Shown: in pieces, positions 1-64,000 of the stretch
How positions within the stretch are numbered: the stretch's first letter is position 1
Layout of the letters: every line of letters begins with the position of its first letter
From: a virus
Taxonomy: Duplodnaviria; Caudoviricetes
Strand: one strand, 5' to 3'
IMG/VR virus record: IMGVR_UViG_3300013936_000011
Coordinates: 64,001-128,000 of that record
Length of the DNA: 64,000 bases
Made by a program: the position numbers and the translations under genes
Notes under the pieces: model-generated
Database searches by the model: none
What the model was told of the DNA's origin: nothing
Seen by the model: the letters and a program-made list of their open reading frames with translations, nothing else

Positions 1-11
1 CTCCTCAATTT

Positions 12-3000
12 ATGGGTGGAGGAGATGTAACATTTGAAATAATGTTTACTACACAAGATTTATTAGTAGTATCATTAATGAATCAATTACCTGCTTATGC
101 ATTACAAACAACTAAAACATATCGTAGAGTAATGCCTTGTTTCCCAGTTAAAGCTAAAAATGATTATTTACAAATGCTAGGAATTAATGAGTGCTTGGTC
201 GAAAATGTTAACGTAACAACAGTAGACGGCTTCCCTGGAACTTATCAAATACAAATGAGATTCACATCTGTAGATAGAACATTAAGACAAAGAGAAGCTT
301 TACGTAAAATAAATACTGATGGATTTACTAGTGATATAGCATCTACTAATATAAAAGATTATTTTTCATTAGAAGAAGCTCTAGCACAATCTGAATTATA
401 TCCTGACTTAGATTTACCTAGTCTTGCTGAATTAGAGAAACTAGGTTGGAGCTATTTAAAATATGCTAATGAGAATAGAGCATATGTCGATCCTGATTTC
501 TATATTATATATTCTTATCAATACAGCGCTCAGATGACTAAAGAGATAGTTAAAACATATTTGTATGACAAATATTATGTAGCAGCTGAAAAGGATAAGG
601 AAGATGGTACAGAAACAAAAACAGTTGGACAATGTTCTGCCAGTGATTCTGTATTACATATGGAAGACGATAGTGGTCTTGTTTTAGCAACTAAGCTTAA
701 TAAGATAATGGGACTTGATGTATGCGATAATAGTCAAAACTCTGTATCTAAATATGCGCAAGAATTAATGAGTCAGCTCAATGTAGCAGGTGAACAAGAA
801 ACTTTATTTAGAAAAGGTAGTATGTTTGCATCTGATAATTTCGATGACTTAATGGAATTAGGCACAACTTTATCTTGCTTAACAGCTTATGGTATAGAAA
901 ATGGATGGCAAATAAAAGAAGGTTGGTTTGCTACATTGTCTCAAACTTATGTTAATGATTTAGTTGAAAGATTAAAAGTATCAGGCATCAACAAAGCTAA
1001 CAGTAAAAAAGAAGATAAAGAAGCAAAATGGGTAAACGAAATATACACAAAGAGAAGAAATGCTATCCTTGCTATAAATGAAATACTATATTCTCCAATG
1101 GAATTAGAAGGCGGAAATAGATATGCTGATTTATCATGTGTTGCTGATGCTTTCTGTAAAGTATTCGATACTGATGCTGGTATAAGACTATTAAATATTT
1201 TAGACCCTATGGGCAATTATTCAAAAGGCGGATTAAAGAAACTTGCTACTACTGGTGGTGAAAGTGGTGGAGCATCTAGCGGTCACTTTAGTGAAAAAGA
1301 TGGCTACTATTATGGAGACTCTTCTTATACTACTGACAATGCTGGTGAAAAATTTGATGAAGAAGTATGGGCTGAAGGTAACTTGCCATTATACTTACAA
1401 GGATATATTTACGCAGCAGGTTGTTGTCGTACTGGTCAACAATATAATAAGAGCAATAACGACTGGGCTCCACAACAATTTATTAATGGCGATACTAATA
1501 AACCTAATATAAGATATAAAGATAACAAAGTAGTTAAAGCATACGACGAAAATGATAAAGACATAAAGAAGATAGCTAAAGATAAGAACTTAGGCATGGA
1601 AGATGCTTATTGGTATTATGTAGCTACTGTTGGAGATTTCTTTGGTGCTTGGGGAATAGGTAAATATAATATCAAAAGAATACAAGATATGATGTGTCCT
1701 AAAAGCCAAGTTAATTATAAATGTAAAGAAATGTACGATTTAAGTAAAGATCCTAAATGGTGCGAAAAAGGATTCCTTGATCCATATTATAACTACCAAG
1801 GTTACAGAAGTAAAAAAGGTCGTGACTATATAAAAGCTATATCTACTAATGCATGCGATAACTGTGTAGCTTTCATACGTGTAGTATTACAAAAGCTAAA
1901 AGAAATGCTAATAGATGGTTATTTTATAAGTGAAGTAGATGTTATAGCTGGAAACTATGATCAAGTAAAAAAAGAATGGGACGAATATATTGATCAATGG
2001 GATAGTTCCTTAAACTATAATAGTGGTGATCAAGACCACGGCGGAAGTGGCAAAAAGCTACAAGAAGAGGCACTTAATGATGCAATAGAAAAGAAATACG
2101 GTATGTCTAAAGAAGATATGGATGCATTAATAGAAGACGATATACCAACTAGTTATTCTCAAATATTTAGTGCTAGAATGATTTATCCTGTAATGTTAAT
2201 GGCAATAGACTGTAATGCTAAAATAGCTAAGTTAGTAACAAAGAGAAATTATGATGAATTAAATAATATGACTCTTGGTACTTCTGTAGGTACTGCTGAC
2301 TGTACTCCTATGAATAAATTCTTACAAGCATTAGCTGGAATTAAGATGTTAGGAACAACTATGGAAACAGATACAGATGCCATAACATCAAATGCACAAA
2401 AGATATTTAATACTTTAATGCAAGAAATAGCTGAAAACTTCTCTAACGATCCTAGAAGATATGTACTTCATAGTTTCTATGATATGCTTACTACTGATAA
2501 GAGAGGTAGATTAGTAAGGGCTTTCCCTACATTTTATATTATATTTGTAGATGAAGGTAGACGTATAGGTACATGGAAATTATACGATAACTTCTACAAC
2601 ATGTCAGCTATAAGCAATATAGATATTGTTAAATCTAGAAAAGTACCAGCAGATACATGCACATTTACTATGAGTAACTTATATACTTCATATGCTTCTA
2701 CATACGATAATACAGTGTATCAACAATACGTAGATGTATATGGTGTTAAAGATTACTTTAATAGCATATTCTCTCCTCGTGCTTATTTAAATACAGAAGA
2801 GATGATACGTGGACGTAAACAATTAACAGATACTACAGTATTAAGTGCAGGTGTTAGAATACATGTAAGAATGGGTTATGGTTCTGATGGTTCTAAATTG
2901 CCTATAGTATTTAATGGTAAAATAGCCGAAGTTAACTGCGGTGAAACTATCGATGTAGTATGTCAAGGTGATGGTCATGAATTAATGAATCCATTAAATG

Positions 3001-5462
3001 CATTTGGTGAACTTGAAGCTAAGTCTCTCGAAGAAGCACAAAGCTGGGTTACAATATGTAAAGATATCCGTGGAGCAATAGCTCGTGGTGGCGAAACTCC
3101 TAAGAACTTAGTTGCAAAACTAATGACTGCTAAATACGGTGGCGTAGTTAAAACAGCTATCAGAAAAATGTTTAATAACAGATTCTTCTCTGAAAACCCA
3201 TTTGGTATATATCATTTCGGAGATAGAAGATTTAAAGATATATTTGCAGATAGTGAAATAGTTCAAAACTTATATGAAGTATCAGATGAAGCTATATTAT
3301 CAGGCGTAACAGCTTTGGTCCCTGATAAGTCAGAAAGTAATTCGACTCCTACAATCAACTGTTCAATACAAGATAAATCAATGTGGGAAATAGTTAATCT
3401 ATGCGCTCATGCAGGTGATGATTATTTTGCAGCAATCAGAGACTTTGGTATGAGAAGTACATTATGTATGATGAAAGGTAATCATTATTATGCATATGCT
3501 TATAAGAAAGTAAACAGTGTGATTTATGAAAGACGCAAGCCTTTCCAACAATATCATTATTTCGATTCTTATAACGATATAATCTATAATAGCATCGAAG
3601 CTACAGAAACTAATATGAAAACTAATGCTGTAGGTACATGGCAAGCAACAGACTTTATCTGGGGACATGAACAAGCTACAGTAGGTCCTGTATATCTAGA
3701 CATGAATATATATCCTGAATATCAAAAATCTATGACAGTAGATACTGGTCTTATAGCTAGTGGTAACGGCGGTATCGATATACCACTTATAACTGGTTTA
3801 TCAGAAAGATGGTCAACTGATGCTGATGATGATAAAGTTAACAAGCAATTAGCGAGAAAGATAACTACTAACGTACTTAGAGAATCTGTAAAGGATATGT
3901 ATGATGGACAATTATGTGTAATAGGAGATCCTTCAGTTAAACCATATGATAGATTTGATATCGTAGATACATATGAAGATATGTCTGGACAAATGGAAGT
4001 AGAAACAGTTGTATTTAGTATGAACAGTGAAACAGGTTTTACTACTACAATAACTCCTGATTTAATAGTTCGTGCAGTAGACTGTACTCAAGAAACAAGT
4101 TATCAAAATGTAACTGGACATTTCTTAGCTACTGAAGGTATAGCTGTTACAGCTAGATTAGGTATGGCTAAATTAATTGAATCTAGTGCTACAGCAACTT
4201 TAACTTCTTCAATAATGTCATCTGCTAAATTAAGCTCTTTAGTAGAAAGCTTAGGTGGAGCGGAAGCTTGGGCAAGTCTTAATCAATTAATAACTTCTAC
4301 TACGGTTGGAACTGAAACTGCGGGTGTAGCTGCTGTATTATTAAATCCTGTAACATTAATCGAAACAGTTGTTGCTGGTGCTTGTATATTTATAATTGCA
4401 AAGAATATTCAAGCTGCTTTATTTAACTGGTTAAGAAACGTTCAGGCCTTAACTGTTTATCCTATAAATAAATATCAAAGACAATTAATAGCTGGTATGG
4501 CAGGTCATCGTGGTTCTGTAATGGGTTACCCTTATAAACAATCAAAAGATTCTATACAAGCTATGATAATGGCAGGTTATGAAAAGATAACTGATGTGCC
4601 TATAGTTGGTTCATTAACTAAATCTTTCTGTAAAGGCTCAAATGTAGATAGCGTATTTGAACATTGGAGAGAATCTTTAGGTATAGCTCAAATGTCTAAC
4701 GATACTAATTTATCTATAGAAAATCTATATCAAGAAATATGTGGTTATGCTTCAAAAGAGTATTCATCTAATGGAGCTGAAATACAAGCCCTTAAATTCA
4801 AAGATAGATTGTTGAGTTTTGATACTAAAGGCAAAACAGATCAAACATTCTTACTTTATCAAATAGGTGGTATCGATGATCCAGATAAAAAAGAATACGA
4901 AAGTTTACCTCCTGATGAAAAGAAAAAAGTAACAATAAAAGAATTGCCTACAAATAAGAGAGTTTTAGCATTAACTCCTATAGAAGATGATGATGAAATT
5001 AAGCTTGCTAAAAGTGGTGGACATTCTGTTATCAAAAACTTTAAGATAGCTCATGCAACTAGTGCCTTAGAAGTAGGTATGAAATTTGAAGGTGGAGATA
5101 GAGTTATTAAATATATCACAGATAATGAAGGTAAAGTTTTCGACTTACCTATGATACAAACAGATGCTATATATGTAATAAAAGTAATAATGCAAGATGA
5201 AGCTCTACAAGGAGCAGAACTTACTTTTAATAGTGGTACTAGAGTTAATGATTCACGTTCATGGAAAAGTACAGGATTTGCATTCGTACTTGACTGCGAT
5301 AACAAGGATTCATTAATAACAGCAATTAAGAACGCTAGAAAACAAACAGATTGCGAAACATTAGGACCAAATAGTAAAAAAATAAAACGTCATGTATTTT
5401 CTTATCAAGACACTGATAATGGTGTTGCAATAACAGTATATCCAGGAAAGTCAGGTGAATAA
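12..5462 (+). CDS. Giant baseplate hub-like virion protein (5'-truncated; frame open from position 3)
   Basis: Central region (DTCTFTMSN...IHVRMGYG...IVFNGKIAEV...VVCQGDGHEL, later GQLCVIGDPSVKPYD...MEVETVVFSM...GFTTTITP) resembles the gp27/gp44/XkdQ hub fold; directly precedes spike, gp25 and J genes. No stop or SD before 12, so the true start is probably upstream of the window. Confidence 0.65.
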   Translation: MGGGDVTFEIMFTTQDLLVVSLMNQLPAYALQTTKTYRRVMPCFPVKAKNDYLQMLGINECLVENVNVTTVDGFPGTYQIQMRFTSVDRTLRQREALRKINTDGFTSDIASTNIKDYFSLEEALAQSELYPDLDLPSLAELEKLGWSYLKYANENRAYVDPDFYIIYSYQYSAQMTKEIVKTYLYDKYYVAAEKDKEDGTETKTVGQCSASDSVLHMEDDSGLVLATKLNKIMGLDVCDNSQNSVSKYAQELMSQLNVAGEQETLFRKGSMFASDNFDDLMELGTTLSCLTAYGIENGWQIKEGWFATLSQTYVNDLVERLKVSGINKANSKKEDKEAKWVNEIYTKRRNAILAINEILYSPMELEGGNRYADLSCVADAFCKVFDTDAGIRLLNILDPMGNYSKGGLKKLATTGGESGGASSGHFSEKDGYYYGDSSYTTDNAGEKFDEEVWAEGNLPLYLQGYIYAAGCCRTGQQYNKSNNDWAPQQFINGDTNKPNIRYKDNKVVKAYDENDKDIKKIAKDKNLGMEDAYWYYVATVGDFFGAWGIGKYNIKRIQDMMCPKSQVNYKCKEMYDLSKDPKWCEKGFLDPYYNYQGYRSKKGRDYIKAISTNACDNCVAFIRVVLQKLKEMLIDGYFISEVDVIAGNYDQVKKEWDEYIDQWDSSLNYNSGDQDHGGSGKKLQEEALNDAIEKKYGMSKEDMDALIEDDIPTSYSQIFSARMIYPVMLMAIDCNAKIAKLVTKRNYDELNNMTLGTSVGTADCTPMNKFLQALAGIKMLGTTMETDTDAITSNAQKIFNTLMQEIAENFSNDPRRYVLHSFYDMLTTDKRGRLVRAFPTFYIIFVDEGRRIGTWKLYDNFYNMSAISNIDIVKSRKVPADTCTFTMSNLYTSYASTYDNTVYQQYVDVYGVKDYFNSIFSPRAYLNTEEMIRGRKQLTDTTVLSAGVRIHVRMGYGSDGSKLPIVFNGKIAEVNCGETIDVVCQGDGHELMNPLNAFGELEAKSLEEAQSWVTICKDIRGAIARGGETPKNLVAKLMTAKYGGVVKTAIRKMFNNRFFSENPFGIYHFGDRRFKDIFADSEIVQNLYEVSDEAILSGVTALVPDKSESNSTPTINCSIQDKSMWEIVNLCAHAGDDYFAAIRDFGMRSTLCMMKGNHYYAYAYKKVNSVIYERRKPFQQYHYFDSYNDIIYNSIEATETNMKTNAVGTWQATDFIWGHEQATVGPVYLDMNIYPEYQKSMTVDTGLIASGNGGIDIPLITGLSERWSTDADDDKVNKQLARKITTNVLRESVKDMYDGQLCVIGDPSVKPYDRFDIVDTYEDMSGQMEVETVVFSMNSETGFTTTITPDLIVRAVDCTQETSYQNVTGHFLATEGIAVTARLGMAKLIESSATATLTSSIMSSAKLSSLVESLGGAEAWASLNQLITSTTVGTETAGVAAVLLNPVTLIETVVAGACIFIIAKNIQAALFNWLRNVQALTVYPINKYQRQLIAGMAGHRGSVMGYPYKQSKDSIQAMIMAGYEKITDVPIVGSLTKSFCKGSNVDSVFEHWRESLGIAQMSNDTNLSIENLYQEICGYASKEYSSNGAEIQALKFKDRLLSFDTKGKTDQTFLLYQIGGIDDPDKKEYESLPPDEKKKVTIKELPTNKRVLALTPIEDDDEIKLAKSGGHSVIKNFKIAHATSALEVGMKFEGGDRVIKYITDNEGKVFDLPMIQTDAIYVIKVIMQDEALQGAELTFNSGTRVNDSRSWKSTGFAFVLDCDNKDSLITAIKNARKQTDCETLGPNSKKIKRHVFSYQDTDNGVAITVYPGKSGE

Positions 5463-5463
5463 T

Positions 5464-5820
5464 ATGTCAAGTTTAAAAAACACAATACGTTCTAACGTAG
5501 TTAATAGAAGCGATAAATATAATATATCTCAACAAAAGATAGCTAAAGTAATTGAGATATCAAATTCAAATTGTTACACCGTCTCTGTTATAAACAGGGA
5601 CGGTGCTAACACAGTAGAATATAATGTTGCCATAAGAAAAGATAATAATGATAAAGGATTAGTTAGTTGGGAACCAGCTGTTGGTGATCTAGTTAATATA
5701 GCTGAAGACGGTAGACGTTTTGTTATAACTGGAAGATATGATAGCTCAGTTAATAATAGCACTAATTATGATTATTACAGCAACAGTATAAATAGTACAT
5801 TAGGTGGATTTCTACAATAG
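5464..5820 (+). CDS. Baseplate spike OB-fold-like protein (gpV/gp45 N-terminal type)
   Basis: AKVIEI...YTVSV...WEPAVGDLVNI...FVITG matches the PxxGDxV OB-fold signature; located after the hub. Start moved from GTG 5455 to ATG 5464 because AGGTG at 5453-5457 is the SD. Confidence 0.6.
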   Translation: MSSLKNTIRSNVVNRSDKYNISQQKIAKVIEISNSNCYTVSVINRDGANTVEYNVAIRKDNNDKGLVSWEPAVGDLVNIAEDGRRFVITGRYDSSVNNSTNYDYYSNSINSTLGGFLQ

Positions 5821-5836
5821 ATAAGGAGTGATGTAT

Positions 5837-6379
5837 ATGAGTTTAGAAGATAGCAAAGATAATTTATTTACTAAGGCCGTTGCACAATCAGAGAAAGCTG
5901 ATACTAATACATCTAAAGGTATTATAAATAAGAATTCTGGTTCATCCATGGTTTATGATAAAGAAGGTAATGTTAACTTATCATCTGGTAATTATACGCA
6001 ATATAAACATAATGCTAAAGCAGGTTCTGCTACAGAAATAAGTTTACACTCTAATACAATAACTGTACAAAAAGATATTGTAACTAGTGACTTGTGCGTA
6101 AACTATCATAAGCTTAATTCTCAATTATATGAGTTAACTAATATGAAAGAAGTTATGAATACTTCAATAGGGAACTTAACTATGATGGGTACAGTACTTG
6201 TTAAAGTTTGGGAGCCAACATTACAGAAGTGGGTTCTTATAAGACGTCAAGTTCGTGTACCAGTATTTAGTAATATACTAGATCCTTATGCTGTAGATAA
6301 AAATATAGATTTAGATCTAGATGATGCTTATGACAATATAGCTGATTATAAAATATCTAAAGATAATTCAAGAAAATAG
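5837..6379 (+). CDS. Putative spike-associated protein (beta-helix-like part)
   Basis: GIINKNSGSSMVYDKEGNVNLSSG resembles gp5/gpV beta-helix turns; between the OB-fold gene and gp25-like gene. SD AAGGAG 5823-5828 favours ATG 5837. Confidence 0.4.
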   Translation: MSLEDSKDNLFTKAVAQSEKADTNTSKGIINKNSGSSMVYDKEGNVNLSSGNYTQYKHNAKAGSATEISLHSNTITVQKDIVTSDLCVNYHKLNSQLYELTNMKEVMNTSIGNLTMMGTVLVKVWEPTLQKWVLIRRQVRVPVFSNILDPYAVDKNIDLDLDDAYDNIADYKISKDNSRK

Positions 6380-6389
6380 GTGATACAGT

Positions 6390-6926
6390 ATGATAGATTT
6401 TCAATTAAATAAAAATGGAGATTTGTTGTTTGAAGAATCACAGGTCTTAAATAATAGTTTTGAATTAAACTTCTTTGTATCTAAAAGTGATACATTAGCT
6501 ATAAATTTTTATACTGAAAATCTATCTTCGTTCTCATATTTAGAGAATCATAAAGAAGATAGAATATTGAATCCTGGTATATGTTTAAATTTATATATCA
6601 AGAAAACAGAAAATAATAAAGAAGTTGTAATAGCTAAAGATGAAGATTATATTGAACAACAGATAAAAATAAGACTTCAAACTGCATTAGGCACGCTGTT
6701 AAACAATGAAGACATAGGATCTGATTTAGATTTATATAAACATAATATAATTGCGGATAATGATAATTTTAGTATTATTAGAGAAAGTGCTAAAAGAGCT
6801 ATAAGCGATATTTTACCAAATGCAGAAATTGATGTTCAAAAAATAGAAACTATCTACTTAGATTATAGTAATAGTTTAATGATAACAATCAAAAACGATG
6901 ATTATAATTACTATTATTATGTATAG
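6390..6926 (+). CDS. Baseplate wedge protein, gp25/GPW-like (sheath initiator)
   Basis: EDYIEQQIKIRLQTALGTL...DIGSDL...IIRESAKRAISDI is the gp25/XkdS pattern; immediately precedes a J-like gene; SD AGGTG. Confidence 0.75.
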   Translation: MIDFQLNKNGDLLFEESQVLNNSFELNFFVSKSDTLAINFYTENLSSFSYLENHKEDRILNPGICLNLYIKKTENNKEVVIAKDEDYIEQQIKIRLQTALGTLLNNEDIGSDLDLYKHNIIADNDNFSIIRESAKRAISDILPNAEIDVQKIETIYLDYSNSLMITIKNDDYNYYYYV

Positions 6927-7739
6927 GTGGTGATTAAAATTAAAACATTATTAGAAATATATAAAGAATTGAAAGAAACTTTCTACCAAAAAACCAATAT
7001 AGATATTGGAAGAGGAACTGTAATTGATATGTTCTTTTCTGCAATAGCAGATCAATTTTCTACAATATATCAAACCATAGAAGATAATAAAAAGCCATAT
7101 TTATTTACAGAACAAACTGGTGATGAATTAGACAGTACTGGTTATTTTGTTTCTTTGCCTAGGATAGATGGCGAGAGTGACGAGAATTATAAATATAGAT
7201 TAATGAACTGGAATTTAAGACATGCGTCATGTAACTCTACAGCTATAAATGATAAATGCAAAGAATTAGAATTCTCTACAGCTGCTAATTATGTTCAATA
7301 TACTAAAGGAGTAGGTACAGCTACTATTTATTTGACTCCTTTATCTTACGATGAAGATGATATTAGATTAGCTATAGACGAAGCTACTGATAAAGTATCT
7401 ACTGTTATTAATCCATCATCAAGAGTCGAATTTAGAGTTCCTACTCCTGTTGATGTAAAATTTGTTGCTTATTTAAAAATTAAAACTGATGGAGATCAAT
7501 ATATTATTAAACAAGAAGTAAGTGACAAAGTAAAAGATTATGTAAATAGCATTGCTCCAGGCGATTATCTAGAACTTGGAGACATTAACGAAATAGGATT
7601 AGCAGTAGATGGTGTTGAATATTTCAATATAGTTCAAGTATATTTAGATGACGAAGAATCTACTGATTTTGAAATCTTACAAACAATTAAAGCAAGATTT
7701 GTATATAATCAAATAATATGGTGGGATGTTGAATCTTAG
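6927..7739 (+). CDS. Baseplate J-like protein (compact); start possibly ATT at 6939
   Basis: KTxxEIY N-terminus, TGDELD..G....LPR..GESDENYKYR, GVGTATIY, VKDYVNSIAPGD..., GVE motifs typical of baseplate J/gp47/XkdT. Confidence 0.85.
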   Translation: MVIKIKTLLEIYKELKETFYQKTNIDIGRGTVIDMFFSAIADQFSTIYQTIEDNKKPYLFTEQTGDELDSTGYFVSLPRIDGESDENYKYRLMNWNLRHASCNSTAINDKCKELEFSTAANYVQYTKGVGTATIYLTPLSYDEDDIRLAIDEATDKVSTVINPSSRVEFRVPTPVDVKFVAYLKIKTDGDQYIIKQEVSDKVKDYVNSIAPGDYLELGDINEIGLAVDGVEYFNIVQVYLDDEESTDFEILQTIKARFVYNQIIWWDVES

Positions 7740-7756
7740 AAGGGTAAGGTGATAGA

Positions 7757-10700
7757 ATGTTTGATTACGAAAAAATGATTAAACGTGCAATTAACTTTTT
7801 CCCTACATGGTCAGATATAAGAAAAAGACATTCTAAATCTACAGGTGGTAAATTACTAAGTACAGTAACAGAACAATCTTTAGATATAGAAAAAGCTATC
7901 CAAGAATATATTGATTCTTATTTTTTAGATAGAATAGAAGGTCACAACATTGTGGCCTTTTCTTATATGGCTACTATAGGGATTATGCAAGATACTGATA
8001 ATGTAAAAGTTGTATATAATAATACAAATTATAAGTTAACATTAGATGTTGATGAGTTTCTAAATGCTACTGATAACTATTTATCTTATTATGAAAATGG
8101 TAAGATATATATCAGAGAAGAAGTGTATAACGGAAATAATACTATAACAATATATGTTGATAATGATTGTCTTGATTATGAATTAACTAGAATTCATGTT
8201 TGGAATATATATGATGAGTTCGCATGCTTTATAGGAATGGAAAGACATGAAGGTGAATCTAACGAAGATTTATATAAACGTATGATTTACTTTAATGAGA
8301 ATAAACCTAATGCATCTGAATCAGGATTAAAGAATGCTATAATGTCTGAACTATTAATAGATTGTCCAGATCTTAAAAGAGAAGACATAAAAATAGAACC
8401 TGTCGATGCTGTAAACTTACGAAAAGCATATAAAGGTTACAGCGAATTACTTGATTTATTAAATGAAATGAACAGAGATGTTTATAGATGGAAAAGATGG
8501 GATCTTGATGAATGGCAATATGATTTTAAAAGCATAGAGTATTTACCTTATAAATGGGACGAAGCATTAACTAAGTGGCAAAATGGCATAGGCTATGGAG
8601 ATGACTTAAAAGTTATTTTATCTAATAATGTCAATAAAACCAATGCCGACATAACTCTTTATTCTAAAGATAAAGAAACGTTAAATGCTTATATAAGAAA
8701 CAAAGAGATATATAAGAACGTTAAATTAACATTCCAGAAATATAATCAAAAGTTAAATAGCGTAAATGTTAAGTATCGCTTAAAAGCAGCTCCTATGAAA
8801 ATAATAGATCCAGGTGCTATAAATCTTAGTATATATAGTTCTAATGAAGTAACAGAGACTTTAAAATTACAAGATGTATATAAATTCGGTACAGATATAA
8901 CAAGAACGGATGGTTCTAAAATAACTGATGCTTACAGATACAGATTACAATTTGTTCCTAAGAATAATAATTATAACATAGAAATATACAGAGCTACTGT
9001 AGCATACAGACACAAAACAACTAAAGCTATATTAAAGACAGAATCATTATTAAAGAATGCCAACGGATTTGTATTAAATTCTTCTGGTACATTAGCATCT
9101 ACATCTATAAGCAAAACAATAAATAATATAAATAATATGGTTACTTCTAACTATTTGACTAATGTAGACAAAGGCGGATTTACTATAAGAAATGGTTACA
9201 CAAATGGTTCTGGAACTATTAATATAAATGGTTATGGAAATCAAACAATAACTTTTACATCTAATTGTGAAATGAGCGACTTAGCTCATTCTGATATAGT
9301 AACTAAAGGTTGCTTATGGAGAGATAATGATTTAATACTTAGAACTGACTATGATGGCTATAAAGAAATAACAATAGATATAGAAGCTAACAAGTTCTCG
9401 TTTACTTTAAATACAGACACTACTTTAGATTTTTATATGTTTGATTATGAAGATAATAAATATATACCACACAGTATATCTGGAGCAGGCAGTGTATTTG
9501 AAACAGAAGAAACATTGACTCCTCGAAAAATTAAGATGTTCTTAAAATTAAAGAATATGATAGAAGTATCTCTTGGCAACTTTAAATATAATAATTATAC
9601 AATTAAGTTGTCTGCAGCAAATGGAGCTCTTGTGGCTGTTGAAAATAATGACAGAACTTTCATATTACCTGATTATATACAAAATAAATTGTTTATAGAA
9701 ATGAAAACTGAAAGCTCACATGCTCCTGTAATCAATTCCATAGCTATAGGAAGCGACGTACTTAATAATTACTATACTACAGATGTAATAACATATTTAA
9801 ATAACTACGATAGAATATTAGATATAGATTGCAACTGTGATTGTACGCTTATTAAATATGATGCTAATGATATAGAAATAGAACGAATAGATAATTATGT
9901 TTCTTCTTCTTATTATAAAGCTACAAGCAACGATTCTTATATTAGATTAAATCTAGATGATTGGGATGAAGTATATTCAGTAATAAGCGAAACTGGTTCA
10001 ATTGATTTAATAGAAGAAAGCGGACAATACTTCTACAACTTATTATTATCTAACGGAGAAATAGCTACTGCAGTTACTATAAATGGTATTAAGCATGTTG
10101 ACCCTGTAGTCGTTTCTTTACACGATATATTAAAGAGCCAATTCGAAGGATATGACATAACTAAGAATAGAGTATATTGTAGTAAATTAGCTGATGGGTT
10201 AATAATAAGTACTGGTAATACAACATCAGACTTTGAGATATTTAAAATAAACAGCGATTACTTTAAAAGAAAGAATGCAGTTAAATATGTATTTGAAGAT
10301 ATACCATCAGACATAAATGTAATATGGGGTACAGATGATATACTAGTTGACGGCTTCTCTAATACTCATGACTTTGATTATATATCTTTCTATCCTGTAA
10401 ACTCTGTCATATCTACAGCTATAAACGAATATAATTTATTCTTAAATGAGATGAAAGAAATACCTGTTGTTAATAATTTCTCTCCTCTAATCGATACTAC
10501 TTCATTAAACTTCTATACTGTAGAGCCTTATGTAGGTTCTGACCCTATAGATATTAGATTTTATCCATTTGATAAACAGAGAGAATTTGATGAACTTAAG
10601 AACTGGTCTGTAGGTATTAAAGAGTTATATATCAAATATGACGCTGATTTATTTAATATAGAAGCATATGAAATACAAGAAACAGTTATTATAAATAGAA

Positions 10701-12883
10701 TGAAGTTAAGCAATTATATGGAAATAGCTGACATGTATAGTTTAAGTGATAACTCTGTTTTATATACTCAACAATATGTTATAATTCCTCCAGATAATGC
10801 AGAGATAATATATAAGACATATGATGGAACAGATGAGACTTCAGATTTAATTATAGACGAAACTGTTGACGTAGATAATTATTTTGTAAAGCTTAAATAT
10901 GCAAATATAGATAGAATAGTACAGTTAAATGAATATTACAATTATACTGATTATGACCCATATGAAGATTATAAAGTTCTACACGATCAAGGAATTATAG
11001 TATGGCCTGCTTACGAAAGAGATAAAGATAAGAAGATAACTGTTCATATAAGATATACAATTAAGAAACCTATTGCTTTAGTATATACAGAAGATGCTTT
11101 ATATGAAGCTGTATCTTACGTTGTAGATGCTTATAAAGAATTGTCAACTTATACTATATTCAATATAGAAAATGGAGATAAATACGATTTACGTAACTTA
11201 GAAGATTTTAAAGATTGTGATTTGGTATACGTTAACTGCAGCGAACCATCATTTGAATCTATGATGGTAGATACATATCTTAAATTTAATAAGTTTGCTG
11301 AAGAGAATACAGTCCTAGTTAAGACGGGATACTATTACATAAATGGAAAAGAATATTACTTATTTAGCAATGACGGTACTCTTGATATAGATACTTATAC
11401 AGGACTTAACTCTGTTAATGCTAAATTAAGAAATGGCGAAATAGAAACTTATAAAGCTACTGATAATTATGTACGTAATTCTGCCATGAATCTACGAGGC
11501 ATGAATAATTTATATGGATTTAACTACAATAAAGAAACTATATATGGAATATCTAACTTTGGCAAATATACTGCATGTAATAGCTTTAATGAATGGAATA
11601 CATTCGGTGTAAGATTAAGCTTAGTATCTAATTTAGAAAACTATGAATTAAATGATGTGGCTTTAGAATTTAACTTTGAAGAAGATTGGGGCTATGCATA
11701 TATAGATATAACAGATTATTTATATGATGATATATCTTACATAGGATACATGGCTTATGGTTTAGATGTATATATCGGAGTAGAAAGACCATATAAAGAC
11801 GTTAGATTTAGTCGTGCATTAAATATAGAAATCGGCGATCCTATTAAGAGTGCTAGTTATATATACGCTAGTGAACTACAAAGAGAAGATAAATGCAGAT
11901 ATTATTTAGTTGTCAAAAACAATGTACATAGTACATATGATCACAAACTTCTAGACGATATCATAATAACTGATGATAAAGATAAACTTTATTCTTCTAC
12001 TGTACATATGAAGAACTTAGACATATTAGGATTAAATATTGAAAACCAAAAGACAGAAACTACATGCTACAGAATGGCTATCAAGTCTAATAAATACTGT
12101 GATTGTAAAGGTGCTAGTTTATGTTCAGATGGTTGCATAAAAACTACTTCTAATATAGATTGGGGATTAACAATATTAGCTAAATACGAAACAAAAGAAG
12201 AGTTCACTACTTGTGAATTAGACAACTTAATATTAACTAATAACTATGTACAAGCTTCTCATACTGGTTACGGATATTTAACTACACAACCTATCTATAT
12301 AGAAAATCCTAATACTATAAAACGTCTATTCTATAAACTTAATAATATCAATACTGAAGAAATGTCAGGACTAAAATTTGCTATATATACTTCTAACACA
12401 AAAGATGGAGTATACAGTCCTAATAAATATGAAAATTCTAATTACGGATGTATTGATAATAAGGATATAGAAATGTATATAAAAGTTAAAATTGCAATAC
12501 CTGCAGGTAAGATATTAGACAATTTAATATTATTTGCAGAGTATCGTTCTGATAAAGAAAACTTATTAATGGCTCCTACTTGTGAAAGAGGTAATTTTAT
12601 ATCATACGTTTTTGATGCTCAAGAGAATCTAAGTTATAAAGTTAAATCTATAAGTTTAAAAGCTATAAGTAATATAAATGATGTAAATCTTTATGTAAGA
12701 GCGTCTTCTGATAAATATAGTGCTGATGTTTGGGGTGATTGGAAACTGCTTAAATTTAATGCTGATGGCAAACTAATTAATACAGTTAAATGGAATTCAG
12801 CTAGATTCTTCCAAATTAAAATAGCAATTAATAACAGAAACGGATATATAGATTTAGATTATATAGATTTAGAGGTGATATAA
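7757..12883 (+). CDS. Large baseplate wedge protein (gpI/gp7-like N-terminus with long beta-rich extension)
   Basis: N-terminal FFPTWSDIR and NIYDEFACFIGMERHEGESNEDLYKR echo the J-protein helical-bundle motif; follows J; 1708 aa; SD AAGGTG. Confidence 0.55.
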   Translation: MFDYEKMIKRAINFFPTWSDIRKRHSKSTGGKLLSTVTEQSLDIEKAIQEYIDSYFLDRIEGHNIVAFSYMATIGIMQDTDNVKVVYNNTNYKLTLDVDEFLNATDNYLSYYENGKIYIREEVYNGNNTITIYVDNDCLDYELTRIHVWNIYDEFACFIGMERHEGESNEDLYKRMIYFNENKPNASESGLKNAIMSELLIDCPDLKREDIKIEPVDAVNLRKAYKGYSELLDLLNEMNRDVYRWKRWDLDEWQYDFKSIEYLPYKWDEALTKWQNGIGYGDDLKVILSNNVNKTNADITLYSKDKETLNAYIRNKEIYKNVKLTFQKYNQKLNSVNVKYRLKAAPMKIIDPGAINLSIYSSNEVTETLKLQDVYKFGTDITRTDGSKITDAYRYRLQFVPKNNNYNIEIYRATVAYRHKTTKAILKTESLLKNANGFVLNSSGTLASTSISKTINNINNMVTSNYLTNVDKGGFTIRNGYTNGSGTININGYGNQTITFTSNCEMSDLAHSDIVTKGCLWRDNDLILRTDYDGYKEITIDIEANKFSFTLNTDTTLDFYMFDYEDNKYIPHSISGAGSVFETEETLTPRKIKMFLKLKNMIEVSLGNFKYNNYTIKLSAANGALVAVENNDRTFILPDYIQNKLFIEMKTESSHAPVINSIAIGSDVLNNYYTTDVITYLNNYDRILDIDCNCDCTLIKYDANDIEIERIDNYVSSSYYKATSNDSYIRLNLDDWDEVYSVISETGSIDLIEESGQYFYNLLLSNGEIATAVTINGIKHVDPVVVSLHDILKSQFEGYDITKNRVYCSKLADGLIISTGNTTSDFEIFKINSDYFKRKNAVKYVFEDIPSDINVIWGTDDILVDGFSNTHDFDYISFYPVNSVISTAINEYNLFLNEMKEIPVVNNFSPLIDTTSLNFYTVEPYVGSDPIDIRFYPFDKQREFDELKNWSVGIKELYIKYDADLFNIEAYEIQETVIINRMKLSNYMEIADMYSLSDNSVLYTQQYVIIPPDNAEIIYKTYDGTDETSDLIIDETVDVDNYFVKLKYANIDRIVQLNEYYNYTDYDPYEDYKVLHDQGIIVWPAYERDKDKKITVHIRYTIKKPIALVYTEDALYEAVSYVVDAYKELSTYTIFNIENGDKYDLRNLEDFKDCDLVYVNCSEPSFESMMVDTYLKFNKFAEENTVLVKTGYYYINGKEYYLFSNDGTLDIDTYTGLNSVNAKLRNGEIETYKATDNYVRNSAMNLRGMNNLYGFNYNKETIYGISNFGKYTACNSFNEWNTFGVRLSLVSNLENYELNDVALEFNFEEDWGYAYIDITDYLYDDISYIGYMAYGLDVYIGVERPYKDVRFSRALNIEIGDPIKSASYIYASELQREDKCRYYLVVKNNVHSTYDHKLLDDIIITDDKDKLYSSTVHMKNLDILGLNIENQKTETTCYRMAIKSNKYCDCKGASLCSDGCIKTTSNIDWGLTILAKYETKEEFTTCELDNLILTNNYVQASHTGYGYLTTQPIYIENPNTIKRLFYKLNNINTEEMSGLKFAIYTSNTKDGVYSPNKYENSNYGCIDNKDIEMYIKVKIAIPAGKILDNLILFAEYRSDKENLLMAPTCERGNFISYVFDAQENLSYKVKSISLKAISNINDVNLYVRASSDKYSADVWGDWKLLKFNADGKLINTVKWNSARFFQIKIAINNRNGYIDLDYIDLEVI

Positions 12884-12884
12884 A

Positions 12885-14720
12885 GTGATAAAACCTACGG
12901 CTAGAGTAGAAATAGATAATGGTATCAAGTTTTATGAACAGGATGTCTTATTTGATGACTATACATATAAAGGAGATACAGATATAACAGTTACTGTCGA
13001 CTATGCTAATCCAGGCTTTGGTATAGCACTGCTCGACAGTGCTGGTACTTATTTAGCACAAAAAAGAGAATTGCTAATGTTCAAGCTTGGAGTAAAGTTT
13101 GTAGACGTATACTATCGTAATCTTGATGATCTTGACAGTATAAATAATCCTATACAAGGAAGTTTGAATGCTGCATATGCTAAATGTTATACAGAGAATT
13201 TAGAGTTTAAAATCTCTAAGCGTGATAACCAATACACTATTTATGTTGGCGGGCAAAAAATAGCTATATATAATTCTCAATGCGATTTAGATAGTTTTAA
13301 TGTAGCATATTATTCTGTTAAAGATAATGTTATTAAAGACATAGCTATTGCTTCTTCTGTTCCTTATGACTGGAATGTTAATATGACTAATACTCATGGC
13401 GGATACATAGAATTTAATGAAGATGGATTCGAACTTAAGGGATGTAAATACAATGCCGAAGTAGAACAATTAAATATAGAATTAGAAAAAGGTACATATT
13501 ATTTGAAATATAATAAGTCTGATTTATGTGATATTAAGCCTTATGTTATGTATTCAAATGACGAAAGAATTGTCGACGATGAAAAGAATATATTGAACTC
13601 CAATAGGACATTTACATTACCAATGGATTCTAAAGTGTCATTGAAATTTGTTGGAACCAATGGTTCTATAAATGATATAGCAATTACAACTGCAAAGAAT
13701 AATAGTTACATTCAAACAACTCCCGAGACAGGTGATTTTGTAAAGATAGAACGTAGCTATTTAGAATTTGATTTAAAAGAATTAGCTAAGATTGAATTTG
13801 ACGCTATCGTTTATTTCGTTCCAGGAGATACGGATTTTAGCCCAACTGAATATGCAATAGTCAATATATTAAACAGACATTATGGATTAAATGATTTAGG
13901 ATTATCCGTCGGTATTAAATATCATTTTGTTTATGAAAATGGACAATTAATAAGTAGTAATGAAGTTAACGCTAATAAGTTTACTCTTCCTATTGATAGT
14001 CTTAAATTTATTATGTTTGATAATGTAAATGCAATAATAACTAATTTAATACTTACTGATAAAGATGGAAGTCAAACTAATGTAGGCGTTCAATTTACAA
14101 CTACTAAATCAGTTCCAGGACTTATCAAATCTCCTATTGTAGTACTTAATAAGCATAATGATCCTTTAGACTTAAGTGCATCTTTTAGAATTGTAATGCA
14201 AAATGATTCTCCTTATTATATCTTTACTAATACAGAAAGAGAAATATTTAAAGCAGATAGCTTAATAAAGCTAAACTCTTTGCCTATAAATAATTCAGGA
14301 GCAATCATTATATATGGCATTCCTAAAGATGCTATGCTTGATATGGATAAGTTATATTATATACCAGAACGCGGTAAAGACAATATAGATTTATGTTGCA
14401 ATATATATGATGTAATGTACGAAGGTGATGAATATCAAGTATATATTGATTATACAACAGGATACGTTACTATACGTAATCCAGAAAAGTATAAATATTT
14501 TATTGTAGATTATGTGAAGCTAGATAGTTATTGCATTAATTACAATTATGAATATAACAGCTATCTTGTAGAAATAGCTACAGATGATAAAGAAGGTATT
14601 AACGTAATTTACGATAACACAGAAAAGAAAAATGGTTCTTATGAATATATCAATGAACAAAAATATTATGATACTAAATTAGTTCCATCAGAGAACTGTT
14701 ACATAGTAATAGGAAGATAG
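12885..14720 (+). CDS. Hypothetical virion structural protein (beta-rich)
   Basis: 611-aa ORF, GTG start with SD GAGGTG at 7 nt, within the baseplate operon. Confidence 0.5.
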   Translation: MIKPTARVEIDNGIKFYEQDVLFDDYTYKGDTDITVTVDYANPGFGIALLDSAGTYLAQKRELLMFKLGVKFVDVYYRNLDDLDSINNPIQGSLNAAYAKCYTENLEFKISKRDNQYTIYVGGQKIAIYNSQCDLDSFNVAYYSVKDNVIKDIAIASSVPYDWNVNMTNTHGGYIEFNEDGFELKGCKYNAEVEQLNIELEKGTYYLKYNKSDLCDIKPYVMYSNDERIVDDEKNILNSNRTFTLPMDSKVSLKFVGTNGSINDIAITTAKNNSYIQTTPETGDFVKIERSYLEFDLKELAKIEFDAIVYFVPGDTDFSPTEYAIVNILNRHYGLNDLGLSVGIKYHFVYENGQLISSNEVNANKFTLPIDSLKFIMFDNVNAIITNLILTDKDGSQTNVGVQFTTTKSVPGLIKSPIVVLNKHNDPLDLSASFRIVMQNDSPYYIFTNTEREIFKADSLIKLNSLPINNSGAIIIYGIPKDAMLDMDKLYYIPERGKDNIDLCCNIYDVMYEGDEYQVYIDYTTGYVTIRNPEKYKYFIVDYVKLDSYCINYNYEYNSYLVEIATDDKEGINVIYDNTEKKNGSYEYINEQKYYDTKLVPSENCYIVIGR

Positions 14721-14730
14721 GAGGTGCAAT

Positions 14731-16608
14731 ATGAAAATTTATCCGTCTAATCATAAAATAAAAACTATAACAACATCTCGTGTAGATACTGATTTAAATA
14801 TACCATTAGCATATATGGATATTGATTACAGTAAATACAATATAGATAAATTGCCTAGTGAGTATTTCAGTACAGATTCTATGACTCCATTAATACCTGG
14901 ACAAGAATTAGAGAATGGTAAAGTTAAGATATTTAATAGATACAAAGAAGAAGCTAATACTACAAATTTGATACAGTATACAAATCAAAAATGGTACTAT
15001 ATGCCAAATAATATTATTCAATATACTCCTAAGTTCTTCCTATGGAAAGCCATGGTAAAAAAGAGTATGAGCTATTGTATAGATACAGTTTATAATTTAA
15101 ATATTAATTGCTATAACGAATATATGTCTAATAGCTTATCTCCTGTATTTACTGGTGCTTCTGATAATGGATATGTTCCTAGTAATATTAAGATAAACGA
15201 TAACCAATTAACAGCAGATACATTCATGAATATGTCTTTAGAAAAAGCAGACTTCTGTTTTATAGCAACAGCCAATGCTGCATATTATGATGATGAATGC
15301 ACTCAACAAATAGATATAAATGAATATTTCGAAAAGGGATGTAATTTATGGATAGCATGTGAAGATGCTCGTTCTTTTAATGAGAACTATGAGATGTTAT
15401 CATCTATAGACAACGTAACTTATCATTTAGATTCTCCTATTATTAATTCTAATGCTTCTATAATGTGCGACACATATTTTAATCTTAATCGTATACATGA
15501 AGTAACTGGAATTAGTGTACATAATATATTTAATAAGGACGCTACATCTCCAATATTAATTCTAGAATATACAAACGGAGGCTTCGTAATTATATCTCAC
15601 ATAAGCTTATTTGATTCTAATCATCAATCAGCAGGATTCCCTATAATATTTGAAACATTAATGTACGTATATATGAATAGCTATAAATCAAGTGATTATA
15701 TAAAAGAATGGATTACATATAAAGTCCCTGATTATGAAGTAGTTGGCAATACATTGACTGTAAAGAATAACTTTACTTCTAATACAAATCTATCAACTTA
15801 CTTTGGAATTAATTCTAATGATATGTCTCTTGTCAATATAAGTATCATAGATGATCCTAATACTAGAACTGCGGTATCAGATACAGATTTGGATTATTCA
15901 ACTAACGCTATTAAATGTATAGGTCAGAATAATAATAGACTTATGTTTGAATTAGATCCTGACTTAAAAATAGATGGCTATACTGAACCTGATCGTCCTA
16001 ATGGCTGGAAATCTATATACTACAATGGACAGATATATTATTTGAGCGTACTTCATTATTTAATAGAAACTGATCTTACAAATAATATCTACATGATTGA
16101 AGAAAATGATAACTTGAAGATATTAATCTATGCATTTAAGAGTAGTTCTCTTGGTATAAATGTTGCTAAAAGTACAACTATTACAATACCTTATATAATA
16201 GCGAATATTGATTCTGGAGAGACAATAGTACAAAGAATAAGAGAAGCTAATTATTCTGTATATTATGATAAAACTGCTGACAGTATTTCTTATTGTTTCT
16301 CTGAAGATTATATAGAAAAAGATGAACAATACTTGCTATTTACAGTTTCTGTTAGTCAAACTTCGGATGCTATAACTATGTATGATATAAGACAGCTAGG
16401 CGGAGGATTGCCAGAAGGTGAGCCTGATAATTACAATCTATTCGACATAGGTCATATTAATGGACGACCATATAGACAAGCAGGAACACTTATAATTACA
16501 TTGCCTAGCAGATACAAAGAATATGAAGATAGAATCATGAATGTAGTTAAGAAATACATGGTAGCAGAAGACTATCCTGTTATATTTTTTGAAGATGAGG
16601 AGGTATAA
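14731..16608 (+). CDS. Putative baseplate protein
   Basis: 625 aa, SD GGAGGTG; conserved-looking C-terminus DIRQLGGGLP...DIGHINGRPY..AGTLIITLP...VVKKYM, resembling ends of baseplate proteins of large Bacillota phages (recalled, not searched). Confidence 0.5.
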   Translation: MKIYPSNHKIKTITTSRVDTDLNIPLAYMDIDYSKYNIDKLPSEYFSTDSMTPLIPGQELENGKVKIFNRYKEEANTTNLIQYTNQKWYYMPNNIIQYTPKFFLWKAMVKKSMSYCIDTVYNLNINCYNEYMSNSLSPVFTGASDNGYVPSNIKINDNQLTADTFMNMSLEKADFCFIATANAAYYDDECTQQIDINEYFEKGCNLWIACEDARSFNENYEMLSSIDNVTYHLDSPIINSNASIMCDTYFNLNRIHEVTGISVHNIFNKDATSPILILEYTNGGFVIISHISLFDSNHQSAGFPIIFETLMYVYMNSYKSSDYIKEWITYKVPDYEVVGNTLTVKNNFTSNTNLSTYFGINSNDMSLVNISIIDDPNTRTAVSDTDLDYSTNAIKCIGQNNNRLMFELDPDLKIDGYTEPDRPNGWKSIYYNGQIYYLSVLHYLIETDLTNNIYMIEENDNLKILIYAFKSSSLGINVAKSTTITIPYIIANIDSGETIVQRIREANYSVYYDKTADSISYCFSEDYIEKDEQYLLFTVSVSQTSDAITMYDIRQLGGGLPEGEPDNYNLFDIGHINGRPYRQAGTLIITLPSRYKEYEDRIMNVVKKYMVAEDYPVIFFEDEEV

Positions 16609-16611
16609 TAA

Positions 16612-19236
16612 ATGGCCAAGAAATTAAATATTATAGATTTTGACTATGGAGTACGTAGCGAAGAAATACAGGAAAATTTTGAGATACTACAAGATGAAAT
16701 AAACAGGGAAAGAATAAGTATAGGAGGTCCTGGTATAGCTAATGGTTTAGACATAACTGTTACTGCTAACGAAAATGATTTCTATATTACAGTATCTTCT
16801 GGGACTATAATCACTAAAGACGGTGAGGAAATATTTATAGAAGAACAAACTATAGATATAGAAAGACCTATGCTTTCACAACAATGCGAATATCTTGTAG
16901 CAGATACAAAGAATCAAATAACATTAAATGAGGTTCCATATTCATTCTTCAGTAGATACGAACCTGTTGAGTTTAGTGATTCTTATTTGCCAACAGCTTC
17001 TGGTATAGATATAAACTACGTAAATAGCATAGCTACAGATGACGGTATAAGAGTTAAAGCTATTAAAGATAAGACATTGACTCTTACTGGTCTAATAAAA
17101 AGAAGTTTAAAAATAAAATACTACAGCACAGCTGATAGAATAGATACATTATATATAGACAATAACAATCAACTACAAGTCAAAGTTTCATCAATTACAT
17201 CTACAACACCTTCAGCTATCTTACCTGATAATTACAAATACTTAATAGCATATTTACTTATTACAAGTGATTATAAAGAAAATAGTGAAGATACTCCACA
17301 TGCTAATATATTAATCAAAAAGGATTTACGAGATAAAAGAAATCTTTATACTGACAGTAATGGTGTCTTATATATCTGTGGTATTCCATTTGACGATTTA
17401 GAATTTATAAATATGGAAGAACCAGAAGATCCACATGAAAATCAATTATGGTTAAATCTTAATAACAATACTTTATATGTATATAAGAAAGTAGATAGCT
17501 ATTTCTATAAAAAGACTATAGAAGTAACAACAGATTTTCAAGATGGACAAGACGAAGTGGATTATAAAACTAATATCGCATATAAAGTAGAACAAGGAGA
17601 ATTATCTGTATATGTAAATGGCGTGCGTCTTACTAAAGATATTGATTATGTAGAAATGTTTGGTGGCATTCCGTCTACTAATCAGACAATATTAAAAGAT
17701 TCTGAATCAGATATATTCAGAATCTATAAATCATTATACATAGGAGATAAAATAACATACTGCATAAATATTAAAGAAAGCGGTATGATGTGGGTTCCTG
17801 TAAATAAAGAGTCATATGTTAATACAAAAGAAATAAAATATTATGGTGTACATGATACATGGCCTGGAGGCAATTATTGGCAAACAAAACTTGCTAAAGA
17901 TCTTGGAGAAAATGAGAACTATCCATATAAATATCAATTCTTCTTCTTCGATGCAGAACAAGATAGACGTATGCTATTTACTCCTAATAGACATGAAGTA
18001 GATGTATATGTAAATCAATTCCCATTACACAGCGATCAATATATAGAATTAACTCTTGATAATGTATTTGATTATGCTCCACAATGCGTAATTGATTCAT
18101 TATTTAAAGATGAGAATTATCATTGGGCTAACTATAAGACTACCGCTCTTAATAAAGATGAAGATACTGGTCTTGGAATCATGTTAGTTGAGCCTCTTGA
18201 TGCAAGATACAGCGAAGGCTTAGAAGATGAATTAAGATATGATGAACTAGGTACTCCATTAATAGAAGAAGACTTATTCGTAGAAATAAGAGTTAATCGT
18301 TCAGTAGTAGACACTCCTAGTAAACGTAAGTTACAACGTATAGCAACTTATATCAATGAAGATGATATTGTAGTTGAAGATCCTAATATAAAGAATATAG
18401 ATATTAAAACAGGTTATTATAGATATGGCGAAAAGCAATTGGAAGTATATCTTAACGGCGTGCGTTTAACAGAAAACGTTGATTATATTGAAGGTACAGA
18501 TATAGGAACACCTGATGCAGATTTATTAAATAAGAATCTTGAATATCTAGATAGCTACGATACATCAGTAGCAATGAGAGATAAAGGTACTCCAAGCCGT
18601 AGATTTACAATACGTAGACTATTAAATACAGGCGATAACATAACTTATAGAATAACTAGTACTTACTACAGTTATGATCATATAAATAGTTTACTTGATT
18701 CTATAGATGTAGACTATGAAGAATTCAAAACTGCAATAGATAGTTTTGGTACAAAACTTGATGAGCTTGAAGCTAGCTTTGGTAGTTCAATAATGAATAT
18801 GCAAACTACTATAAATCAAATAGCTGGTAATCTATCACAAGATCAAGATACATACCTAACAGTAAACAGTGTAATAAAAGAATCACAAATCAATGCTGAA
18901 TTCTCAGCTAGAGTCCCACAAACACTTAATTTTATTAATGCTTCAATAAAGAGTGATGGAACAACTAAGTCTTATACAGTAGGTAGCTTAAATAATGATA
19001 CTTACAATATAAGAGAAAAGGACTATGTACAACTTATACATAGAATGAAAGAGGGTACAGAGTTCTTAAAAGATAGATTCTTAATTCGTGATGAAAACTA
19101 TACTCTAGAAGATGTCGTTGTAAATAATAGCTATTCTGTTACACAGCTTACGATATCAGATAATTACATTGGTAATATAAGTGACGGAGATGAACTTATA
19201 ATAACAGGAATAAGATTCGGAAGGGAAGGTAGATAG
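16612..19236 (+). CDS. Baseplate/fibre-attachment protein with repeated VYxNG beta-sandwich modules
   Basis: N-terminal SEEIQENFEIL, PEDPHENQLW motif, repeats ELSVYVNGVRLTKDIDYVE / QLEVYLNGVRLTENVDYIE, coiled-coil near the C-terminus; SD GAGGAGG. Confidence 0.55.
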   Translation: MAKKLNIIDFDYGVRSEEIQENFEILQDEINRERISIGGPGIANGLDITVTANENDFYITVSSGTIITKDGEEIFIEEQTIDIERPMLSQQCEYLVADTKNQITLNEVPYSFFSRYEPVEFSDSYLPTASGIDINYVNSIATDDGIRVKAIKDKTLTLTGLIKRSLKIKYYSTADRIDTLYIDNNNQLQVKVSSITSTTPSAILPDNYKYLIAYLLITSDYKENSEDTPHANILIKKDLRDKRNLYTDSNGVLYICGIPFDDLEFINMEEPEDPHENQLWLNLNNNTLYVYKKVDSYFYKKTIEVTTDFQDGQDEVDYKTNIAYKVEQGELSVYVNGVRLTKDIDYVEMFGGIPSTNQTILKDSESDIFRIYKSLYIGDKITYCINIKESGMMWVPVNKESYVNTKEIKYYGVHDTWPGGNYWQTKLAKDLGENENYPYKYQFFFFDAEQDRRMLFTPNRHEVDVYVNQFPLHSDQYIELTLDNVFDYAPQCVIDSLFKDENYHWANYKTTALNKDEDTGLGIMLVEPLDARYSEGLEDELRYDELGTPLIEEDLFVEIRVNRSVVDTPSKRKLQRIATYINEDDIVVEDPNIKNIDIKTGYYRYGEKQLEVYLNGVRLTENVDYIEGTDIGTPDADLLNKNLEYLDSYDTSVAMRDKGTPSRRFTIRRLLNTGDNITYRITSTYYSYDHINSLLDSIDVDYEEFKTAIDSFGTKLDELEASFGSSIMNMQTTINQIAGNLSQDQDTYLTVNSVIKESQINAEFSARVPQTLNFINASIKSDGTTKSYTVGSLNNDTYNIREKDYVQLIHRMKEGTEFLKDRFLIRDENYTLEDVVVNNSYSVTQLTISDNYIGNISDGDELIITGIRFGREGR

Positions 19237-19238
19237 TT

Positions 19239-19667
19239 ATGACAGTTAATATAACTTGGTTCATCAATGAAGATGATGCTTTTGAACCAATTAATACATA
19301 TACTGCAGACGGAGCATATACTCCAGGTGATTACTTAGAAAAGGTTATTAGAATTTATAACAATTACAACGGTGCTACTGATATAGATTCTGCAGTTAAC
19401 GCTAAATTAGTTGTAGCATTCAAATCATATGAAGACAATTTTTTATTAAATTTATTCCAAGTATCTATCGATGGTGTGAATTATTTTCCTCTTACAATCA
19501 ATATAGATAGAGGCGAATATGAATTAGGTACTTTAACTGGCTACGCTAATAATGGAGGCAGTGATTCTTATAACTGCAAGACTATTTATATTAAGATCGG
19601 CCCTATTCCTGACAATATAAAAAGTAGTCTCAAATCGGTAATATTTTATTTAGAATATGACAAATAA
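19239..19667 (+). CDS. Small beta-sandwich virion protein
   Basis: 142 aa, SD GGAAGG, between the baseplate genes and the first fibre gene. Confidence 0.5.
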   Translation: MTVNITWFINEDDAFEPINTYTADGAYTPGDYLEKVIRIYNNYNGATDIDSAVNAKLVVAFKSYEDNFLLNLFQVSIDGVNYFPLTINIDRGEYELGTLTGYANNGGSDSYNCKTIYIKIGPIPDNIKSSLKSVIFYLEYDK

Positions 19668-19684
19668 GAAAGGAGACATATTAC

Positions 19685-21079
19685 ATGCTAACAAAAACTC
19701 AAACCCTTGCCGCTATTCAAAAATCATTAATCAAATACAATGACTTAGTGGCTAATCAAATTGATTCCAAAATAAGCGCTCATAATACTTTAGCTTCTGC
19801 TACTGCAAACGGACATATGTCATCAGGTATGGTGACTAAGTTAAACAGTATAGCAGACGGAGCTGAAGTAAACCAAAACGCTATATCAAAAATTAAAATA
19901 GGCGATGATACTGTAACTGCTGCTGGTAAAGAATCTACTGCTACTTTTAAAGGTAGTAACGGTATATCTGTATCATTTGATAAAGATAATGCTATAGAAA
20001 TATCTGGAGCAGATGCTGTTGGTGCTGCTAATAAAGTTTCGTCAGATTTATCGTCTTACAAAACTACTGTTGCAAACACTTACATGCCTAAGTCAGGTGG
20101 CACTTTTACTGGTATTATCACATTATCTGGCGCTCCTACATCTAACTTACATGCTGCTACTAAAAAGTATGTAGACGATAAAGTTACTGGATTAAGTATA
20201 GGAGATTACATGCCTAAATCAGGTGGAACATTCACAGGAACTGTTACACTATCTGGAGCTCCTACTACAGATTTACAAGCAGCAACTAAGAAATATGTAG
20301 ACGATGCTGCTGCTGCAGCTGCTGCTAAAGTTGTTGATTCGGCTCCTGATACATTAAATACTTTAAACCTATTAGCTGAAGCTTTAGGCGATGACCCTAA
20401 ATTTGCTACTACAATAGCTACTCAAATAGGTACTAAAGTAGATAAAGTAGACGGTAAAGGATTATCAACTAATGACTATACTACAGATGAAAAGAATAAA
20501 TTAAAAGGTATAGCATCTGGTGCAGAAGTCAATCAAAATGCATTTGCTACTATAGCTGTTAAAGTAGGAACAACTACTACTAATGTAGAAGCTGACGCTA
20601 AACAAGATGTATTAACATTAACACAAGGAGATAACGTAACATTAACTCCTAATGCTACTAATGATACAATAACTATATCTGCAAAAGATACTACATATCC
20701 TGAAGCAACTACAAGCGCACACGGTTTAATGAGTACTGGTGATAAAGACAAATTAAATAAAATAGCTGCAGGTGCAGAAGTTAACCAAAACGCATTTTCA
20801 ACTGTTAAGGTAGGAAATACTAGCATAGCTTCTGGTGGTAAAACAGCTACATTAACATTGGCAGCTGGTTCTAATGTTACTTTGACTCCAGATGCAACTG
20901 GTAAAAAAGTAACAATAGCTGCTACAGACACTACTTATCCTGAAGCCTCACAATCAGCTCATGGTCTAATGAGTGCAAGTGATAAAACTAAATTAGACAG
21001 TATAGTAGCTGAAGCAGATGTTTCTGATGAAGAAATAACTTCTATGATAGCTAATGTTCAAACTGCTATAAATGCATAA
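19685..21079 (+). CDS. Tail fibre protein 1 (MLTKxQT family)
   Basis: Fibre motifs YMPKSGGTFTG...AATKKYVDD (x2), APDTLNTL..LAEALGDDP.FATT, KVDKVDGKGLSTNDYT, GLMS..DK.KL, GAEVNQNA (x3); SD AAAGGAG. Confidence 0.88.
   Translation: MLTKTQTLAAIQKSLIKYNDLVANQIDSKISAHNTLASATANGHMSSGMVTKLNSIADGAEVNQNAISKIKIGDDTVTAAGKESTATFKGSNGISVSFDKDNAIEISGADAVGAANKVSSDLSSYKTTVANTYMPKSGGTFTGIITLSGAPTSNLHAATKKYVDDKVTGLSIGDYMPKSGGTFTGTVTLSGAPTTDLQAATKKYVDDAAAAAAAKVVDSAPDTLNTLNLLAEALGDDPKFATTIATQIGTKVDKVDGKGLSTNDYTTDEKNKLKGIASGAEVNQNAFATIAVKVGTTTTNVEADAKQDVLTLTQGDNVTLTPNATNDTITISAKDTTYPEATTSAHGLMSTGDKDKLNKIAAGAEVNQNAFSTVKVGNTSIASGGKTATLTLAAGSNVTLTPDATGKKVTIAATDTTYPEASQSAHGLMSASDKTKLDSIVAEADVSDEEITSMIANVQTAINA
20081..20305 (+). 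repeat. Tandem 126-nt-period fibre repeat (2 copies)
   Basis: tacatgcctaa(g/a)tcaggtgg...tatgtagacgat at 20081-20179 and 20207-20305; differences mostly at third codon positions. Confidence 0.85.
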
Positions 21080-21098
21080 TAGAAAATAGAATAAATAG

Positions 21099-21141
21099 AA
21101 TATAGGCACAAAAATTTTTATATTCTTGTGCCTATATTTTT
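21099..21141 (+). terminator. Intrinsic terminator-like hairpin
   Basis: Perfect 13-bp inverted repeat aatataggcacaa / ttgtgcctatatt, 14-nt loop, T run after. Confidence 0.75.
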
Positions 21142-21189
21142 AATAAAAATAATATATTAATTATTATAATGAAAGGAGATAACGATTGA

Positions 21190-22896
21190 ATGCTTACTAA
21201 AACTCAAACAATGAATGCTATTCAAAAATCGTTAATAGCATATAAAACGAATGTGTTAGATAATTTATATACTAATCAAAATGCATTCTCTAATGTAAAG
21301 GTTGGCAATACTACTATTGCTGCTGATTCAGCTACTGATACATTAACATTAACTGCTGGAAATAATATAACTTTGACTCCTAATGCAACTGATGATAGTG
21401 TTTCTATAGCTGCTAAGGATACTACTTATACAACTAGTTCTCCTATATCACTATCTGGAACTACTATCTCTCACGCTACATCTGGAGCATCAGCTGGTAG
21501 TTATGGAGATAGTACTAATCAAACTCCTGCTTATGGAGCAACATTTAAAGTGCCATATTTAACAATAAATAATACTGGACATGTAACAGGTATATCTGAA
21601 CATACAGTAAAAATACCTGCTTCAAATAATACAGATACTAAAATGAATGTAACTCTTAACACTACTACTAAGGCTTATCTTGTAGGTGTTTCTACAACTC
21701 CTACTACAACAGCTAAAGCTTTAACTGGTATAGCAGATACAGGCGTTTATCTTGATACTACTGCTGGTAGTTTAACAGCAACTACTTTCAATGGAGCTCT
21801 TAGCGGTAATGCTACTAGTGCAGATAAAGTTAATAATCAATTAAATATTGTATTAAAAGCAATACAAGGAGGAGCAAGAACATCATATGATGGATCTTCT
21901 GTTCAAACAGTTCTTATAAATCCATCAAGTATAGGCGCAGCATTTGAAAGTCATACACATAGCCAATATGTAAACCCAAATTCATATGGCTATATATTTA
22001 TAGGTGATGATGAAAACATTAGTGCTACTGGCACAGATGATGTAATAGCTTTTAAACCTGGAGATGGTATAAATATCAGTTTTGGGACTTCAGATGTTGC
22101 AACATCTTCAGTATTAATTGCTAATGCTGGTGTTAGAAGTATATCTTCAGGTAGTACTAATGGTACTATATCAGTTAATACAGGCGGTACAACAGCAGAT
22201 GTAGCAGTAAAAGGATTAGGAACTGCAGCATATACAGCATCAACAGCTTATGCATCTTCAAGCCATACACATAAATATGCAGGTTCATCATCAGCAGGTG
22301 GTACTGCAACAGAAGCTGCTAAGACAACTGGTACACTTACTATACAAGGTAATGGTATAAGTATTAATACATTTAATGGTTCTGCAAATAAAACAGTAAA
22401 TATTACACCAGCTAATATAGGTGCTGCTACTAGCAGTCATACCCATAGTGGATATGCATCTTCTACTCATGCTCATGGACTACTTAACAGTGATTTTACG
22501 AAAGAAGTAAATGGTTCTACTGGAGGATGGGAATTAATAAATAGCACTAATACTGGTTATTTATTAACATCACTAAGAGGTGGTAATTCTGTTCCAGATT
22601 GGTTTAACTCACCATATGGTTCAGGTATCATATTTGGTGGTTCTGATACAAAGGGTGTATTGTCAATGTCTTATACTTCACCTTCAATAACATTTGCAGG
22701 CGGTGCATCATCTCCTTCTTGGAATTTAAAAATAACTGGTTCAAACAATAAAACATATAATCTTAATGATTATGCAACAAACGATGTAATCTTAACTCTA
22801 CAAGGTTATGTAAGCACTTTACAAAGCGATGTAAGTACTTTAAAAACTCAAATGGGAGATGTAGAAAGTATATTACAAGAAATTAACGGAGAATAG
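21190..22896 (+). CDS. Tail fibre protein 2 (MLTKxQT family)
   Basis: Same N-terminus as fibre 1, NQNAFSNVKVG..TLTLTAG.N.TLTP module, SHTHS/HAH metal-type fibre motifs, C-terminal coiled coil; SD AAAGGAG. Confidence 0.85.
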   Translation: MLTKTQTMNAIQKSLIAYKTNVLDNLYTNQNAFSNVKVGNTTIAADSATDTLTLTAGNNITLTPNATDDSVSIAAKDTTYTTSSPISLSGTTISHATSGASAGSYGDSTNQTPAYGATFKVPYLTINNTGHVTGISEHTVKIPASNNTDTKMNVTLNTTTKAYLVGVSTTPTTTAKALTGIADTGVYLDTTAGSLTATTFNGALSGNATSADKVNNQLNIVLKAIQGGARTSYDGSSVQTVLINPSSIGAAFESHTHSQYVNPNSYGYIFIGDDENISATGTDDVIAFKPGDGINISFGTSDVATSSVLIANAGVRSISSGSTNGTISVNTGGTTADVAVKGLGTAAYTASTAYASSSHTHKYAGSSSAGGTATEAAKTTGTLTIQGNGISINTFNGSANKTVNITPANIGAATSSHTHSGYASSTHAHGLLNSDFTKEVNGSTGGWELINSTNTGYLLTSLRGGNSVPDWFNSPYGSGIIFGGSDTKGVLSMSYTSPSITFAGGASSPSWNLKITGSNNKTYNLNDYATNDVILTLQGYVSTLQSDVSTLKTQMGDVESILQEINGE

Positions 22897-22910
22897 GAAA
22901 GGGTGATAAA

Positions 22911-24056
22911 ATGGCAATATCAGATGAATTAGATTTAACGTTACAAACAAAAGAAGGTCTTAAAGGAGTTATAGAAGATAACGGTCAGACTGCTCCTACC
23001 AAGTTCTCGCAATATCCTGCAGTACTTGATAATATAATAGATAATATGAGAAGCCAATTAAAAATAGCGGATTTTATAATTATCAATGATGATACAACTC
23101 TAGCATCATTAAATAGTTTCTTTGAATTTTTACCTTCTGTTCCAGCAGGTTCTACAACTACTACACAAGCTACGGCTGAAGTAACAACATCAAACTTAAA
23201 CGTAAGAGCTTCTGGTTCTTCTAGTGGTAGTTATGTAGGACTATTGGTTAAAGGAGATGTTGTTAATGTATATGGCACAGCATCTTCAGGATGGTATAAA
23301 ATAAATCAATGGCGTAGTAGCTCTACTGGTGCATTAACAAATCATGGAAGTAGTTATGCTTATATATCTAACAGTTCATCTTATGTAACATATTATCCTT
23401 CTACTACAATATCTAATAAGAAACAAATAGATATAAGTAGTACAGATGGTACTTCTGTACAACAAAAATGTAATTACGTATTAGCTGAAACTAAAGGCTG
23501 GGAAGTATTATTTGACGAAACTTATAAACCAGGAACAGGTTCTTCTGGAGCTTCAACTACAACAGAAAGAACTACTGATTATTCATTTAATAACTGCTAT
23601 ACAGATAACTATTCTTCAAGCAGTTATGGTAGTAAAGTTGCTACAAATACTTCAACAGTAAGACAAGGTTATTATTCTGGATACTATTATTATAAAGGTA
23701 ATTTCAGATTTACAAGTTCTAGACTTTCTGAAATTAAGAGTGTCTTAAATAATTCAACTGTAAAATCTGTTCAAATATATGTACAAAGAGCAAATACTAC
23801 ACATGGTACGTCTGGCTCAGCTACATTAAAACTATATGCATGTAACAGTTCAGGTTCATATTCTGATGTTTTAGTAGATGGCTCAAGTACATTAGCTAGA
23901 GGCGGAGGCAAATGGATAACATTAAGTAGTGATGTAGTTAATGGATTCAAGACTGGTAAATATGATCACTTCAAAGCATATTATCCTTCTACTAGTTTAT
24001 CATATTATATAGTATTTGCATTAAATGCTAAATTGAGAATAACTTATACAGCATAA
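22911..24056 (+). CDS. Fibre-associated protein with SH3b domain and C-terminal beta-sandwich
   Basis: VTTSNLNVRA..S.....VGLLVKGDVVNVYG..SSGWYKI...AYISN...YV is a bacterial SH3 (SH3_3) signature at about 23181-23395; N-terminal KEGLKGVIEDNG...FSQYPAVL phage fibre motif. Confidence 0.75.
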   Translation: MAISDELDLTLQTKEGLKGVIEDNGQTAPTKFSQYPAVLDNIIDNMRSQLKIADFIIINDDTTLASLNSFFEFLPSVPAGSTTTTQATAEVTTSNLNVRASGSSSGSYVGLLVKGDVVNVYGTASSGWYKINQWRSSSTGALTNHGSSYAYISNSSSYVTYYPSTTISNKKQIDISSTDGTSVQQKCNYVLAETKGWEVLFDETYKPGTGSSGASTTTERTTDYSFNNCYTDNYSSSSYGSKVATNTSTVRQGYYSGYYYYKGNFRFTSSRLSEIKSVLNNSTVKSVQIYVQRANTTHGTSGSATLKLYACNSSGSYSDVLVDGSSTLARGGGKWITLSSDVVNGFKTGKYDHFKAYYPSTSLSYYIVFALNAKLRITYTA

Positions 24057-24073
24057 TTTTATAAGTATCATAT

Positions 24074-24106
24074 AAAAGGGTCGATCAACAATCGGCCTTT
24101 TTTATT
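24074..24106 (+). terminator. Intrinsic terminator
   Basis: aaaagggtcgat-caaca-atcggcctttttt hairpin with U tract. Confidence 0.85.
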
Positions 24107-24107
24107 G

Positions 24108-24122
24108 GTAATAATATTATAG
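24108..24122 (+). promoter_or_regulatory. Candidate phage late promoter element GTAATA-N5-ATAG
   Basis: GTAATA ATATT ATAG immediately after the terminator, 36 nt before ATG 24144; the same hexamer recurs in three other long intergenic gaps. Confidence 0.55.
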
Positions 24123-24143
24123 TTAATGAAAGGGTGTGTTATT

Positions 24144-24677
24144 ATGGCCGATATTAATCAAAAAGATTGGGATAAAATAAAGGACGTTATAGTATCACCT
24201 TATTATAATGACGGATATGGTCGTTATGATTTAAGCCTTGAAGAAGTAGCTCGTGGCCTACAAGCTATGGGTTATGATCTAAATGGAGGCGGTGGTAGTA
24301 CTAATCCAGATGAATCTCAAGCAGATACATCTAATTATAAATTAGAATTATTAAGCACTAATGGAACACAGATTACAGACGAAGGCTTTTACACTACATT
24401 ATATGTTAAGTTATATAAAGACAATAAAGATGTTACAGATATAACGAGTGAATCTAATTTTAAATGGACCAGATTTTCTGGTAATTCTGAAACTGATAAA
24501 TTAAAAGATGCTGCATGGAATTTACGTTATGCAGCAGGTGCAAAAGAAATATTAGTTACCAGAGAAGACGTAAACAGAAGAGCATTATTCCAATGTCAAT
24601 ATGTTCAATACGAAGATGAAGTAACATGGGTAAAAAATGCATACTCTACTTACGTTGATTCAATAACAAAAAATTAA
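24144..24677 (+). CDS. Tail-tip Ig-like domain protein
   Basis: LSTNG...TTLYVKLYKDNKDVTD...FKWTRFS...DAAWN...EILVTREDV..RALFQC is a module seen in Bacillota phage minor tail proteins. Start moved to ATG 24144 (SD GAAAGGGTG). Confidence 0.6.
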   Translation: MADINQKDWDKIKDVIVSPYYNDGYGRYDLSLEEVARGLQAMGYDLNGGGGSTNPDESQADTSNYKLELLSTNGTQITDEGFYTTLYVKLYKDNKDVTDITSESNFKWTRFSGNSETDKLKDAAWNLRYAAGAKEILVTREDVNRRALFQCQYVQYEDEVTWVKNAYSTYVDSITKN

Positions 24678-24691
24678 AAGAGGTGATATAA

Positions 24692-26257
24692 ATGGCAAAC
24701 AACAATTATGCAGCTAAAGCTACTGCACAGATTACTATCGTCGATACTACAGATGCGTCTTATCTATCAGGTGGGTTATCAATAGTTAGCGGTAGTAGAA
24801 ATCAAATATATGTTCCTACAGCTACAGGAGATAGTGCATATTCTCCTAACTGGAAATTTAATAATCTTGTTATTAGACCATTTTTAACTGCTTCTAACAT
24901 AAAGAAAGCTGATGGAACAACATATTATAATCCTGATTTATTTTCGCCTGAAGAATATCCTTCATTTACTACTGGTACTTTTACGAATATTATAAGTGAT
25001 ATACATTGGTATCGTAGAGATAATGCAGGAGTAGAAACTGAAATAGTTTCTGGAACAGAAGGTTATAGCTTTAATTGGGATTACAGTATAAATAACGAAA
25101 CTGTTACTATAAATGACAAGAGACAATTAGTTATTAATGAAAATGTATTGTCTCCTAATACTAGTATGGACATTATATGTAAATTCTCTTATAACGATCC
25201 ATATGCTAATATGTCAATTGGACAACAATTTAGTATTAATATTTCAAACATAGCAGCAGGGACTGGTACTTCTAAAGTTCATATAGAAGCTGTTAATGGA
25301 AATACGATATATAACGATAGCCCTGAGTATATACAATTAGAGGCTAGCTTCTATTATAATGGAGATGCTATAGAGTTAGCATCAGAAATAGCAAATGCAG
25401 AAAGTACTACATCTGTTTTATGGTATATAAGAGATATAAAGACAAATACATGTTGGAGATTACTTGATGCAACTCAACAAGATTATATTAACGAAAATTC
25501 TGAAACAGGAAATAAATTATACGAAGTTTGCGAATATGAACAAGTAACAGGTTCAGATAGCACTATCACTACTGAATTATCTCCTGTTAAGAATTCTAAA
25601 GGCGGAACAGTACTTAAAGTGTATCCAGATTTAATAGCTGGTTCTGATGTTATTAAATGCGTAGTTACTTATAACAACGTACAATATAGTGAATTACAAG
25701 TTGTATATGACAATTCAGATCCTATAAGAATGTATATTCAATCAAGTACTGGAGATAAATTAAGTCGTGGTCAAGATAATGATAATACAATACTTAAACC
25801 TGTAATTATATATAAAGGTCAATTATTAGATGATACTAATACAGAAGACCTACAATTACTTAATAGCTTGTTTTCATATTTCTGGTATAAAGATGCTATC
25901 GATGGTTCTGTTACATGGAATGTATGGAATGAATATGACGGAGGTATAGCTACATTAAAAAGTCAAGTAGTGACTAACTCAAATGAAGGATTGACACTTA
26001 TGGAAGGAACTAGAGAATTATATGTTACTGCAGATGATATAGATAAGCAAAATAAATTCACGCTAGACTTGGTTGATAAAGTACAAGTAGCTGCTTCAAA
26101 TAGTAGAACTTATCTTATGACGAATCAATTAACTGAAGATCAAGTAATGACAGCTAGTTTAATAAATGAAAATGCAGGAATAAACGCTAACGATATGGAT
26201 GCTACATTAGCAACTGCATATGAAATACAAGCTTATACTCAAGAAGAAAACAAATAA
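24692..26257 (+). CDS. Minor tail protein with tandem Ig-like domains
   Basis: ATAQITIVDTTD...NQIY.P....YSPNW..NNLVIRP N-terminus and repeated NG/TG-x-x-(F/I/L) Ig-like modules typical of Bacillota siphophage tail-tip proteins; SD GAGGTG. Confidence 0.6.
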   Translation: MANNNYAAKATAQITIVDTTDASYLSGGLSIVSGSRNQIYVPTATGDSAYSPNWKFNNLVIRPFLTASNIKKADGTTYYNPDLFSPEEYPSFTTGTFTNIISDIHWYRRDNAGVETEIVSGTEGYSFNWDYSINNETVTINDKRQLVINENVLSPNTSMDIICKFSYNDPYANMSIGQQFSINISNIAAGTGTSKVHIEAVNGNTIYNDSPEYIQLEASFYYNGDAIELASEIANAESTTSVLWYIRDIKTNTCWRLLDATQQDYINENSETGNKLYEVCEYEQVTGSDSTITTELSPVKNSKGGTVLKVYPDLIAGSDVIKCVVTYNNVQYSELQVVYDNSDPIRMYIQSSTGDKLSRGQDNDNTILKPVIIYKGQLLDDTNTEDLQLLNSLFSYFWYKDAIDGSVTWNVWNEYDGGIATLKSQVVTNSNEGLTLMEGTRELYVTADDIDKQNKFTLDLVDKVQVAASNSRTYLMTNQLTEDQVMTASLINENAGINANDMDATLATAYEIQAYTQEENK

Positions 26258-26274
26258 TATAGCGAGGTGATAAT

Positions 26275-29200
26275 ATGATATCTTATAAAGCACTTACACG
26301 TGCCAGCATCACCTTACAACTTATCGATGATATAGGACTATATGATTCAGAGATATTCTCTAGTAATGGTTTATTATTACAACCTTATGATCGAAGTACA
26401 ACTTTAACTGGAATTATATATAAGAATAATAGAGATATCACTTCTGAGATAAAAGATATTAGATGGACTATGTGGTCTCCCGACGCATCTAATTATGCTA
26501 CAGATGAAGAATGGAACGAAAACCATAAAGGCTCAAATGTAATAGAAGTAACTTCTGATGAAATTGATAGTAAATGCGTTATTCAATTCGAAGCTTATAA
26601 AAAGAATAAGATGAATGAAGATGAACTTATTGCATGTAGCCATATAACATTAGTAGATATTAATGACTTAATAGCCGTAACCGAAAAACCTGATAATCCT
26701 TATGATGGACAATTATGGGTTGATACTTCAACAGATCCTGCTACTATATGGGTTTATAAAAATGGTAAATGGAATAGAGTTGGAACAGTAGACGCAATAG
26801 TTAAGAACTTAATTAGAAACTCTGCTTTTACTACATTTACTAATAAATATTATGATGTAGTCGGTAGCACTGTTTTATCTTATACTCCTTCTGTATTTCA
26901 ACGAGGAAGTTATAACTGGTTAAAGTTACAATCAGATGTAGCTATTGATGCAGAGCGTGGTGTATCATATACAGTATTTGATGAAGATATCAAAACTAAT
27001 TCTGATTATAGTTTTCAGATGTTAGCATATGCTACGTCAGCAACATCTGCTGTAGACAATAGAATAAATGTAAGAATATGTTCTATCGATGAAAGTAATA
27101 CAGAGACTGCTTTATATGAATATAAAGATTTAGAAATAACAACTGATGTATGTAAGTTCTTTACATCTTTTAAAACTCTACCAAATACAAAGACTATTAA
27201 GATATATATAACTGGTCGTAATGGTTCAGTGTACGATTTTAATATTTCACATTTAGCTTTATATAATACTGCTAATGATTATCCATGGCAACCACATCCA
27301 GATGATGCTTCACTTATATTGGATCAAGAAACTGTATTTAATGCATTAACTAATAACGGCACAGTTAAAGGCTTATATTCTATTCGTGACCCTAAAACTG
27401 GACAATTACAAATATACTTTAATGCTAATTATATACAATCAGGTACAATAAAAGGTGATCGTATAGATGCTCGTAACTTAACTGTTATTCGCGATGACGG
27501 CATTAAGACTCTTGAAATAACAGACAAGGGAGAAGTTAATCTTATCGTTAATTCATTTAAGCTTTCTTCTACTGGACAAACAATAGAAGATTTTATACTT
27601 GATTCTATTGATTTAAATGATAGTGGACAACTTAAATATCTGTTAAAGCAAATACAAAAAGAGAGCTCTGAAGCTGATGCTATATATACTGAGTTATATA
27701 ATACAGATGAATTAAAAGATGCTACATATAGCAAAGAGACTGCTACAGATTTAGATTTATCTATGTATACTAATGAAGCTAGTAGCGGACAACAAAGAGC
27801 TCGTAGACGTTCTATTATTACTCCAGGTTCAGATACAGGTGAAGAAAAGCTGCCTTCATTTGTATTAGGACAGTCTAAACTTGGATATGCAGTTCTTGGA
27901 GAAACAGGTTCTGGCAATTTAAAAACTATATTATATAATGTTAAACGTTCATATAATGGCGATACAGATAGATTAATTGCTAAGATAGAAGAGAGAATAG
28001 CAGAGATTGAAAAAGGTGGTAAAGCTAAAACTCAGGCTATTGCTATTTATTCTAACGATGAAATAATAGAAGAATCTACACTAGAAGATTTATACACAGT
28101 CTATATTGATAAATATTCATTATTAAAAAGAGTATTTGTAATATGTCAAGACGCTGTAGGCATAGTTAGATTAACAGTGGTAACTGATAGATGGTCTAAA
28201 CTTGAAGTTGAAACTAACCAAATATTATCTGAAGTTGGAGAAGTTAAAAAGTATTATGCTGGACCAGAGGGCGAAGAACCTACTTTATTAGAAGCGATAG
28301 GCTCAATAGCATCTGAAAAGATAACTCCTGAAGCTATAGTAAATATAGTACAAAACGGAGTAGTTGATGTTGATAAGGATCCACAGAAAGTATCTGAAAT
28401 AATATCTCAAACTGTAATTAATCAAACTGCTAGTGATATAGACATGTCTGCAGAGAATCTAAAGCAAGGATTAAAATCTTCATTTGACTTAAGTATTAAC
28501 GGTATTAAATTAGGCACTAAGGATGCTGATGGAAATACTACGTTAATAGATATGCATGGTGATACTGTACAAATAGCAGCACCTCAAATAGATTTAAGCG
28601 GTTATGTAACATTTAGTAAATTCGGTGATGAGTTTAATAAGAATTTTACTACTAGTTTTGATAAAAGTTTCAATGATAGTTTTGGTAAGAAATTTGATGA
28701 TAGCTTTACAATTAATTTAAATAAAGCATTCAAAGGAGAGTTACCAGATATAACTACTATAAACGGTGGTTTAATTACTACTAATACTATTTTAGGTAAC
28801 GCATTAGTTACTAATACAATAACTACTGATAAATTAGCAGCTGATGTATTGACTGCTAATAATATTAAAACAGGTAATCTACAAGGAACTAATAGTAAAA
28901 GCTATTTCGATCTTGATAATGGTACGTTTAGATTGGCTAATGCTGATAAAACATTCCTTACTTTTGATGGAAGTAAATTAAGCTTTGGAGATGTTGCAGC
29001 TAGTGACTTAGGTATATTAGTAGATGATGTTACAGGAGTTTTACCTTCTTGGGTTAAAGACTGGAATGGTAGAACTGTTGAAATAGATAATGAAAATATA
29101 GTAGGGGTTCGTGCTTTTCTTGGACATAAAGAAGGAACTGAACTAACTGGTATAGGACTAGGTGTTGATTTAGGAACTAATACTGGCGAAGAAGAATTTA

Positions 29201-31227
29201 AGGGCAATGTTGATTCTGGTATCGTAGGTATGAGATTTGGTAAAAAAACATTCGAACTTAAACTTGACGGTACTTTTAAATTTGGTAATGATTCCAGATA
29301 CATATCTTTTGATGACGAAGGATTAAAAGTATCTGCTATCTATGGTGAAGAAATTAAAGCATATAATCTTGATGTATATAAACGTAGTAAAGATACTGAA
29401 GGCAATTATGTATATGATAACAAGAATAAGACTTTTAGTGTAGATGATGAAGGTAACATATCTATAAAGGCTAATAGCTTTAGTTTAACTCCAACGACTG
29501 CAAATCAACAACAATTAATCAATGGTTTAACAAATAGTTCTACAAATAGCGAAACCAATGGTTTATGGATTAATGATGGCAAATTGAATATCAATGCTGA
29601 TAATATAACTACTGGTAAAATGAGTGCTGGACGAGTAAATATAACTGACGGTTCATTCTTGATAGGAACAGAAGATAAACCTGTATTTTGGATTAAGAAT
29701 AATGATGAAGTAATAATCAAACCTAGTCAATTCTTATTAACAGATATAAATGGCAATACAGTTATAGAAGTAAATGAAAATAAGAAAGTAACTATGAATG
29801 CTAGCTATATAAATACTGGTTCTATAAATGGTAAATTTATAGAAGCTGAAACTATCGATGTTTCACATCTTGTAGCTGGTACAGGTGCAACTAATATTAA
29901 CAATATATTGGATCAAGGCGGTATAGCATGGTCTAGTAAATTTGGTAGTGAAACTTCAGCTACTGCAATAACAGATTGTAAATTAGGATACGATGTAGCT
30001 CAAAACATAACAGATAAATATTCTGTAGGAGGTATTGTTAATGCCGATGAGGTAAACGAAACAGCTTATATAGAAATAGATTTAGGAAATACATATAAAA
30101 TATCTTCTTCAACTATTTATTTTGATACTAGTGCTGCTCCTGATAGTGGTGTTACATATTACTATAAAATTAAATATTCATATAACGGAACTGATTGGTA
30201 TTACATTGTTGGTAATGAATATAGTTCATATCAATCTGGATGGGCTACAGGCATTTTACCTAATCAGATAGCTCCATTGACTAATAATTTTAATGCAGAA
30301 TCTGGTGTTGAATATATAAATGCTCGTTATATTAGATTATGCCTTGGCAATCTTGGAACTGATCCTATTAACATGAAAGTAATATCATGGCATTTATATA
30401 GTTCTGGTAGATCTACGATAATAGACAGCTCTGGTATTACTACAGGTGCAATCAAAGCCGAACAAATTGCAGCAAATAGTATTAGTACGGAACATATCGA
30501 TATACTTGATGATTCATTTACTTTTACAGATAATGATGGAAACACTGTATTCGCTATAACAGAAGTTAATGATAATACTACTGTTGAAATAAGACCAGAT
30601 ACGTTTATATTAAAAGACGATAGCGGTAATGTTGGTGTAAGTCTTAAAGATGGTAAACTAGATATTGATGCTAGCAATATTACAACTGGTAAGTTAAAAG
30701 CTGATTATATACAAGGCGGTACTTTAGACACTTCGGTTATAAAATCAGGCTCTATATCTGGAAATCAGATAGATGCTAGAGAATTAAAAGTAATCAGAGA
30801 TGGCGAAAATGGACAAGTAACTACTTTACAAATAACTAATAATGGTGCTATTTATGCCAATTATGAAGACTTTATGTTAGTATCCAGTGATGGAACTAAA
30901 AACGTAGGAGACTATACAGATGCTCTACGCGATGACATAGAAGAATATATTCGATTTAGTGGAGACACTATCACTCTTGGTAAAGAAATTATGGAAGATG
31001 GTACAGCTAATAAGTTTAAAGCTAAATTAAGTTCTACATCACTTGATTTCATGGAAAATGATGTAGCTGTAGCATCTATATCAAACAACAGAATGTTTAT
31101 TACTAATGCACAAGTTAAGAATGTTTTAACTATTGGTAATTCAGCATCTGGAAATAATGTCGGTGGGTTCTTCGATTGGACTCTAAGACAAAATGGACAT
31201 TTATCATTGAAATGGAGGGCTAATTAA
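26275..31227 (+). CDS. Large central-fibre/tail-tip protein (Ig-like, CBM-like, coiled coil, gp58-like beta-helix repeats, discoidin-like domain)
   Basis: KNLIRNSAF CBM-like start, repeated NA..I.(T/S)G.I.A..I motifs, F5/8-type-C-like YIEIDLGNTYKIS...YKIKYS.NGTDW...ARYIRL (about 29980-30405), C-terminal YIRFSG..ITLG...ISNNRMFITNA...NGHLSLKW. Confidence 0.75.
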   Translation: MISYKALTRASITLQLIDDIGLYDSEIFSSNGLLLQPYDRSTTLTGIIYKNNRDITSEIKDIRWTMWSPDASNYATDEEWNENHKGSNVIEVTSDEIDSKCVIQFEAYKKNKMNEDELIACSHITLVDINDLIAVTEKPDNPYDGQLWVDTSTDPATIWVYKNGKWNRVGTVDAIVKNLIRNSAFTTFTNKYYDVVGSTVLSYTPSVFQRGSYNWLKLQSDVAIDAERGVSYTVFDEDIKTNSDYSFQMLAYATSATSAVDNRINVRICSIDESNTETALYEYKDLEITTDVCKFFTSFKTLPNTKTIKIYITGRNGSVYDFNISHLALYNTANDYPWQPHPDDASLILDQETVFNALTNNGTVKGLYSIRDPKTGQLQIYFNANYIQSGTIKGDRIDARNLTVIRDDGIKTLEITDKGEVNLIVNSFKLSSTGQTIEDFILDSIDLNDSGQLKYLLKQIQKESSEADAIYTELYNTDELKDATYSKETATDLDLSMYTNEASSGQQRARRRSIITPGSDTGEEKLPSFVLGQSKLGYAVLGETGSGNLKTILYNVKRSYNGDTDRLIAKIEERIAEIEKGGKAKTQAIAIYSNDEIIEESTLEDLYTVYIDKYSLLKRVFVICQDAVGIVRLTVVTDRWSKLEVETNQILSEVGEVKKYYAGPEGEEPTLLEAIGSIASEKITPEAIVNIVQNGVVDVDKDPQKVSEIISQTVINQTASDIDMSAENLKQGLKSSFDLSINGIKLGTKDADGNTTLIDMHGDTVQIAAPQIDLSGYVTFSKFGDEFNKNFTTSFDKSFNDSFGKKFDDSFTINLNKAFKGELPDITTINGGLITTNTILGNALVTNTITTDKLAADVLTANNIKTGNLQGTNSKSYFDLDNGTFRLANADKTFLTFDGSKLSFGDVAASDLGILVDDVTGVLPSWVKDWNGRTVEIDNENIVGVRAFLGHKEGTELTGIGLGVDLGTNTGEEEFKGNVDSGIVGMRFGKKTFELKLDGTFKFGNDSRYISFDDEGLKVSAIYGEEIKAYNLDVYKRSKDTEGNYVYDNKNKTFSVDDEGNISIKANSFSLTPTTANQQQLINGLTNSSTNSETNGLWINDGKLNINADNITTGKMSAGRVNITDGSFLIGTEDKPVFWIKNNDEVIIKPSQFLLTDINGNTVIEVNENKKVTMNASYINTGSINGKFIEAETIDVSHLVAGTGATNINNILDQGGIAWSSKFGSETSATAITDCKLGYDVAQNITDKYSVGGIVNADEVNETAYIEIDLGNTYKISSSTIYFDTSAAPDSGVTYYYKIKYSYNGTDWYYIVGNEYSSYQSGWATGILPNQIAPLTNNFNAESGVEYINARYIRLCLGNLGTDPINMKVISWHLYSSGRSTIIDSSGITTGAIKAEQIAANSISTEHIDILDDSFTFTDNDGNTVFAITEVNDNTTVEIRPDTFILKDDSGNVGVSLKDGKLDIDASNITTGKLKADYIQGGTLDTSVIKSGSISGNQIDARELKVIRDGENGQVTTLQITNNGAIYANYEDFMLVSSDGTKNVGDYTDALRDDIEEYIRFSGDTITLGKEIMEDGTANKFKAKLSSTSLDFMENDVAVASISNNRMFITNAQVKNVLTIGNSASGNNVGGFFDWTLRQNGHLSLKWRAN
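28621..28707 (+). repeat. F-x-x-x peptide repeat (8 Phe at exact 4-residue spacing)
   Basis: FGDE FNKN FTTS FDKS FNDS FGKK FDDS F; Phe codons at 28621, 28633, ... 28705. Confidence 0.9.
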
Positions 31228-33632
31228 TGAGTACATCATGCAAATTGACGGTAACAGAAACTAGCGTCGACCAAGCGAATAATAAGAGTACTATATCAGT
31301 AAAGCTTACTGCAACAACTACTGGACAATCGCACAATAATTATACATCAGGATCCTATTTCCCTAAAGGCACTATCACTGTAAATGGTACTTCGTATAGC
31401 ATAGGACGTACATTGCCATATAACTCTACTGTTACTTTATATAATAAATCTCACACTATAACACATAACTCTGACGGGAGTAAGAGCGTAACTGTTAAAT
31501 ATAGTTTCAATACACATATATATGATGGAACATTAACAGGCAGTAAGACTTTAAAACTAACAGATATATCGATAGATAAAAAATCGACACCAACTGCTAG
31601 CTCAAGTAGTGTTTATATTGGCAGTTCTATAACTATAGATATGAATCCATATATGAGTTCATACACTCATTCAATAAGCTATAAATTTAATGGTGGCACT
31701 ACAAATATGACTAGTGGACTTAGTGCAACAAGTGGAATTAAGGACTCATGTACATTCACACCTCCATCAAGTTTATTGAATTATATGGACCCGGATTCTA
31801 CATCAGCTAATGCAGTGTTTACTGTAAATACTTATAAATCTAGTGGAACATTAATTGGTTCAAGTACATTTACGGTTGCAGTTAAAACATCTGCTACTTC
31901 TTATCCTCCTGTTATGGGAAGCATTTCTGCTTCTGTATATAATAATGGTTCACCGTTTAGTAATATATATGTTAAAAATTATAATGGCGTTAAATTATCT
32001 TTTAGCGCCACTGCTCAGCAAAATGCTGGTATTGTTTCTTATAAAATAACAGGTGGTGGAGTCAATACCACAGTTACTAGCAATACATATACAATACCTA
32101 AATTAATATCATCAGGTAGCATAACTTATACTGTTACTGCTACTGATACTAGAGGTGCTACTTGTTCTGGTAGCGTTAAAATAACAGTTAATACATATTC
32201 TCCTCCTTCTATAAATAACGTAACTACTGTACGTTGCGACCAAAATGGCACTCCGGCGGATGACGGAAAATATATTAAAGCAGATGTATCTGCTACGTAC
32301 AGCAATATAGGAAACAATCAAAGTGGTTCTATAATAGTCAAAATACAATATGCATCAAACGGTGGAAGCTATAATTCAGGAAATAATTTAACTGTTAGTA
32401 AAAGTTCTGGTACTGCTATGGCTACAGGAATAATTGGCGGAAGTCTTAGCGATGGATCTTATAATGTTTTATACACTATAACTGATGCATATAATAAACA
32501 AACAACTTATGAAGATATACTAAGTACTATGTTCTATGTTCTAGATATAAATTCTGGCGGAACAAGTGTTGGTATAGGTGCAGCAGCTAGTGATGCTAAT
32601 CACGTATTAACTATAGGGATGGAGCAGATAGTTTTCCCTAATACTACTTCTTTAGATTTAGGTGTTAGTGGACTCGATTTTGCTTCTGATACATTCCAAA
32701 TAACAAGTAAAGACACTACATTAAATAACACTTCTTTAGCATTAAACAATACTTCTTTAACGTTAAAGAATAAAAACACAACTTTAAATAGCACTGTCAG
32801 CATGACATTAGATGCAACTACTTTGAATTTAGATTCTACTGCTATGAATATAAATTCAACTAGTGTAACTTCAAGTGCTGAATTTTTAGAATATACGAAA
32901 TCTTTGACTATAACTTCAAGCGGTATAACTATAAATAATAATGGCATTAATGATATACAGTTTAATTCTGATTATGTACGTATAAAAGAAGGCGCAACGT
33001 TAGCTGCAGTTGGTTGGGCAAGTAGCGGATCTACTTCAACTAATAGTTTTAATTTAGGACGTATATATTGCGAAAGCGGAATTGATATGCCAAATAATAT
33101 AGCTTACAGATGTATCAATAGTACAGATGCAATACTGCCTTGTATGTTTATAAACGCTTCTAATTATTGTTTCTTAAGTCATAACGATTTAACTGGTACA
33201 GTTTTGCGTGGCAAGACTGTTAAGTTATCAAGTGCTTCAGGTACTACCGTAACTTCAGACGAAAGGGTTAAGAAGGATTTCAAAACACTTGAAGGATATG
33301 AAGATTTCTTTATGAGTTTAAAGCCTATAGCATATAAATATCTGACAGGAACTAGTGACAGATATCATGTAGGATTTAAAGCACAAGACGTTAAAAGTTC
33401 ATTAGAAAATAATAAGCTTACTACTCAAGACTTTGGAGGTTATGTTGAGACAGATCCTGATACAGATTTTTATATGGAAACTTTAGGATATGATCCATTT
33501 GATGGAGGTAAAATGTGCGCATTATCTTATGAAGAGTTTGTAGGTTTGGCTGTATATATGATTCAAAAACAACATGACCAAATTGAAGAATTAAAAGATC
33601 GTGTTGCAGTATTAGAAAGAGGTGATAACTAA
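31227..33632 (+). CDS. DUF859-like minor tail/receptor-binding protein with C-terminal peptidase S74 intramolecular chaperone
   Basis: SVDQANNKSTI...HNSDGSKSV...TLKLTDI, VTATDTRG, YSPPSI....VRC..NG...DDG.YI (DUF859 pattern); SDERVKKD...LKPIAYKY...HVGFKAQDV...LSYEEFV....IQ plus coiled coil from 33255. TAATG stop/start overlap. Confidence 0.85.
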   Translation: MSTSCKLTVTETSVDQANNKSTISVKLTATTTGQSHNNYTSGSYFPKGTITVNGTSYSIGRTLPYNSTVTLYNKSHTITHNSDGSKSVTVKYSFNTHIYDGTLTGSKTLKLTDISIDKKSTPTASSSSVYIGSSITIDMNPYMSSYTHSISYKFNGGTTNMTSGLSATSGIKDSCTFTPPSSLLNYMDPDSTSANAVFTVNTYKSSGTLIGSSTFTVAVKTSATSYPPVMGSISASVYNNGSPFSNIYVKNYNGVKLSFSATAQQNAGIVSYKITGGGVNTTVTSNTYTIPKLISSGSITYTVTATDTRGATCSGSVKITVNTYSPPSINNVTTVRCDQNGTPADDGKYIKADVSATYSNIGNNQSGSIIVKIQYASNGGSYNSGNNLTVSKSSGTAMATGIIGGSLSDGSYNVLYTITDAYNKQTTYEDILSTMFYVLDINSGGTSVGIGAAASDANHVLTIGMEQIVFPNTTSLDLGVSGLDFASDTFQITSKDTTLNNTSLALNNTSLTLKNKNTTLNSTVSMTLDATTLNLDSTAMNINSTSVTSSAEFLEYTKSLTITSSGITINNNGINDIQFNSDYVRIKEGATLAAVGWASSGSTSTNSFNLGRIYCESGIDMPNNIAYRCINSTDAILPCMFINASNYCFLSHNDLTGTVLRGKTVKLSSASGTTVTSDERVKKDFKTLEGYEDFFMSLKPIAYKYLTGTSDRYHVGFKAQDVKSSLENNKLTTQDFGGYVETDPDTDFYMETLGYDPFDGGKMCALSYEEFVGLAVYMIQKQHDQIEELKDRVAVLERGDN

Positions 33633-34186
33633 TGACTGAGTATACTCTATCAGATTTTAAAAATCTTAATTTCGTCGACGGCAACATATTAAATGCTTAT
33701 GAGATGAATATTTTAAAACAATTCGTTTCTACTGCATATCAAGCAACTCTTACTCAATTAGCTGTCAATAACATTCATGTTGGACCAGAACCACCTACTC
33801 AAGAACAGTACGGTGAAAACTATAAAAACATGTTATGGATTGATACTAATGATAATGCTGATGCTGGTATTGACGATTCTACAATGGGAATTATATCTGA
33901 TTTAACAGATACAGTACAAAACCTAAGTAAACAACTAGAAGAGTTACAAAGACAACTTGCATTGATAATTGCAGGTGGTGGAGGCACAGGACCTATCAGC
34001 AAGCTCAATGATTGTCTTGAATTGGAAGACGGAAGTTTATTCACGCTTGAAGATGGTAGCTTCTTGAAACTTGAATTTGCCTCTAAACCTGATGACGATA
34101 AAGATTTATCTTTTGAAGGTTGCGGTTTAGCTTTAGAAGATGGATCAATAATGATTACAGAAGATGGTTATATTTTATTGCTTTAA
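33632..34186 (+). CDS. Putative fibre adaptor protein (coiled coil, C-terminal EDG repeats)
   Basis: N-terminal FVDGNILNAYEMN, LWIDT motif, coiled coil, Gly linker, four LEDG/TEDG repeats; TAATG overlap with the upstream gene. Confidence 0.55.
   Translation: MTEYTLSDFKNLNFVDGNILNAYEMNILKQFVSTAYQATLTQLAVNNIHVGPEPPTQEQYGENYKNMLWIDTNDNADAGIDDSTMGIISDLTDTVQNLSKQLEELQRQLALIIAGGGGTGPISKLNDCLELEDGSLFTLEDGSFLKLEFASKPDDDKDLSFEGCGLALEDGSIMITEDGYILLL
34016..34183 (+). repeat. (L/I)x(L/T)EDG peptide repeats
   Basis: LELEDGSLFTLEDGSFLKLE ... LALEDGSIMITEDGYILLL: two blocks of two EDG turns. Confidence 0.85.
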
Positions 34187-34212
34187 TCATTATTTTAAAT
34201 GCTAAAGGACAA

Positions 34213-34227
34213 GTAATATTTTTAAGA
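34213..34227 (+). promoter_or_regulatory. Candidate late promoter element GTAATA
   Basis: GTAATA TTTTT AAGA in a 55-nt gap, 29 nt before ATG 34242. Confidence 0.45.
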
Positions 34228-34241
34228 ATGGAGGCGATATA

Positions 34242-36797
34242 ATGGCAACTGAAACTAAAAAATTAAGTGCGTTAACAGAAGTAATTACTGTTAATGATAA
34301 TGACTATTTGCTTATCGTACAAAACGGTGATAGCAAAAAAGTACAAGCTAGTAAGCTACAAGGTGCCAAGAATTTAAGCGAAAAATATGTTGATTTAGTA
34401 TCAACTGATAATACTGATAAGAAATTTAGAATGATATTAAGAGACGATGGTGAACCTATCGTTTATCCAATGGAAGTATTTACTGCTGAAGGTTGGAAAC
34501 AAGGTGACAATTTAAACGTGCCTTTTAAAACTGCAGCTGGCTCAGGTATGGCAAAAGTAGCAACTGCTGATATAGAAACTTTATTTATAAATCAAATGTA
34601 TGGTGGAGGTACAGGTACTGCAGGTACTGTAGAAACTTCTGTTAGCCATAGCTTTGTTGAATTATACAATAATAGTGAAGTAGACATAAATCTTAAAGGA
34701 TTATATTTAAACTATAAAGCTAAATCAGGTACATGGCAATCATTACCTTTAAGAGGTATAATACCAGCTCACTGTTCTTTCTTAGTAAGAGGCGGAGCTC
34801 ATTATAATATAAATAGCGACTTAGTAAGACTTAAAATAAAAGATTATGATCAAAGCTGGGATATACAATTTTCTGATGAAGGTTTTTCTATGTATCTATC
34901 AATAGGAGAATGCGCTGAAGAAACTCCTGTTAAATTCACTAAAAGTAGTACAGATAATAAAATAATATCAGCTAATCAACAATGGGTTGATGTAATAGGA
35001 GCTGGCGGGTTAACTAGTGAACAAACAGTCCCTCTATATGATGGAGAACAGTTTATTATGGGTATGAGTAGAAATACTGCTGTACGTAGAAAAACATTTT
35101 TTAATAATAGTACTAGTTTATCTAATTGCGAAATAATTGATTACAAAACATGTAACGTTGATGCGTACAGACCTAGATGTACAAGAGATGGAGTCTGGAA
35201 AGAAAATGTAAGTGAAACACAAATAAAAAGCGATATACCTAATATAGTAAATATGAGTTTTGGTAAAGATGAATTTACTAGAACATTTACTTGGCAATCA
35301 ACAGATTTCGATAAAGGCTTTTTAAAATATAAAAAAGAAGGAGACAAAGAATGGACTAAAGTAGAAGCTGAATCTGATGTTATAAGCCAATATGACAAAC
35401 AAGTGCAAGTTCATCATGTTATAATAAGAAACTTAACTCCTGGTACTTATTATTACAAAGTAGGTACTACAGGATACTACAGTGATGAAGAAGCATTCGA
35501 CGTTAAAGATTATTCTACAGATGGTTTTAAATTTTTATGGACTACAGACCAACAAGGATGGAATGGATTCGAATATGATATGTGGGACGAAGCATTTAAA
35601 GGTATTAAATACTATGAATATACTGATGGTGTTCCTAACTTTGATTTTCATATGAATACAGGAGATATGTCACAAAATGGTAACAGATATTTTGAATGGA
35701 AATACTATTTTGATTATGCTGACGATACTGTTAAGAATATGCCTCATGTATGTACTATAGGAAACAATGACCTTGTTGAAAAGAAATACGGTTATGTATT
35801 TGATTACTATAATACATTAGATGATGCTCCAAGATTAGCAGATGTGAGTCCATACGATAAATTTGCTACAACTGGATATGGTTCTCCAGCTGAAGAAAGA
35901 AATGAAAAGATGGTATCAACTTGCAGCTATACTCTTGGTGGATTCTGTCACTTCATAAATCTTAATTCTAATACTGAATATATGTATGAAGGATTAAATA
36001 CAGATCAATTCTTAACTAAAGAATGCGCATTCCTAGAAAAAGACTTACAAGAAGTAGCAGCTAAGCGTGCTAGTGGAGAAATAAAATGGGTTATAATCTA
36101 TATGCATCTTTCTCCTATGACAATAGTTAGAACAAAGAGATTACAAAGATTCATACCTATAATTGAAAAGTATAAAGTAGATCTTGTTTTATGCGGACAT
36201 AACCATACTTATTCTAGAAGTATACCTGTATATAGCGGATATATGGGAGACATAGCATATGATGGTAAAGGTAAATACACTACATCTCCTTATAACGATT
36301 ATGTAACTAAAGTATCAACAGGTTCAAGTGAGTTATTATTAGTAGACGAAACTCAAAGCGATGGTTCTGATATTAATAGAAAACCTGATAAAGTTAATGG
36401 TACACATTATATTATGCTTCAAGCTGCTGGATATAAACTTAGCGGTAAAGAAAAAGCAATAATATTCTCTGAAAGTCAAATAGATGCTAAACACATGTCA
36501 CGTAATTGGGAAGAAGATCCTAACGGTGCTACTACAGTACTTAGACCATGGTGGTATAGCTATGCAGGTAAATTACCTGTTCAACCTACATATGCAATGC
36601 TTAATGTTACTCCAGAACAAATAGAATATACTGGTTATTATTTTACAGACTTATCTGTTAAGGATCCAGACACAGGACTTGTTATACAACCTAAGTTTGA
36701 TTCTACTAAAAACGGTAGAGCTCAATTCGATCATCTTGTTATCACATATGCAGAAAGACATCCTAGCGAAACTGAATCTGATAACACTACAGAATAG
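34242..36797 (+). CDS. Lamin-tail-domain + FN3 + calcineurin-like metallophosphoesterase (purple acid phosphatase-like), with fibre-type N-terminus
   Basis: LTD: FINQMYGGG...FVELYN.....INLKG..L.Y...IPAH..FLV; PAP N-terminal FN3: RTFTWQS...HHVIIRNLTPGTYYYKVG; MPE motifs TDQQ, NTGD, GNND, MHLSP, GHNHTYSRS. Confidence 0.85.
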   Translation: MATETKKLSALTEVITVNDNDYLLIVQNGDSKKVQASKLQGAKNLSEKYVDLVSTDNTDKKFRMILRDDGEPIVYPMEVFTAEGWKQGDNLNVPFKTAAGSGMAKVATADIETLFINQMYGGGTGTAGTVETSVSHSFVELYNNSEVDINLKGLYLNYKAKSGTWQSLPLRGIIPAHCSFLVRGGAHYNINSDLVRLKIKDYDQSWDIQFSDEGFSMYLSIGECAEETPVKFTKSSTDNKIISANQQWVDVIGAGGLTSEQTVPLYDGEQFIMGMSRNTAVRRKTFFNNSTSLSNCEIIDYKTCNVDAYRPRCTRDGVWKENVSETQIKSDIPNIVNMSFGKDEFTRTFTWQSTDFDKGFLKYKKEGDKEWTKVEAESDVISQYDKQVQVHHVIIRNLTPGTYYYKVGTTGYYSDEEAFDVKDYSTDGFKFLWTTDQQGWNGFEYDMWDEAFKGIKYYEYTDGVPNFDFHMNTGDMSQNGNRYFEWKYYFDYADDTVKNMPHVCTIGNNDLVEKKYGYVFDYYNTLDDAPRLADVSPYDKFATTGYGSPAEERNEKMVSTCSYTLGGFCHFINLNSNTEYMYEGLNTDQFLTKECAFLEKDLQEVAAKRASGEIKWVIIYMHLSPMTIVRTKRLQRFIPIIEKYKVDLVLCGHNHTYSRSIPVYSGYMGDIAYDGKGKYTTSPYNDYVTKVSTGSSELLLVDETQSDGSDINRKPDKVNGTHYIMLQAAGYKLSGKEKAIIFSESQIDAKHMSRNWEEDPNGATTVLRPWWYSYAGKLPVQPTYAMLNVTPEQIEYTGYYFTDLSVKDPDTGLVIQPKFDSTKNGRAQFDHLVITYAERHPSETESDNTTE

Positions 36798-36808
36798 GAG
36801 TGATGTAA

Positions 36809-39800
36809 ATGTCTATTAAATACCATAACGACAAGACTGGCAAATGGGAAATCATCGCTTCTAACAAAGCTTCTGATATAGCGATTAATGATAATGAAAG
36901 TAATTTTGATTCTAATAATGTAGAAGGAGCTTTAAAGGAAGTTGGTGGATTAGCAAAAGCCAATAATATAAAATTAAGTGAAATAGACGGAAGAGTACAA
37001 TACATAGAAGAACATGGAACTACAGGGGGCGGCGGTAGCGGAGGCGGCGCCCTTCCTACTATAACTTCAGAATATAGTGCTACTATAATAGATGCCAATG
37101 AAGAACAAATAATAAAAATATTCTTTTCTTCTCCTAATCTAGGAAGCGGTACTTGTTATATAGTATGTAATGATATAGAATTATTAACCGTTCCAGTTGA
37201 CCAAGGATATAATAATATAACTATACCAGCTCTTGGTAGCGGTACATTTAAATTATCTTTATATGTAAAAGACAGAGCTGGATTATTATCTAATACTTTA
37301 AACTGGAATTTAACAGCAGGTGGATTAACTGCTACTTTAACTATGAATACTAGTCTAGACTATTCAATTACTGATAGAATTCTTATGACTTATAATGTTG
37401 AATATTCATTAGATGATGAGATAACAATGTATTTAACAGTTGATTATGATGATTATACAGTCATTTGTTCTAAAGGATATAACAGTTATAATTTGACAGG
37501 CCTAGGAGTTGGGATACATAAAGTATCATTCTATCTTAAAGCTGGACCATATTCTACAAAAACTCAAACATTTAATGTTGTAGTAGTTAATACAGAAGAC
37601 TTATATGTATCTTCTACTACTGATTCAAAATTAAGTATGGAAGAGGGAGATCCATTATCTATTAACTATCGTATATCTAAAAAGAGTGCTGAATATTTTG
37701 ATGTACAGATTACTGTAGACGATAAATTAGTATCACAAAGACAAAGTATAGTTGGTAACTATTATTATAACAATAATACATTGCCAATAGGTACCCATGT
37801 AATTAAGATATCTGTCACTTCAGAAAGTGGCGAATCTTCAGAACTTGTATTTAATGTTGAAATAACTGCAGGTTCTTATATTAGAAAACAAATAGTTACT
37901 GGTGGGCTAATTGCTAACTGGGATGCTACAGGTTTATCTAATCAAGATGCTAATAAAACTAAATGGGTAGATAAAGTAAGTGGTATAGAAGGTGAATTAT
38001 ACAACTTTAACTATTCATCTAATGGATGGATAACTGATAATGATACTAACGAAACATATCTAGCATGCAATGGTAACACGTACGTTAAAATACCATATGC
38101 TCCTTTTGCAAATAATGTTACAACAGGATTTACTATAGATATATTATTTAGAACTAGAGACGTCGGAGATATAGATGCTCGTGTTCTTGATATAACAGAC
38201 ACACTTGCTCCTTACAAAGGAGTTTATATAGATACACAAAATGCTCATTTAATATCTGCTATTCATGATATTAATTCAGCTGTTGGTGATGACGAATGGA
38301 CACGTGTAACGTATGTAATAGATAGACTTAATAAGTTTGGTAAAATATATATCAATGCAATATTAAGTTCAGCATTTTATTTAACAGATGATTCTAGTGG
38401 TAGTTCTATTAGATATGAAGATTTTATGCATAATGAGTATATCTATTTAAATAGTTTTAAAGGTACAGGACACTATGGTTCTTGTGAGATAAGATGTTTA
38501 AGACTATACGAAAGAGAACTTAATGATGAAGAAGTACTACAAAATCATATAGCCGATATAGTAAATACAGCTGAACAAAAAGCAAAATATGATTTCAACT
38601 ATAATAACAATGGCATTCCTAAGATGTATTTCTGGGGAGATACTACTGAAATGTCATTAACACAAAAGAAAACTATGCGTATAAAATACGTATCTCCTAA
38701 TAATGAAGAATACGGCGAAAGCTTTGATTATCCTTATTGCAAAGTATACTGGCAAGGTACATCTTCACTTACTTATGTAAGAAAGAATTATAATATAGAA
38801 TTGTTTGATGAAGACCAGAGAGCAATAAAATATACTCCTTTTAAAACTGGTAAAGCAGAAAATGTTCTATGTTTAAAAGTTAACTACATGGAAAGTTCAA
38901 ACGTAAATAACGTAGGACTTGCTGAGTTTGCTAATAACGGATTATATTCTAAGAAGAATCCTGCACAAGAATTGGATCCAGATGTGAGACAAACTATAAC
39001 AGGTTTCCCTATCTTAGTATATATCAATGATGAATGTATGGGACTATATGATTTCAACTTAGATAGATATAGTACTAACTCATTCGGATATGACCTAATC
39101 GATGAAACATTAGCATATGAAGTTTCAGCTAATACAGATGCTACAGCTGGTGCATTTAATAAATGGACTTCTGCTAGTGGACAAGGTAAAATAGATTATT
39201 ATGCTTCAGACTTTGAAGTAATTTATCCACCTTCTAAGATGAATGGTAATGATGATTATGCAGATTTAATAACTTTAATAGAATTTGTTAGTGATGCAGA
39301 TGATGAGTATTTTAAAGCTAAGTTTGATGAATTCTTTGACAGGGAATCTGTATTTAGATATTTATTATTTGTATTAGTATTTGGTATGGTCGATTCACTT
39401 GGTAAGAACATGAAGCTCGTTACTTTCGATAGAAAGAAATGGTACATACAATTATACGACTTAGATACAGCTATGGGTCTTGACAATACTGGTGCTTTAA
39501 CATTTGATGTTGATATAGAAATAGAAAAAGGTACATTCAATACTTCTACATCTCAATTATGGACTAAAATATTAAGAGTATTTGAAGCAGAATTAAAACA
39601 AGAATATGCTAGTATGAGAAACGAACAGTTCACTCTTAAAAACATAATGCATTATATATATGATGAACAAATGTCTAAGATACCTGAAGTTTATTATAAT
39701 GAAGCTGCACAAGTTAGATATTTAGACTTTGGCGGTAAATTCTTATATGCATTACACGGTAGTAGAGAATATCAAATCAAAAGATGGATTAGAGAAAGAT

Positions 39801-42800
39801 TATTATATGTAGATACATTATTAGGTTACGATGCTTCTACAGCTGACTATATTACTGTCAGAGGAGATATGGATGGTTTTGTACATCTTGATATACAAAC
39901 TTATTCTCCTATGTATTTAACAGTTAAATGGAGAGATCAAGCCAATAATTCAGGTAGCCAAATACTTAAGATTAAACGTGGAGAGACTATAAGATTTGAA
40001 AAAGAACTTCATGCAACAGACCAAGAAATTCTTATATATGGTGGTCAACACTTAAAGAGTATTGGTGACGTATCCAATACAAGCCCTAAACATTTATTAT
40101 TATCAGCGGCACCTAATCTTATAGATTTACGATGTACTGCAGATACCTTATTCAACGTTTCACTTAGTACTTGTAAAATGATGCAAACAGTAGATTTGCA
40201 TGATTGTAGTAGACTTGGTGTAGACGCAAGTAATGCTGTTCTTGATTTATCTGGTTGTGAAAACTTAAGAACTGTAGATATACGTGGTACTAAAATCACA
40301 TCAGTAACTACTTCAATTAAAGGTGGTAACTTAGAGTCTATTTATTATCCTTATTCTATACAAGCTATAGAATTGTATAATCAAACTAATCTATTAACTC
40401 TTTCATTGCCTACAAGCGTAGTTTTTAATGAAAGACCTGATCATGAATTAAATAAACTACCTTCTAAACTGTCTACATTTATAATTAATAATTGTCCTAA
40501 CTTAAAGACAATACGACATGAAGAAAGCGAATATGAATACTATAAAGACAATATGTTCTTGCCTTTATTCTATGCCAATAATATAGAAATAACAAATTCA
40601 TTTAATAATCTTGATACATTTGATTTCTCATATTGTATGAATCTAAAGAGCTTAAAATTAAGCAATCTGGATGGATTAAAGACATTAAGATTAAATAATT
40701 TAGTTTATAATGATAGTTCATATAGTAAACTATCTGAAGTTGATTTCTCTAAACTAGATAATCTAGAAACATTAGAAATGAAAGTAACAGATGAATCTAT
40801 AGGAGAATATACAGCTAAGCCTGCATTTGCTCAAAACACAACTTTAGATTTAAGTAAATGTACTAATTTAAAAAATATATTATGTAATTATGCTATACAT
40901 GGTTTATCAGAATTAAGACTTCCTACTAGCATAGACAAGCTAGTATTTGATAATACTTTTGATAAAACATATTCAGATATCAATAAGATTTACATATCTA
41001 GTACAGTAGGAGCTACGAATACTATTGATTTATTTGGTTCTAAATTACATGAGTTTAATATAAAAACTATAAATAAAATAAAAGCAATAACTAATCTTTA
41101 TCTATATGCTTATCATAAAGAAGATGTAGACGTAAATAAATACAGAGACAATATAGAAATACCAAATGCAACAGTACAAGGTGTATATGATTTTACGAAT
41201 TATGCAGATTCTGATTTCTCTAATTTATTTAAAGATAAGGATTTGACTAATATAAAATTAGTTAGTTCAGAATATTTACCATTAGTAGTTAATCTTGAAA
41301 GCTGTTTTGAAAGATCTACTGTAAGTTCAGATACAGGACTTGCTACTTTTTTTACTAAGCTTACTGGCGTTACAAATATTAAGAACTTATTTAAGAATTC
41401 TGTAGGATTAACTAATGGTGTATCAATGGATACTAGTAAAGTAATTAATGCATATGGAGCATATTACGGATGTAGCGACTTAGTATCTGTTCCAGAATAT
41501 AATCTAGAAAGTGCTATCGACATATCATACATGTTCTATAAATGCTCATCTTTAGCCGATATATTCACATTCAATGTTCCTAAATGTATATCTGCTAATT
41601 ATACATTCTATGATTGTAAGAGTTTAGTCGAATTAATGTTTAGCTCAGATAATAAAATATCTTCTGCTACACATATGTGTGATAATTGTTCTAGTCTTGA
41701 AAGAGTTACATTGTTTAATACAGCTACATTAGCTTATATGTCTTATATGTTCTATCAATGTAAAATGCTTAGTGCTTATCCTGATATAGATACTACTGCA
41801 TTAAAAGATGTTAACTATACATTCTATAACTGTATCGCTATGCAAGGTACACCTGATGGTACAGGTTTATGGAATAACAGTAATATCAAAAACTATTCAT
41901 TATGTTTTGCAGGATGTATAAACTTAACTAACTTCTATACAGAAATACCTGTTGAATGGGGTGGAGGTATGGAAGAAATAGGTGTTAACGACCTTGAATT
42001 CTCTATTATACCTACTACAAATCAAACAGATGTTATAGGAGATTACTTACCAACATTCTACTCTACATATAATCATAATATGGTTAATCAATGTTCTAGT
42101 GCATGGACAGAACATGTTGCTAAAACATCTATTAAATTAAAAGAACCTATAGCAGTAACTGCTGGTGAAACATATAATTTAACTCAAACAACTTACGGAA
42201 CTATAAGAGTAGTTGCTTGTGACGCTAGCGGAAATATAAGAACAGATATTGTTAGAAACTCATATTTCCAAAATAAAGAGTTTACGGTACCAGCTGGAGT
42301 AGATTATATAAACGTAATTTACAGCTCATATGGCGATAAGTATATAGCAAGAACTGCTAACTTAAGTATACTTAAAAAGGATGCACAAAATGTAGAAAGC
42401 GGATATACGAATATAATAATAACTAAGACAGACGGTACAATAACAGAAAGTCTAAAGACTACAATTAATGAAGTATCTAAAGTGTATATTAAGTTTAATT
42501 CAGATACTACTTATATAAGCTTTAGAAACCACGACTTCTTACAATCTGTATCTTCTATAGATTTAAGTAATTGTCCAGTATGTGACTATATGTTCTTAAA
42601 CTGTCCTAATTTAGTTAGCGTAGGTAGCTTAACTACTGAAGGCGTATTAAGCATGGATAGTATGTTCTATGGTTGTACAAAACTATCTGAAATATCTTCA
42701 ATAGATTTATCAACTTGTATTAACATATCTAGAATGTTCTACGGCTGTACTAAATTAACAGATTTATCTTCTATAGATTTAAGTAAGATATTATACATAG

Positions 42801-45319
42801 AAGAAGCATTCACTAATTGTGTTTCTTTGGCCGAAATAAATATTAGAAATCTAGTTAATGTTCTCAGCCTTTATAAAACATTCTATGGATGTACAGCTTT
42901 AACAAGCATACCAGAATTAAATATATCTAATTGTGATTCATTAGAATATGCATTCTATAATTGTAAGAACCTTACAAGAATAGCAAGTATAAATACTGAT
43001 ACGTTAAAATATATGAGCTATGCTTTTTATAACTGTAATTCCTTACAAAATATTCCTACATTTGATACTTCTAAAGTAACTAATATGGATTATAGCTTCT
43101 ACGGTTGTGAAACTATAGCTTCAATACCAGCATTTAGTACATCTAATGTTTTAACAATGAACTATACATTTGCTAAATGTACTTCATTAATAGAAATACC
43201 TATATTTGATTATATTGGATTGGTAGCAGTACAAAATACATTTGAAAATTGTCAATCATTAACTTCAATAACAATGGCTAATACTAATAATCTAACATCT
43301 ATACCTAATATGTTTTACAACTGTTTAGCATTAGCTTCTATAGATGGTTTGGATACAGCAAATGTAACAGATATGTCTTATGCATTTTATAATTGTGCAT
43401 CTTTAGCAAGAATGGAATTAAACGTAAAATCCGTAACTTCTATGGCTTATGCGTTCTATGGATGTACTAAGTTAAAAGCTATAGTATTTACTGATAATTC
43501 TACAACTACAGCATGTACAACATTACTTCATGCTTTTGATGGTTGTCAATCACTTGAAAGCATAAGTTCATTAGATACTTCAGTTTGTGAAGATATAACA
43601 TACATATTTAATAACTGTCTAGTATTAAATGCAATAGGTTTAGCTTCTTGGGATATTTCTAAGATAACAAGCTTAAATCATTCATTTACTAATTGCAAAG
43701 CTTTATCTAAACAAAAAGAAACTGAAGGAGCAGACCCAGCTGATTTAAATGCATTATTATCTTGGGATGTAAGTAAGATAGTATCATTTAATAGTACATT
43801 TAAAGGTTGGGATTGTACTAACTTAGATCTTAGTAATTGGACTACTAGTGCAGCTACTAGAATGGATTATATGTTCGAAGACTGTAAGAATCTTCAAACT
43901 ATAATTGGAATAGATGCATTCGTAATGAATACTGTAACATCTATAACTTGTATGTTTAGAGGATGTAGTAGTATGACTTCTCTAAATCTTAATACTTGGA
44001 ATACAACATTATTAGAAGATGCTTCAAATGCATTTGAAAGTTGTTCATCTCTTGAAACACTTGAAATAGGAAATTGGAACGCTTCTAATATACAAAGCTT
44101 ATATTGTTTCTTATCTGATTGTACAGCTTTAAAACAATTAGATATAAGTAGTTGGGAGTTAACATCTATAACTAATCTGGAAAGAATGTGTTATGCTTGT
44201 GAATCTATGACTGATTTTAATATAAATACTACTTATATAAAAGATAATGTAATAAGTTCTATGTCATATATGTTGTATCAATGTACTAGTTTAAATAATA
44301 TACCAACAGACTTTTATATAAAAGGAGCTGCTAATTATGTATTTGCTTTATGTTCTGCTTTAACATATATAAAAAATGTATATGTATTAAATTCAACATC
44401 ATCATATCAATTGTTCAGAGGATGCTCTGCATTAGACACAGTCGATAAAATAGTATTTACTAATTGTAATAATATATCTAATTTATTTATGGGATGTTCA
44501 TCTTTAACTACCATCAATACATTCACTGTAACTAATACTGCAGGTAATACAAATATGCAGAATGTTTTTAATGATTGTGCTAAATTGACTACTTTAAATA
44601 ATAGTAGCATAGATTCTAGTGTTTACACTTTATACTATTGCTTCAATGGATGTATTGCATTAACAGATTTAGATCTTACTAATTGGAATATAACAAATTG
44701 TGAAAACTTAGCATATACATTTAATAACTGTCAAGCACTTAAAACAATAACAGTTGGAGCTAACTGGAATACATCTAAGGTTAAAAACTTTAACTCAACA
44801 TTCTCTGGATGTTTAGAACTTTTAGTTGTACCAGCTCTTGATTTAAGCTCAGCTACTGATATGACAGGAATGTGTAATGGATGTAAGAAGATGACAAAAA
44901 TAGATGGTATGGAAACTACAACATACAATTCTAGTAAAGTAATAAATATACAATACGCATTTTATGATTGTCAAAATCTATTATACTTACCAGTATTAAC
45001 TACAACTTCTGTATCTAATGCAAGTTATACATTCTTTAACTGTATTAGTATGACAGGCGAACCACTAAGTGGATCATACTGGAACAGTTCTATTTCATCT
45101 TATTCATATTGTTTCTATAATTGTAAAGCATTAGACAATTATGCTGCTATACCTGATAGATGGAAAGGAATAGGTATGACAACTTATGGATTAAGAATGG
45201 CTCGTGCAGTTGTTCCTCAAAATACTGATGAAGTAGTTGTATTACAAGCAGAAATATTAGAAAAGCAAAACGAATTAAACATGCTTATTAATCAAATGAA
45301 TTCACTATTAAGTGAATAG
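36809..45319 (+). CDS. Giant fibre-like protein: Ig-like - LamG - CotH-kinase-like - LRR - two BspA/DUF285-type repeat blocks
   Basis: N-terminal ASDI...D....F.S.NVEGALKE fibre motif; LamG-like FTIDILF...WTRVTYV...KIYIN...IRCLRLYERELN; CotH-like QGTSS...KNY, LKVNY, GLYDF, DSLGKN, YDLDTAMG (about 38610-39830); many MFYxCxxL repeats. Confidence 0.82.
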   Translation: MSIKYHNDKTGKWEIIASNKASDIAINDNESNFDSNNVEGALKEVGGLAKANNIKLSEIDGRVQYIEEHGTTGGGGSGGGALPTITSEYSATIIDANEEQIIKIFFSSPNLGSGTCYIVCNDIELLTVPVDQGYNNITIPALGSGTFKLSLYVKDRAGLLSNTLNWNLTAGGLTATLTMNTSLDYSITDRILMTYNVEYSLDDEITMYLTVDYDDYTVICSKGYNSYNLTGLGVGIHKVSFYLKAGPYSTKTQTFNVVVVNTEDLYVSSTTDSKLSMEEGDPLSINYRISKKSAEYFDVQITVDDKLVSQRQSIVGNYYYNNNTLPIGTHVIKISVTSESGESSELVFNVEITAGSYIRKQIVTGGLIANWDATGLSNQDANKTKWVDKVSGIEGELYNFNYSSNGWITDNDTNETYLACNGNTYVKIPYAPFANNVTTGFTIDILFRTRDVGDIDARVLDITDTLAPYKGVYIDTQNAHLISAIHDINSAVGDDEWTRVTYVIDRLNKFGKIYINAILSSAFYLTDDSSGSSIRYEDFMHNEYIYLNSFKGTGHYGSCEIRCLRLYERELNDEEVLQNHIADIVNTAEQKAKYDFNYNNNGIPKMYFWGDTTEMSLTQKKTMRIKYVSPNNEEYGESFDYPYCKVYWQGTSSLTYVRKNYNIELFDEDQRAIKYTPFKTGKAENVLCLKVNYMESSNVNNVGLAEFANNGLYSKKNPAQELDPDVRQTITGFPILVYINDECMGLYDFNLDRYSTNSFGYDLIDETLAYEVSANTDATAGAFNKWTSASGQGKIDYYASDFEVIYPPSKMNGNDDYADLITLIEFVSDADDEYFKAKFDEFFDRESVFRYLLFVLVFGMVDSLGKNMKLVTFDRKKWYIQLYDLDTAMGLDNTGALTFDVDIEIEKGTFNTSTSQLWTKILRVFEAELKQEYASMRNEQFTLKNIMHYIYDEQMSKIPEVYYNEAAQVRYLDFGGKFLYALHGSREYQIKRWIRERLLYVDTLLGYDASTADYITVRGDMDGFVHLDIQTYSPMYLTVKWRDQANNSGSQILKIKRGETIRFEKELHATDQEILIYGGQHLKSIGDVSNTSPKHLLLSAAPNLIDLRCTADTLFNVSLSTCKMMQTVDLHDCSRLGVDASNAVLDLSGCENLRTVDIRGTKITSVTTSIKGGNLESIYYPYSIQAIELYNQTNLLTLSLPTSVVFNERPDHELNKLPSKLSTFIINNCPNLKTIRHEESEYEYYKDNMFLPLFYANNIEITNSFNNLDTFDFSYCMNLKSLKLSNLDGLKTLRLNNLVYNDSSYSKLSEVDFSKLDNLETLEMKVTDESIGEYTAKPAFAQNTTLDLSKCTNLKNILCNYAIHGLSELRLPTSIDKLVFDNTFDKTYSDINKIYISSTVGATNTIDLFGSKLHEFNIKTINKIKAITNLYLYAYHKEDVDVNKYRDNIEIPNATVQGVYDFTNYADSDFSNLFKDKDLTNIKLVSSEYLPLVVNLESCFERSTVSSDTGLATFFTKLTGVTNIKNLFKNSVGLTNGVSMDTSKVINAYGAYYGCSDLVSVPEYNLESAIDISYMFYKCSSLADIFTFNVPKCISANYTFYDCKSLVELMFSSDNKISSATHMCDNCSSLERVTLFNTATLAYMSYMFYQCKMLSAYPDIDTTALKDVNYTFYNCIAMQGTPDGTGLWNNSNIKNYSLCFAGCINLTNFYTEIPVEWGGGMEEIGVNDLEFSIIPTTNQTDVIGDYLPTFYSTYNHNMVNQCSSAWTEHVAKTSIKLKEPIAVTAGETYNLTQTTYGTIRVVACDASGNIRTDIVRNSYFQNKEFTVPAGVDYINVIYSSYGDKYIARTANLSILKKDAQNVESGYTNIIITKTDGTITESLKTTINEVSKVYIKFNSDTTYISFRNHDFLQSVSSIDLSNCPVCDYMFLNCPNLVSVGSLTTEGVLSMDSMFYGCTKLSEISSIDLSTCINISRMFYGCTKLTDLSSIDLSKILYIEEAFTNCVSLAEINIRNLVNVLSLYKTFYGCTALTSIPELNISNCDSLEYAFYNCKNLTRIASINTDTLKYMSYAFYNCNSLQNIPTFDTSKVTNMDYSFYGCETIASIPAFSTSNVLTMNYTFAKCTSLIEIPIFDYIGLVAVQNTFENCQSLTSITMANTNNLTSIPNMFYNCLALASIDGLDTANVTDMSYAFYNCASLARMELNVKSVTSMAYAFYGCTKLKAIVFTDNSTTTACTTLLHAFDGCQSLESISSLDTSVCEDITYIFNNCLVLNAIGLASWDISKITSLNHSFTNCKALSKQKETEGADPADLNALLSWDVSKIVSFNSTFKGWDCTNLDLSNWTTSAATRMDYMFEDCKNLQTIIGIDAFVMNTVTSITCMFRGCSSMTSLNLNTWNTTLLEDASNAFESCSSLETLEIGNWNASNIQSLYCFLSDCTALKQLDISSWELTSITNLERMCYACESMTDFNINTTYIKDNVISSMSYMLYQCTSLNNIPTDFYIKGAANYVFALCSALTYIKNVYVLNSTSSYQLFRGCSALDTVDKIVFTNCNNISNLFMGCSSLTTINTFTVTNTAGNTNMQNVFNDCAKLTTLNNSSIDSSVYTLYYCFNGCIALTDLDLTNWNITNCENLAYTFNNCQALKTITVGANWNTSKVKNFNSTFSGCLELLVVPALDLSSATDMTGMCNGCKKMTKIDGMETTTYNSSKVINIQYAFYDCQNLLYLPVLTTTSVSNASYTFFNCISMTGEPLSGSYWNSSISSYSYCFYNCKALDNYAAIPDRWKGIGMTTYGLRMARAVVPQNTDEVVVLQAEILEKQNELNMLINQMNSLLSE
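41200..45170 (+). repeat. Two blocks of BspA/DUF285-like leucine-rich repeats, each with its own C-cap
   Basis: About 22-26-aa (M/A/T)FYxCxxLxxI repeats; caps CFAGCINLTNFYTEIPVEWGG (ends about 41965) and CFYNCKALDNYAAIPDRWKG (ends about 45168). Confidence 0.8.
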
Positions 45320-45333
45320 AAAGGAGTGATATC

Positions 45334-48300
45334 ATGGCAGCTATAACAATGACAGAAACTTCTGATAGTCCTTACTTAGGTAAGAGTCATGTGTTCAGCA
45401 AATCATATAATAGTGACAAGTCAAAAGAGACTTTTACATGGAAATGTTGGCCTCAAGAAGTTCCTTATAGTTATACTTATTATGGTAAAAGTTACTCTGG
45501 ATATTACACAGGCGGAACTAGTTCTAAGCCTGGTGGTATATTAAGAGGAAGCGAGCTTACCAGATATACTCGTAGAGGTATATTCGAAGGAATAAGAATA
45601 CATCAAATAAAATGGAGAAAAAATGGTGGTACTTGGAAAACTAAAGGCTACAGTGAAATTTCAAATGAAAGCGATGCAACAGTTTCAGTATCAACTGCTA
45701 CAAATGGAGATAAATTTGAGATACAAGTTACTTACGAACTATGTACAATGGGATTCCCTCACAGGAATTTCCCATTCTTCTGGTTCTGTGCTAAAGGTAG
45801 TACATATTACGTAGGAGGTAATGGTAAATCAATTAAATATACTAAACCTAATAGTGATCCTGGACGTTCATATTCTAAAGTTTCGAATACAGCATGGGAA
45901 AAAGTAAGACTTGATTGGGGAGATCCTCGTGATCCCTCAGTTAAGACTGCTGATAAAACTTTAGCTGGATGGAGTTATAAGAATGGTAAAGCTAAGACTC
46001 GTATATACAATGAGTTAGGTGATGGTGCAGATAAGACTGCATACAGTCCAACTTACACTTACGAATATCAAACTCATTATCCTCAACTACATGGTTTAGG
46101 ATGGAAATCTGAAGCAGGTAACGATTATCAATATGCTAGAAAGTCTGCTTACTGGACTTATCGTAGAACATTTACTTACTCTGTTACTAGTAGCGATATA
46201 AAAGAAGCTCCAGACCCTGTTGAAGCACCTAATAAACCTGAAATAACTGTAGTACCTAACCACTGTAGTACAGATTTAAGAGGTGAAGAAGGTACAGTTA
46301 AAGTTAAATATACTCATCCTTCTAATCATGATGGTGCAATACTTTTATATGCATATCAGTTTAACGAAAAAACTGGAGACTTTATACAAAAAAGAGTAGG
46401 CGGCGGCTTTATTGAAGTGGACGCTAATGAAATATATCAATATACTGTTAACTTTAAAGATTTAGGATTCGCTAGAAGTAGAGAAATACGTTATATGGCA
46501 GTAGCTAAAGTAGACGATCTTTATTACAATGATACAAAACGAAAAACTACAGCATCGTTAATAGATGCTAACGATACTTATTCAGAAAGATTAACTAAAT
46601 GGAACGTATATGCTAAAGGTCATTATTTCAACGAAGAACCTGTAGTAGAAGAAATACATTTGAAAGAAAGTTTAGATTATACTAAGAAAGCTACTTTATA
46701 TTGGGATAGACCTATAGATCCTGATGGAGATAAAGTTCATTATAGTTTATGCATAGCTAGACCTGGTTCTGAATGGGAAAATGATTCACTTGATACATTC
46801 TACGGAGGAAATTACGGTGGAGTAAATGGAGATGTATTATACAGTTATAGAATAGATAATATAACAAGTACAACTTATGATTTAGATACTACATCTTTTC
46901 CTTACTTAGAAGACTTAAAAGTTTGGCTAGTTTCTTATGATGATTATATCAATAGTTACTACTATGCTTCTAGACCTATTGAATTTAAAAAGGTCCAATC
47001 ACCATATGTCAAAATAGAATGCGAAGAAATTCGTTCAGGAGAAATAAATCCTACTAATCACGATGATATGATAGATGGCACTAGAGGTAAGGTCAAATTA
47101 ACATATTACCATGAAAAATGTGTTGGCGGTACTGTAGATTTAGAAATTTATCAACCAACAGATTATGAAGGTACTAATGGATATAGAAAAGCTGTAATAA
47201 AAAACGTAGCATCATTTACTGGTAGCAATGGACTTAACGGAGAAACAAAAGAATATATAGTTGACTTTAAACAATATTCTGCTTTAGATAGAAGTAAAGA
47301 TATTAATTATTTCGTAAAAGCTACTGATACAAACGGAACTAAGTCATGGCTAACTGGTGATGATAAATGGGAAAATACAGTACGTGGTCATTACTATAAT
47401 GATGAACCAGCTCCTGTATATCCAGCTTTAGATATAGACCATTCAGAAAACAGAAAAGACTACGCTCATTTAATTTGGGATCAACCTATTGACCCTGATT
47501 ATGATTCTAAATTATGGTATGCTATATATCTTGCTACAGGAGATTCTAGTAAAGATACTAATTCAAAAGAGTTTGGTAAGCAAAAGACTAAAATGTCATA
47601 TTATAAAGTTTACTACACAACTGCTACTGAATACTATATTGACATAACAGACTTTACATCTTCAACAGGAGATTTATCTGTATGGATAGAATCTCATGAC
47701 CAAAAATGGAATAACTATTATCATTATGGTACTCCTAAACAATTCCAAAATACAGCTACAGCACCTAATAAACCATATATAGTTTGCTATAATATGTACG
47801 ACGAACTTGATGGGTTAAAATGTTCTGAACAAGGTGAAGTATATATTTATTATAGTCATGATCAAGGTTGGAGCGGATATGTTAAATTATATGCTATGGG
47901 TAAATATAAAGACGGTTCTTTTAGAGTTGCTAATGTATTTGAAAAACAACTTGGCAAAGAAGAAGTTCTTATACAAGACGGATCACCATACGATTTCGTA
48001 GTTGATTTTAGAAAGGTATTTGGTAACGAATGGACTAACAGAGATTGCGAAGTTCATTATTATGCAACAGCACGTACTGCTAATAGAGATTTGGTAGACG
48101 CAGCTTCTTCTGAAGGTGATATAGATTGGGTACCAACAGTTGCAAATAGTTCAGCTAAATTCAATAGTTGGGACGGAGCTCATTACTATAACGATGAACC
48201 TTCTGATATGTCAAGTGGTTCTCCAGCTAAACTAACATTAGGATTAGATGATGCTAACTCTGATATATTCACTAAGGTACGTTTAAAATGGTCAACTGCT

Positions 48301-51300
48301 ACAGATGTTGCAGGAGATATAGTAAGATATGAAGTTTACCTTAAACCAGAACATAAAATATATACAGTAAATGATGAGATAAGATACTTTAATAATCCTG
48401 ACCCAGATGCTGATGAAGCTATACGTTGTGATCTATTAGGAATAACTAATAATACTTTCTTAGATTTTGACATGACAGGATATGAAGTTGAAGGCGAAAC
48501 ATATACAGCTTTCATAAGAGCTGTTGATGGATGGCACAACAGTTACTACTATGATAGTAATAAACTTGTATTTACTAAGAAAGAATACAGCAGACCTAAG
48601 ACTAAAATAAATATAGAAAATGCTCATGGTGAATTTGGTAAAGCTCAACTTATTTATACTCATCCAGATTCTAAGTTAACTGGTGAAGATGCAACTGACA
48701 GAGGTTCATGTGATGGTAAGGTTTGGGTATATGCTTACATTGATGGTTATGAATCTAGACCAATTAATATATCTAGTTTATTTGGAGATGTCGTAACTAA
48801 AGAAGATAAAGACGACGACGTTGATTACATAATCATGACTCCAGACCAAACTATAGATAAGACAATAGATTTCCGTGAAATAGTAAGACTTGGTAAAGAA
48901 CAAAACATAGCTATATCACAATACAGAAGCAATTACATAACATACTATGCAATAGCTAAAGATGTTAATCCTGGTATTTATTCTATAGATACAGCTCCTG
49001 ATGATATAGGTTCTTATGAACGTGAAGAATACTTGTCTCAAACAATAAATGGTATTCAATACTTCTATACTCATTACTTTAATGAAGAACCTCCACAACC
49101 TGTACCTTATACTGGTTCTCCATTAACTGAGGCAGATAGAGCAGTATTTGGATTTAACTATACTATAATACAAATAGAACCTATTAGTGACCCTGACAGA
49201 GATCCTATGCATTACTACATCTATATAGATACTCCTAATAGTATGGGTGATGCAGAGCATACAACTAAAGTATATAAAGAAGTGGCTAATGTTAATACAA
49301 GAGATGTAGTCATAGAAACTACAGATCGTGTTTATAATAGATGTTACAGAATAGATCCTATCTATGAAAAAACTGGTGATGAAGTAAATGTAAACAATAT
49401 ATTATATTATAACGTTTATAAACTTACTGGAGATGATTTTAATAGCAGTAGTTCTTGGACATATATAAGTAAGTCTGATACTCCTTCATTAAAGATAGAC
49501 TATATAGCTGACAATTATCCTTTATCTAAATGGGTAGACGAAGCTAATGGTTTAAGTCAAAGTGATGGAGCTGGATTATTTACTTACTGGGTAGAATCTA
49601 GAGATGATTATGAAAATAGTTATTACAGATCATCTGATTCTATGATTGTAGATAGAATACAACATAAGAAACCTAATAAACCTGAGCTTACAGTTACACC
49701 AGCGCATGGAGAACGAGGAGAAATAAGTATTAAATATAAACATCCAGAACAATTAGATTCGTTAATCTATCTATACGCTTACTTTACAGATAGTAAAGGT
49801 GTTAAGCATACTGGTTTAGTAGATGTTATAGATGTGAGCTATACAGATGAAGAAAAGAATGACTATTATCTTAATAGAGTTCCTATAGTAAAAGAAGTTG
49901 AATATACTGTAGAATTTACTAAAGAAGTGCATGATCATACTAAGTTCTTTGAACGTTCTACTGCTATAAGTTATTATGCAGTGGCTGCAGATAAGATAGT
50001 AGGATACATATCTGAGTTAAAAGATAATACTAGTGCTTCAATTGATGATTTTAATCCAGATAGTATAGCAGAAGCTGATAGACGTGATGGACATTACTTC
50101 AATGAAGAACCTGAAATATCTAGTCCATACTATTTATTTACAGAAAAGATAGCAGCAGATGAAGGTGATTCTATATTTGAAAAAGGTGTATTAGATAATT
50201 TAGTAGTAGAAGAAACTCCATTCGATACTATGACTTTATTATGGGAAATGCCAGTAACAGCTACAGATAATAAAGATATAGACGGAGATATTATAGATTA
50301 TTACTTCTACATGTATTGTCCTTCTACAACTCTAGAAACTAAAAATAAAGATGAAGAAAAACCTGACCATGTATTCTATGGTAATTATACTGAATCAGAT
50401 TCATACGGCGGTAACGATATTATGCAACCTGATAATGGAGATGCAGGTGACTTAGATGAATTTAGTGATAATGGACAAGAACCTGAATATGTAAAAGGCG
50501 TAGTTGAATATAACTATTTAGTAACTGTTCCTCATGAAAAAATAATAGGTCAAACAGTATCAGATAAGAACGGTAAGACTTGGTTCTATTATACTTTCGA
50601 CTTATCACTATATCAAGAAGACGGAAATGTTACTATATGGATAGAAACAAGAGATAGATATGAAAACAGCTATTACAGAAGCGGTTATTCATTAACATTA
50701 AAGAGAGGTCATAAAGCTAAACCTGTACAAACAGCATATCCTAATAACGTTAACAACGTAGTATATTGTAAGCGTCCTAGAATCTTAATAGAATTAGCAG
50801 AAGATGATTTAAGACAAGAAGTAATTGTTACTTGGAAGAATGTTGAATATTCTAATAAGGATTATAATCAACGTCAATTCTTCTCTAGTATTCCTAAAGT
50901 AACAAAAGGAGATCCAGGTTTAAATACAACAGGTGAAAATGATTGCTACGTTATATTTAGACCACCTGTAGCTTATACAGAAATAAGTGGCAGCAAAGTT
51001 CAATATAGTATTAAAGTTAATAATACTTGTACAACTTCTGAGTCTCGTTACTTCTCATACATGTATTATAAATTTGGCTATAATTTAACCGAAGATACAT
51101 TCATTCCTATTAAAGCTGTTCATGTTAATGAATTCAGAAAAGCTGCTCAACGTGTTATAGATGCTTATGGTAAGAGTTATGAGGACCCTGGCGAATATCA
51201 ATTAAAAGACAGAGCAGTAGTTATTAAACAAGTAGTAGATAATGAAGACTATAATGAAATAGCTAAACCATTAATGAATCTTAACAACTTCTTAAACACA

Positions 51301-51567
51301 TGTGACAAATGCGATAACGATATGCAAGATATAACTGATGATGTTGGAAACGATGATGAACAATTTGTAGATATGGCACAAGATTATGAAGTAATCGGTC
51401 CTTATTTCGAAGGAGATAACACTGAGTTCACAGTTCCAGATAATGTAATAATGGATGTAGATTATCATATCAATGAATTACTTAAGATAATCAATAGTCA
51501 AGATTATTACATGACATCTGATTTTATAGATTGGAAAATCTTATTATATATTCTTCAAAACATGTAA
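45334..51567 (+). CDS. Giant virion protein with five two-domain FN3-like repeats
   Basis: HY(F/Y)N(E/D)EP recurs at 46621, 47389, 48181, 49072, 50092, each followed by DPDGD-like and DxYxNSYY-like motifs; C-terminal IKAVHVNEFR motif; SD AAGGAGTG. Confidence 0.7.
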   Translation: MAAITMTETSDSPYLGKSHVFSKSYNSDKSKETFTWKCWPQEVPYSYTYYGKSYSGYYTGGTSSKPGGILRGSELTRYTRRGIFEGIRIHQIKWRKNGGTWKTKGYSEISNESDATVSVSTATNGDKFEIQVTYELCTMGFPHRNFPFFWFCAKGSTYYVGGNGKSIKYTKPNSDPGRSYSKVSNTAWEKVRLDWGDPRDPSVKTADKTLAGWSYKNGKAKTRIYNELGDGADKTAYSPTYTYEYQTHYPQLHGLGWKSEAGNDYQYARKSAYWTYRRTFTYSVTSSDIKEAPDPVEAPNKPEITVVPNHCSTDLRGEEGTVKVKYTHPSNHDGAILLYAYQFNEKTGDFIQKRVGGGFIEVDANEIYQYTVNFKDLGFARSREIRYMAVAKVDDLYYNDTKRKTTASLIDANDTYSERLTKWNVYAKGHYFNEEPVVEEIHLKESLDYTKKATLYWDRPIDPDGDKVHYSLCIARPGSEWENDSLDTFYGGNYGGVNGDVLYSYRIDNITSTTYDLDTTSFPYLEDLKVWLVSYDDYINSYYYASRPIEFKKVQSPYVKIECEEIRSGEINPTNHDDMIDGTRGKVKLTYYHEKCVGGTVDLEIYQPTDYEGTNGYRKAVIKNVASFTGSNGLNGETKEYIVDFKQYSALDRSKDINYFVKATDTNGTKSWLTGDDKWENTVRGHYYNDEPAPVYPALDIDHSENRKDYAHLIWDQPIDPDYDSKLWYAIYLATGDSSKDTNSKEFGKQKTKMSYYKVYYTTATEYYIDITDFTSSTGDLSVWIESHDQKWNNYYHYGTPKQFQNTATAPNKPYIVCYNMYDELDGLKCSEQGEVYIYYSHDQGWSGYVKLYAMGKYKDGSFRVANVFEKQLGKEEVLIQDGSPYDFVVDFRKVFGNEWTNRDCEVHYYATARTANRDLVDAASSEGDIDWVPTVANSSAKFNSWDGAHYYNDEPSDMSSGSPAKLTLGLDDANSDIFTKVRLKWSTATDVAGDIVRYEVYLKPEHKIYTVNDEIRYFNNPDPDADEAIRCDLLGITNNTFLDFDMTGYEVEGETYTAFIRAVDGWHNSYYYDSNKLVFTKKEYSRPKTKINIENAHGEFGKAQLIYTHPDSKLTGEDATDRGSCDGKVWVYAYIDGYESRPINISSLFGDVVTKEDKDDDVDYIIMTPDQTIDKTIDFREIVRLGKEQNIAISQYRSNYITYYAIAKDVNPGIYSIDTAPDDIGSYEREEYLSQTINGIQYFYTHYFNEEPPQPVPYTGSPLTEADRAVFGFNYTIIQIEPISDPDRDPMHYYIYIDTPNSMGDAEHTTKVYKEVANVNTRDVVIETTDRVYNRCYRIDPIYEKTGDEVNVNNILYYNVYKLTGDDFNSSSSWTYISKSDTPSLKIDYIADNYPLSKWVDEANGLSQSDGAGLFTYWVESRDDYENSYYRSSDSMIVDRIQHKKPNKPELTVTPAHGERGEISIKYKHPEQLDSLIYLYAYFTDSKGVKHTGLVDVIDVSYTDEEKNDYYLNRVPIVKEVEYTVEFTKEVHDHTKFFERSTAISYYAVAADKIVGYISELKDNTSASIDDFNPDSIAEADRRDGHYFNEEPEISSPYYLFTEKIAADEGDSIFEKGVLDNLVVEETPFDTMTLLWEMPVTATDNKDIDGDIIDYYFYMYCPSTTLETKNKDEEKPDHVFYGNYTESDSYGGNDIMQPDNGDAGDLDEFSDNGQEPEYVKGVVEYNYLVTVPHEKIIGQTVSDKNGKTWFYYTFDLSLYQEDGNVTIWIETRDRYENSYYRSGYSLTLKRGHKAKPVQTAYPNNVNNVVYCKRPRILIELAEDDLRQEVIVTWKNVEYSNKDYNQRQFFSSIPKVTKGDPGLNTTGENDCYVIFRPPVAYTEISGSKVQYSIKVNNTCTTSESRYFSYMYYKFGYNLTEDTFIPIKAVHVNEFRKAAQRVIDAYGKSYEDPGEYQLKDRAVVIKQVVDNEDYNEIAKPLMNLNNFLNTCDKCDNDMQDITDDVGNDDEQFVDMAQDYEVIGPYFEGDNTEFTVPDNVIMDVDYHINELLKIINSQDYYMTSDFIDWKILLYILQNM

Positions 51568-51573
51568 TAAATT

Positions 51574-51601
51574 GAGCCAGGGGATATTTCCCTGGCTTTT
51601 T
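51574..51601 (+). terminator. Intrinsic terminator
   Basis: gagccaggg-gatattt-ccctggcttttt GC-rich hairpin with U tract. Confidence 0.9.
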
Positions 51602-51604
51602 ATA

Positions 51605-51619
51605 GTAATATTTATATGA
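51605..51619 (+). promoter_or_regulatory. Candidate late promoter element GTAATA
   Basis: GTAATA TTTAT ATGA directly after the terminator, 40 nt before ATG 51645. Confidence 0.5.
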
Positions 51620-51644
51620 TAAAAAAATGAGGCAGGTGAAAAGA

Positions 51645-54600
51645 ATGGCTAGAAAATTTAATGCAGGTAGACAAGGCGAGTATCTAATGAACTCTCAATT
51701 GTTTGATGTATATAATGCTCTTAAATATATCAATTATAAAAATGTCACACCTACTCAAGATAAGCAAGCTGAAATACCAGATGGTGCTTTATGGGTAGAC
51801 ACTAGTCAAGGAACTAACATTTTAAAAAGATATGTAGCAGCATCACGTGATTGGATACCTATGTTTGAAGGATACTTTCAACCTTTGCCTATAACAGAAA
51901 ATCCTGTTAATCCTAGCGACGGACAAATCTGGATAGATCCTTCTGGAGTAATCAGATATTACGATAAACAAACTGCTAAGTGGAATGTAGCAGCAGCTAG
52001 ATCAGCAGCTAATGCAAATATATCTACAGCAGGTATACCTAATTTCTATATAACTCCAGAATTAAAATCATCATTTACAGATACTTATTCAGTTTCAAAT
52101 GTTAGTATAGGTAAATTATTTAGATATGATTCTCCAGAATCTGGTCGAGGATCTTATGTAGACGGTAGCCAATATGAAGATATAAATACTGTAGCAGTAT
52201 ATTATCCTAATAGTGCTAAATATGATTTAGCTTGGTGTAATGTTAACCCAGTAAGACTTAGTGGAAGTACTAAAAGACTTATAAAAGTAATAAATACAGA
52301 ACCTGGAGATGATCAGTACTTTGTAGAAACTACTACAACTAATACTGAGTTTTATGGTTTTAAAGAAGGAGACATTACTGGTACATTCTTAAGAAGTAGA
52401 GAATTAGTTTATGGCTCTGAAGATATAAGTAGCGAAAAGATGGCTAGTATAATAGCTTCAGATACTATCAGTGATTATGTAAGAGTCACAGGTGGAATTA
52501 AATTAATTAATAAAGGTAAGGATTACAAATATATATATGCTATCACTTATCATTTCGCAGATTCGGCTGAAAGAAATGACGGAGTTGTCTTATCAAATGG
52601 TACAACAATTGGTGAGATAAATGAAATAGAAGTTGGTGATATAAATGATAATAACCCTACATTATTCTTAGATGGTATATATCTTGAACAAAAAGATTAT
52701 TCATACGATAAAACAACTGGTATAATGAAATTTAATGGCGATGGAATTACTAATAGAATGTCTATGGTAGCAGTATCATTTACTCACACTCTATGTGAAT
52801 CTATAGGTGATGACGATATTATATTTAGCAATACTGAAATAGTAGATAACGATATAGTTATTAATAATTCTAGTGCATTAACAGATATAGATAGCTGGAC
52901 TACTCCAATAGCATTCGTATCTGGGGTTGCAGGTTTTGAACAAATAAGCGACCAAGTTACAATAGATAAAACGACTAATAGTATTACTGTTAAGGATTTC
53001 GGACCAGTTCTAGAAAATGAAAGCTATAGCATAATGTTAGTAGACATAGGTTCTGAGACTTATGATCATGGTACAGCAACTAAGAATGCTATTACAAGTG
53101 ATATTATAGTTTCAGATACAAGCGTGAAATATCTATTATTCATAGATGGTGTTTGTATGTCTCCTAAAGATCTTGTTATAAGTAATGGTCAAATAACTAT
53201 CTCTGGTGATTTATCTAATGATGTTGAATGGTTCTTAATAAGAATATCAAATACTGATACAGGTATTTATTTAATGTTCGATGAAGATGTATCATATTAT
53301 ACTACAATGATAACTGACCATAATAATAATACTATATATAATAATGCAGATATGGTTGTTGCATATTCTAAGAAACAAGGCTCTGAAACTTACGGTGTAT
53401 TAATAGATGATAAGTTTATTACAGATACTCCTGATGGCCTTACTAAATATGTAACAGGTCAAGTATTAAATATGGGTTATGAAGATGAATTAGGCGATAT
53501 TCAATATGCTTATCATATTTATAATAGCGACGGTACATATACATGGAAGAAATATGATGATGTATATGGAGAGAATAGTTACTTGGAAGTAGATGATATG
53601 GTTACTCAATATGCTACTGAAGGTTCATTATCTATAATGAGTAACAAGGGACTTGTAGGCTCTAATTTATACTATTATGCTTACACTTATGCAGATACAA
53701 TAGACGAACCTATTAGAATGGGTAGTAGAACATGTAAAATCAATTCATCAGAAGCTCCTGTCGTTGGTGATACTCAAGCTTTCTATACAAATAAGAATGA
53801 AGTATTTTTACATGGTAAAGGTTGTATAGCAGCATACGTTAATGGTATTATGCAAGAAGTCAGCGATACAACTACTATGGCTACATGTGAATTTATCATA
53901 CCTACAACTGTAGCTGATCCATATAAACAAAAATGGGGCAAACAAGAAGAGTTATATGCTATGTTTAAAGCATTTGATGATACAGTAACTCTTGGTAATC
54001 TTAAACAATTCATGGTCGACAATGGCGTTACATCTCTAGCAGCTTCAGAAGACGTTTACAATAAAATAAAAGTCTTACATGATGCAATAACAGAGTATGA
54101 ATCTGAAAATTCATTATGTTATATATTCGAAGAAATAGAAGCTGAAGAAAGTTATTCTGCTAATAGATTAACTGCAGATGCATCAATGAGATACGATATA
54201 TTCCCTAACACATATATATTTGAAAACTATTCTATAGGTGCGGGTACTATAAACGTATATCTTAACGGAGTATTCTTAGAAAAATCATGCTATTCAATAT
54301 TTGATGGAAACAAAATTATGATAAATAATATCGATACTGTAGGTGGTTCTGATCAATGGACTAAAGACGGAGACCATTATACAGATATGAAATACTACGA
54401 TGAATCTGATGGTACAGTTAAATGGATAGAATGTGACGAATGTGATTATGTAACTCTTGAGTTTAGACCTGATAATTCAGTTAAGAAAGTCACATATGAT
54501 GTAAAACAAATATCATATGATACGCAAAGTTTTGATACAGAAGATTATGAATTTCCAAGTTCTCTTAAGAACTCTAAGGACCTTATAAAAATATATATAA

Positions 54601-54785
54601 ACGGTATATTATATGACGGTACTTATGTTTTTAAAGACGGTGTATTATCATTAGATACTCCTGTATTAAATATGGATCCTATTGAATTATATTTCAACAG
54701 TCATCCTTACGAATATAAGATTTGGAAAAATAAAAATGGAGAATATATCGCTCCTAAAGATAGAGTAACTTTTGAATGGAGGTAA
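51645..54785 (+). CDS. Virion structural protein with repeated (F/Y)x(N/D)G beta-sandwich modules
   Basis: Two PxxGxLW/IW motifs at the N-terminus; LFLDG, LFIDG, AYVNG, VYLNG, IYING repeats. Start moved to ATG 51645 (SD CAGGTG). Confidence 0.55.
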   Translation: MARKFNAGRQGEYLMNSQLFDVYNALKYINYKNVTPTQDKQAEIPDGALWVDTSQGTNILKRYVAASRDWIPMFEGYFQPLPITENPVNPSDGQIWIDPSGVIRYYDKQTAKWNVAAARSAANANISTAGIPNFYITPELKSSFTDTYSVSNVSIGKLFRYDSPESGRGSYVDGSQYEDINTVAVYYPNSAKYDLAWCNVNPVRLSGSTKRLIKVINTEPGDDQYFVETTTTNTEFYGFKEGDITGTFLRSRELVYGSEDISSEKMASIIASDTISDYVRVTGGIKLINKGKDYKYIYAITYHFADSAERNDGVVLSNGTTIGEINEIEVGDINDNNPTLFLDGIYLEQKDYSYDKTTGIMKFNGDGITNRMSMVAVSFTHTLCESIGDDDIIFSNTEIVDNDIVINNSSALTDIDSWTTPIAFVSGVAGFEQISDQVTIDKTTNSITVKDFGPVLENESYSIMLVDIGSETYDHGTATKNAITSDIIVSDTSVKYLLFIDGVCMSPKDLVISNGQITISGDLSNDVEWFLIRISNTDTGIYLMFDEDVSYYTTMITDHNNNTIYNNADMVVAYSKKQGSETYGVLIDDKFITDTPDGLTKYVTGQVLNMGYEDELGDIQYAYHIYNSDGTYTWKKYDDVYGENSYLEVDDMVTQYATEGSLSIMSNKGLVGSNLYYYAYTYADTIDEPIRMGSRTCKINSSEAPVVGDTQAFYTNKNEVFLHGKGCIAAYVNGIMQEVSDTTTMATCEFIIPTTVADPYKQKWGKQEELYAMFKAFDDTVTLGNLKQFMVDNGVTSLAASEDVYNKIKVLHDAITEYESENSLCYIFEEIEAEESYSANRLTADASMRYDIFPNTYIFENYSIGAGTINVYLNGVFLEKSCYSIFDGNKIMINNIDTVGGSDQWTKDGDHYTDMKYYDESDGTVKWIECDECDYVTLEFRPDNSVKKVTYDVKQISYDTQSFDTEDYEFPSSLKNSKDLIKIYINGILYDGTYVFKDGVLSLDTPVLNMDPIELYFNSHPYEYKIWKNKNGEYIAPKDRVTFEWR

Positions 54786-54789
54786 GAAT

Positions 54790-56628
54790 ATGGCAAAAGG
54801 AAAAATTAGCTTAGGACAATTGCCAATGGATCAAATAGATGCTTACTTAAGTATAGTTTGTGGTTATACCAGAAAATCTGAAAAAGCTACTGATACAGAA
54901 CAAGTAGGTGGCATAGATGCTGAAAAAATAGCATTAGCAGCTCAAGATGATGAAGGCAATCTTATTGAAGACAGAAATACAGTTCAAAACGCTTTAAAAC
55001 TTGGCGGAATAGATGCCAACGAATATATAACTAAAGGCAATTCTCAAACAGTAATGAAAGATACTTACGCTGTATCTGATATAGTAAGTGATGAATTAAA
55101 ATCTAATCGTGATGAAATGTATCAGATGCAAGCTCAACTTGTAAAAGCAGGATTTGTAAAAGATACAGAACCTTATAATGGCTTTTATGATGCATTTAAA
55201 TCAGGAAATGAAAAATATATAAATGAAATAATAACTTCTATAAATAGTGGTTCTGGTAATACAGTAGCTGTTGCAGATGCACAAGAATTGTCTCCTAATG
55301 AATATATAGCAGTAGATAATAACGTAGCTAAAATAGATAGTATAACTGGACAAAATGTTGTACTTAACAATGCTATAGGTACTGCAGGAGATATATATAA
55401 GACAGCTGGTATTTATCATCAAGGCGAATTTGTATTCGGTACAGAAGATAAAAATAACTCTCAAGGAGAAACTACAAGAGCTGTAGTTAAAGATGGTAGC
55501 AATCGTAGAGTTGTTTATACTTTATCTGAATCTGTAACTGGATTTGGTACAGTATTACGTGAATGGGTATCTGTACAAGGTTCATTAGATAAAGTGCAAG
55601 TAAGCCTTGGATGTCTTGGTAGACCAGGTAGCATACAAATGAAAATATACAGAATAGATAATGAAGATGATTTAGTAAATGGATTATATCTATTAGGCGA
55701 AAGTGACTATTTAAGCAGTAGTACAATGTCTGCATCATTAAATAATGTAGAGTTTTCATTTAAAGATAGAGTTATTATAGAACCTGGATTCGATCATTTA
55801 ATATTATTAGAAGCACAAGGAATAAGTACTAACAATACTTATATCATAGGTGGATATACTGAACCAGATGCTAACAGTGCATTCTATACAGATGATGTAT
55901 ATATTCAATCTAATGACGGAACTCTTGCTCCTAATTATGGTATAAAGGCAGATATGTTCCTATGCTTATATTTAAAAGAAATAAAGACAAGCGCAATAAC
56001 TTATAATAAGAATGGTTTATATTCTTGCTATAAAGAAATGATGTATGATGATTTTACTAGATTACGTGTTCAAATGAAAGTAAATCGTGAAGGTATATAC
56101 ACTGTAGCAAGTAATAGTGTTGTTACTGCAGCTAATAGTGCTTTACTATTAGAAGGTGAAGATAATGGCGTATTTGCTAAAGATGATAAAATCGTTATAG
56201 GACAAAATATTTATACTATAAATACTAAGAACGCTGGAGATACTAGCATAACATTAACAGAAAATGCTTATACTCCTCATGGTGCTGATGTTTATAGAAT
56301 GGGTTATAAGGTCGTAGTAAAAGCTAGACATAAAACTATAGATTTAAATAACGTAACTAATCCTATTACATATAGTGAACCTAAGATAGTAGAAGTCCCA
56401 TTAAAAGCTATCATACCTGGCAAAGAACCAGATAAAGAAGACTTTTCAAGTGATAGATTAATATTCGAAGTTGACTTAAGAGACCAATTAGGAGATCTTG
56501 AAGCATTCAACTGCTTTGAAGTTCAAATCTATTGGAATAGCAATTTAGGTGCAAATAATATATCAGATAGCACTTGCGGTAAGATATTAGATTTAACAAT
56601 ATCAACTGATAAGAGTTATGCTCATTAA
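54790..56628 (+). CDS. Virion structural protein (fibre-like N-terminus, beta-rich C-terminus)
   Basis: DTEQVGGIDA / NALKLGGIDA fibre repeats and a coiled coil; start moved to ATG 54790 (SD GGAGGT). Confidence 0.55.
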   Translation: MAKGKISLGQLPMDQIDAYLSIVCGYTRKSEKATDTEQVGGIDAEKIALAAQDDEGNLIEDRNTVQNALKLGGIDANEYITKGNSQTVMKDTYAVSDIVSDELKSNRDEMYQMQAQLVKAGFVKDTEPYNGFYDAFKSGNEKYINEIITSINSGSGNTVAVADAQELSPNEYIAVDNNVAKIDSITGQNVVLNNAIGTAGDIYKTAGIYHQGEFVFGTEDKNNSQGETTRAVVKDGSNRRVVYTLSESVTGFGTVLREWVSVQGSLDKVQVSLGCLGRPGSIQMKIYRIDNEDDLVNGLYLLGESDYLSSSTMSASLNNVEFSFKDRVIIEPGFDHLILLEAQGISTNNTYIIGGYTEPDANSAFYTDDVYIQSNDGTLAPNYGIKADMFLCLYLKEIKTSAITYNKNGLYSCYKEMMYDDFTRLRVQMKVNREGIYTVASNSVVTAANSALLLEGEDNGVFAKDDKIVIGQNIYTINTKNAGDTSITLTENAYTPHGADVYRMGYKVVVKARHKTIDLNNVTNPITYSEPKIVEVPLKAIIPGKEPDKEDFSSDRLIFEVDLRDQLGDLEAFNCFEVQIYWNSNLGANNISDSTCGKILDLTISTDKSYAH

Positions 56629-56643
56629 TAGGAGGTGATATGT

Positions 56644-58158
56644 ATGGGAATGAAAAAGATAAGCGAAAACGTTGTAGCTTTAGGAAGATCACTTACACTT
56701 ATTAATGATCAAGTCAGAGATAATACGAATATACAAAAAGGTGCATTAAAGACTCAAACTACAGGTTCTACTTATACAGTCAATATACCTGTAGAAGAAA
56801 ATAATTCATATAAAGATGTAACTGTAAGTTATACTAGCGGATTAAAATATAAAGCTGATACTAACAAATACGTATCATTTGATGCTAAAGGTATACTAGA
56901 ACCATTAAGTATTGATGCTGAAGTAATGTTAGAAACTCATTCTATATATGCACGTTGTTTAAATACAGGATGCGTTATAACTGATAAGCTTGCTGAACAA
57001 GCAGTAACAACATCTAAAATAAAAGACGCTAACGTTACTACTGAAAAGATAAAAGACTTAGCAGTGACTACTCCTAAATTAGCTGAAGGCGCAGTAGTTA
57101 ACAGTAAGATAGCTGATAAGACTATAGTAGCATATGAAAAAATAGTTCCTAGCACTGTTACTACAGAATTATTAGTTGACTATTCAGTAACTAGTAGAAA
57201 AATCGCAGACGGTGCTGTTATTAACGAGAAACTTGGAACTCATGCTGTTACTACTGAGAAGATAGCTGATAAAACAATAACTAATACTAATATAGCAGAT
57301 AAGACTATACTTAGCTCTAATATAGCTGACGGAGCAATAGAAACAATAAACCTTAAAGACCTATCTGTTAGCACAGCTAAATTACAAGATGGTTCAGTTA
57401 CAACTCCTAAACTTGCAGATGGAGCAGTTACTTCAGAAAAGATAGCAGACAATACTATTACAGCAAACAATATAAAACAAGGTGCAATCAATAGTGAATG
57501 TATAGAAAATGAAACTATAATTACAGAAGATCTTCATGACGAATGCGTCACTCTAGAAAAACTTGCACCAGATGTATTTGGTAAAGTTAATGACGCAGTT
57601 ATATATGAAAACAGTAATCCTGATTATAAAATAAATTATGGCACAGCTCATAATCATATGGTACAAATAAAAAGAACTGTAGATGGCGAAAAACAAGATA
57701 CAGATTTATATGTATCAGGTCATATATATGCAGCTGGTAATATAGAAGGTGCTAGAGTTTATAATATGGCATATGCAGATATAGCCGAAGGTTATATACC
57801 AGGTGAAGAATTAGAACCAGGCGATATAGTAGAACTAAGAGAAAATGGTAAGGTTTATAAAGCTGGTATGCATAATGGATTTGCAGCAGCAACTGTCGGA
57901 GTAATAACTGACGAATATGCAGCATGTTATGGGGCAACAGAAGCTGAAATACTAAGCGGTGAAAAAGTTGCTGTAGCTTTAGTCGGTAAAGTACATGTTA
58001 AAGTAGATGGTTCTGCTTATATAGGTTCTGCAATTAGCGTATCAGATGTACCAGGAGCAGGTACTTTATATGAAGGAGGAATTGTTATAGGTAGAGCATT
58101 AGAAACTTCAAAGCAACGTGGAGTTCATAAAGTATTATGTCTAGTTCGACCTTGTTAA
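56644..58158 (+). CDS. Tail fibre/appendage protein with 10-aa AVTTxKIAD repeats and C-terminal peptidase G2-like autocleaving chaperone
   Basis: About 20 decamer repeats (56970-57570); YADIAEGY......EPGDIV....G...VGVI....A...VALVGKVHVKV.G....G......PG.G...IGRALE from about 57772. Start at ATG 56644 (SD GGAGGTG). Confidence 0.8.
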   Translation: MGMKKISENVVALGRSLTLINDQVRDNTNIQKGALKTQTTGSTYTVNIPVEENNSYKDVTVSYTSGLKYKADTNKYVSFDAKGILEPLSIDAEVMLETHSIYARCLNTGCVITDKLAEQAVTTSKIKDANVTTEKIKDLAVTTPKLAEGAVVNSKIADKTIVAYEKIVPSTVTTELLVDYSVTSRKIADGAVINEKLGTHAVTTEKIADKTITNTNIADKTILSSNIADGAIETINLKDLSVSTAKLQDGSVTTPKLADGAVTSEKIADNTITANNIKQGAINSECIENETIITEDLHDECVTLEKLAPDVFGKVNDAVIYENSNPDYKINYGTAHNHMVQIKRTVDGEKQDTDLYVSGHIYAAGNIEGARVYNMAYADIAEGYIPGEELEPGDIVELRENGKVYKAGMHNGFAAATVGVITDEYAACYGATEAEILSGEKVAVALVGKVHVKVDGSAYIGSAISVSDVPGAGTLYEGGIVIGRALETSKQRGVHKVLCLVRPC

Positions 58159-58175
58159 TATAGATACAGAATTAT

Positions 58176-58202
58176 AAGACGAGGATTTATCCTCGTCTTT
58201 TT
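58176..58202 (+). terminator. Intrinsic terminator
   Basis: aagacgagga-ttta-tcctcgtctt perfect 10-bp stem followed by Ts. Confidence 0.9.
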
Positions 58203-58203
58203 G

Positions 58204-58218
58204 GTAATAAGAAAATAG
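58204..58218 (+). promoter_or_regulatory. Candidate late promoter element GTAATA-N5-ATAG
   Basis: GTAATA AGAAA ATAG directly after the terminator, 31 nt before ATG 58235. Confidence 0.55.
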
Positions 58219-58234
58219 ATAAGGAGGTATGCAT

Positions 58235-59749
58235 ATGTTAAAAGATTCTATTGATTTTGACTATAACTTAGAACAAATAAATCAAGAAATTGATTCTGAA
58301 ATCCAGCTACAAGATGAAATCATGGACAGTGAAAAAATGAATAATACATTTTCTACTATAGAATCTAATCTTAATTCACTATACGAGAAAACACGTTATT
58401 TAGAAGACGCTATAGAATATGCTAAAACTTTTGCAGAGCTTAAGATAAATGAATATACTACAGATATAAATAGTATGATAAAGTCTATTGAAGATATAAG
58501 CAACATAAGTCGTAATCTAGGATATGTGCAATACGAAGTTCCATTCGTAGAAGGTGTAATAGATATTCCTGATAGAAACAAGGATTATAAAATCAAACCT
58601 TGTAAAGTACGTGAAAGCACAACTTCTGATAATAAGAAATGCGATATTATAACTCTTAACAATTACGTTAATCAAACATATAAAATAAATTCTGTAACTT
58701 CAAAATGCGATCAAGTTCCATTTGACAGTAATTTAGCTGATTTCGATGGCAGCAATAAATATACAACATTGTATCTGGAACAAAAACCTGTTGAAGGTGA
58801 TTTAGTGCAAACAATGACAGTAGCGCTTGCTGAACCGAGTGAGATTAATGAACTTGAAATAACTCCTGTAAATTGTTATATAGAAAACATAAGATACGTT
58901 TACGTAAATGGCATAGAGGAATATGCAGGAGATTTAATAACAGGAATAGAACCAGAGTCTCGTATAGTTACACATGTTAAATTTGATATGAGATGTAATA
59001 AATACAATACAATTACATACGAATTAGATAAAGAAGCTTTGTCTATGAATGCCTGGGACTTTGTTAGAAGCGCGGAATATCCTACTGTTGTTGCAGATAC
59101 TAAACTAGATACTGATATAATATTGTCTCGTACAGAAATTAATTCTAGTGGTAACACAGTTACTAAATCTTATAAAACAGCTAAACAAGTAGAGAAAGTA
59201 GATATGTATGTATATAATTTTGGGCTAGATTCATTAAAAGTTAACAGAGTAGAGCTATATGAAGATGGCTATTTCTTGTCAGATCCTATTAGCATAGGTG
59301 ACTTTTCATCTAATGAATATGTACAACTAGCTGTAGATGACAGTATAGTATCAGGATGCGGAGTAGAATATTATATTGTAGATGGGGATGTAGATAAAAG
59401 TATTGTACCTGTAGGCACTAAGATAATTACAGATGAAATGATATTCCCTGATACAGATTTGCGTTTCACAGTAGATGATGATTTACATAGTGATGGTTTA
59501 CGACAAATCAAGAAAGACGGATTAAATGTAAATATATCATTAGAAGATGCTAAGACTTCATATGATGGCAGATATTCTGCAGATTATCAACCTTTAAGTG
59601 AGTATTATAACTATACTCCTCTAAACAATACTATAAGGGTTAAAGCAATTATAAGAACTTATGGAGATCAAATAGATGCTATCCCTTATATTAAATCAAT
59701 ATCAGTTAATAAATATGGAGGGAATACATTATGGACAAATCTATATTAG
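58235..59749 (+). CDS. Hypothetical virion (probably baseplate-peripheral) protein with helical N-terminus
   Basis: MDSEKMNNTFSTIESNLNSLYEK coiled coil then beta-rich body; SD AAGGAGG favours ATG 58235. Confidence 0.5.
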   Translation: MLKDSIDFDYNLEQINQEIDSEIQLQDEIMDSEKMNNTFSTIESNLNSLYEKTRYLEDAIEYAKTFAELKINEYTTDINSMIKSIEDISNISRNLGYVQYEVPFVEGVIDIPDRNKDYKIKPCKVRESTTSDNKKCDIITLNNYVNQTYKINSVTSKCDQVPFDSNLADFDGSNKYTTLYLEQKPVEGDLVQTMTVALAEPSEINELEITPVNCYIENIRYVYVNGIEEYAGDLITGIEPESRIVTHVKFDMRCNKYNTITYELDKEALSMNAWDFVRSAEYPTVVADTKLDTDIILSRTEINSSGNTVTKSYKTAKQVEKVDMYVYNFGLDSLKVNRVELYEDGYFLSDPISIGDFSSNEYVQLAVDDSIVSGCGVEYYIVDGDVDKSIVPVGTKIITDEMIFPDTDLRFTVDDDLHSDGLRQIKKDGLNVNISLEDAKTSYDGRYSADYQPLSEYYNYTPLNNTIRVKAIIRTYGDQIDAIPYIKSISVNKYGGNTLWTNLY

Positions 59750-61083
59750 ACGAAAAAAGATCACTTCTTTTATCAGACTACACTCCTAAATATGAACAAT
59801 TATATATTCATCCCGAAGAAGGAGAAGATTTTAGAATTAATACTGCTTTACAAGATATTAAAAGCGATATAGATAAAATAGATAATCTATTAATAGATAA
59901 AGGTAATGCAGTTTCTACTCTATTGTCAGATACTATTACTAGACTAGATTTAGTTAAAGATAAAATACTGGCTGAAAAAGAACGTATACAAGATATTAAA
60001 ATGCTATGCAATAAATACACAGACTTTGATAAAGTCATTACTATAAACGATAAGAATTCAACTGGACAATATAGTTATACTGATAATTCATTCTTATCTT
60101 ATATTAAGAGCTATAAGAAAAATACATTATATATTAACGATGTAGTAGGCAATGGAAACGAAGGAAATCCATATGTATATCTTAATGGCACATACGTACA
60201 GTATTCTATAAATACTGCTGATAGAAAATCTTTATCTGATAACTCTATTAATTCTTATTGGGAGTATCAGAGAATAACAGCTTCAACTACTGAACAATAT
60301 TTAATACATGATTTCTATACAGATAGTGAAGAAGCTAAATGCACTATAACTATGAGCTCATCAACTAAAATGAATGAACTACAAATAATGACTCCGATAG
60401 ATAGCACAAAGGTAATAGGACTTCAATATTCTAATGATGGAGTAAATTATACAGCAGCAACTATACCAGACATAACATTTGATAAATTAGATAGCTATGA
60501 AAACACAGGATACATATATGGTTCTAGTTTAATATCTGTACCTAACTGTTATTTCGTTAAGCTAACATTACAATCTAATAGTTCTAATAACGATACTATT
60601 GCATATGAGCGTACTATGTTTAAAGACGAAACATTTAATGAAGATGAAGTAAATGATACTAAGACTGAAACTACTTTTATTCAAAGTGCTAAACGTCATG
60701 TAATTAAGATAAATGATTTATATTCTTATTCTAATCAATATATCAATACTTCTTATTTTACAACAGATAATCTAGTAGATGGTACAGATGATGTATATGC
60801 TGTTAGTGTATTCGCTAACGTATATATACCTTCACAATTATCAGATGATAGCGTAGAGTTTACACTAACTGTAAATGGTATAGATTATGAAGTACAACCA
60901 ATTAATAGTGAGTTAGACGGCGTAAAGGTTATACGTTATTCTAAAGGCAAATCAAAAACAGAATATACTGAACTTACTGATGAAGTTATCAATTCAGTAA
61001 TATTAACTGTTAAGATAAAATCTGCTAAGAACCTAACTCCATATATCAATAACGTAAAAGTATTATTAGGAGGTGAAGTATAA
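59731..61083 (+). CDS. Hypothetical virion protein with helical N-terminus
   Basis: INTALQDIKSDIDKI coiled coil; C-terminal TPYINNVKV parallels IPYIKSISV of the upstream gene; 19-nt overlap, SD GGAGG. Confidence 0.5.
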   Translation: MDKSILDEKRSLLLSDYTPKYEQLYIHPEEGEDFRINTALQDIKSDIDKIDNLLIDKGNAVSTLLSDTITRLDLVKDKILAEKERIQDIKMLCNKYTDFDKVITINDKNSTGQYSYTDNSFLSYIKSYKKNTLYINDVVGNGNEGNPYVYLNGTYVQYSINTADRKSLSDNSINSYWEYQRITASTTEQYLIHDFYTDSEEAKCTITMSSSTKMNELQIMTPIDSTKVIGLQYSNDGVNYTAATIPDITFDKLDSYENTGYIYGSSLISVPNCYFVKLTLQSNSSNNDTIAYERTMFKDETFNEDEVNDTKTETTFIQSAKRHVIKINDLYSYSNQYINTSYFTTDNLVDGTDDVYAVSVFANVYIPSQLSDDSVEFTLTVNGIDYEVQPINSELDGVKVIRYSKGKSKTEYTELTDEVINSVILTVKIKSAKNLTPYINNVKVLLGGEV

Positions 61084-62309
61084 TGGCAATAGAAGTAAAA
61101 GACGCTGACTTATATAAAGATATGATGTTAAAACTTCAATACTATAAAGAAGAAGTAATTAAATCATTTATACGACAAGGATATTATCCTTCTAATGATG
61201 AAATAGTAGCTGCACTAGAAGATATAGATTATCGCAGTGCATTATTTGAAACATATATGTCTAAAGAAGGCTCTCTGTTTAACACCAAAGAAATCAATTA
61301 TATGTTTGAATGTATCTATAAAGACTTAGAAATATTATACAGTGTTTTACAAGATATACTTATTAAAGATTATAACGATCTTAGATTATATATAGAAACA
61401 CACATTGCTGACTTAGAAAGTACAGCTAAAGAGCTCGAAGCACGCTGTAATGAAGAGATGGCTCGTACAGTATTTGGTAATACTATATTCTTCAGAGCAG
61501 GTAACTGGAATATATCTACTGATGATGAATATACAATAGTAGATTTTGGAGAATTGAATTTAATTCAAGGTTCTGAGATAGCATTGTTTGCAGACGTAGA
61601 AAATATAGAAGCGAATAAAGTATCTTTTAAATTAACAGCTACTAACGATGAACAAAACAAATATTCTTTCGATGCTTTGCCTTATAACTATAATGACAAT
61701 ACTTACACAGTTCCAGGAGAAATGGGATGCAATAAATACAAAATGGTATTATCAGCTGGAACAATAGTTAATGGTAACATAAGTGTCAATCTAGCTACTG
61801 ATCCTGTTAATGATTATAAAATACTTGGCGGCGTTGATAAAATGCAAGTAACTTATAAGGATAACTCTACTACTATAATAAGAGATTTTGCTTATGATAC
61901 TAATCAATTCATAGCAGAGAAGGCTTGCTATATACAATTCTATTATATAGATGGGGATTTATTAGAATATAATTTTAATCAAAAGCCTAATCATTGTAAT
62001 TTCTCTATAGTAGACGGCTATGTATCTTCTGACGTTAAAATAAGAAAGGTATTTCTAGATGTTCCTGCAGGCTTTGCATGTTATTTCAAAAAGTCAAATG
62101 ACAAAGGAGAAATTTGGGCCGTGGCTGAAGATGGCATACCAAATACACCTAATACTTTACTCTATACAGGTAATAGAGATATAGAAGATTTTGAGATAAG
62201 AGAATATGTCAAGAGCAATCTAATAAATTATAATTTTAAGATGTATATAAAATCAATAAAGGATGTAGCAAAACTTATTAACAGCGTATGTATTAAACAA
62301 TTAGATTAG
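61083..62309 (+). CDS. Hypothetical virion protein with helical N-terminus
   Basis: FNTKEINYMFECIYKDLEILY motif; TAATG overlap; SD AGGAGGTG. Confidence 0.5.
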   Translation: MAIEVKDADLYKDMMLKLQYYKEEVIKSFIRQGYYPSNDEIVAALEDIDYRSALFETYMSKEGSLFNTKEINYMFECIYKDLEILYSVLQDILIKDYNDLRLYIETHIADLESTAKELEARCNEEMARTVFGNTIFFRAGNWNISTDDEYTIVDFGELNLIQGSEIALFADVENIEANKVSFKLTATNDEQNKYSFDALPYNYNDNTYTVPGEMGCNKYKMVLSAGTIVNGNISVNLATDPVNDYKILGGVDKMQVTYKDNSTTIIRDFAYDTNQFIAEKACYIQFYYIDGDLLEYNFNQKPNHCNFSIVDGYVSSDVKIRKVFLDVPAGFACYFKKSNDKGEIWAVAEDGIPNTPNTLLYTGNRDIEDFEIREYVKSNLINYNFKMYIKSIKDVAKLINSVCIKQLD

Positions 62310-62323
62310 AAAGGAGGACTCAT

Positions 62324-62560
62324 ATGATATTTTATAATTTTAGATATAGAGGACCATATGAATACGATAAATACGTCTTAAATGTTCTTCAATATAGCAA
62401 TATGGTTAATGATTTTATACATGATATTAATAATACTGCTACATGGAAGACCTTGTATGATTTAAACAATGAAGTTAATGACATATATAATAAAACAATT
62501 GGAGATGGTGGAAGATCTGATATGATATACGAAACACTAATCCTTAATAGAGGTGATTAA
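62324..62560 (+). CDS. Small hypothetical protein (RYRGP motif)
   Basis: 78 aa, strong SD AAGGAGG; NFRYRGPYEYDKY followed by a helix. Confidence 0.55.
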   Translation: MIFYNFRYRGPYEYDKYVLNVLQYSNMVNDFIHDINNTATWKTLYDLNNEVNDIYNKTIGDGGRSDMIYETLILNRGD

Positions 62561-62562
62561 TA

Positions 62563-63675
62563 GTGATAAATAAAATGAGTTCACAAGAACTAAATCAAAT
62601 ATTTGAAGATGTAAAGAAAAAACAAGATGAAGCTTTAATACTTATTCAGAACATGAAAAATGATATAAATAAAAAGCTTATGATAAAAAATTATGCCGAC
62701 GAGTTTATAGACCAGAAACTAGATAGTATTAATGCTGGTGTAGTATCTAATCAAAACATAGTTAATTTCACATCTAATGAATTAGCTGGTATATATAATA
62801 AATATGGTTGCATGGTTCATCCTAAATTCAAGAATGATCCTGTCGATATATTTAATTTAAAGGTAGCATCAGGTACTATATCAAACATAATGTTTAAACA
62901 GTCTATGACTTGTAAGGTAAATGATATTGAAAATGAGGAATATATCAATTTATTAAAATCTGATTCTTTAATAGATAAAGAAATAGTATTTGATGAATTG
63001 AATATAGATACAATAACTATATCATACGAGCTTGATAATTCATTAGCTCTTGGTACTTCAAGATTTAATGTTATAGAAATAGATCCATATATAAAAGGAG
63101 CATATAGCCTTACTTCTTTAGAATGTTATGCACTTGACACTACAGGTAATTTATCTAGTACACCAATTACTACAGTTCAAGGATTTGACAATATTGGTAA
63201 AACTAGAATCATACTTGACAAGAAAGTAAAATTCTCTAAAGTCGTTATGACTTTCAAAATCAATTTCTCTACAGAAGTAAATAACATATCTGTGTATCCT
63301 TTCGGTTTAAAACATATATACTTTATGGAAGCTGATTTCCTAGCAGACACTTCTTTTGTAATAGTTCCTATAATAGCTGATGACTTTATTGAATATATCT
63401 ACAATGATATAGTTTTATATACTGCTAATGGTAAGTTTAAAACTACATGTGATATGTACGACATAGAACTTTATACTAATTATTCTAATAATACATTAAC
63501 TGGTAGAGTTTATACTTCATCAGAAGCTTCTATTAATAGAATATCTAAGAACACTAATAAATTGTATGCTAAAATTCCTCTTGTTAAGAAGAACGTCGCG
63601 AACGACGATAAAGAATACTTAAGCTTAAACGGTATTGAATTTAACTTCATAGTTAATGAAGAAATTATCTTATAA
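62563..63675 (+). CDS. Hypothetical virion protein with helical N-terminus
   Basis: MSSQELNQIFEDVKK coiled coil, FNVIEIDP beta-rich body; GTG start with SD GAGGTG. Confidence 0.5.
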   Translation: MINKMSSQELNQIFEDVKKKQDEALILIQNMKNDINKKLMIKNYADEFIDQKLDSINAGVVSNQNIVNFTSNELAGIYNKYGCMVHPKFKNDPVDIFNLKVASGTISNIMFKQSMTCKVNDIENEEYINLLKSDSLIDKEIVFDELNIDTITISYELDNSLALGTSRFNVIEIDPYIKGAYSLTSLECYALDTTGNLSSTPITTVQGFDNIGKTRIILDKKVKFSKVVMTFKINFSTEVNNISVYPFGLKHIYFMEADFLADTSFVIVPIIADDFIEYIYNDIVLYTANGKFKTTCDMYDIELYTNYSNNTLTGRVYTSSEASINRISKNTNKLYAKIPLVKKNVANDDKEYLSLNGIEFNFIVNEEIIL

Positions 63676-63686
63676 GGAGTGATACA

Positions 63687-64000
63687 ATGCTTACAAAGAA
63701 ACAGACTTTAGATACAATTAAAAAGACATTAAGCTTATATAAAACCAATGTCTTAGATAATGTTTATGCAAAAACAGAATATGTAGATTCTAAAGCTTTG
63801 CCAATAATACTTATAAATGACGAGAATAAAACTGGTTCTGCTTTATTCCCATTATTACCTGAACATAATTTAGTATTCATTGCAGGAGATGCTCAAATAC
63901 CAGATAGTAATGGAGACATTACAACAATATACGGTCTATGTTATTCAGATTTACAAGATGATGGAAGTAAATTAATTACTGAATATAGAACTGGTAAAGC
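63687..64000 (+). CDS. Third MLTKxQT-family fibre/RBP gene (3'-truncated, absent from the ORF track)
   Basis: SD AAGGAGTG, ATG 63687; hand translation MLTKKQTLDTIKKTLSLYKTNVLDNVYAKTEYVDSKALPIILIND... stays open to the window end. Confidence 0.88.
   Translation, partial: MLTKKQTLDTIKKTLSLYKTNVLDNVYAKTEYVDSKALPIILINDENKTGSALFPLLPEHNLVFIAGDAQIPDSNGDITTIYGLCYSDLQDDGSKLITEYRTGK

What the first reader, a model, noticed from the sequence alone, without database searches (positions are those of the whole stretch)
27859..34360. Putative plug-and-socket peptide code linking tail-tip protein -> adaptor -> enzyme fibre
Seen: the 1650-aa protein has an isolated FVLGQSKLGYAVLG motif (27859-27900, three LG units) in a flexible linker. 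The 184-aa protein starts with a Y...FVDGNILNAYEMN motif and ends with EDG repeats. The next gene starts with KKLSAL...DYLLIVQNG..KKV. From my recollection of phage gene pairs (not searched), LGxxxLG-type peptides tend to accompany proteins starting F.DG..L.A..LN, and LxxEDG peptides accompany proteins starting K(I/L)SxL. Inference: each pseudo-threefold peptide docks a trimeric N-terminal domain, building a branched hierarchy. The two EDG blocks could hold two trimers.
Basis: inference. Interest (0 to 1): 0.75.

Follow-up and report, generated by a model that had tools for sequence, protein, structure and literature searches.

The report
Peptide plugs that hang phage fibres
Three neighbouring tail genes of an uncultured 147-kb human-gut phage carry two matched pairs of short motifs (a three-unit peptide on one protein, a matching N-terminal cap on another) that recur as gene neighbours in very diverse phages, so they most likely clip a giant tail protein, a small adaptor and an enzyme-bearing fibre together.

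Summary
Both recalled pairings hold up in phage contigs sampled blind to the partner motif.

EDG pair: a C-terminal LEDGx4LEDG block is followed by a gene starting K(I/L)(S/T)xL in 20 of 33 cases, against 30 of 1758 background ORFs. The reverse sampling gives 14 of 75 against 7 of 3293. Loci span 29-72% GC. Blocks have three strand units in 78 of 90 contexts and never four.

LG pair: the enrichment is smaller but real (3 of 25 against 7 of 9508; reverse sampling 7 of 7). It also has a solved counterpart. In cyanophage A-1(L), the wedge protein gp32 loop V129-E151 (VPGSFILGQS...) anchors the long fibre, whose N-terminus reads FNDGDILYAEDVN.

In this genome each motif occurs only once, apart from the two EDG blocks, which lie in one protein. 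The likely chain is therefore 1650-aa protein, then 184-aa adaptor, then 851-aa phosphoesterase fibre. Physical contact, the threefold geometry and "two blocks, two trimers" remain inferred.

The principle is known (SU10 dock loop, BppU-BppL, KP32 docking peptide). I found the EDG/cap pair in neither Pfam, PDB sequences nor the searchable papers. This scan has already noted the LEDG tag on other phage genomes.

The parts
26275..31227 (+). 1650-aa giant tail/fibre protein (P0001), carrier of the LG peptide
   Evidence: ORF. Matches phrog_13289 'tail protein' and an F5/8 type C domain at aa 1239-1355. Four homologues of 1642-1650 aa.
27811..27999 (+). Conserved island, aa 513-575, that aligns with the fibre-docking C-terminal part of A-1(L) wedge protein gp32
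   Evidence: From the LG peptide onward the island is nearly invariant in homologues that are 66-68% identical in aa 470-620. The stretch just before the peptide (about aa 497-525) is variable, and a second variable linker follows at about aa 581-595. BLASTP against gp32 aa 127-180 gives E 0.002 for a single comparison.
27859..27900 (+). LG plug FVLGQSKLGYAVLG (three h-L-G units, aa 529-542)
   Evidence: Same SF(I/V)LGQS core as A-1(L) gp32 129-151, the loop that anchors the long tail fibre.
31227..33632 (+). 801-aa fibre gene between carrier and adaptor (DUF859 plus Peptidase_S74 chaperone); no plug or cap motif found in it
33632..34186 (+). 184-aa adaptor (P0003)
   Evidence: Family architecture: variable N-terminal cap, then an HVGxEPP..WIDT mini-domain, a coiled coil, a Gly linker, and 2 to about 6 EDG blocks.
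33632..33766 (+). N-terminal cap of the adaptor (aa 1-45) with FVDGNILNAYEMN at aa 14-26
   Evidence: F14, D16, G17, L20, A22 and N26 are invariant in alignment A6. 53% identity to A-1(L) gp34 aa 6-22. The A6 profile hits the T7 gp17 and A-1(L) gp34 chains in the PDB.
33875..33973 (+). Predicted long helix, aa 82-114 (probable trimeric coiled coil)
   Evidence: AF2 helix 82-114 with pLDDT 84-95. Oligomeric state is inferred.
34016..34075 (+). EDG plug block 1, LELEDGSLFTLEDGSFLKLE (aa 129-148)
   Evidence: Plug profile 19.9 bits. EDG residues invariant in 15 homologues.
34127..34183 (+). EDG plug block 2, LALEDGSIMITEDGYILLL (aa 166-184, extreme C-terminus)
   Evidence: Plug profile 30.9 bits.
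34242..36797 (+). 851-aa enzyme fibre (P0004): cap, then Lamin-tail domain, purple-acid-phosphatase N domain and calcineurin-like metallophosphoesterase
34242..34376 (+). N-terminal cap of the enzyme fibre (aa 1-45): KKLSALTEV...DYLLIVQNGDSKKVQ
   Evidence: Cap profile 53.4 bits, the only hit in the 146.6-kb genome. Aligns with 50 caps from other phages. AF2 gives a beta-hairpin at aa 22-35 with pLDDT 82-86 and leaves the KLSAL part unstructured.

Best explanation
The three proteins form a chain held by two peptide-and-cap joints.

Joint 1. The conserved island of the 1650-aa tail protein contains SFVLGQSKLGYAVLG. It is the counterpart of the C-terminal loop of a myophage wedge protein that holds a fibre. 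It binds the N-terminal cap (FVDGNILNAYEMN plus helix) of the 184-aa protein.

Joint 2. The 184-aa protein is probably a coiled-coil trimer. Behind a glycine linker it displays two C-terminal EDG blocks, each made of three short strand units (hhhE-DGx-hhhE-DGx-hhhE). Each block binds the N-terminal cap (KLSAL strand plus DYLLIVQ-NG-DSKKVQ hairpin) of the trimeric 851-aa phosphoesterase fibre, probably one strand unit per fibre subunit.

Shown: the motifs, their conservation, their uniqueness in the genome, their cross-phage neighbourhood statistics, and the solved A-1(L) counterpart of joint 1.

Inferred: contact in this phage, the one-unit-per-subunit geometry, the stoichiometry, and presence of these proteins in the virion.
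For: EDG pair:
- Forward sampling by the DNA pattern LEDGx4LEDG alone: 43 of 90 distinct loci have the block within 12 aa of a C-terminus. In 20 of 33 of those with a next gene, that gene starts [KRDQ][ILV][STD]xL (16 of 33 with strict K[IL]SxL). The background is 30 (strict 12) of 1758 ORFs, p about 5e-25.
- The cap profile hits 60 of 120 EDG loci and 0 of 79 FxDG-selected fibre loci.
- Reverse sampling by MADxKI(S/T)xLT alone: the plug profile hits 14 of 75 upstream C-termini against 7 of 3293 controls.
- An FEDG variant scan shows the same neighbourhood.
- Loci range from 29 to 72% GC. Carriers are 45-223 aa and fibres 101-1766 aa.
- Blocks have three units in 78 of 90 contexts and never four.
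- EDG blocks also end tail-tube proteins and lie inside gpL and gpJ-like proteins.

LG pair:
- Strict count 3 of 25 against 7 of 9508. Eight upstream examples by eye. LGTTFxLGxSxLG carriers are followed by an FxDG-type start in 7 of 7 cases.
- A-1(L) gp32 V129-E151 = VPGSFILGQSQVSEDTLGAAGWE anchors LTF gp34, which starts KVFNDGDILYAEDVN.
- BLASTP of P0001 against gp32 gives E 0.002; P0003 against gp34 gives E 0.008.

This genome: one LG plug of the FxLGxSxLG type, one FxDG cap, two EDG blocks in one protein, and one KLSxL cap.

Adaptor family: relatives swap the N-terminal cap but keep the core and the EDG blocks.

AF2: the EDG blocks and the KLSAL strand are not confidently folded alone, as expected for parts that fold on binding.
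Against: - No interaction was computed or measured. Only single-chain predictions were available.
- The LG carrier and the adaptor are separated by an 801-aa gene, whereas most cross-phage examples are adjacent.
- The LG peptide is internal (aa 529 of 1650), not C-terminal.
- Only about 12-25% of N-terminal FxDG genes have an LG peptide upstream. T7 gp17 has the FxDG motif but T7 gp11/gp12 have no LG peptide.
- Only about 19% of sampled caps have an EDG-type plug directly upstream. Thirteen of 33 C-terminal EDG genes are followed by something else, for example a 146-aa protein after tail-tube genes.
- Two siphophage homologues of the adaptor lack the FxDG cap and sit next to terS, far from any fibre gene in the DNA available.
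- Counts are not corrected for shared ancestry of the sampled loci.
- There are two EDG blocks but only one cap-bearing gene.
Confidence: 0.6

Rival explanations
1. The EDG blocks are the adaptor's own C-terminal folding or trimerisation element, like the fibritin foldon hairpin with its DG turn. The neighbouring K(I/L)SxL genes reflect only conserved gene order in fibre modules, not contact.
For: The adaptor has a predicted coiled coil. The EDG units look like beta-hairpins with DG turns. Two blocks of three strands could pack into a small domain. Foldseek ranks a foldon fusion second, at a non-significant E of 1.8.
Against: The same block ends unrelated carriers: tiny 45-70-aa proteins and tail-tube proteins. 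It also lies inside gpL (an insertion) and gpJ-like proteins, which do not share an oligomeric state. The neighbourhood with caps holds from 29 to 72% GC and across fibres of 101-1766 aa. AF2 does not fold the blocks into a compact domain.
Confidence: 0.13
2. The EDG-ending proteins are assembly chaperones for the downstream fibre and are not part of the virion.
For: The genes are small, directly upstream, and often only 0-13 nt from the fibre gene or overlapping its start.
Against: EDG blocks are fused to bona fide structural proteins (tail tube, gpL, gpJ-like). In the P0003 family they sit on fibre-like proteins with their own attachment caps. By my general knowledge, known fibre chaperones are encoded downstream of the fibre or at its C-terminus.
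Confidence: 0.08
3. The EDG-to-cap joint is real, but the adaptor does not hang on the LG island of the 1650-aa protein. It docks elsewhere, for example on the 801-aa DUF859 fibre or on a baseplate wedge protein, and the LG island binds something else or nothing.
For: The two genes are not adjacent. The LG peptide is internal. The LG-FxDG association is weaker, and FxDG also occurs without an LG partner (T7).
Against: The LG island is the only FxLGxSxLG-type peptide and P0003 the only FxDG cap in 146.6 kb. The island is conserved between variable linkers. Both partners resemble the A-1(L) gp32 and gp34 pair.
Confidence: 0.25
4. The motifs are conserved junction sequences that promote recombinational swapping of fibre cassettes at the DNA level, not protein contacts.
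For: They lie exactly at gene boundaries, where fibre modules are exchanged.
Against: Conservation is at the amino-acid level across loci of 29-72% GC, found with fully degenerate codon patterns. The LG loop contacts the fibre in a solved structure.
Confidence: 0.04

Closest known systems
Anabaena myophage A-1(L): wedge protein gp32 C-terminal loop (V129-E151) holding long tail fibre gp34 (PMC10966104; PDB 8KEC for gp34)
   Same: The gp32 loop VPGSFILGQSQVSEDTLGAAGWE shares the SF(I/V)LGQS...LG core with P0001 aa 527-543. The similarity extends over about 55 residues (BLASTP E 0.002). gp34 starts KVFNDGDILYAEDVNIIGQ, against NFVDGNILNAYEMNILKQ in P0003. The paper states that this loop, with the gp31B insertion domain, anchors the trimeric fibre shoulder.
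   Different: There the loop ends a 191-aa P2-gpI-like wedge protein. Here it lies inside a 1650-aa protein. There the fibre is a receptor-binding fibre. Here the docked protein is a 184-aa adaptor carrying further plugs. The paper does not describe the motif pair as general. The similarities are short and weak.
E. coli phage SU10 nozzle 'short fibre dock loop' (W839, W847, W857) (PMC9509320)
   Same: A single-chain loop with three repeated hydrophobic units 8-10 residues apart, arranged with pseudo-threefold symmetry, holds the N-termini of a trimeric fibre, one unit per subunit. This is the geometry proposed for the EDG block, whose period is about 8.
   Different: No detectable sequence relation: the cap and plug profiles score about 0 bits on SU10 gp16 and gp17. 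The SU10 units are xxxW rather than hhhE-DG, and the loop is internal to a beta-propeller.
Lactococcal phages TP901-1 / Tuc2009: BppU C-terminal domain with BppL trimers ('tripod') (PMC4742702)
   Same: Each BppU chain's C-terminal part holds one trimeric BppL by the N-terminal 'stem' of BppL (extended stretch, turn, helix). This gives three fibre trimers per adaptor trimer, a branched hierarchy like the one proposed here.
   Different: The BppU C-terminal part is a folded domain of about 100 residues, not a 20-residue repeat block. No sequence relation was tested beyond visual inspection.
Branching domain plus N-terminal 'conserved peptide' of dual-RBP Klebsiella podophages (KP32, K11, KP34) and T4 gp10-like XD domains of CBA120/G7C (PMC13352976, PMC6872550)
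   Same: Modular, transplantable docking of a secondary receptor-binding protein through its first ~29 residues. Experiments show this is required for incorporation into the virion.
   Different: There the docking site is a folded T4 gp10-like domain on a trimeric primary RBP. None was detected here.

Membership tests
EDG-plug / K(I/L)SxL-cap fibre joint (uncurated; defined here and in earlier notes of this scan) | Block of exactly three strand units hhhE-(D/N)Gxx-hhhE-(D/N)Gxx-hhhE at or near a C-terminus | tested here: met
   P0003 aa 129-148 and 166-184 score 19.9 and 30.9 bits against the plug profile. The three-unit rule holds in 78 of 90 contexts, with no case of four units.
EDG-plug / K(I/L)SxL-cap fibre joint (uncurated; defined here and in earlier notes of this scan) | Next gene starts with the ~45-aa cap: K(I/L)(S/T)xL ... 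D/E-hhhh-(Q/D/R)-xG-xx(K/R)K-h | tested here: met
   P0004 aa 4-50 scores 53.4 bits and is the only hit in the genome. The gene starts 55 nt after the P0003 stop codon.
EDG-plug / K(I/L)SxL-cap fibre joint (uncurated; defined here and in earlier notes of this scan) | Physical binding of the plug to the trimeric cap | not testable with these tools
   Only single-chain AlphaFold2 without coordinates was available. No solved structure contains either module by sequence.
Wedge-loop / fibre-shoulder joint of A-1(L) type (gp32 loop with gp34 N-terminus) | SF(I/V)LGxS...LG loop in the carrier protein | tested here: met
   P0001 aa 527-543. BLASTP to gp32 aa 127-180 gives E 0.002.
Wedge-loop / fibre-shoulder joint of A-1(L) type (gp32 loop with gp34 N-terminus) | Docked protein begins with FxDGxxLxAxx(L/V/M)N within its first ~25 residues | tested here: met
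   P0003 aa 14-26.
Wedge-loop / fibre-shoulder joint of A-1(L) type (gp32 loop with gp34 N-terminus) | Carrier is a P2 gpI-like baseplate wedge subunit (Tail_P2_I / DUF2612) | tested here: not met
   P0001 has no Tail_P2_I or DUF2612 match. A-1(L) gp32 itself reaches only 18.7 bits, below the 20.6 cut-off, and one LG carrier (L136) is DUF2612. P0001 therefore works like, but is not filed as, a gpI-type wedge protein.
T7 gp17 N-terminal domain (Pfam PF03906 Phage_T7_tail) | Match to the ~150-aa N-terminal domain profile, with the FxDG motif at about aa 88-100 | tested here: not met
   P0003 has no Pfam match. Only the 13-residue motif is shared, and in P0003 it lies at aa 14-26.
T4 gp10-like branching (XD) domain systems | T4 gp10-like domain in the primary RBP | tested here: not met
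   No such family appears in the Pfam or PHROG scans of P0001-P0005.

The most novel reading that the evidence does not exclude
Tailed phages share a small, portable docking alphabet. Roughly 20-residue single-chain peptides made of exactly three strand units (EDG type, LG type and probably others) are each specific for one kind of trimeric N-terminal cap. They can be appended to any virion protein: tube, gpL, gpJ, wedge, adaptor and, according to unchecked earlier notes of this scan, capsid. Multi-block adaptors such as this 184-aa protein would then carry several fibre or enzyme trimers per chain, and virion decoration could be predicted and re-wired from sequence alone.
Probability: 0.4. 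Interest if true: 0.8.

Novelty: new variant of a known kind. Interest (0 to 1): 0.62.

Why it matters
Which fibre or enzyme sits where on an uncultured phage cannot currently be read from its genome. If these motif pairs are true joints, the wiring of fibre modules could be inferred from sequence for a wide range of phages (29-72% GC in the sample here). The large pool of unannotated small ORFs upstream of fibre genes would gain a function. The roughly 20-residue plug and roughly 45-residue cap would be natural handles for laboratory studies of how receptor-binding modules are mounted. For this gut phage, the reading predicts that a metallophosphoesterase is displayed in multiple copies on a branched adaptor. 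That prediction can be tested by virion proteomics and cryo-EM.

Tried and rejected
- tblastn of P0003, its C-terminal 64 aa and the P0004 N-terminal 60 aa against 50,697 phage records found nothing usable.
- A word-based search with P0004 aa 1-60 found only orthologues.
The genomic context of the more distant P0003 and P0001 homologues could therefore not be read.
- Profile searches of PDB sequences with the plug (A3) and cap (A2, A5) gave no significant hit. The only suggestive row was crAss001 gp22 aa 28-56 at E 0.25.
- Pfam has no family for either module.
- The ESM Atlas gave no named neighbour.
- Foldseek of both AF2 models gave nothing at E <= 0.001.
- By eye, the SU10 short fibre (DYIYEG at aa 22-27) resembles P0004 (DYLLIVQNG at aa 21-29). 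The profiles do not support this, so I rejected it as homology.
- T7 gp11 and gp12 have no LG peptide.
- Text searches for LLEDG-type strings were swamped by ordinary words, and 'LEDG' with bacteriophage and tail found no paper.
- I considered folding a stop-codon read-through fusion of plug and cap from the 16 in-frame loci. I dropped it because no coordinates are returned and a 1:1 chain cannot represent a 1:3 complex.
- A link between the 'NVEGAL'-type N-terminus of the 2836-aa protein and EDG blocks was checked and is not general.

Full report
**Setting.** The window is bases 64001-128000 of a single 146.6-kb contig. It has about 30% GC, and nearly all window genes, with most of the contig's, are on one strand. 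Relatives come from human-gut metagenomes. The region holds a run of very large tail and fibre genes:
- a 521-aa PHROG 'tail protein' (24692-26257);
- the 1650-aa P0001 (26275-31227; PHROG tail protein, F5/8 type C domain);
- the 801-aa P0002 (DUF859 plus Peptidase_S74 chaperone);
- the 184-aa P0003, with no family match;
- the 851-aa P0004 (Lamin-tail domain, purple-acid-phosphatase N domain, metallophosphoesterase);
- the 2836-aa P0005 (CotH, DUF285/LRR).

**The observation.** Every motif is at the stated place. The one correction concerns the LG peptide.
- It is preceded by a variable linker but opens a conserved island (about aa 513-575).
- From the peptide onward, that island is nearly invariant in four homologues that are 66-93% identical in aa 470-620.
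- A second variable stretch follows at about aa 581-595.
- In fifteen homologues of P0003 (62-99% identity) the EDG residues are invariant.
- Two of those homologues, from small siphophages, replace the first 28 residues, so the N-terminal cap is a separable module.

**The adaptor family.** A profile of P0003 against 1.8 billion representative proteins found 45 proteins. They share one architecture:
- a variable N-terminal cap, with at least five different kinds seen;
- a small HVGxEPP...lWIDT element;
- a coiled-coil helix and a glycine linker;
- two to about six EDG blocks.

AlphaFold2 on P0003 gives confident models for the WIDT element and for the helix at aa 82-114. The linker is disordered. 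The EDG units appear only as isolated beta-bridges with pLDDT 58-79. No Pfam family, PDB sequence or Foldseek match explains the protein.

**Test of the EDG / K(I/L)SxL pairing.** I sampled IMG/VR contigs with a fully degenerate DNA pattern for LEDGx4LEDG, which carries no information about the neighbouring gene.
- Of 90 distinct in-frame contexts, 43 lie within 12 residues of a C-terminus.
- Thirty-three of those have a next gene. Twenty start [KRDQ][ILV][STD]xL within 19 residues, and 16 match strict K[IL]SxL.
- The background is 30 and 12 of 1758 other ORFs in the same loci (Fisher p about 5e-25 and 6e-23).
- A profile of the cap hits 60 of 120 EDG-selected loci, 0 of 79 fibre loci selected by the other motif, and only P0004 in the whole genome. 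The profile was trained on 21 of these loci.
- A second scan for FEDGx4FEDG gave the same picture with more divergent caps.
- In reverse, sampling by MADxKI(S/T)xLT alone, the C-terminus of the upstream gene matches a plug profile (at least 8 bits) in 14 of 75 cases, against 7 of 3293 controls.
- The adjacent pairs come from loci of 29-72% GC, with carriers of 45-223 aa and fibres of 101-1766 aa.
- The block has three strand units in 78 of 90 contexts and never a fourth.
- Carriers include tail-tube proteins (Phage_tail_2), minor tail protein L (as an insertion) and gpJ-like tip proteins.

These counts are not corrected for relatedness of the sampled phages. The effect sizes and the compositional range make a lineage artefact unlikely.

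**Exceptions to the EDG pairing.**
- Thirteen of 33 C-terminal EDG genes are followed by something else.
- Most sampled caps (about 80%) have no EDG-type plug directly upstream.
- Some caps follow what looks to me like a T7-gp17-N-type adaptor instead.

**Test of the LG / FxDG pairing.** A pattern for FxDGxxLxAxxLN (with TTR leucine codons) gave 79 matches, and 73 are in frame. Most sit at residues 3-11 of fibre-like proteins or near residue 90 of T7-gp17-like N-domains.
- Among 33 distinct N-terminal cases, eight have a three-unit LG-type peptide in the gene directly upstream, mostly at the extreme C-terminus. Examples are ...LLGTTFILGTSSLGA and ...ILGDLVYGIIGTTNVLG. One (FVLGQSILG) differs from P0001 in a single residue.
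- With a strict expression the count is 3 of 25, against 7 of 9508 control ORFs (p about 2e-6).
- Sampling by LGTTFxLGxSxLG alone, seven of seven carriers with downstream DNA are followed, within two genes, by a start such as FTDGSILTALELN, FVNGTVLQAADLN or YDDGTVLTESQLD. These carriers are probably homologous to each other, so this is one conserved pair rather than seven independent events.

**Structural counterpart of the LG pair.** A profile of FxDG caps hits solved chains: the T7 gp17 N-domain (aa 87-101) and the long tail fibre gp34 of cyanophage A-1(L) (aa 4-23).
- I translated gp32 from the phage record. Residues 129-151 read VPGSFILGQSQVSEDTLGAAGWE.
- This is the same SF(I/V)LGQS...LG peptide as P0001 aa 527-543.
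- BLASTP aligns P0001 aa 513-578 with gp32 aa 127-180 (31% identity, E 0.002 for a single comparison). It aligns P0003 aa 14-30 with gp34 aa 6-22 (53% identity, E 0.008).
- gp32 is weakly Tail_P2_I-like, and another LG carrier is DUF2612.
- T7 has the FxDG motif without any LG peptide in gp11 or gp12. FxDG is therefore a general fibre-shoulder motif and the LG loop is one way of holding it.

**Precedents for the mechanism.**
- In phage SU10 a single 'fibre dock loop' of the nozzle protein places W839, W847 and W857 with pseudo-threefold symmetry. Each tryptophan contacts one subunit of the trimeric short fibre (PMC9509320). The loop reads PIWSDFQEITWDDPSIKELVW, three short units 8-10 residues apart, like an EDG block. 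Profiles show no sequence relation.
- In TP901-1 and Tuc2009, each BppU C-terminal domain holds one BppL trimer by its N-terminal stem (PMC4742702).
- In Klebsiella podophages the first 29 residues of the second RBP are a transplantable docking peptide (PMC13352976).

**What I conclude.**
- P0003 is an adaptor.
- Its EDG blocks most likely recruit P0004 by its cap (about 0.8).
- Its own FxDG cap most likely sits on the LG island of P0001 (about 0.6). This link is weaker because the genes are not adjacent and the pairing is looser.
- The one-unit-per-subunit geometry is inferred from the strict three-unit rule, the SU10 analogue, and the fact that AF2 leaves both the plug and the KLSAL strand unfolded when alone.
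- Whether each of the two blocks holds a trimer, which would give six enzyme trimers per adaptor trimer, is open.

**Novelty.**
- The principle is published.
- The LG loop is visible in a solved structure but is not described there as a general motif.
- I found the EDG/cap pair in neither Pfam, PDB sequences nor the searchable literature. The literature search was limited.
- Earlier notes of this scan describe the same LEDG tag on other phage genomes. I treated them as leads; the statistics here were made independently.

**Limits.**
- No multimer prediction and no model coordinates were available.
- ORFs in fetched loci were called mechanically, taking the longest start.

Noticed in passing
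window 19685-21079, 21190-22896, 63687-63998 (3' open); genome C1 130908-131150: Four proteins of this phage begin with the same ~25-residue N-terminus (MLTK(T/K)QTL..I(Q/K/R)K.L..YKTNVLD...) on otherwise different bodies of 80-568 aa. This looks like another N-terminal cap class, and its docking partner is unknown.
   Followed up: no
window 33632-45319; L011; L238: The gene order EDG adaptor, then K(I/L)SxL-type fibre, then a fibre starting MSIK...NVEGAL is shared by this window and two other gut-phage contigs. The NVEGAL-type start is not otherwise associated with EDG loci, being found in 1 of 120.
   Followed up: partly
L006:3542-4003, L007:5442-5903, L008:905-1366: Homologues of the adaptor (59% identity) that lack the FxDG cap are encoded in small siphophages directly upstream of the small terminase gene, away from any fibre gene in the DNA held.
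   Followed up: no
L037:3760-4239 (-), L010:9061-10035 (-), L034:5145-8588 (-): EDG three-unit blocks are attached to core tail proteins. One ends a tail-tube protein (Phage_tail_2), one is an insertion in minor tail protein L, and one lies near the end of a gpJ-like tip protein. This suggests fibres hung along tubes and tips.
   Followed up: partly
L239 (crAss001): gp39 at 23706-24050, gp22 at 3370-5868: The tail-hub protein THB (gp39) of crAss001 ends RITEDSILRSTEDDNFRVEA, which looks like a three-unit plug. Tail fibre gp22 aa 28-56 weakly matches the hairpin half of the cap (E 0.25). The published model covers gp39 to residue 107 and gp22 residues 1-26, so the deposited map could be re-inspected.
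   Followed up: partly
L047, L121, L118, L059, L097, L109 (small ORFs upstream of cap-bearing fibre genes): Some 55-100-aa EDG proteins also carry LG-type units near their N-terminus, for example VFLGINLRLGRFGGLG...LEDG and GLGSIIPLG...LEDG. They may be two-ended linkers.
   Followed up: no
16 loci listed (e.g. L013, L024, L025, L059, L097): In many pairs the EDG ORF and the fibre ORF are in the same frame, separated only by the stop codon and 0-4 codons. Stop read-through would therefore fuse plug and cap. I did not test whether this exceeds the one-in-three expectation.
   Followed up: no
window 27760-27858 (P0001 aa 496-528): The variable linker before the LG island contains a basic run (QQRARRRS) in this phage and its closest relative only. 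I did not examine whether it is a processing site.
   Followed up: no
L208 (TP901-1): 5492-6391: The C-terminal domain of BppU, which holds the BppL trimer, contains IILIDDGTLLVIKE, a hairpin that resembles one EDG turn. This may be coincidence.
   Followed up: no

Follow-up and report, generated by a model that had tools for sequence, protein, structure and literature searches.

A purple-acid-phosphatase-like metallophosphoesterase and a giant CotH-type kinase-domain protein encoded side by side in a large phage: a candidate tail-appendage cassette

The DNA analysed (the window) was a stretch of 64,000 nucleotides, positions 64,001 to 128,000 of the IMG/VR virus record IMGVR_UViG_3300013936_000011. 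It comes from a large, uncultured gut phage that probably infects Firmicutes. Two adjoining open reading frames on the plus strand were studied, one for a metallophosphoesterase (P0001) and one for a giant protein (P0002). Their coordinates in the open reading frame list agreed exactly with those of the first-pass annotation. The features of the locus were as follows:

33632..34186, + strand: small upstream gene, 184 aa; LEDGS-type repeat at the C-terminus; helix followed by a poly-Gly segment
34242..36797, + strand: P0001 gene, 851 aa; N-terminal adaptor, lamin-tail-like domain (LTD), FN3-like domain, purple acid phosphatase (PAP)-like metallophosphoesterase and C-terminal beta-rich extension
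34242..34415, + strand: exchangeable N-terminal adaptor of P0001, residues 1-58 (the segment used for the profile)
34572..34817, + strand: lamin-tail-like domain of P0001, residues 111-192; Pfam LTD, E 3.3e-7, 31.1 bits, below the cut-off of 34.3
35238..36212, + strand: FN3-like PAP N-domain and binuclear metallophosphoesterase of P0001, residues 333-419 and 445-657
36809..45319, + strand: P0002 gene, 2836-aa giant, fibre/adhesin-like, from the open reading frame and its translation
36809..37057, + strand: N-terminal module of P0002, residues 1-83, with a poly-Gly hinge at its end
38072..38536, + strand: LamG/ConA-like lectin domain of P0002, about residues 422-576; assignment probable, not firm
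38606..39898, + strand: CotH-type atypical kinase domain of P0002, residues 600-1030; key residues K659, K690, D862, N867, D884 and D886
40016..41908, + strand: classical LRR solenoid of P0002, about residues 1070-1700; Pfam LRR_EndoS
42506..45178, + strand: BspA-type LRR_5/DUF285/PARCEL repeat array of P0002, about residues 1900-2790

The gap between the P0001 and P0002 genes was 11 nt, and the GGAG Shine-Dalgarno motif of P0002 overlapped the P0001 stop codon. A GGAGG Shine-Dalgarno motif lay 8 nt upstream of the P0001 ATG. Since the gap is this short, both genes have Shine-Dalgarno motifs and no terminator was found between them, the two genes are predicted to be co-transcribed within the tail-fibre block. 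The upstream neighbours were tail proteins according to PHROG and Pfam matches: a phrog_372 protein with a Peptidase_S74 chaperone, an F5/8-type-C tail protein and tail-fibre PHROG matches. The tail-module setting proposed earlier was thus supported. Inspection of the translations showed no signal-peptide-like hydrophobic stretch at the N-terminus of P0001 or P0002, again as proposed. Homologues of the 184-aa protein were located directly 5' of the esterase gene in many related loci, and its helix and GGGG segment matched the profile of the P0002 N-terminal module. It had no match in Pfam, PHROG or NCBIfam. In this clade, the 184-aa protein probably belongs to the module as a third component, and no other widely conserved partner or substrate gene was found in the related loci. 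A megablast search of the 11-kb region against phage records gave no match. Where gene copies were interrupted, Rfam detected no group I intron.

P0001 matched Pur_ac_phosph_N at residues 333-419 (47.7 bits, Pfam cut-off 30) and Metallophos (PF00149) at residues 445-657 (36.4 bits, cut-off 21.5). All calcineurin-like motifs I-V were present in the expected order. The AF2 model of P0001 had a pLDDT of 80 and a pTM of 0.75, and its best Foldseek matches were plant purple acid phosphatases (E about 1e-19), followed by PhoD and SMPDL3A, consistent with the proposed phosphoesterase fold. In the combination of LTD, FN3 and phosphoesterase domains claimed before, the FN3-like and Metallophos parts were above the Pfam cut-offs, but the LTD remained sub-threshold (31.1 versus 34.3 bits). 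The LTD was also sub-threshold in crAss002 gp19 and DAC22_88, and PF00932 (LTD) is recorded for several full-length relatives of P0001. Fusion of an LTD with CotH was found neither among the close relatives returned nor in six sampled short CotH relatives.

In related phage loci, the profile of the P0001 adaptor matched proteins other than esterases at their N-termini; these proteins were 172-1298 aa long, and the recurring part corresponded to the first ~45 residues of P0001. A tblastn search of the 53-aa P0001 N-terminus against phages gave no match. The esterases of phage G, crAss002 and DAC22 lacked the adaptor and had different N-terminal regions instead. An exchangeable adaptor would be a modular trait typical of fibre and spike proteins. 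The first-pass annotation had read a fibre-type anchor at the start of both genes. This agreed with the recurrence of ~45 aa of P0001 on non-esterase proteins and of ~80 aa of P0002 in all esterase-linked giants.

The active site of P0001 consisted of D436-Q-Q, G-D475-x-S-Q478-N, G-N508-N509-D, H622 and G-H653-N-H655, and these motif residues were invariant across 27 homologues of about 43% identity. In the alignment with wheat PAP, GNND of P0001 was opposite GNHE and GHNH was opposite GHVH, with N509 at the position of the histidine. Six of the seven PAP metal-ligand positions were kept; the Fe(III)-binding tyrosine of GDxxY was missing. Motif II of P0001 is GDMSQ, with an invariant Gln478 at the tyrosine position, and glutamine was found there in all linked esterases. 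GNND was likewise present in all CotH-linked esterases, whereas unlinked bacterial relatives have GNHD. The motif-III histidine supports leaving-group chemistry in Ser/Thr phosphatases and PAPs. Because the linked esterases lack both this histidine and the PAP tyrosine while unlinked relatives keep GNHD, the alignments argue against a role of the linked esterases as efficient phospho-Ser/Thr phosphatases. Loss of the histidine could make the esterase slow or binding-only. Many invariant Arg and Lys residues were located near the esterase motifs.

Plant PAPs (kidney bean PAP, lupin PPD1 and wheat phytase) share with P0001 the fold and the architecture of an FN3-like N-domain plus metallophosphoesterase. 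P0001 differs from them in having the lamin-tail-like domain, the adaptor and the C-terminal domains. Assignment of P0001 as a bona fide purple acid phosphatase was rejected, as the chromophoric tyrosine is replaced by Gln478 and the histidine of GNH(D/E) by Asn509.

P0002 is composed, in order, of an N-terminal attachment module, Ig-like repeats, a LamG-like lectin domain, a CotH-type kinase domain and an LRR/PARCEL solenoid of ~1,700 aa. Residues 1-954 matched phrog_9915 (E 5.5e-212). The earlier claim that CotH lies between a LamG domain and LRRs held for the LRRs, which matched Pfam LRR_EndoS and LRR_5. The LamG part was weaker: Laminin_G_3 scored E 1.8e-4 and 22.1 bits against a cut-off of 27.6, although profile positions 3-150 of 151 were covered. 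The corresponding region of DAC22_89 matched the Laminin_G_3 family too. The profile of the LRR solenoid matched internalin-J and plant LRR receptors in the PDB. The repeat array matched the Pfam families DUF285 (E 1.6e-97 in 11 stretches) and LRR_5 (E 6e-45), and NCBIfam labels these repeats as PARCEL repeat surface protein. The array is presumed to be the ligand-binding end of P0002, and these domain matches suggest that P0002 is probably a giant fibre or adhesin.

Pfam CotH (PF08757) matched P0002 residues 649-972 with 70.7 bits (cut-off 23.8). The AF2 model of the domain had a pLDDT of 93.7 and a pTM of 0.92. Foldseek matched this model to 5JDA/5JD9 at E 5e-18, and VIA aligned 343/358 residues with B. 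cereus CotH at Z 32.7 and an rmsd of 3.3 A, the next fold having Z 12. Pfam, Foldseek and VIA thus all supported the CotH fold suspected from the sequence. A single-sequence phmmer search of the domain against PDB sequences returned nothing relevant and a profile search was required; the PDB search with a profile made from whole giants was dominated by LRR matches.

The catalytic-type residues described in the first-pass annotation were all found: K659/N660 (RKNY), D862-N867 (DSLGKN) and D884/D886 (YDLD). D862, N867, D884 and D886 were invariant in 32 domain sequences at 28-54% identity. In the profile alignment to 5JD9, D862 and D884 fell on two aspartates 23 residues apart, with the spacing of D228/D251 of B. 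subtilis CotH. CotH is a proven Ser/Thr kinase with spore-coat proteins as the precedent, and D228Q and D251A are kinase-dead (PMC7821199). The P0002 domain is thus predicted to have a complete catalytic set.

The P0002 domain has the same fold as Bacillus CotH (5JD9/5JDA; B. subtilis CotH), and the catalytic Asp, the Asn four residues on and the metal-binding Asp are kept. It differs in that identity is only 14-16%, that the domain forms part of a 2836-aa phage protein, where a lectin-like domain precedes it and LRRs follow, and that the invariant K690 is opposite an Asn in B. cereus CotH. Its kinase function is predicted from sequence and model. A substrate of the CotB/CotG type is another difference: none was found in the genome for P0002, where the one Ser/Lys-rich tract is in another protein.

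The CotH giant was directly downstream of the esterase in 34/34 esterase-centred IMG/VR loci and in all 25 testable phage-type esterase clusters (90% identity). These linked loci included phage G gp352/353, crAss002 gp19/20, DAC22_88/89 and Clostridium/Bacilli MAG contigs. An esterase preceded the giant in only 15 of the 41 giant clusters, and the other 26 were without it. The linkage is therefore one-sided: no esterase cluster lacked the kinase giant, but the giant often occurs alone. The expectation that the two genes would be linked across unrelated phages was borne out as synteny but not as mutual co-occurrence. Two of the conditions named beforehand as refuting the idea, a missing match to the CotH fold and a lack of synteny, did not apply.

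All esterase-linked giants, among them phage G gp353, crAss002 gp20, DAC22_89 and those of loci L114 and L115, had the P0002-type N-terminal module; of the 26 esterase-less giant clusters, only 1 had it. Locus L036, which is esterase-less and keeps the module, has an open reading frame without a Pfam match in the esterase slot. As judged from these sequences, the module tracks the presence of the esterase, which indicates module co-inheritance. A tblastn search of the 74-aa P0002 N-terminus against phages gave only weak matches, to the N-termini of C. difficile myophage proteins.

The cassette was seen in Crassvirales, DAC-type Bacteroides phages, Firmicutes jumbo phages and Bacillus phage G, and by esterase matches only in Lak megaphages. 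Few accessory modules of large gut phages are shared as widely. In Crassvirales, pairs labelled 'phosphatase' and 'internalin-like / transferase' are cr52_1 gp10/gp11, crAss002 gp19/gp20 and IAS virus gp084 with gp083-081. These pairs and DAC22_88/89 agree with the present pair in gene order, domain architecture, GNND, the DSLGKN and YDxD motifs and the N-terminal module of the giant. They differ in identity (24-27%), in their longer esterases (about 1150 aa) with different N-terminal regions, and in giants whose CotH domain is undetected by Pfam. Their carriers are Bacteroidota podoviruses, whereas the present phage is large and its host probably belongs to the Firmicutes.

Among cultured phages, the best matches were the adjacent genes of Bacillus phage G, gp352 (a metallophosphoesterase) and gp353, which are in the same order. 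The identity of gp352 was 31% across 89% of P0001, and that of gp353 was 32% across P0002 residues 1-1295. The C-terminal repeats differ, and gp352 is without the P0001 adaptor. The accessible phage G and crAss002 papers mention neither gp352/353 nor gp19/20 and contain no proteomics of the homologues. Hankyphage p00-type DGR variable proteins of Bacteroides phages share the LamG-CotH-LRR core, which aligns with P0002 366-1232 with invariant catalytic residues, but the esterase partner and the N-terminal module are both missing. CotH-containing DGR proteins carry a hypervariable C-type lectin end and have been termed unstudied (PMC8008677; bioRxiv 10.1101/2024.11.15.621889).

The explanation that best fits these results is a conserved tail-appendage cassette, in which the kinase acts at assembly and the esterase outside the cell, the two being coupled but forming no symmetrical, reversible writer/eraser system. 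We give this explanation an even chance of being right. What the analysis shows is the folds and catalytic residues, the synteny of the genes, the co-inheritance of modules and the setting in a tail module; the virion location, the timing, the substrates and any activity are inferred. The CotH kinase would act in the infected cell during assembly, where ATP is available; outside the cell or at the host surface there would be no obvious ATP source. It may phosphorylate the appendage itself or a partner, analogous to the action of CotH on spore-coat proteins that later face outside. The esterase on the released virion would act on a phosphate ester, either in a wall or capsule polymer of the host or on the phosphorylated fibre; its action is placed outside the cell because this class of enzyme is typically secreted. 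P0001 would then be an obligate partner of the giant, with the small upstream gene as a possible third member in this clade.

Some observations count against the cassette: in phage G the two genes are not part of the main tail module, the present genome yielded no CotB/CotG-like substrate, and the esterase may be slow or binding-only.

The pair could instead be an enzymatic receptor-binding fibre directed only at the host envelope, in which the esterase cuts phosphodiester-linked polymers (teichoic acids, phosphorylated capsules) and the kinase fold binds phosphorylated glycans. This follows the logic of tail spikes and would suit the LamG and LRR/PARCEL binding domains and the invariant Arg and Lys residues near the esterase motifs. 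Crassvirales reviews count phosphatase domains among tail-spike enzymes (PMC10136315), and in S. intermedius, Pel polysaccharide-dependent aggregation depends in part on a secreted CotH-FN3 protein (PMC12345266). However, invariance of the catalytic Asp, Asn and Asp at 28-54% identity is unexpected for a pure binding module, and the cassette is carried by Bacteroidota phages as well as Firmicutes phages, two host groups that differ in surface polymers. We consider this explanation unlikely.

An antagonistic writer/eraser pair, as first suggested, would have the kinase add and the phosphatase remove the same Ser/Thr phosphate on host-surface or virion proteins. In its favour, the two enzyme classes occur in strict adjacency and with conserved residues in their active sites, and the Ser/Thr kinase activity of CotH is proven (PMC7821199). 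A kinase that needs an eraser would not often occur without the esterase, so the 26/41 kinase-giant clusters lacking it weaken this idea. It is further weakened by the GNND site of all linked esterases, without the motif-III histidine that the GNHD of unlinked relatives retains, and by the expected lack of ATP at the host surface. Such a symmetrical pair therefore appears quite improbable. In a further alternative, the proteins would be no surface fibres but effectors, ejected or acting inside the cell in some other way, that alter host phosphorylation at an early stage of infection. The position of the phage G pair among non-structural genes would agree with this, but we consider it very improbable: PARCEL/BspA-type LRR arrays and LamG domains are characteristic of adhesins at surfaces, in other phages the C-terminus of the family is diversified by DGRs (bioRxiv 10.1101/2024.11.15.621889), and here the genes lie within the late tail-fibre block.

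A bolder form of the tail-appendage cassette would be a virion-borne phosphorylation system extending from crAss-like podophages to jumbo myophages. CotH would load phosphate on an appendage or glycan at assembly, and the GNND esterase would process it, or a phospho-polymer of the host, at the cell surface, so that adsorption would be under the control of phosphate chemistry. This extended form is speculative and, in our judgement, doubtful. Should the kinase domain prove active, this would be the first case of a kinase incorporated into the receptor-binding fibre of a phage, and the role of CotH in building phosphorylated extracellular protein layers would be extended from spores to virions. 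The GNND active site and the one-sided linkage provide concrete hypotheses that are cheaply testable in culturable carriers such as phage G, crAss002 and DAC22.

The gene pair is already known in public records, where it is labelled 'phosphatase' and 'internalin-like' and the giant family is called receptor-binding, internalin-like; the present phage is a further instance. The same giant family is the DGR-diversified variable protein in Bacteroides phages (bioRxiv 10.1101/2024.11.15.621889).

The window covers bases 64001–128000 of a single 146.6-kb contig with a G+C content of 31.7%, in which no terminal repeat was found. Since near-identical IMG/VR contigs reach 149–185 kb, the source phage genome is probably incomplete. 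Every large ORF of the region is on the + strand. Both genes described in the first-pass annotation were recovered as exact ORFs, and their tail-module setting was upheld: tail and tail-fibre PHROG families, a DUF859 protein bearing a Peptidase_S74 intramolecular chaperone, and a protein with an F5/8-type-C domain are coded 5' of the pair. The genes considered here are as follows.

31227–33632: tail protein of 801 aa (phrog_372, DUF859) with a C-terminal Peptidase_S74 intramolecular chaperone domain
33632–34186: small upstream gene, whose 184-aa product has a segment of helix and poly-Gly and, at its C-terminus, LEDGS-type repeats
34242–36797, +: P0001, the esterase, 851 aa
36809–45319, +: P0002, the CotH giant, 2836 aa
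45334–51567: 2077-aa protein directly 3' of the giant

A Shine-Dalgarno motif precedes the P0001 and P0002 genes alike. Since only 11 nt separate the two genes and no terminator was found in this gap, they are predicted to be co-transcribed. The Peptidase_S74 domain of the 801-aa protein is typical of trimeric, self-cleaving fibres or spikes. The 2077-aa protein had no Pfam or PHROG match and was conserved in L015/L016-type contigs only. The contig end codes a lysin of the amidase type that has an SH3-like tail, as read from the translation. Contigs in Clostridia, Clostridium, Bacilli, and Anaeroplasma MAG bins carry full-length homologues of the esterase; therefore, a Gram-positive gut host is likely.

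The distribution of the pair was one-sided. An exhaustive search gave 3015 representative proteins with a CotH domain of the P0002 type (276 below 1e-30), most of 2000–3000 aa with the domain near residues 600–1050. The esterase and the giant were adjacent and in the same order in four cultured or named phages: Bacillus phage G (gp352/gp353), crAss002 (gp19 "phosphatase"/gp20 "transferase/LRR"), cr52_1 (gp10 "phosphatase"/gp11 "internalin-like, receptor-binding"), and DAC22 (genes 88/89). The public record of IAS virus lists gp084 "phosphatase", then gp083/gp082 "internalin-like" and gp081 "transferase", putative counterparts of P0002 by label. Esterase homologues were also present in Lak megaphages. 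A CotH giant lay directly downstream on the same strand in 34/34 esterase-centred IMG/VR loci. When esterases were clustered at 90% identity with genome-collection loci added, a giant followed in 25/25 testable phage-type clusters, mostly with gaps of −28 to +125 nt, so the synteny proposed earlier was borne out; the five clusters without it were distant bacterial LTD proteins. The esterase accompanied the giant in only 15/41 CotH-domain clusters. On a quick ML tree, the esterase-linked label required three changes, compared with a shuffled mean of 12.3.

The first ~80 residues of the giant were found in every esterase-linked giant and in 1/26 esterase-less clusters; the esterase gene and this N-terminal module are thus inherited as a unit. 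Such co-inheritance would be expected if the two docked with each other or at the same virion site. No conserved neighbours of the cassette were found beyond the small upstream gene, which many loci keep in the same place, directly 5' of the esterase gene. Its 184-aa product matched no known family, shares the helix and poly-Gly segment with the N-terminus of the giant, and may serve the appendage as a third subunit or as an assembly factor. The first ~45 residues of P0001 also occurred on unrelated proteins of related phages and so form an exchangeable adaptor, as is characteristic of fibres and spikes. Three tail-region proteins (19685–21079, 21190–22896, and 63687–64958, the last ORF extending past the window end) share an MLTK(T/K)QT... 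N-terminus with different remainders, a further set of exchangeable adaptors in this phage.

The giant begins with the N-terminal module (residues 1–83), which ends in a poly-Gly hinge, followed by Ig-like repeats (weak Pfam matches), a sub-threshold LamG-like domain, the CotH domain (residues 600–1030; Pfam, 70.7 bits), classical LRRs, and a long BspA-type LRR_5/DUF285/PARCEL array. The CotH domain was predicted with a pLDDT of 93.7 and a pTM of 0.92. Its sole strong structural match was B. cereus CotH (Foldseek E 5e-18; VIA Z 32.7, rmsd 3.3 Å, 343/358 residues), which confirmed the assigned fold; PI4KII, HipA, CtkA, and Fam20 came next at about Z 12 (VIA). 5JD9 was the sole PDB match of a profile from 32 domain-only sequences. 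When this profile was aligned to 5JD9, D862 and N867 fell on the catalytic D-x4-N loop, and D884 matched the first Asp of WDYD. The two aspartates of 5JD9 lie 23 residues apart, as do D228 and D251 of B. subtilis CotH, in which D228Q or D251A abolishes kinase activity (PMC7821199). Q649, G650, S652, S653, N660, K690, D862, N867, Y883, D884, and D886 were invariant across 28–54% identity. By sequence and model, the CotH domain is very probably catalytic.

P0001 carries LTD (residues 111–192, just sub-threshold), Pur_ac_phosph_N (333–419), and Metallophos (445–657) domains by Pfam. Its AF2 model (27 homologues in the input, pLDDT 80) was closest to plant purple acid phosphatases (PAPs, E about 1e-19), then PhoD and SMPDL3A. 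Five motifs (D436-Q-Q; G-D475-M-S-Q478-N; G-N508-N509-D; H622; G-H653-N-H655) were invariant among the 27 homologues, at about 43% identity. In a residue-level alignment with wheat PAP, GNHE corresponded to GNND and GHVH to GHNH. P0001 retained 6/7 PAP metal-ligand positions, whereas the Fe-binding Tyr was replaced by Gln and the motif-III His by Asn. GNND and DQQ-type motifs occurred in every CotH-linked esterase aligned (from the window, from phage G, crAss002, and DAC22 as gp352, gp19, and DAC22_88, and from five metagenomic lineages, down to 27% identity), whereas unlinked bacterial LTD-esterase relatives (Clostridia MAGs, Mucilaginibacter, Chitinophaga) retained canonical GNHD and GDxx(D/E). 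The remodelled site is thus a derived trait that members of the phage cassette share, and its strong constraint argues for a real but altered chemistry rather than decay. The motif-III His is also missing from other active metallophosphoesterases, LpxH (GNRD) and YfcE (GNCD), whose substrates are diesters or pyrophosphates. Proteins of ~1300 aa with LTD and metallophosphoesterase domains on Clostridia MAG contigs (L127:9881-13888 and L131) keep GNHD, have no CotH neighbour at these loci, and are likely to be cellular relatives of the phage-encoded enzyme.

A coupled but asymmetric model is preferred, because linkage is one-sided (25/25 vs 15/41), the motif-III His is missing in exactly the linked esterases, and ATP is inferred to be lacking outside cells. 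The giant would be a receptor-binding appendage, in keeping with its DGR-diversified relatives and with the label "receptor-binding" used by annotators. By analogy with the building of the spore coat (PMC7821199), the CotH domain of the giant would be active while virions are assembled in the infected cell, where ATP is present. The esterase, of a secreted type, would be carried by that appendage and work extracellularly, its target being either a phospho-polymer of the host or the phosphorylated fibre. In S. intermedius, a CotH-FN3 protein that is secreted contributes to Pel polysaccharide-dependent aggregation (PMC12345266), which leaves room for a rival reading in which CotH domains would modify or bind glycans outside the cell. 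The first-pass reading, in which the kinase adds phosphate and the esterase removes it, is weakened by the same three points that favour the asymmetric model.

CotH kinase domains in phage proteins were previously noted as "currently unstudied" (PMC8008677), and Bacteroides phages have variable proteins of >2000 aa with CotH/CBM/LRR (bioRxiv 10.1101/2024.11.15.621889). Public records already label both members of the pair (e.g., cr52_1, crAss002, and IAS virus). Therefore, the window's pair is a Firmicutes-associated addition to known, unstudied cassettes. No paper discussing the esterase–CotH linkage was found. The present analysis adds the asymmetry of linkage, the GNND synapomorphy (GNHD in unlinked relatives), the joint inheritance of the esterase and the N-terminal module of the giant, and the small third gene.

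A 722-aa protein coded outside the window (G000:C1:25249-27417, on the source phage contig) contains a low-complexity tract rich in Ser and Lys (30 residues, about 70% of them S, K, or R), which loosely recalls the Ser-rich Bacillus CotH substrates. Many contigs of related jumbo phages have the esterase gene and the CotH giant each split into 2–3 pieces by inserts of ~1.0–1.7 kb, as at L104:10001-19780 (IMG/VR contig 3300045988_152729) and similarly at L029-L034, L045, L055, L062, L063, L100, L105-L113, L120, and L122. No group I intron was found in the split genes by Rfam. The insert ORFs carry NUMOD3, CapR, and treble-clef zinc-finger domains and look like homing endonucleases.
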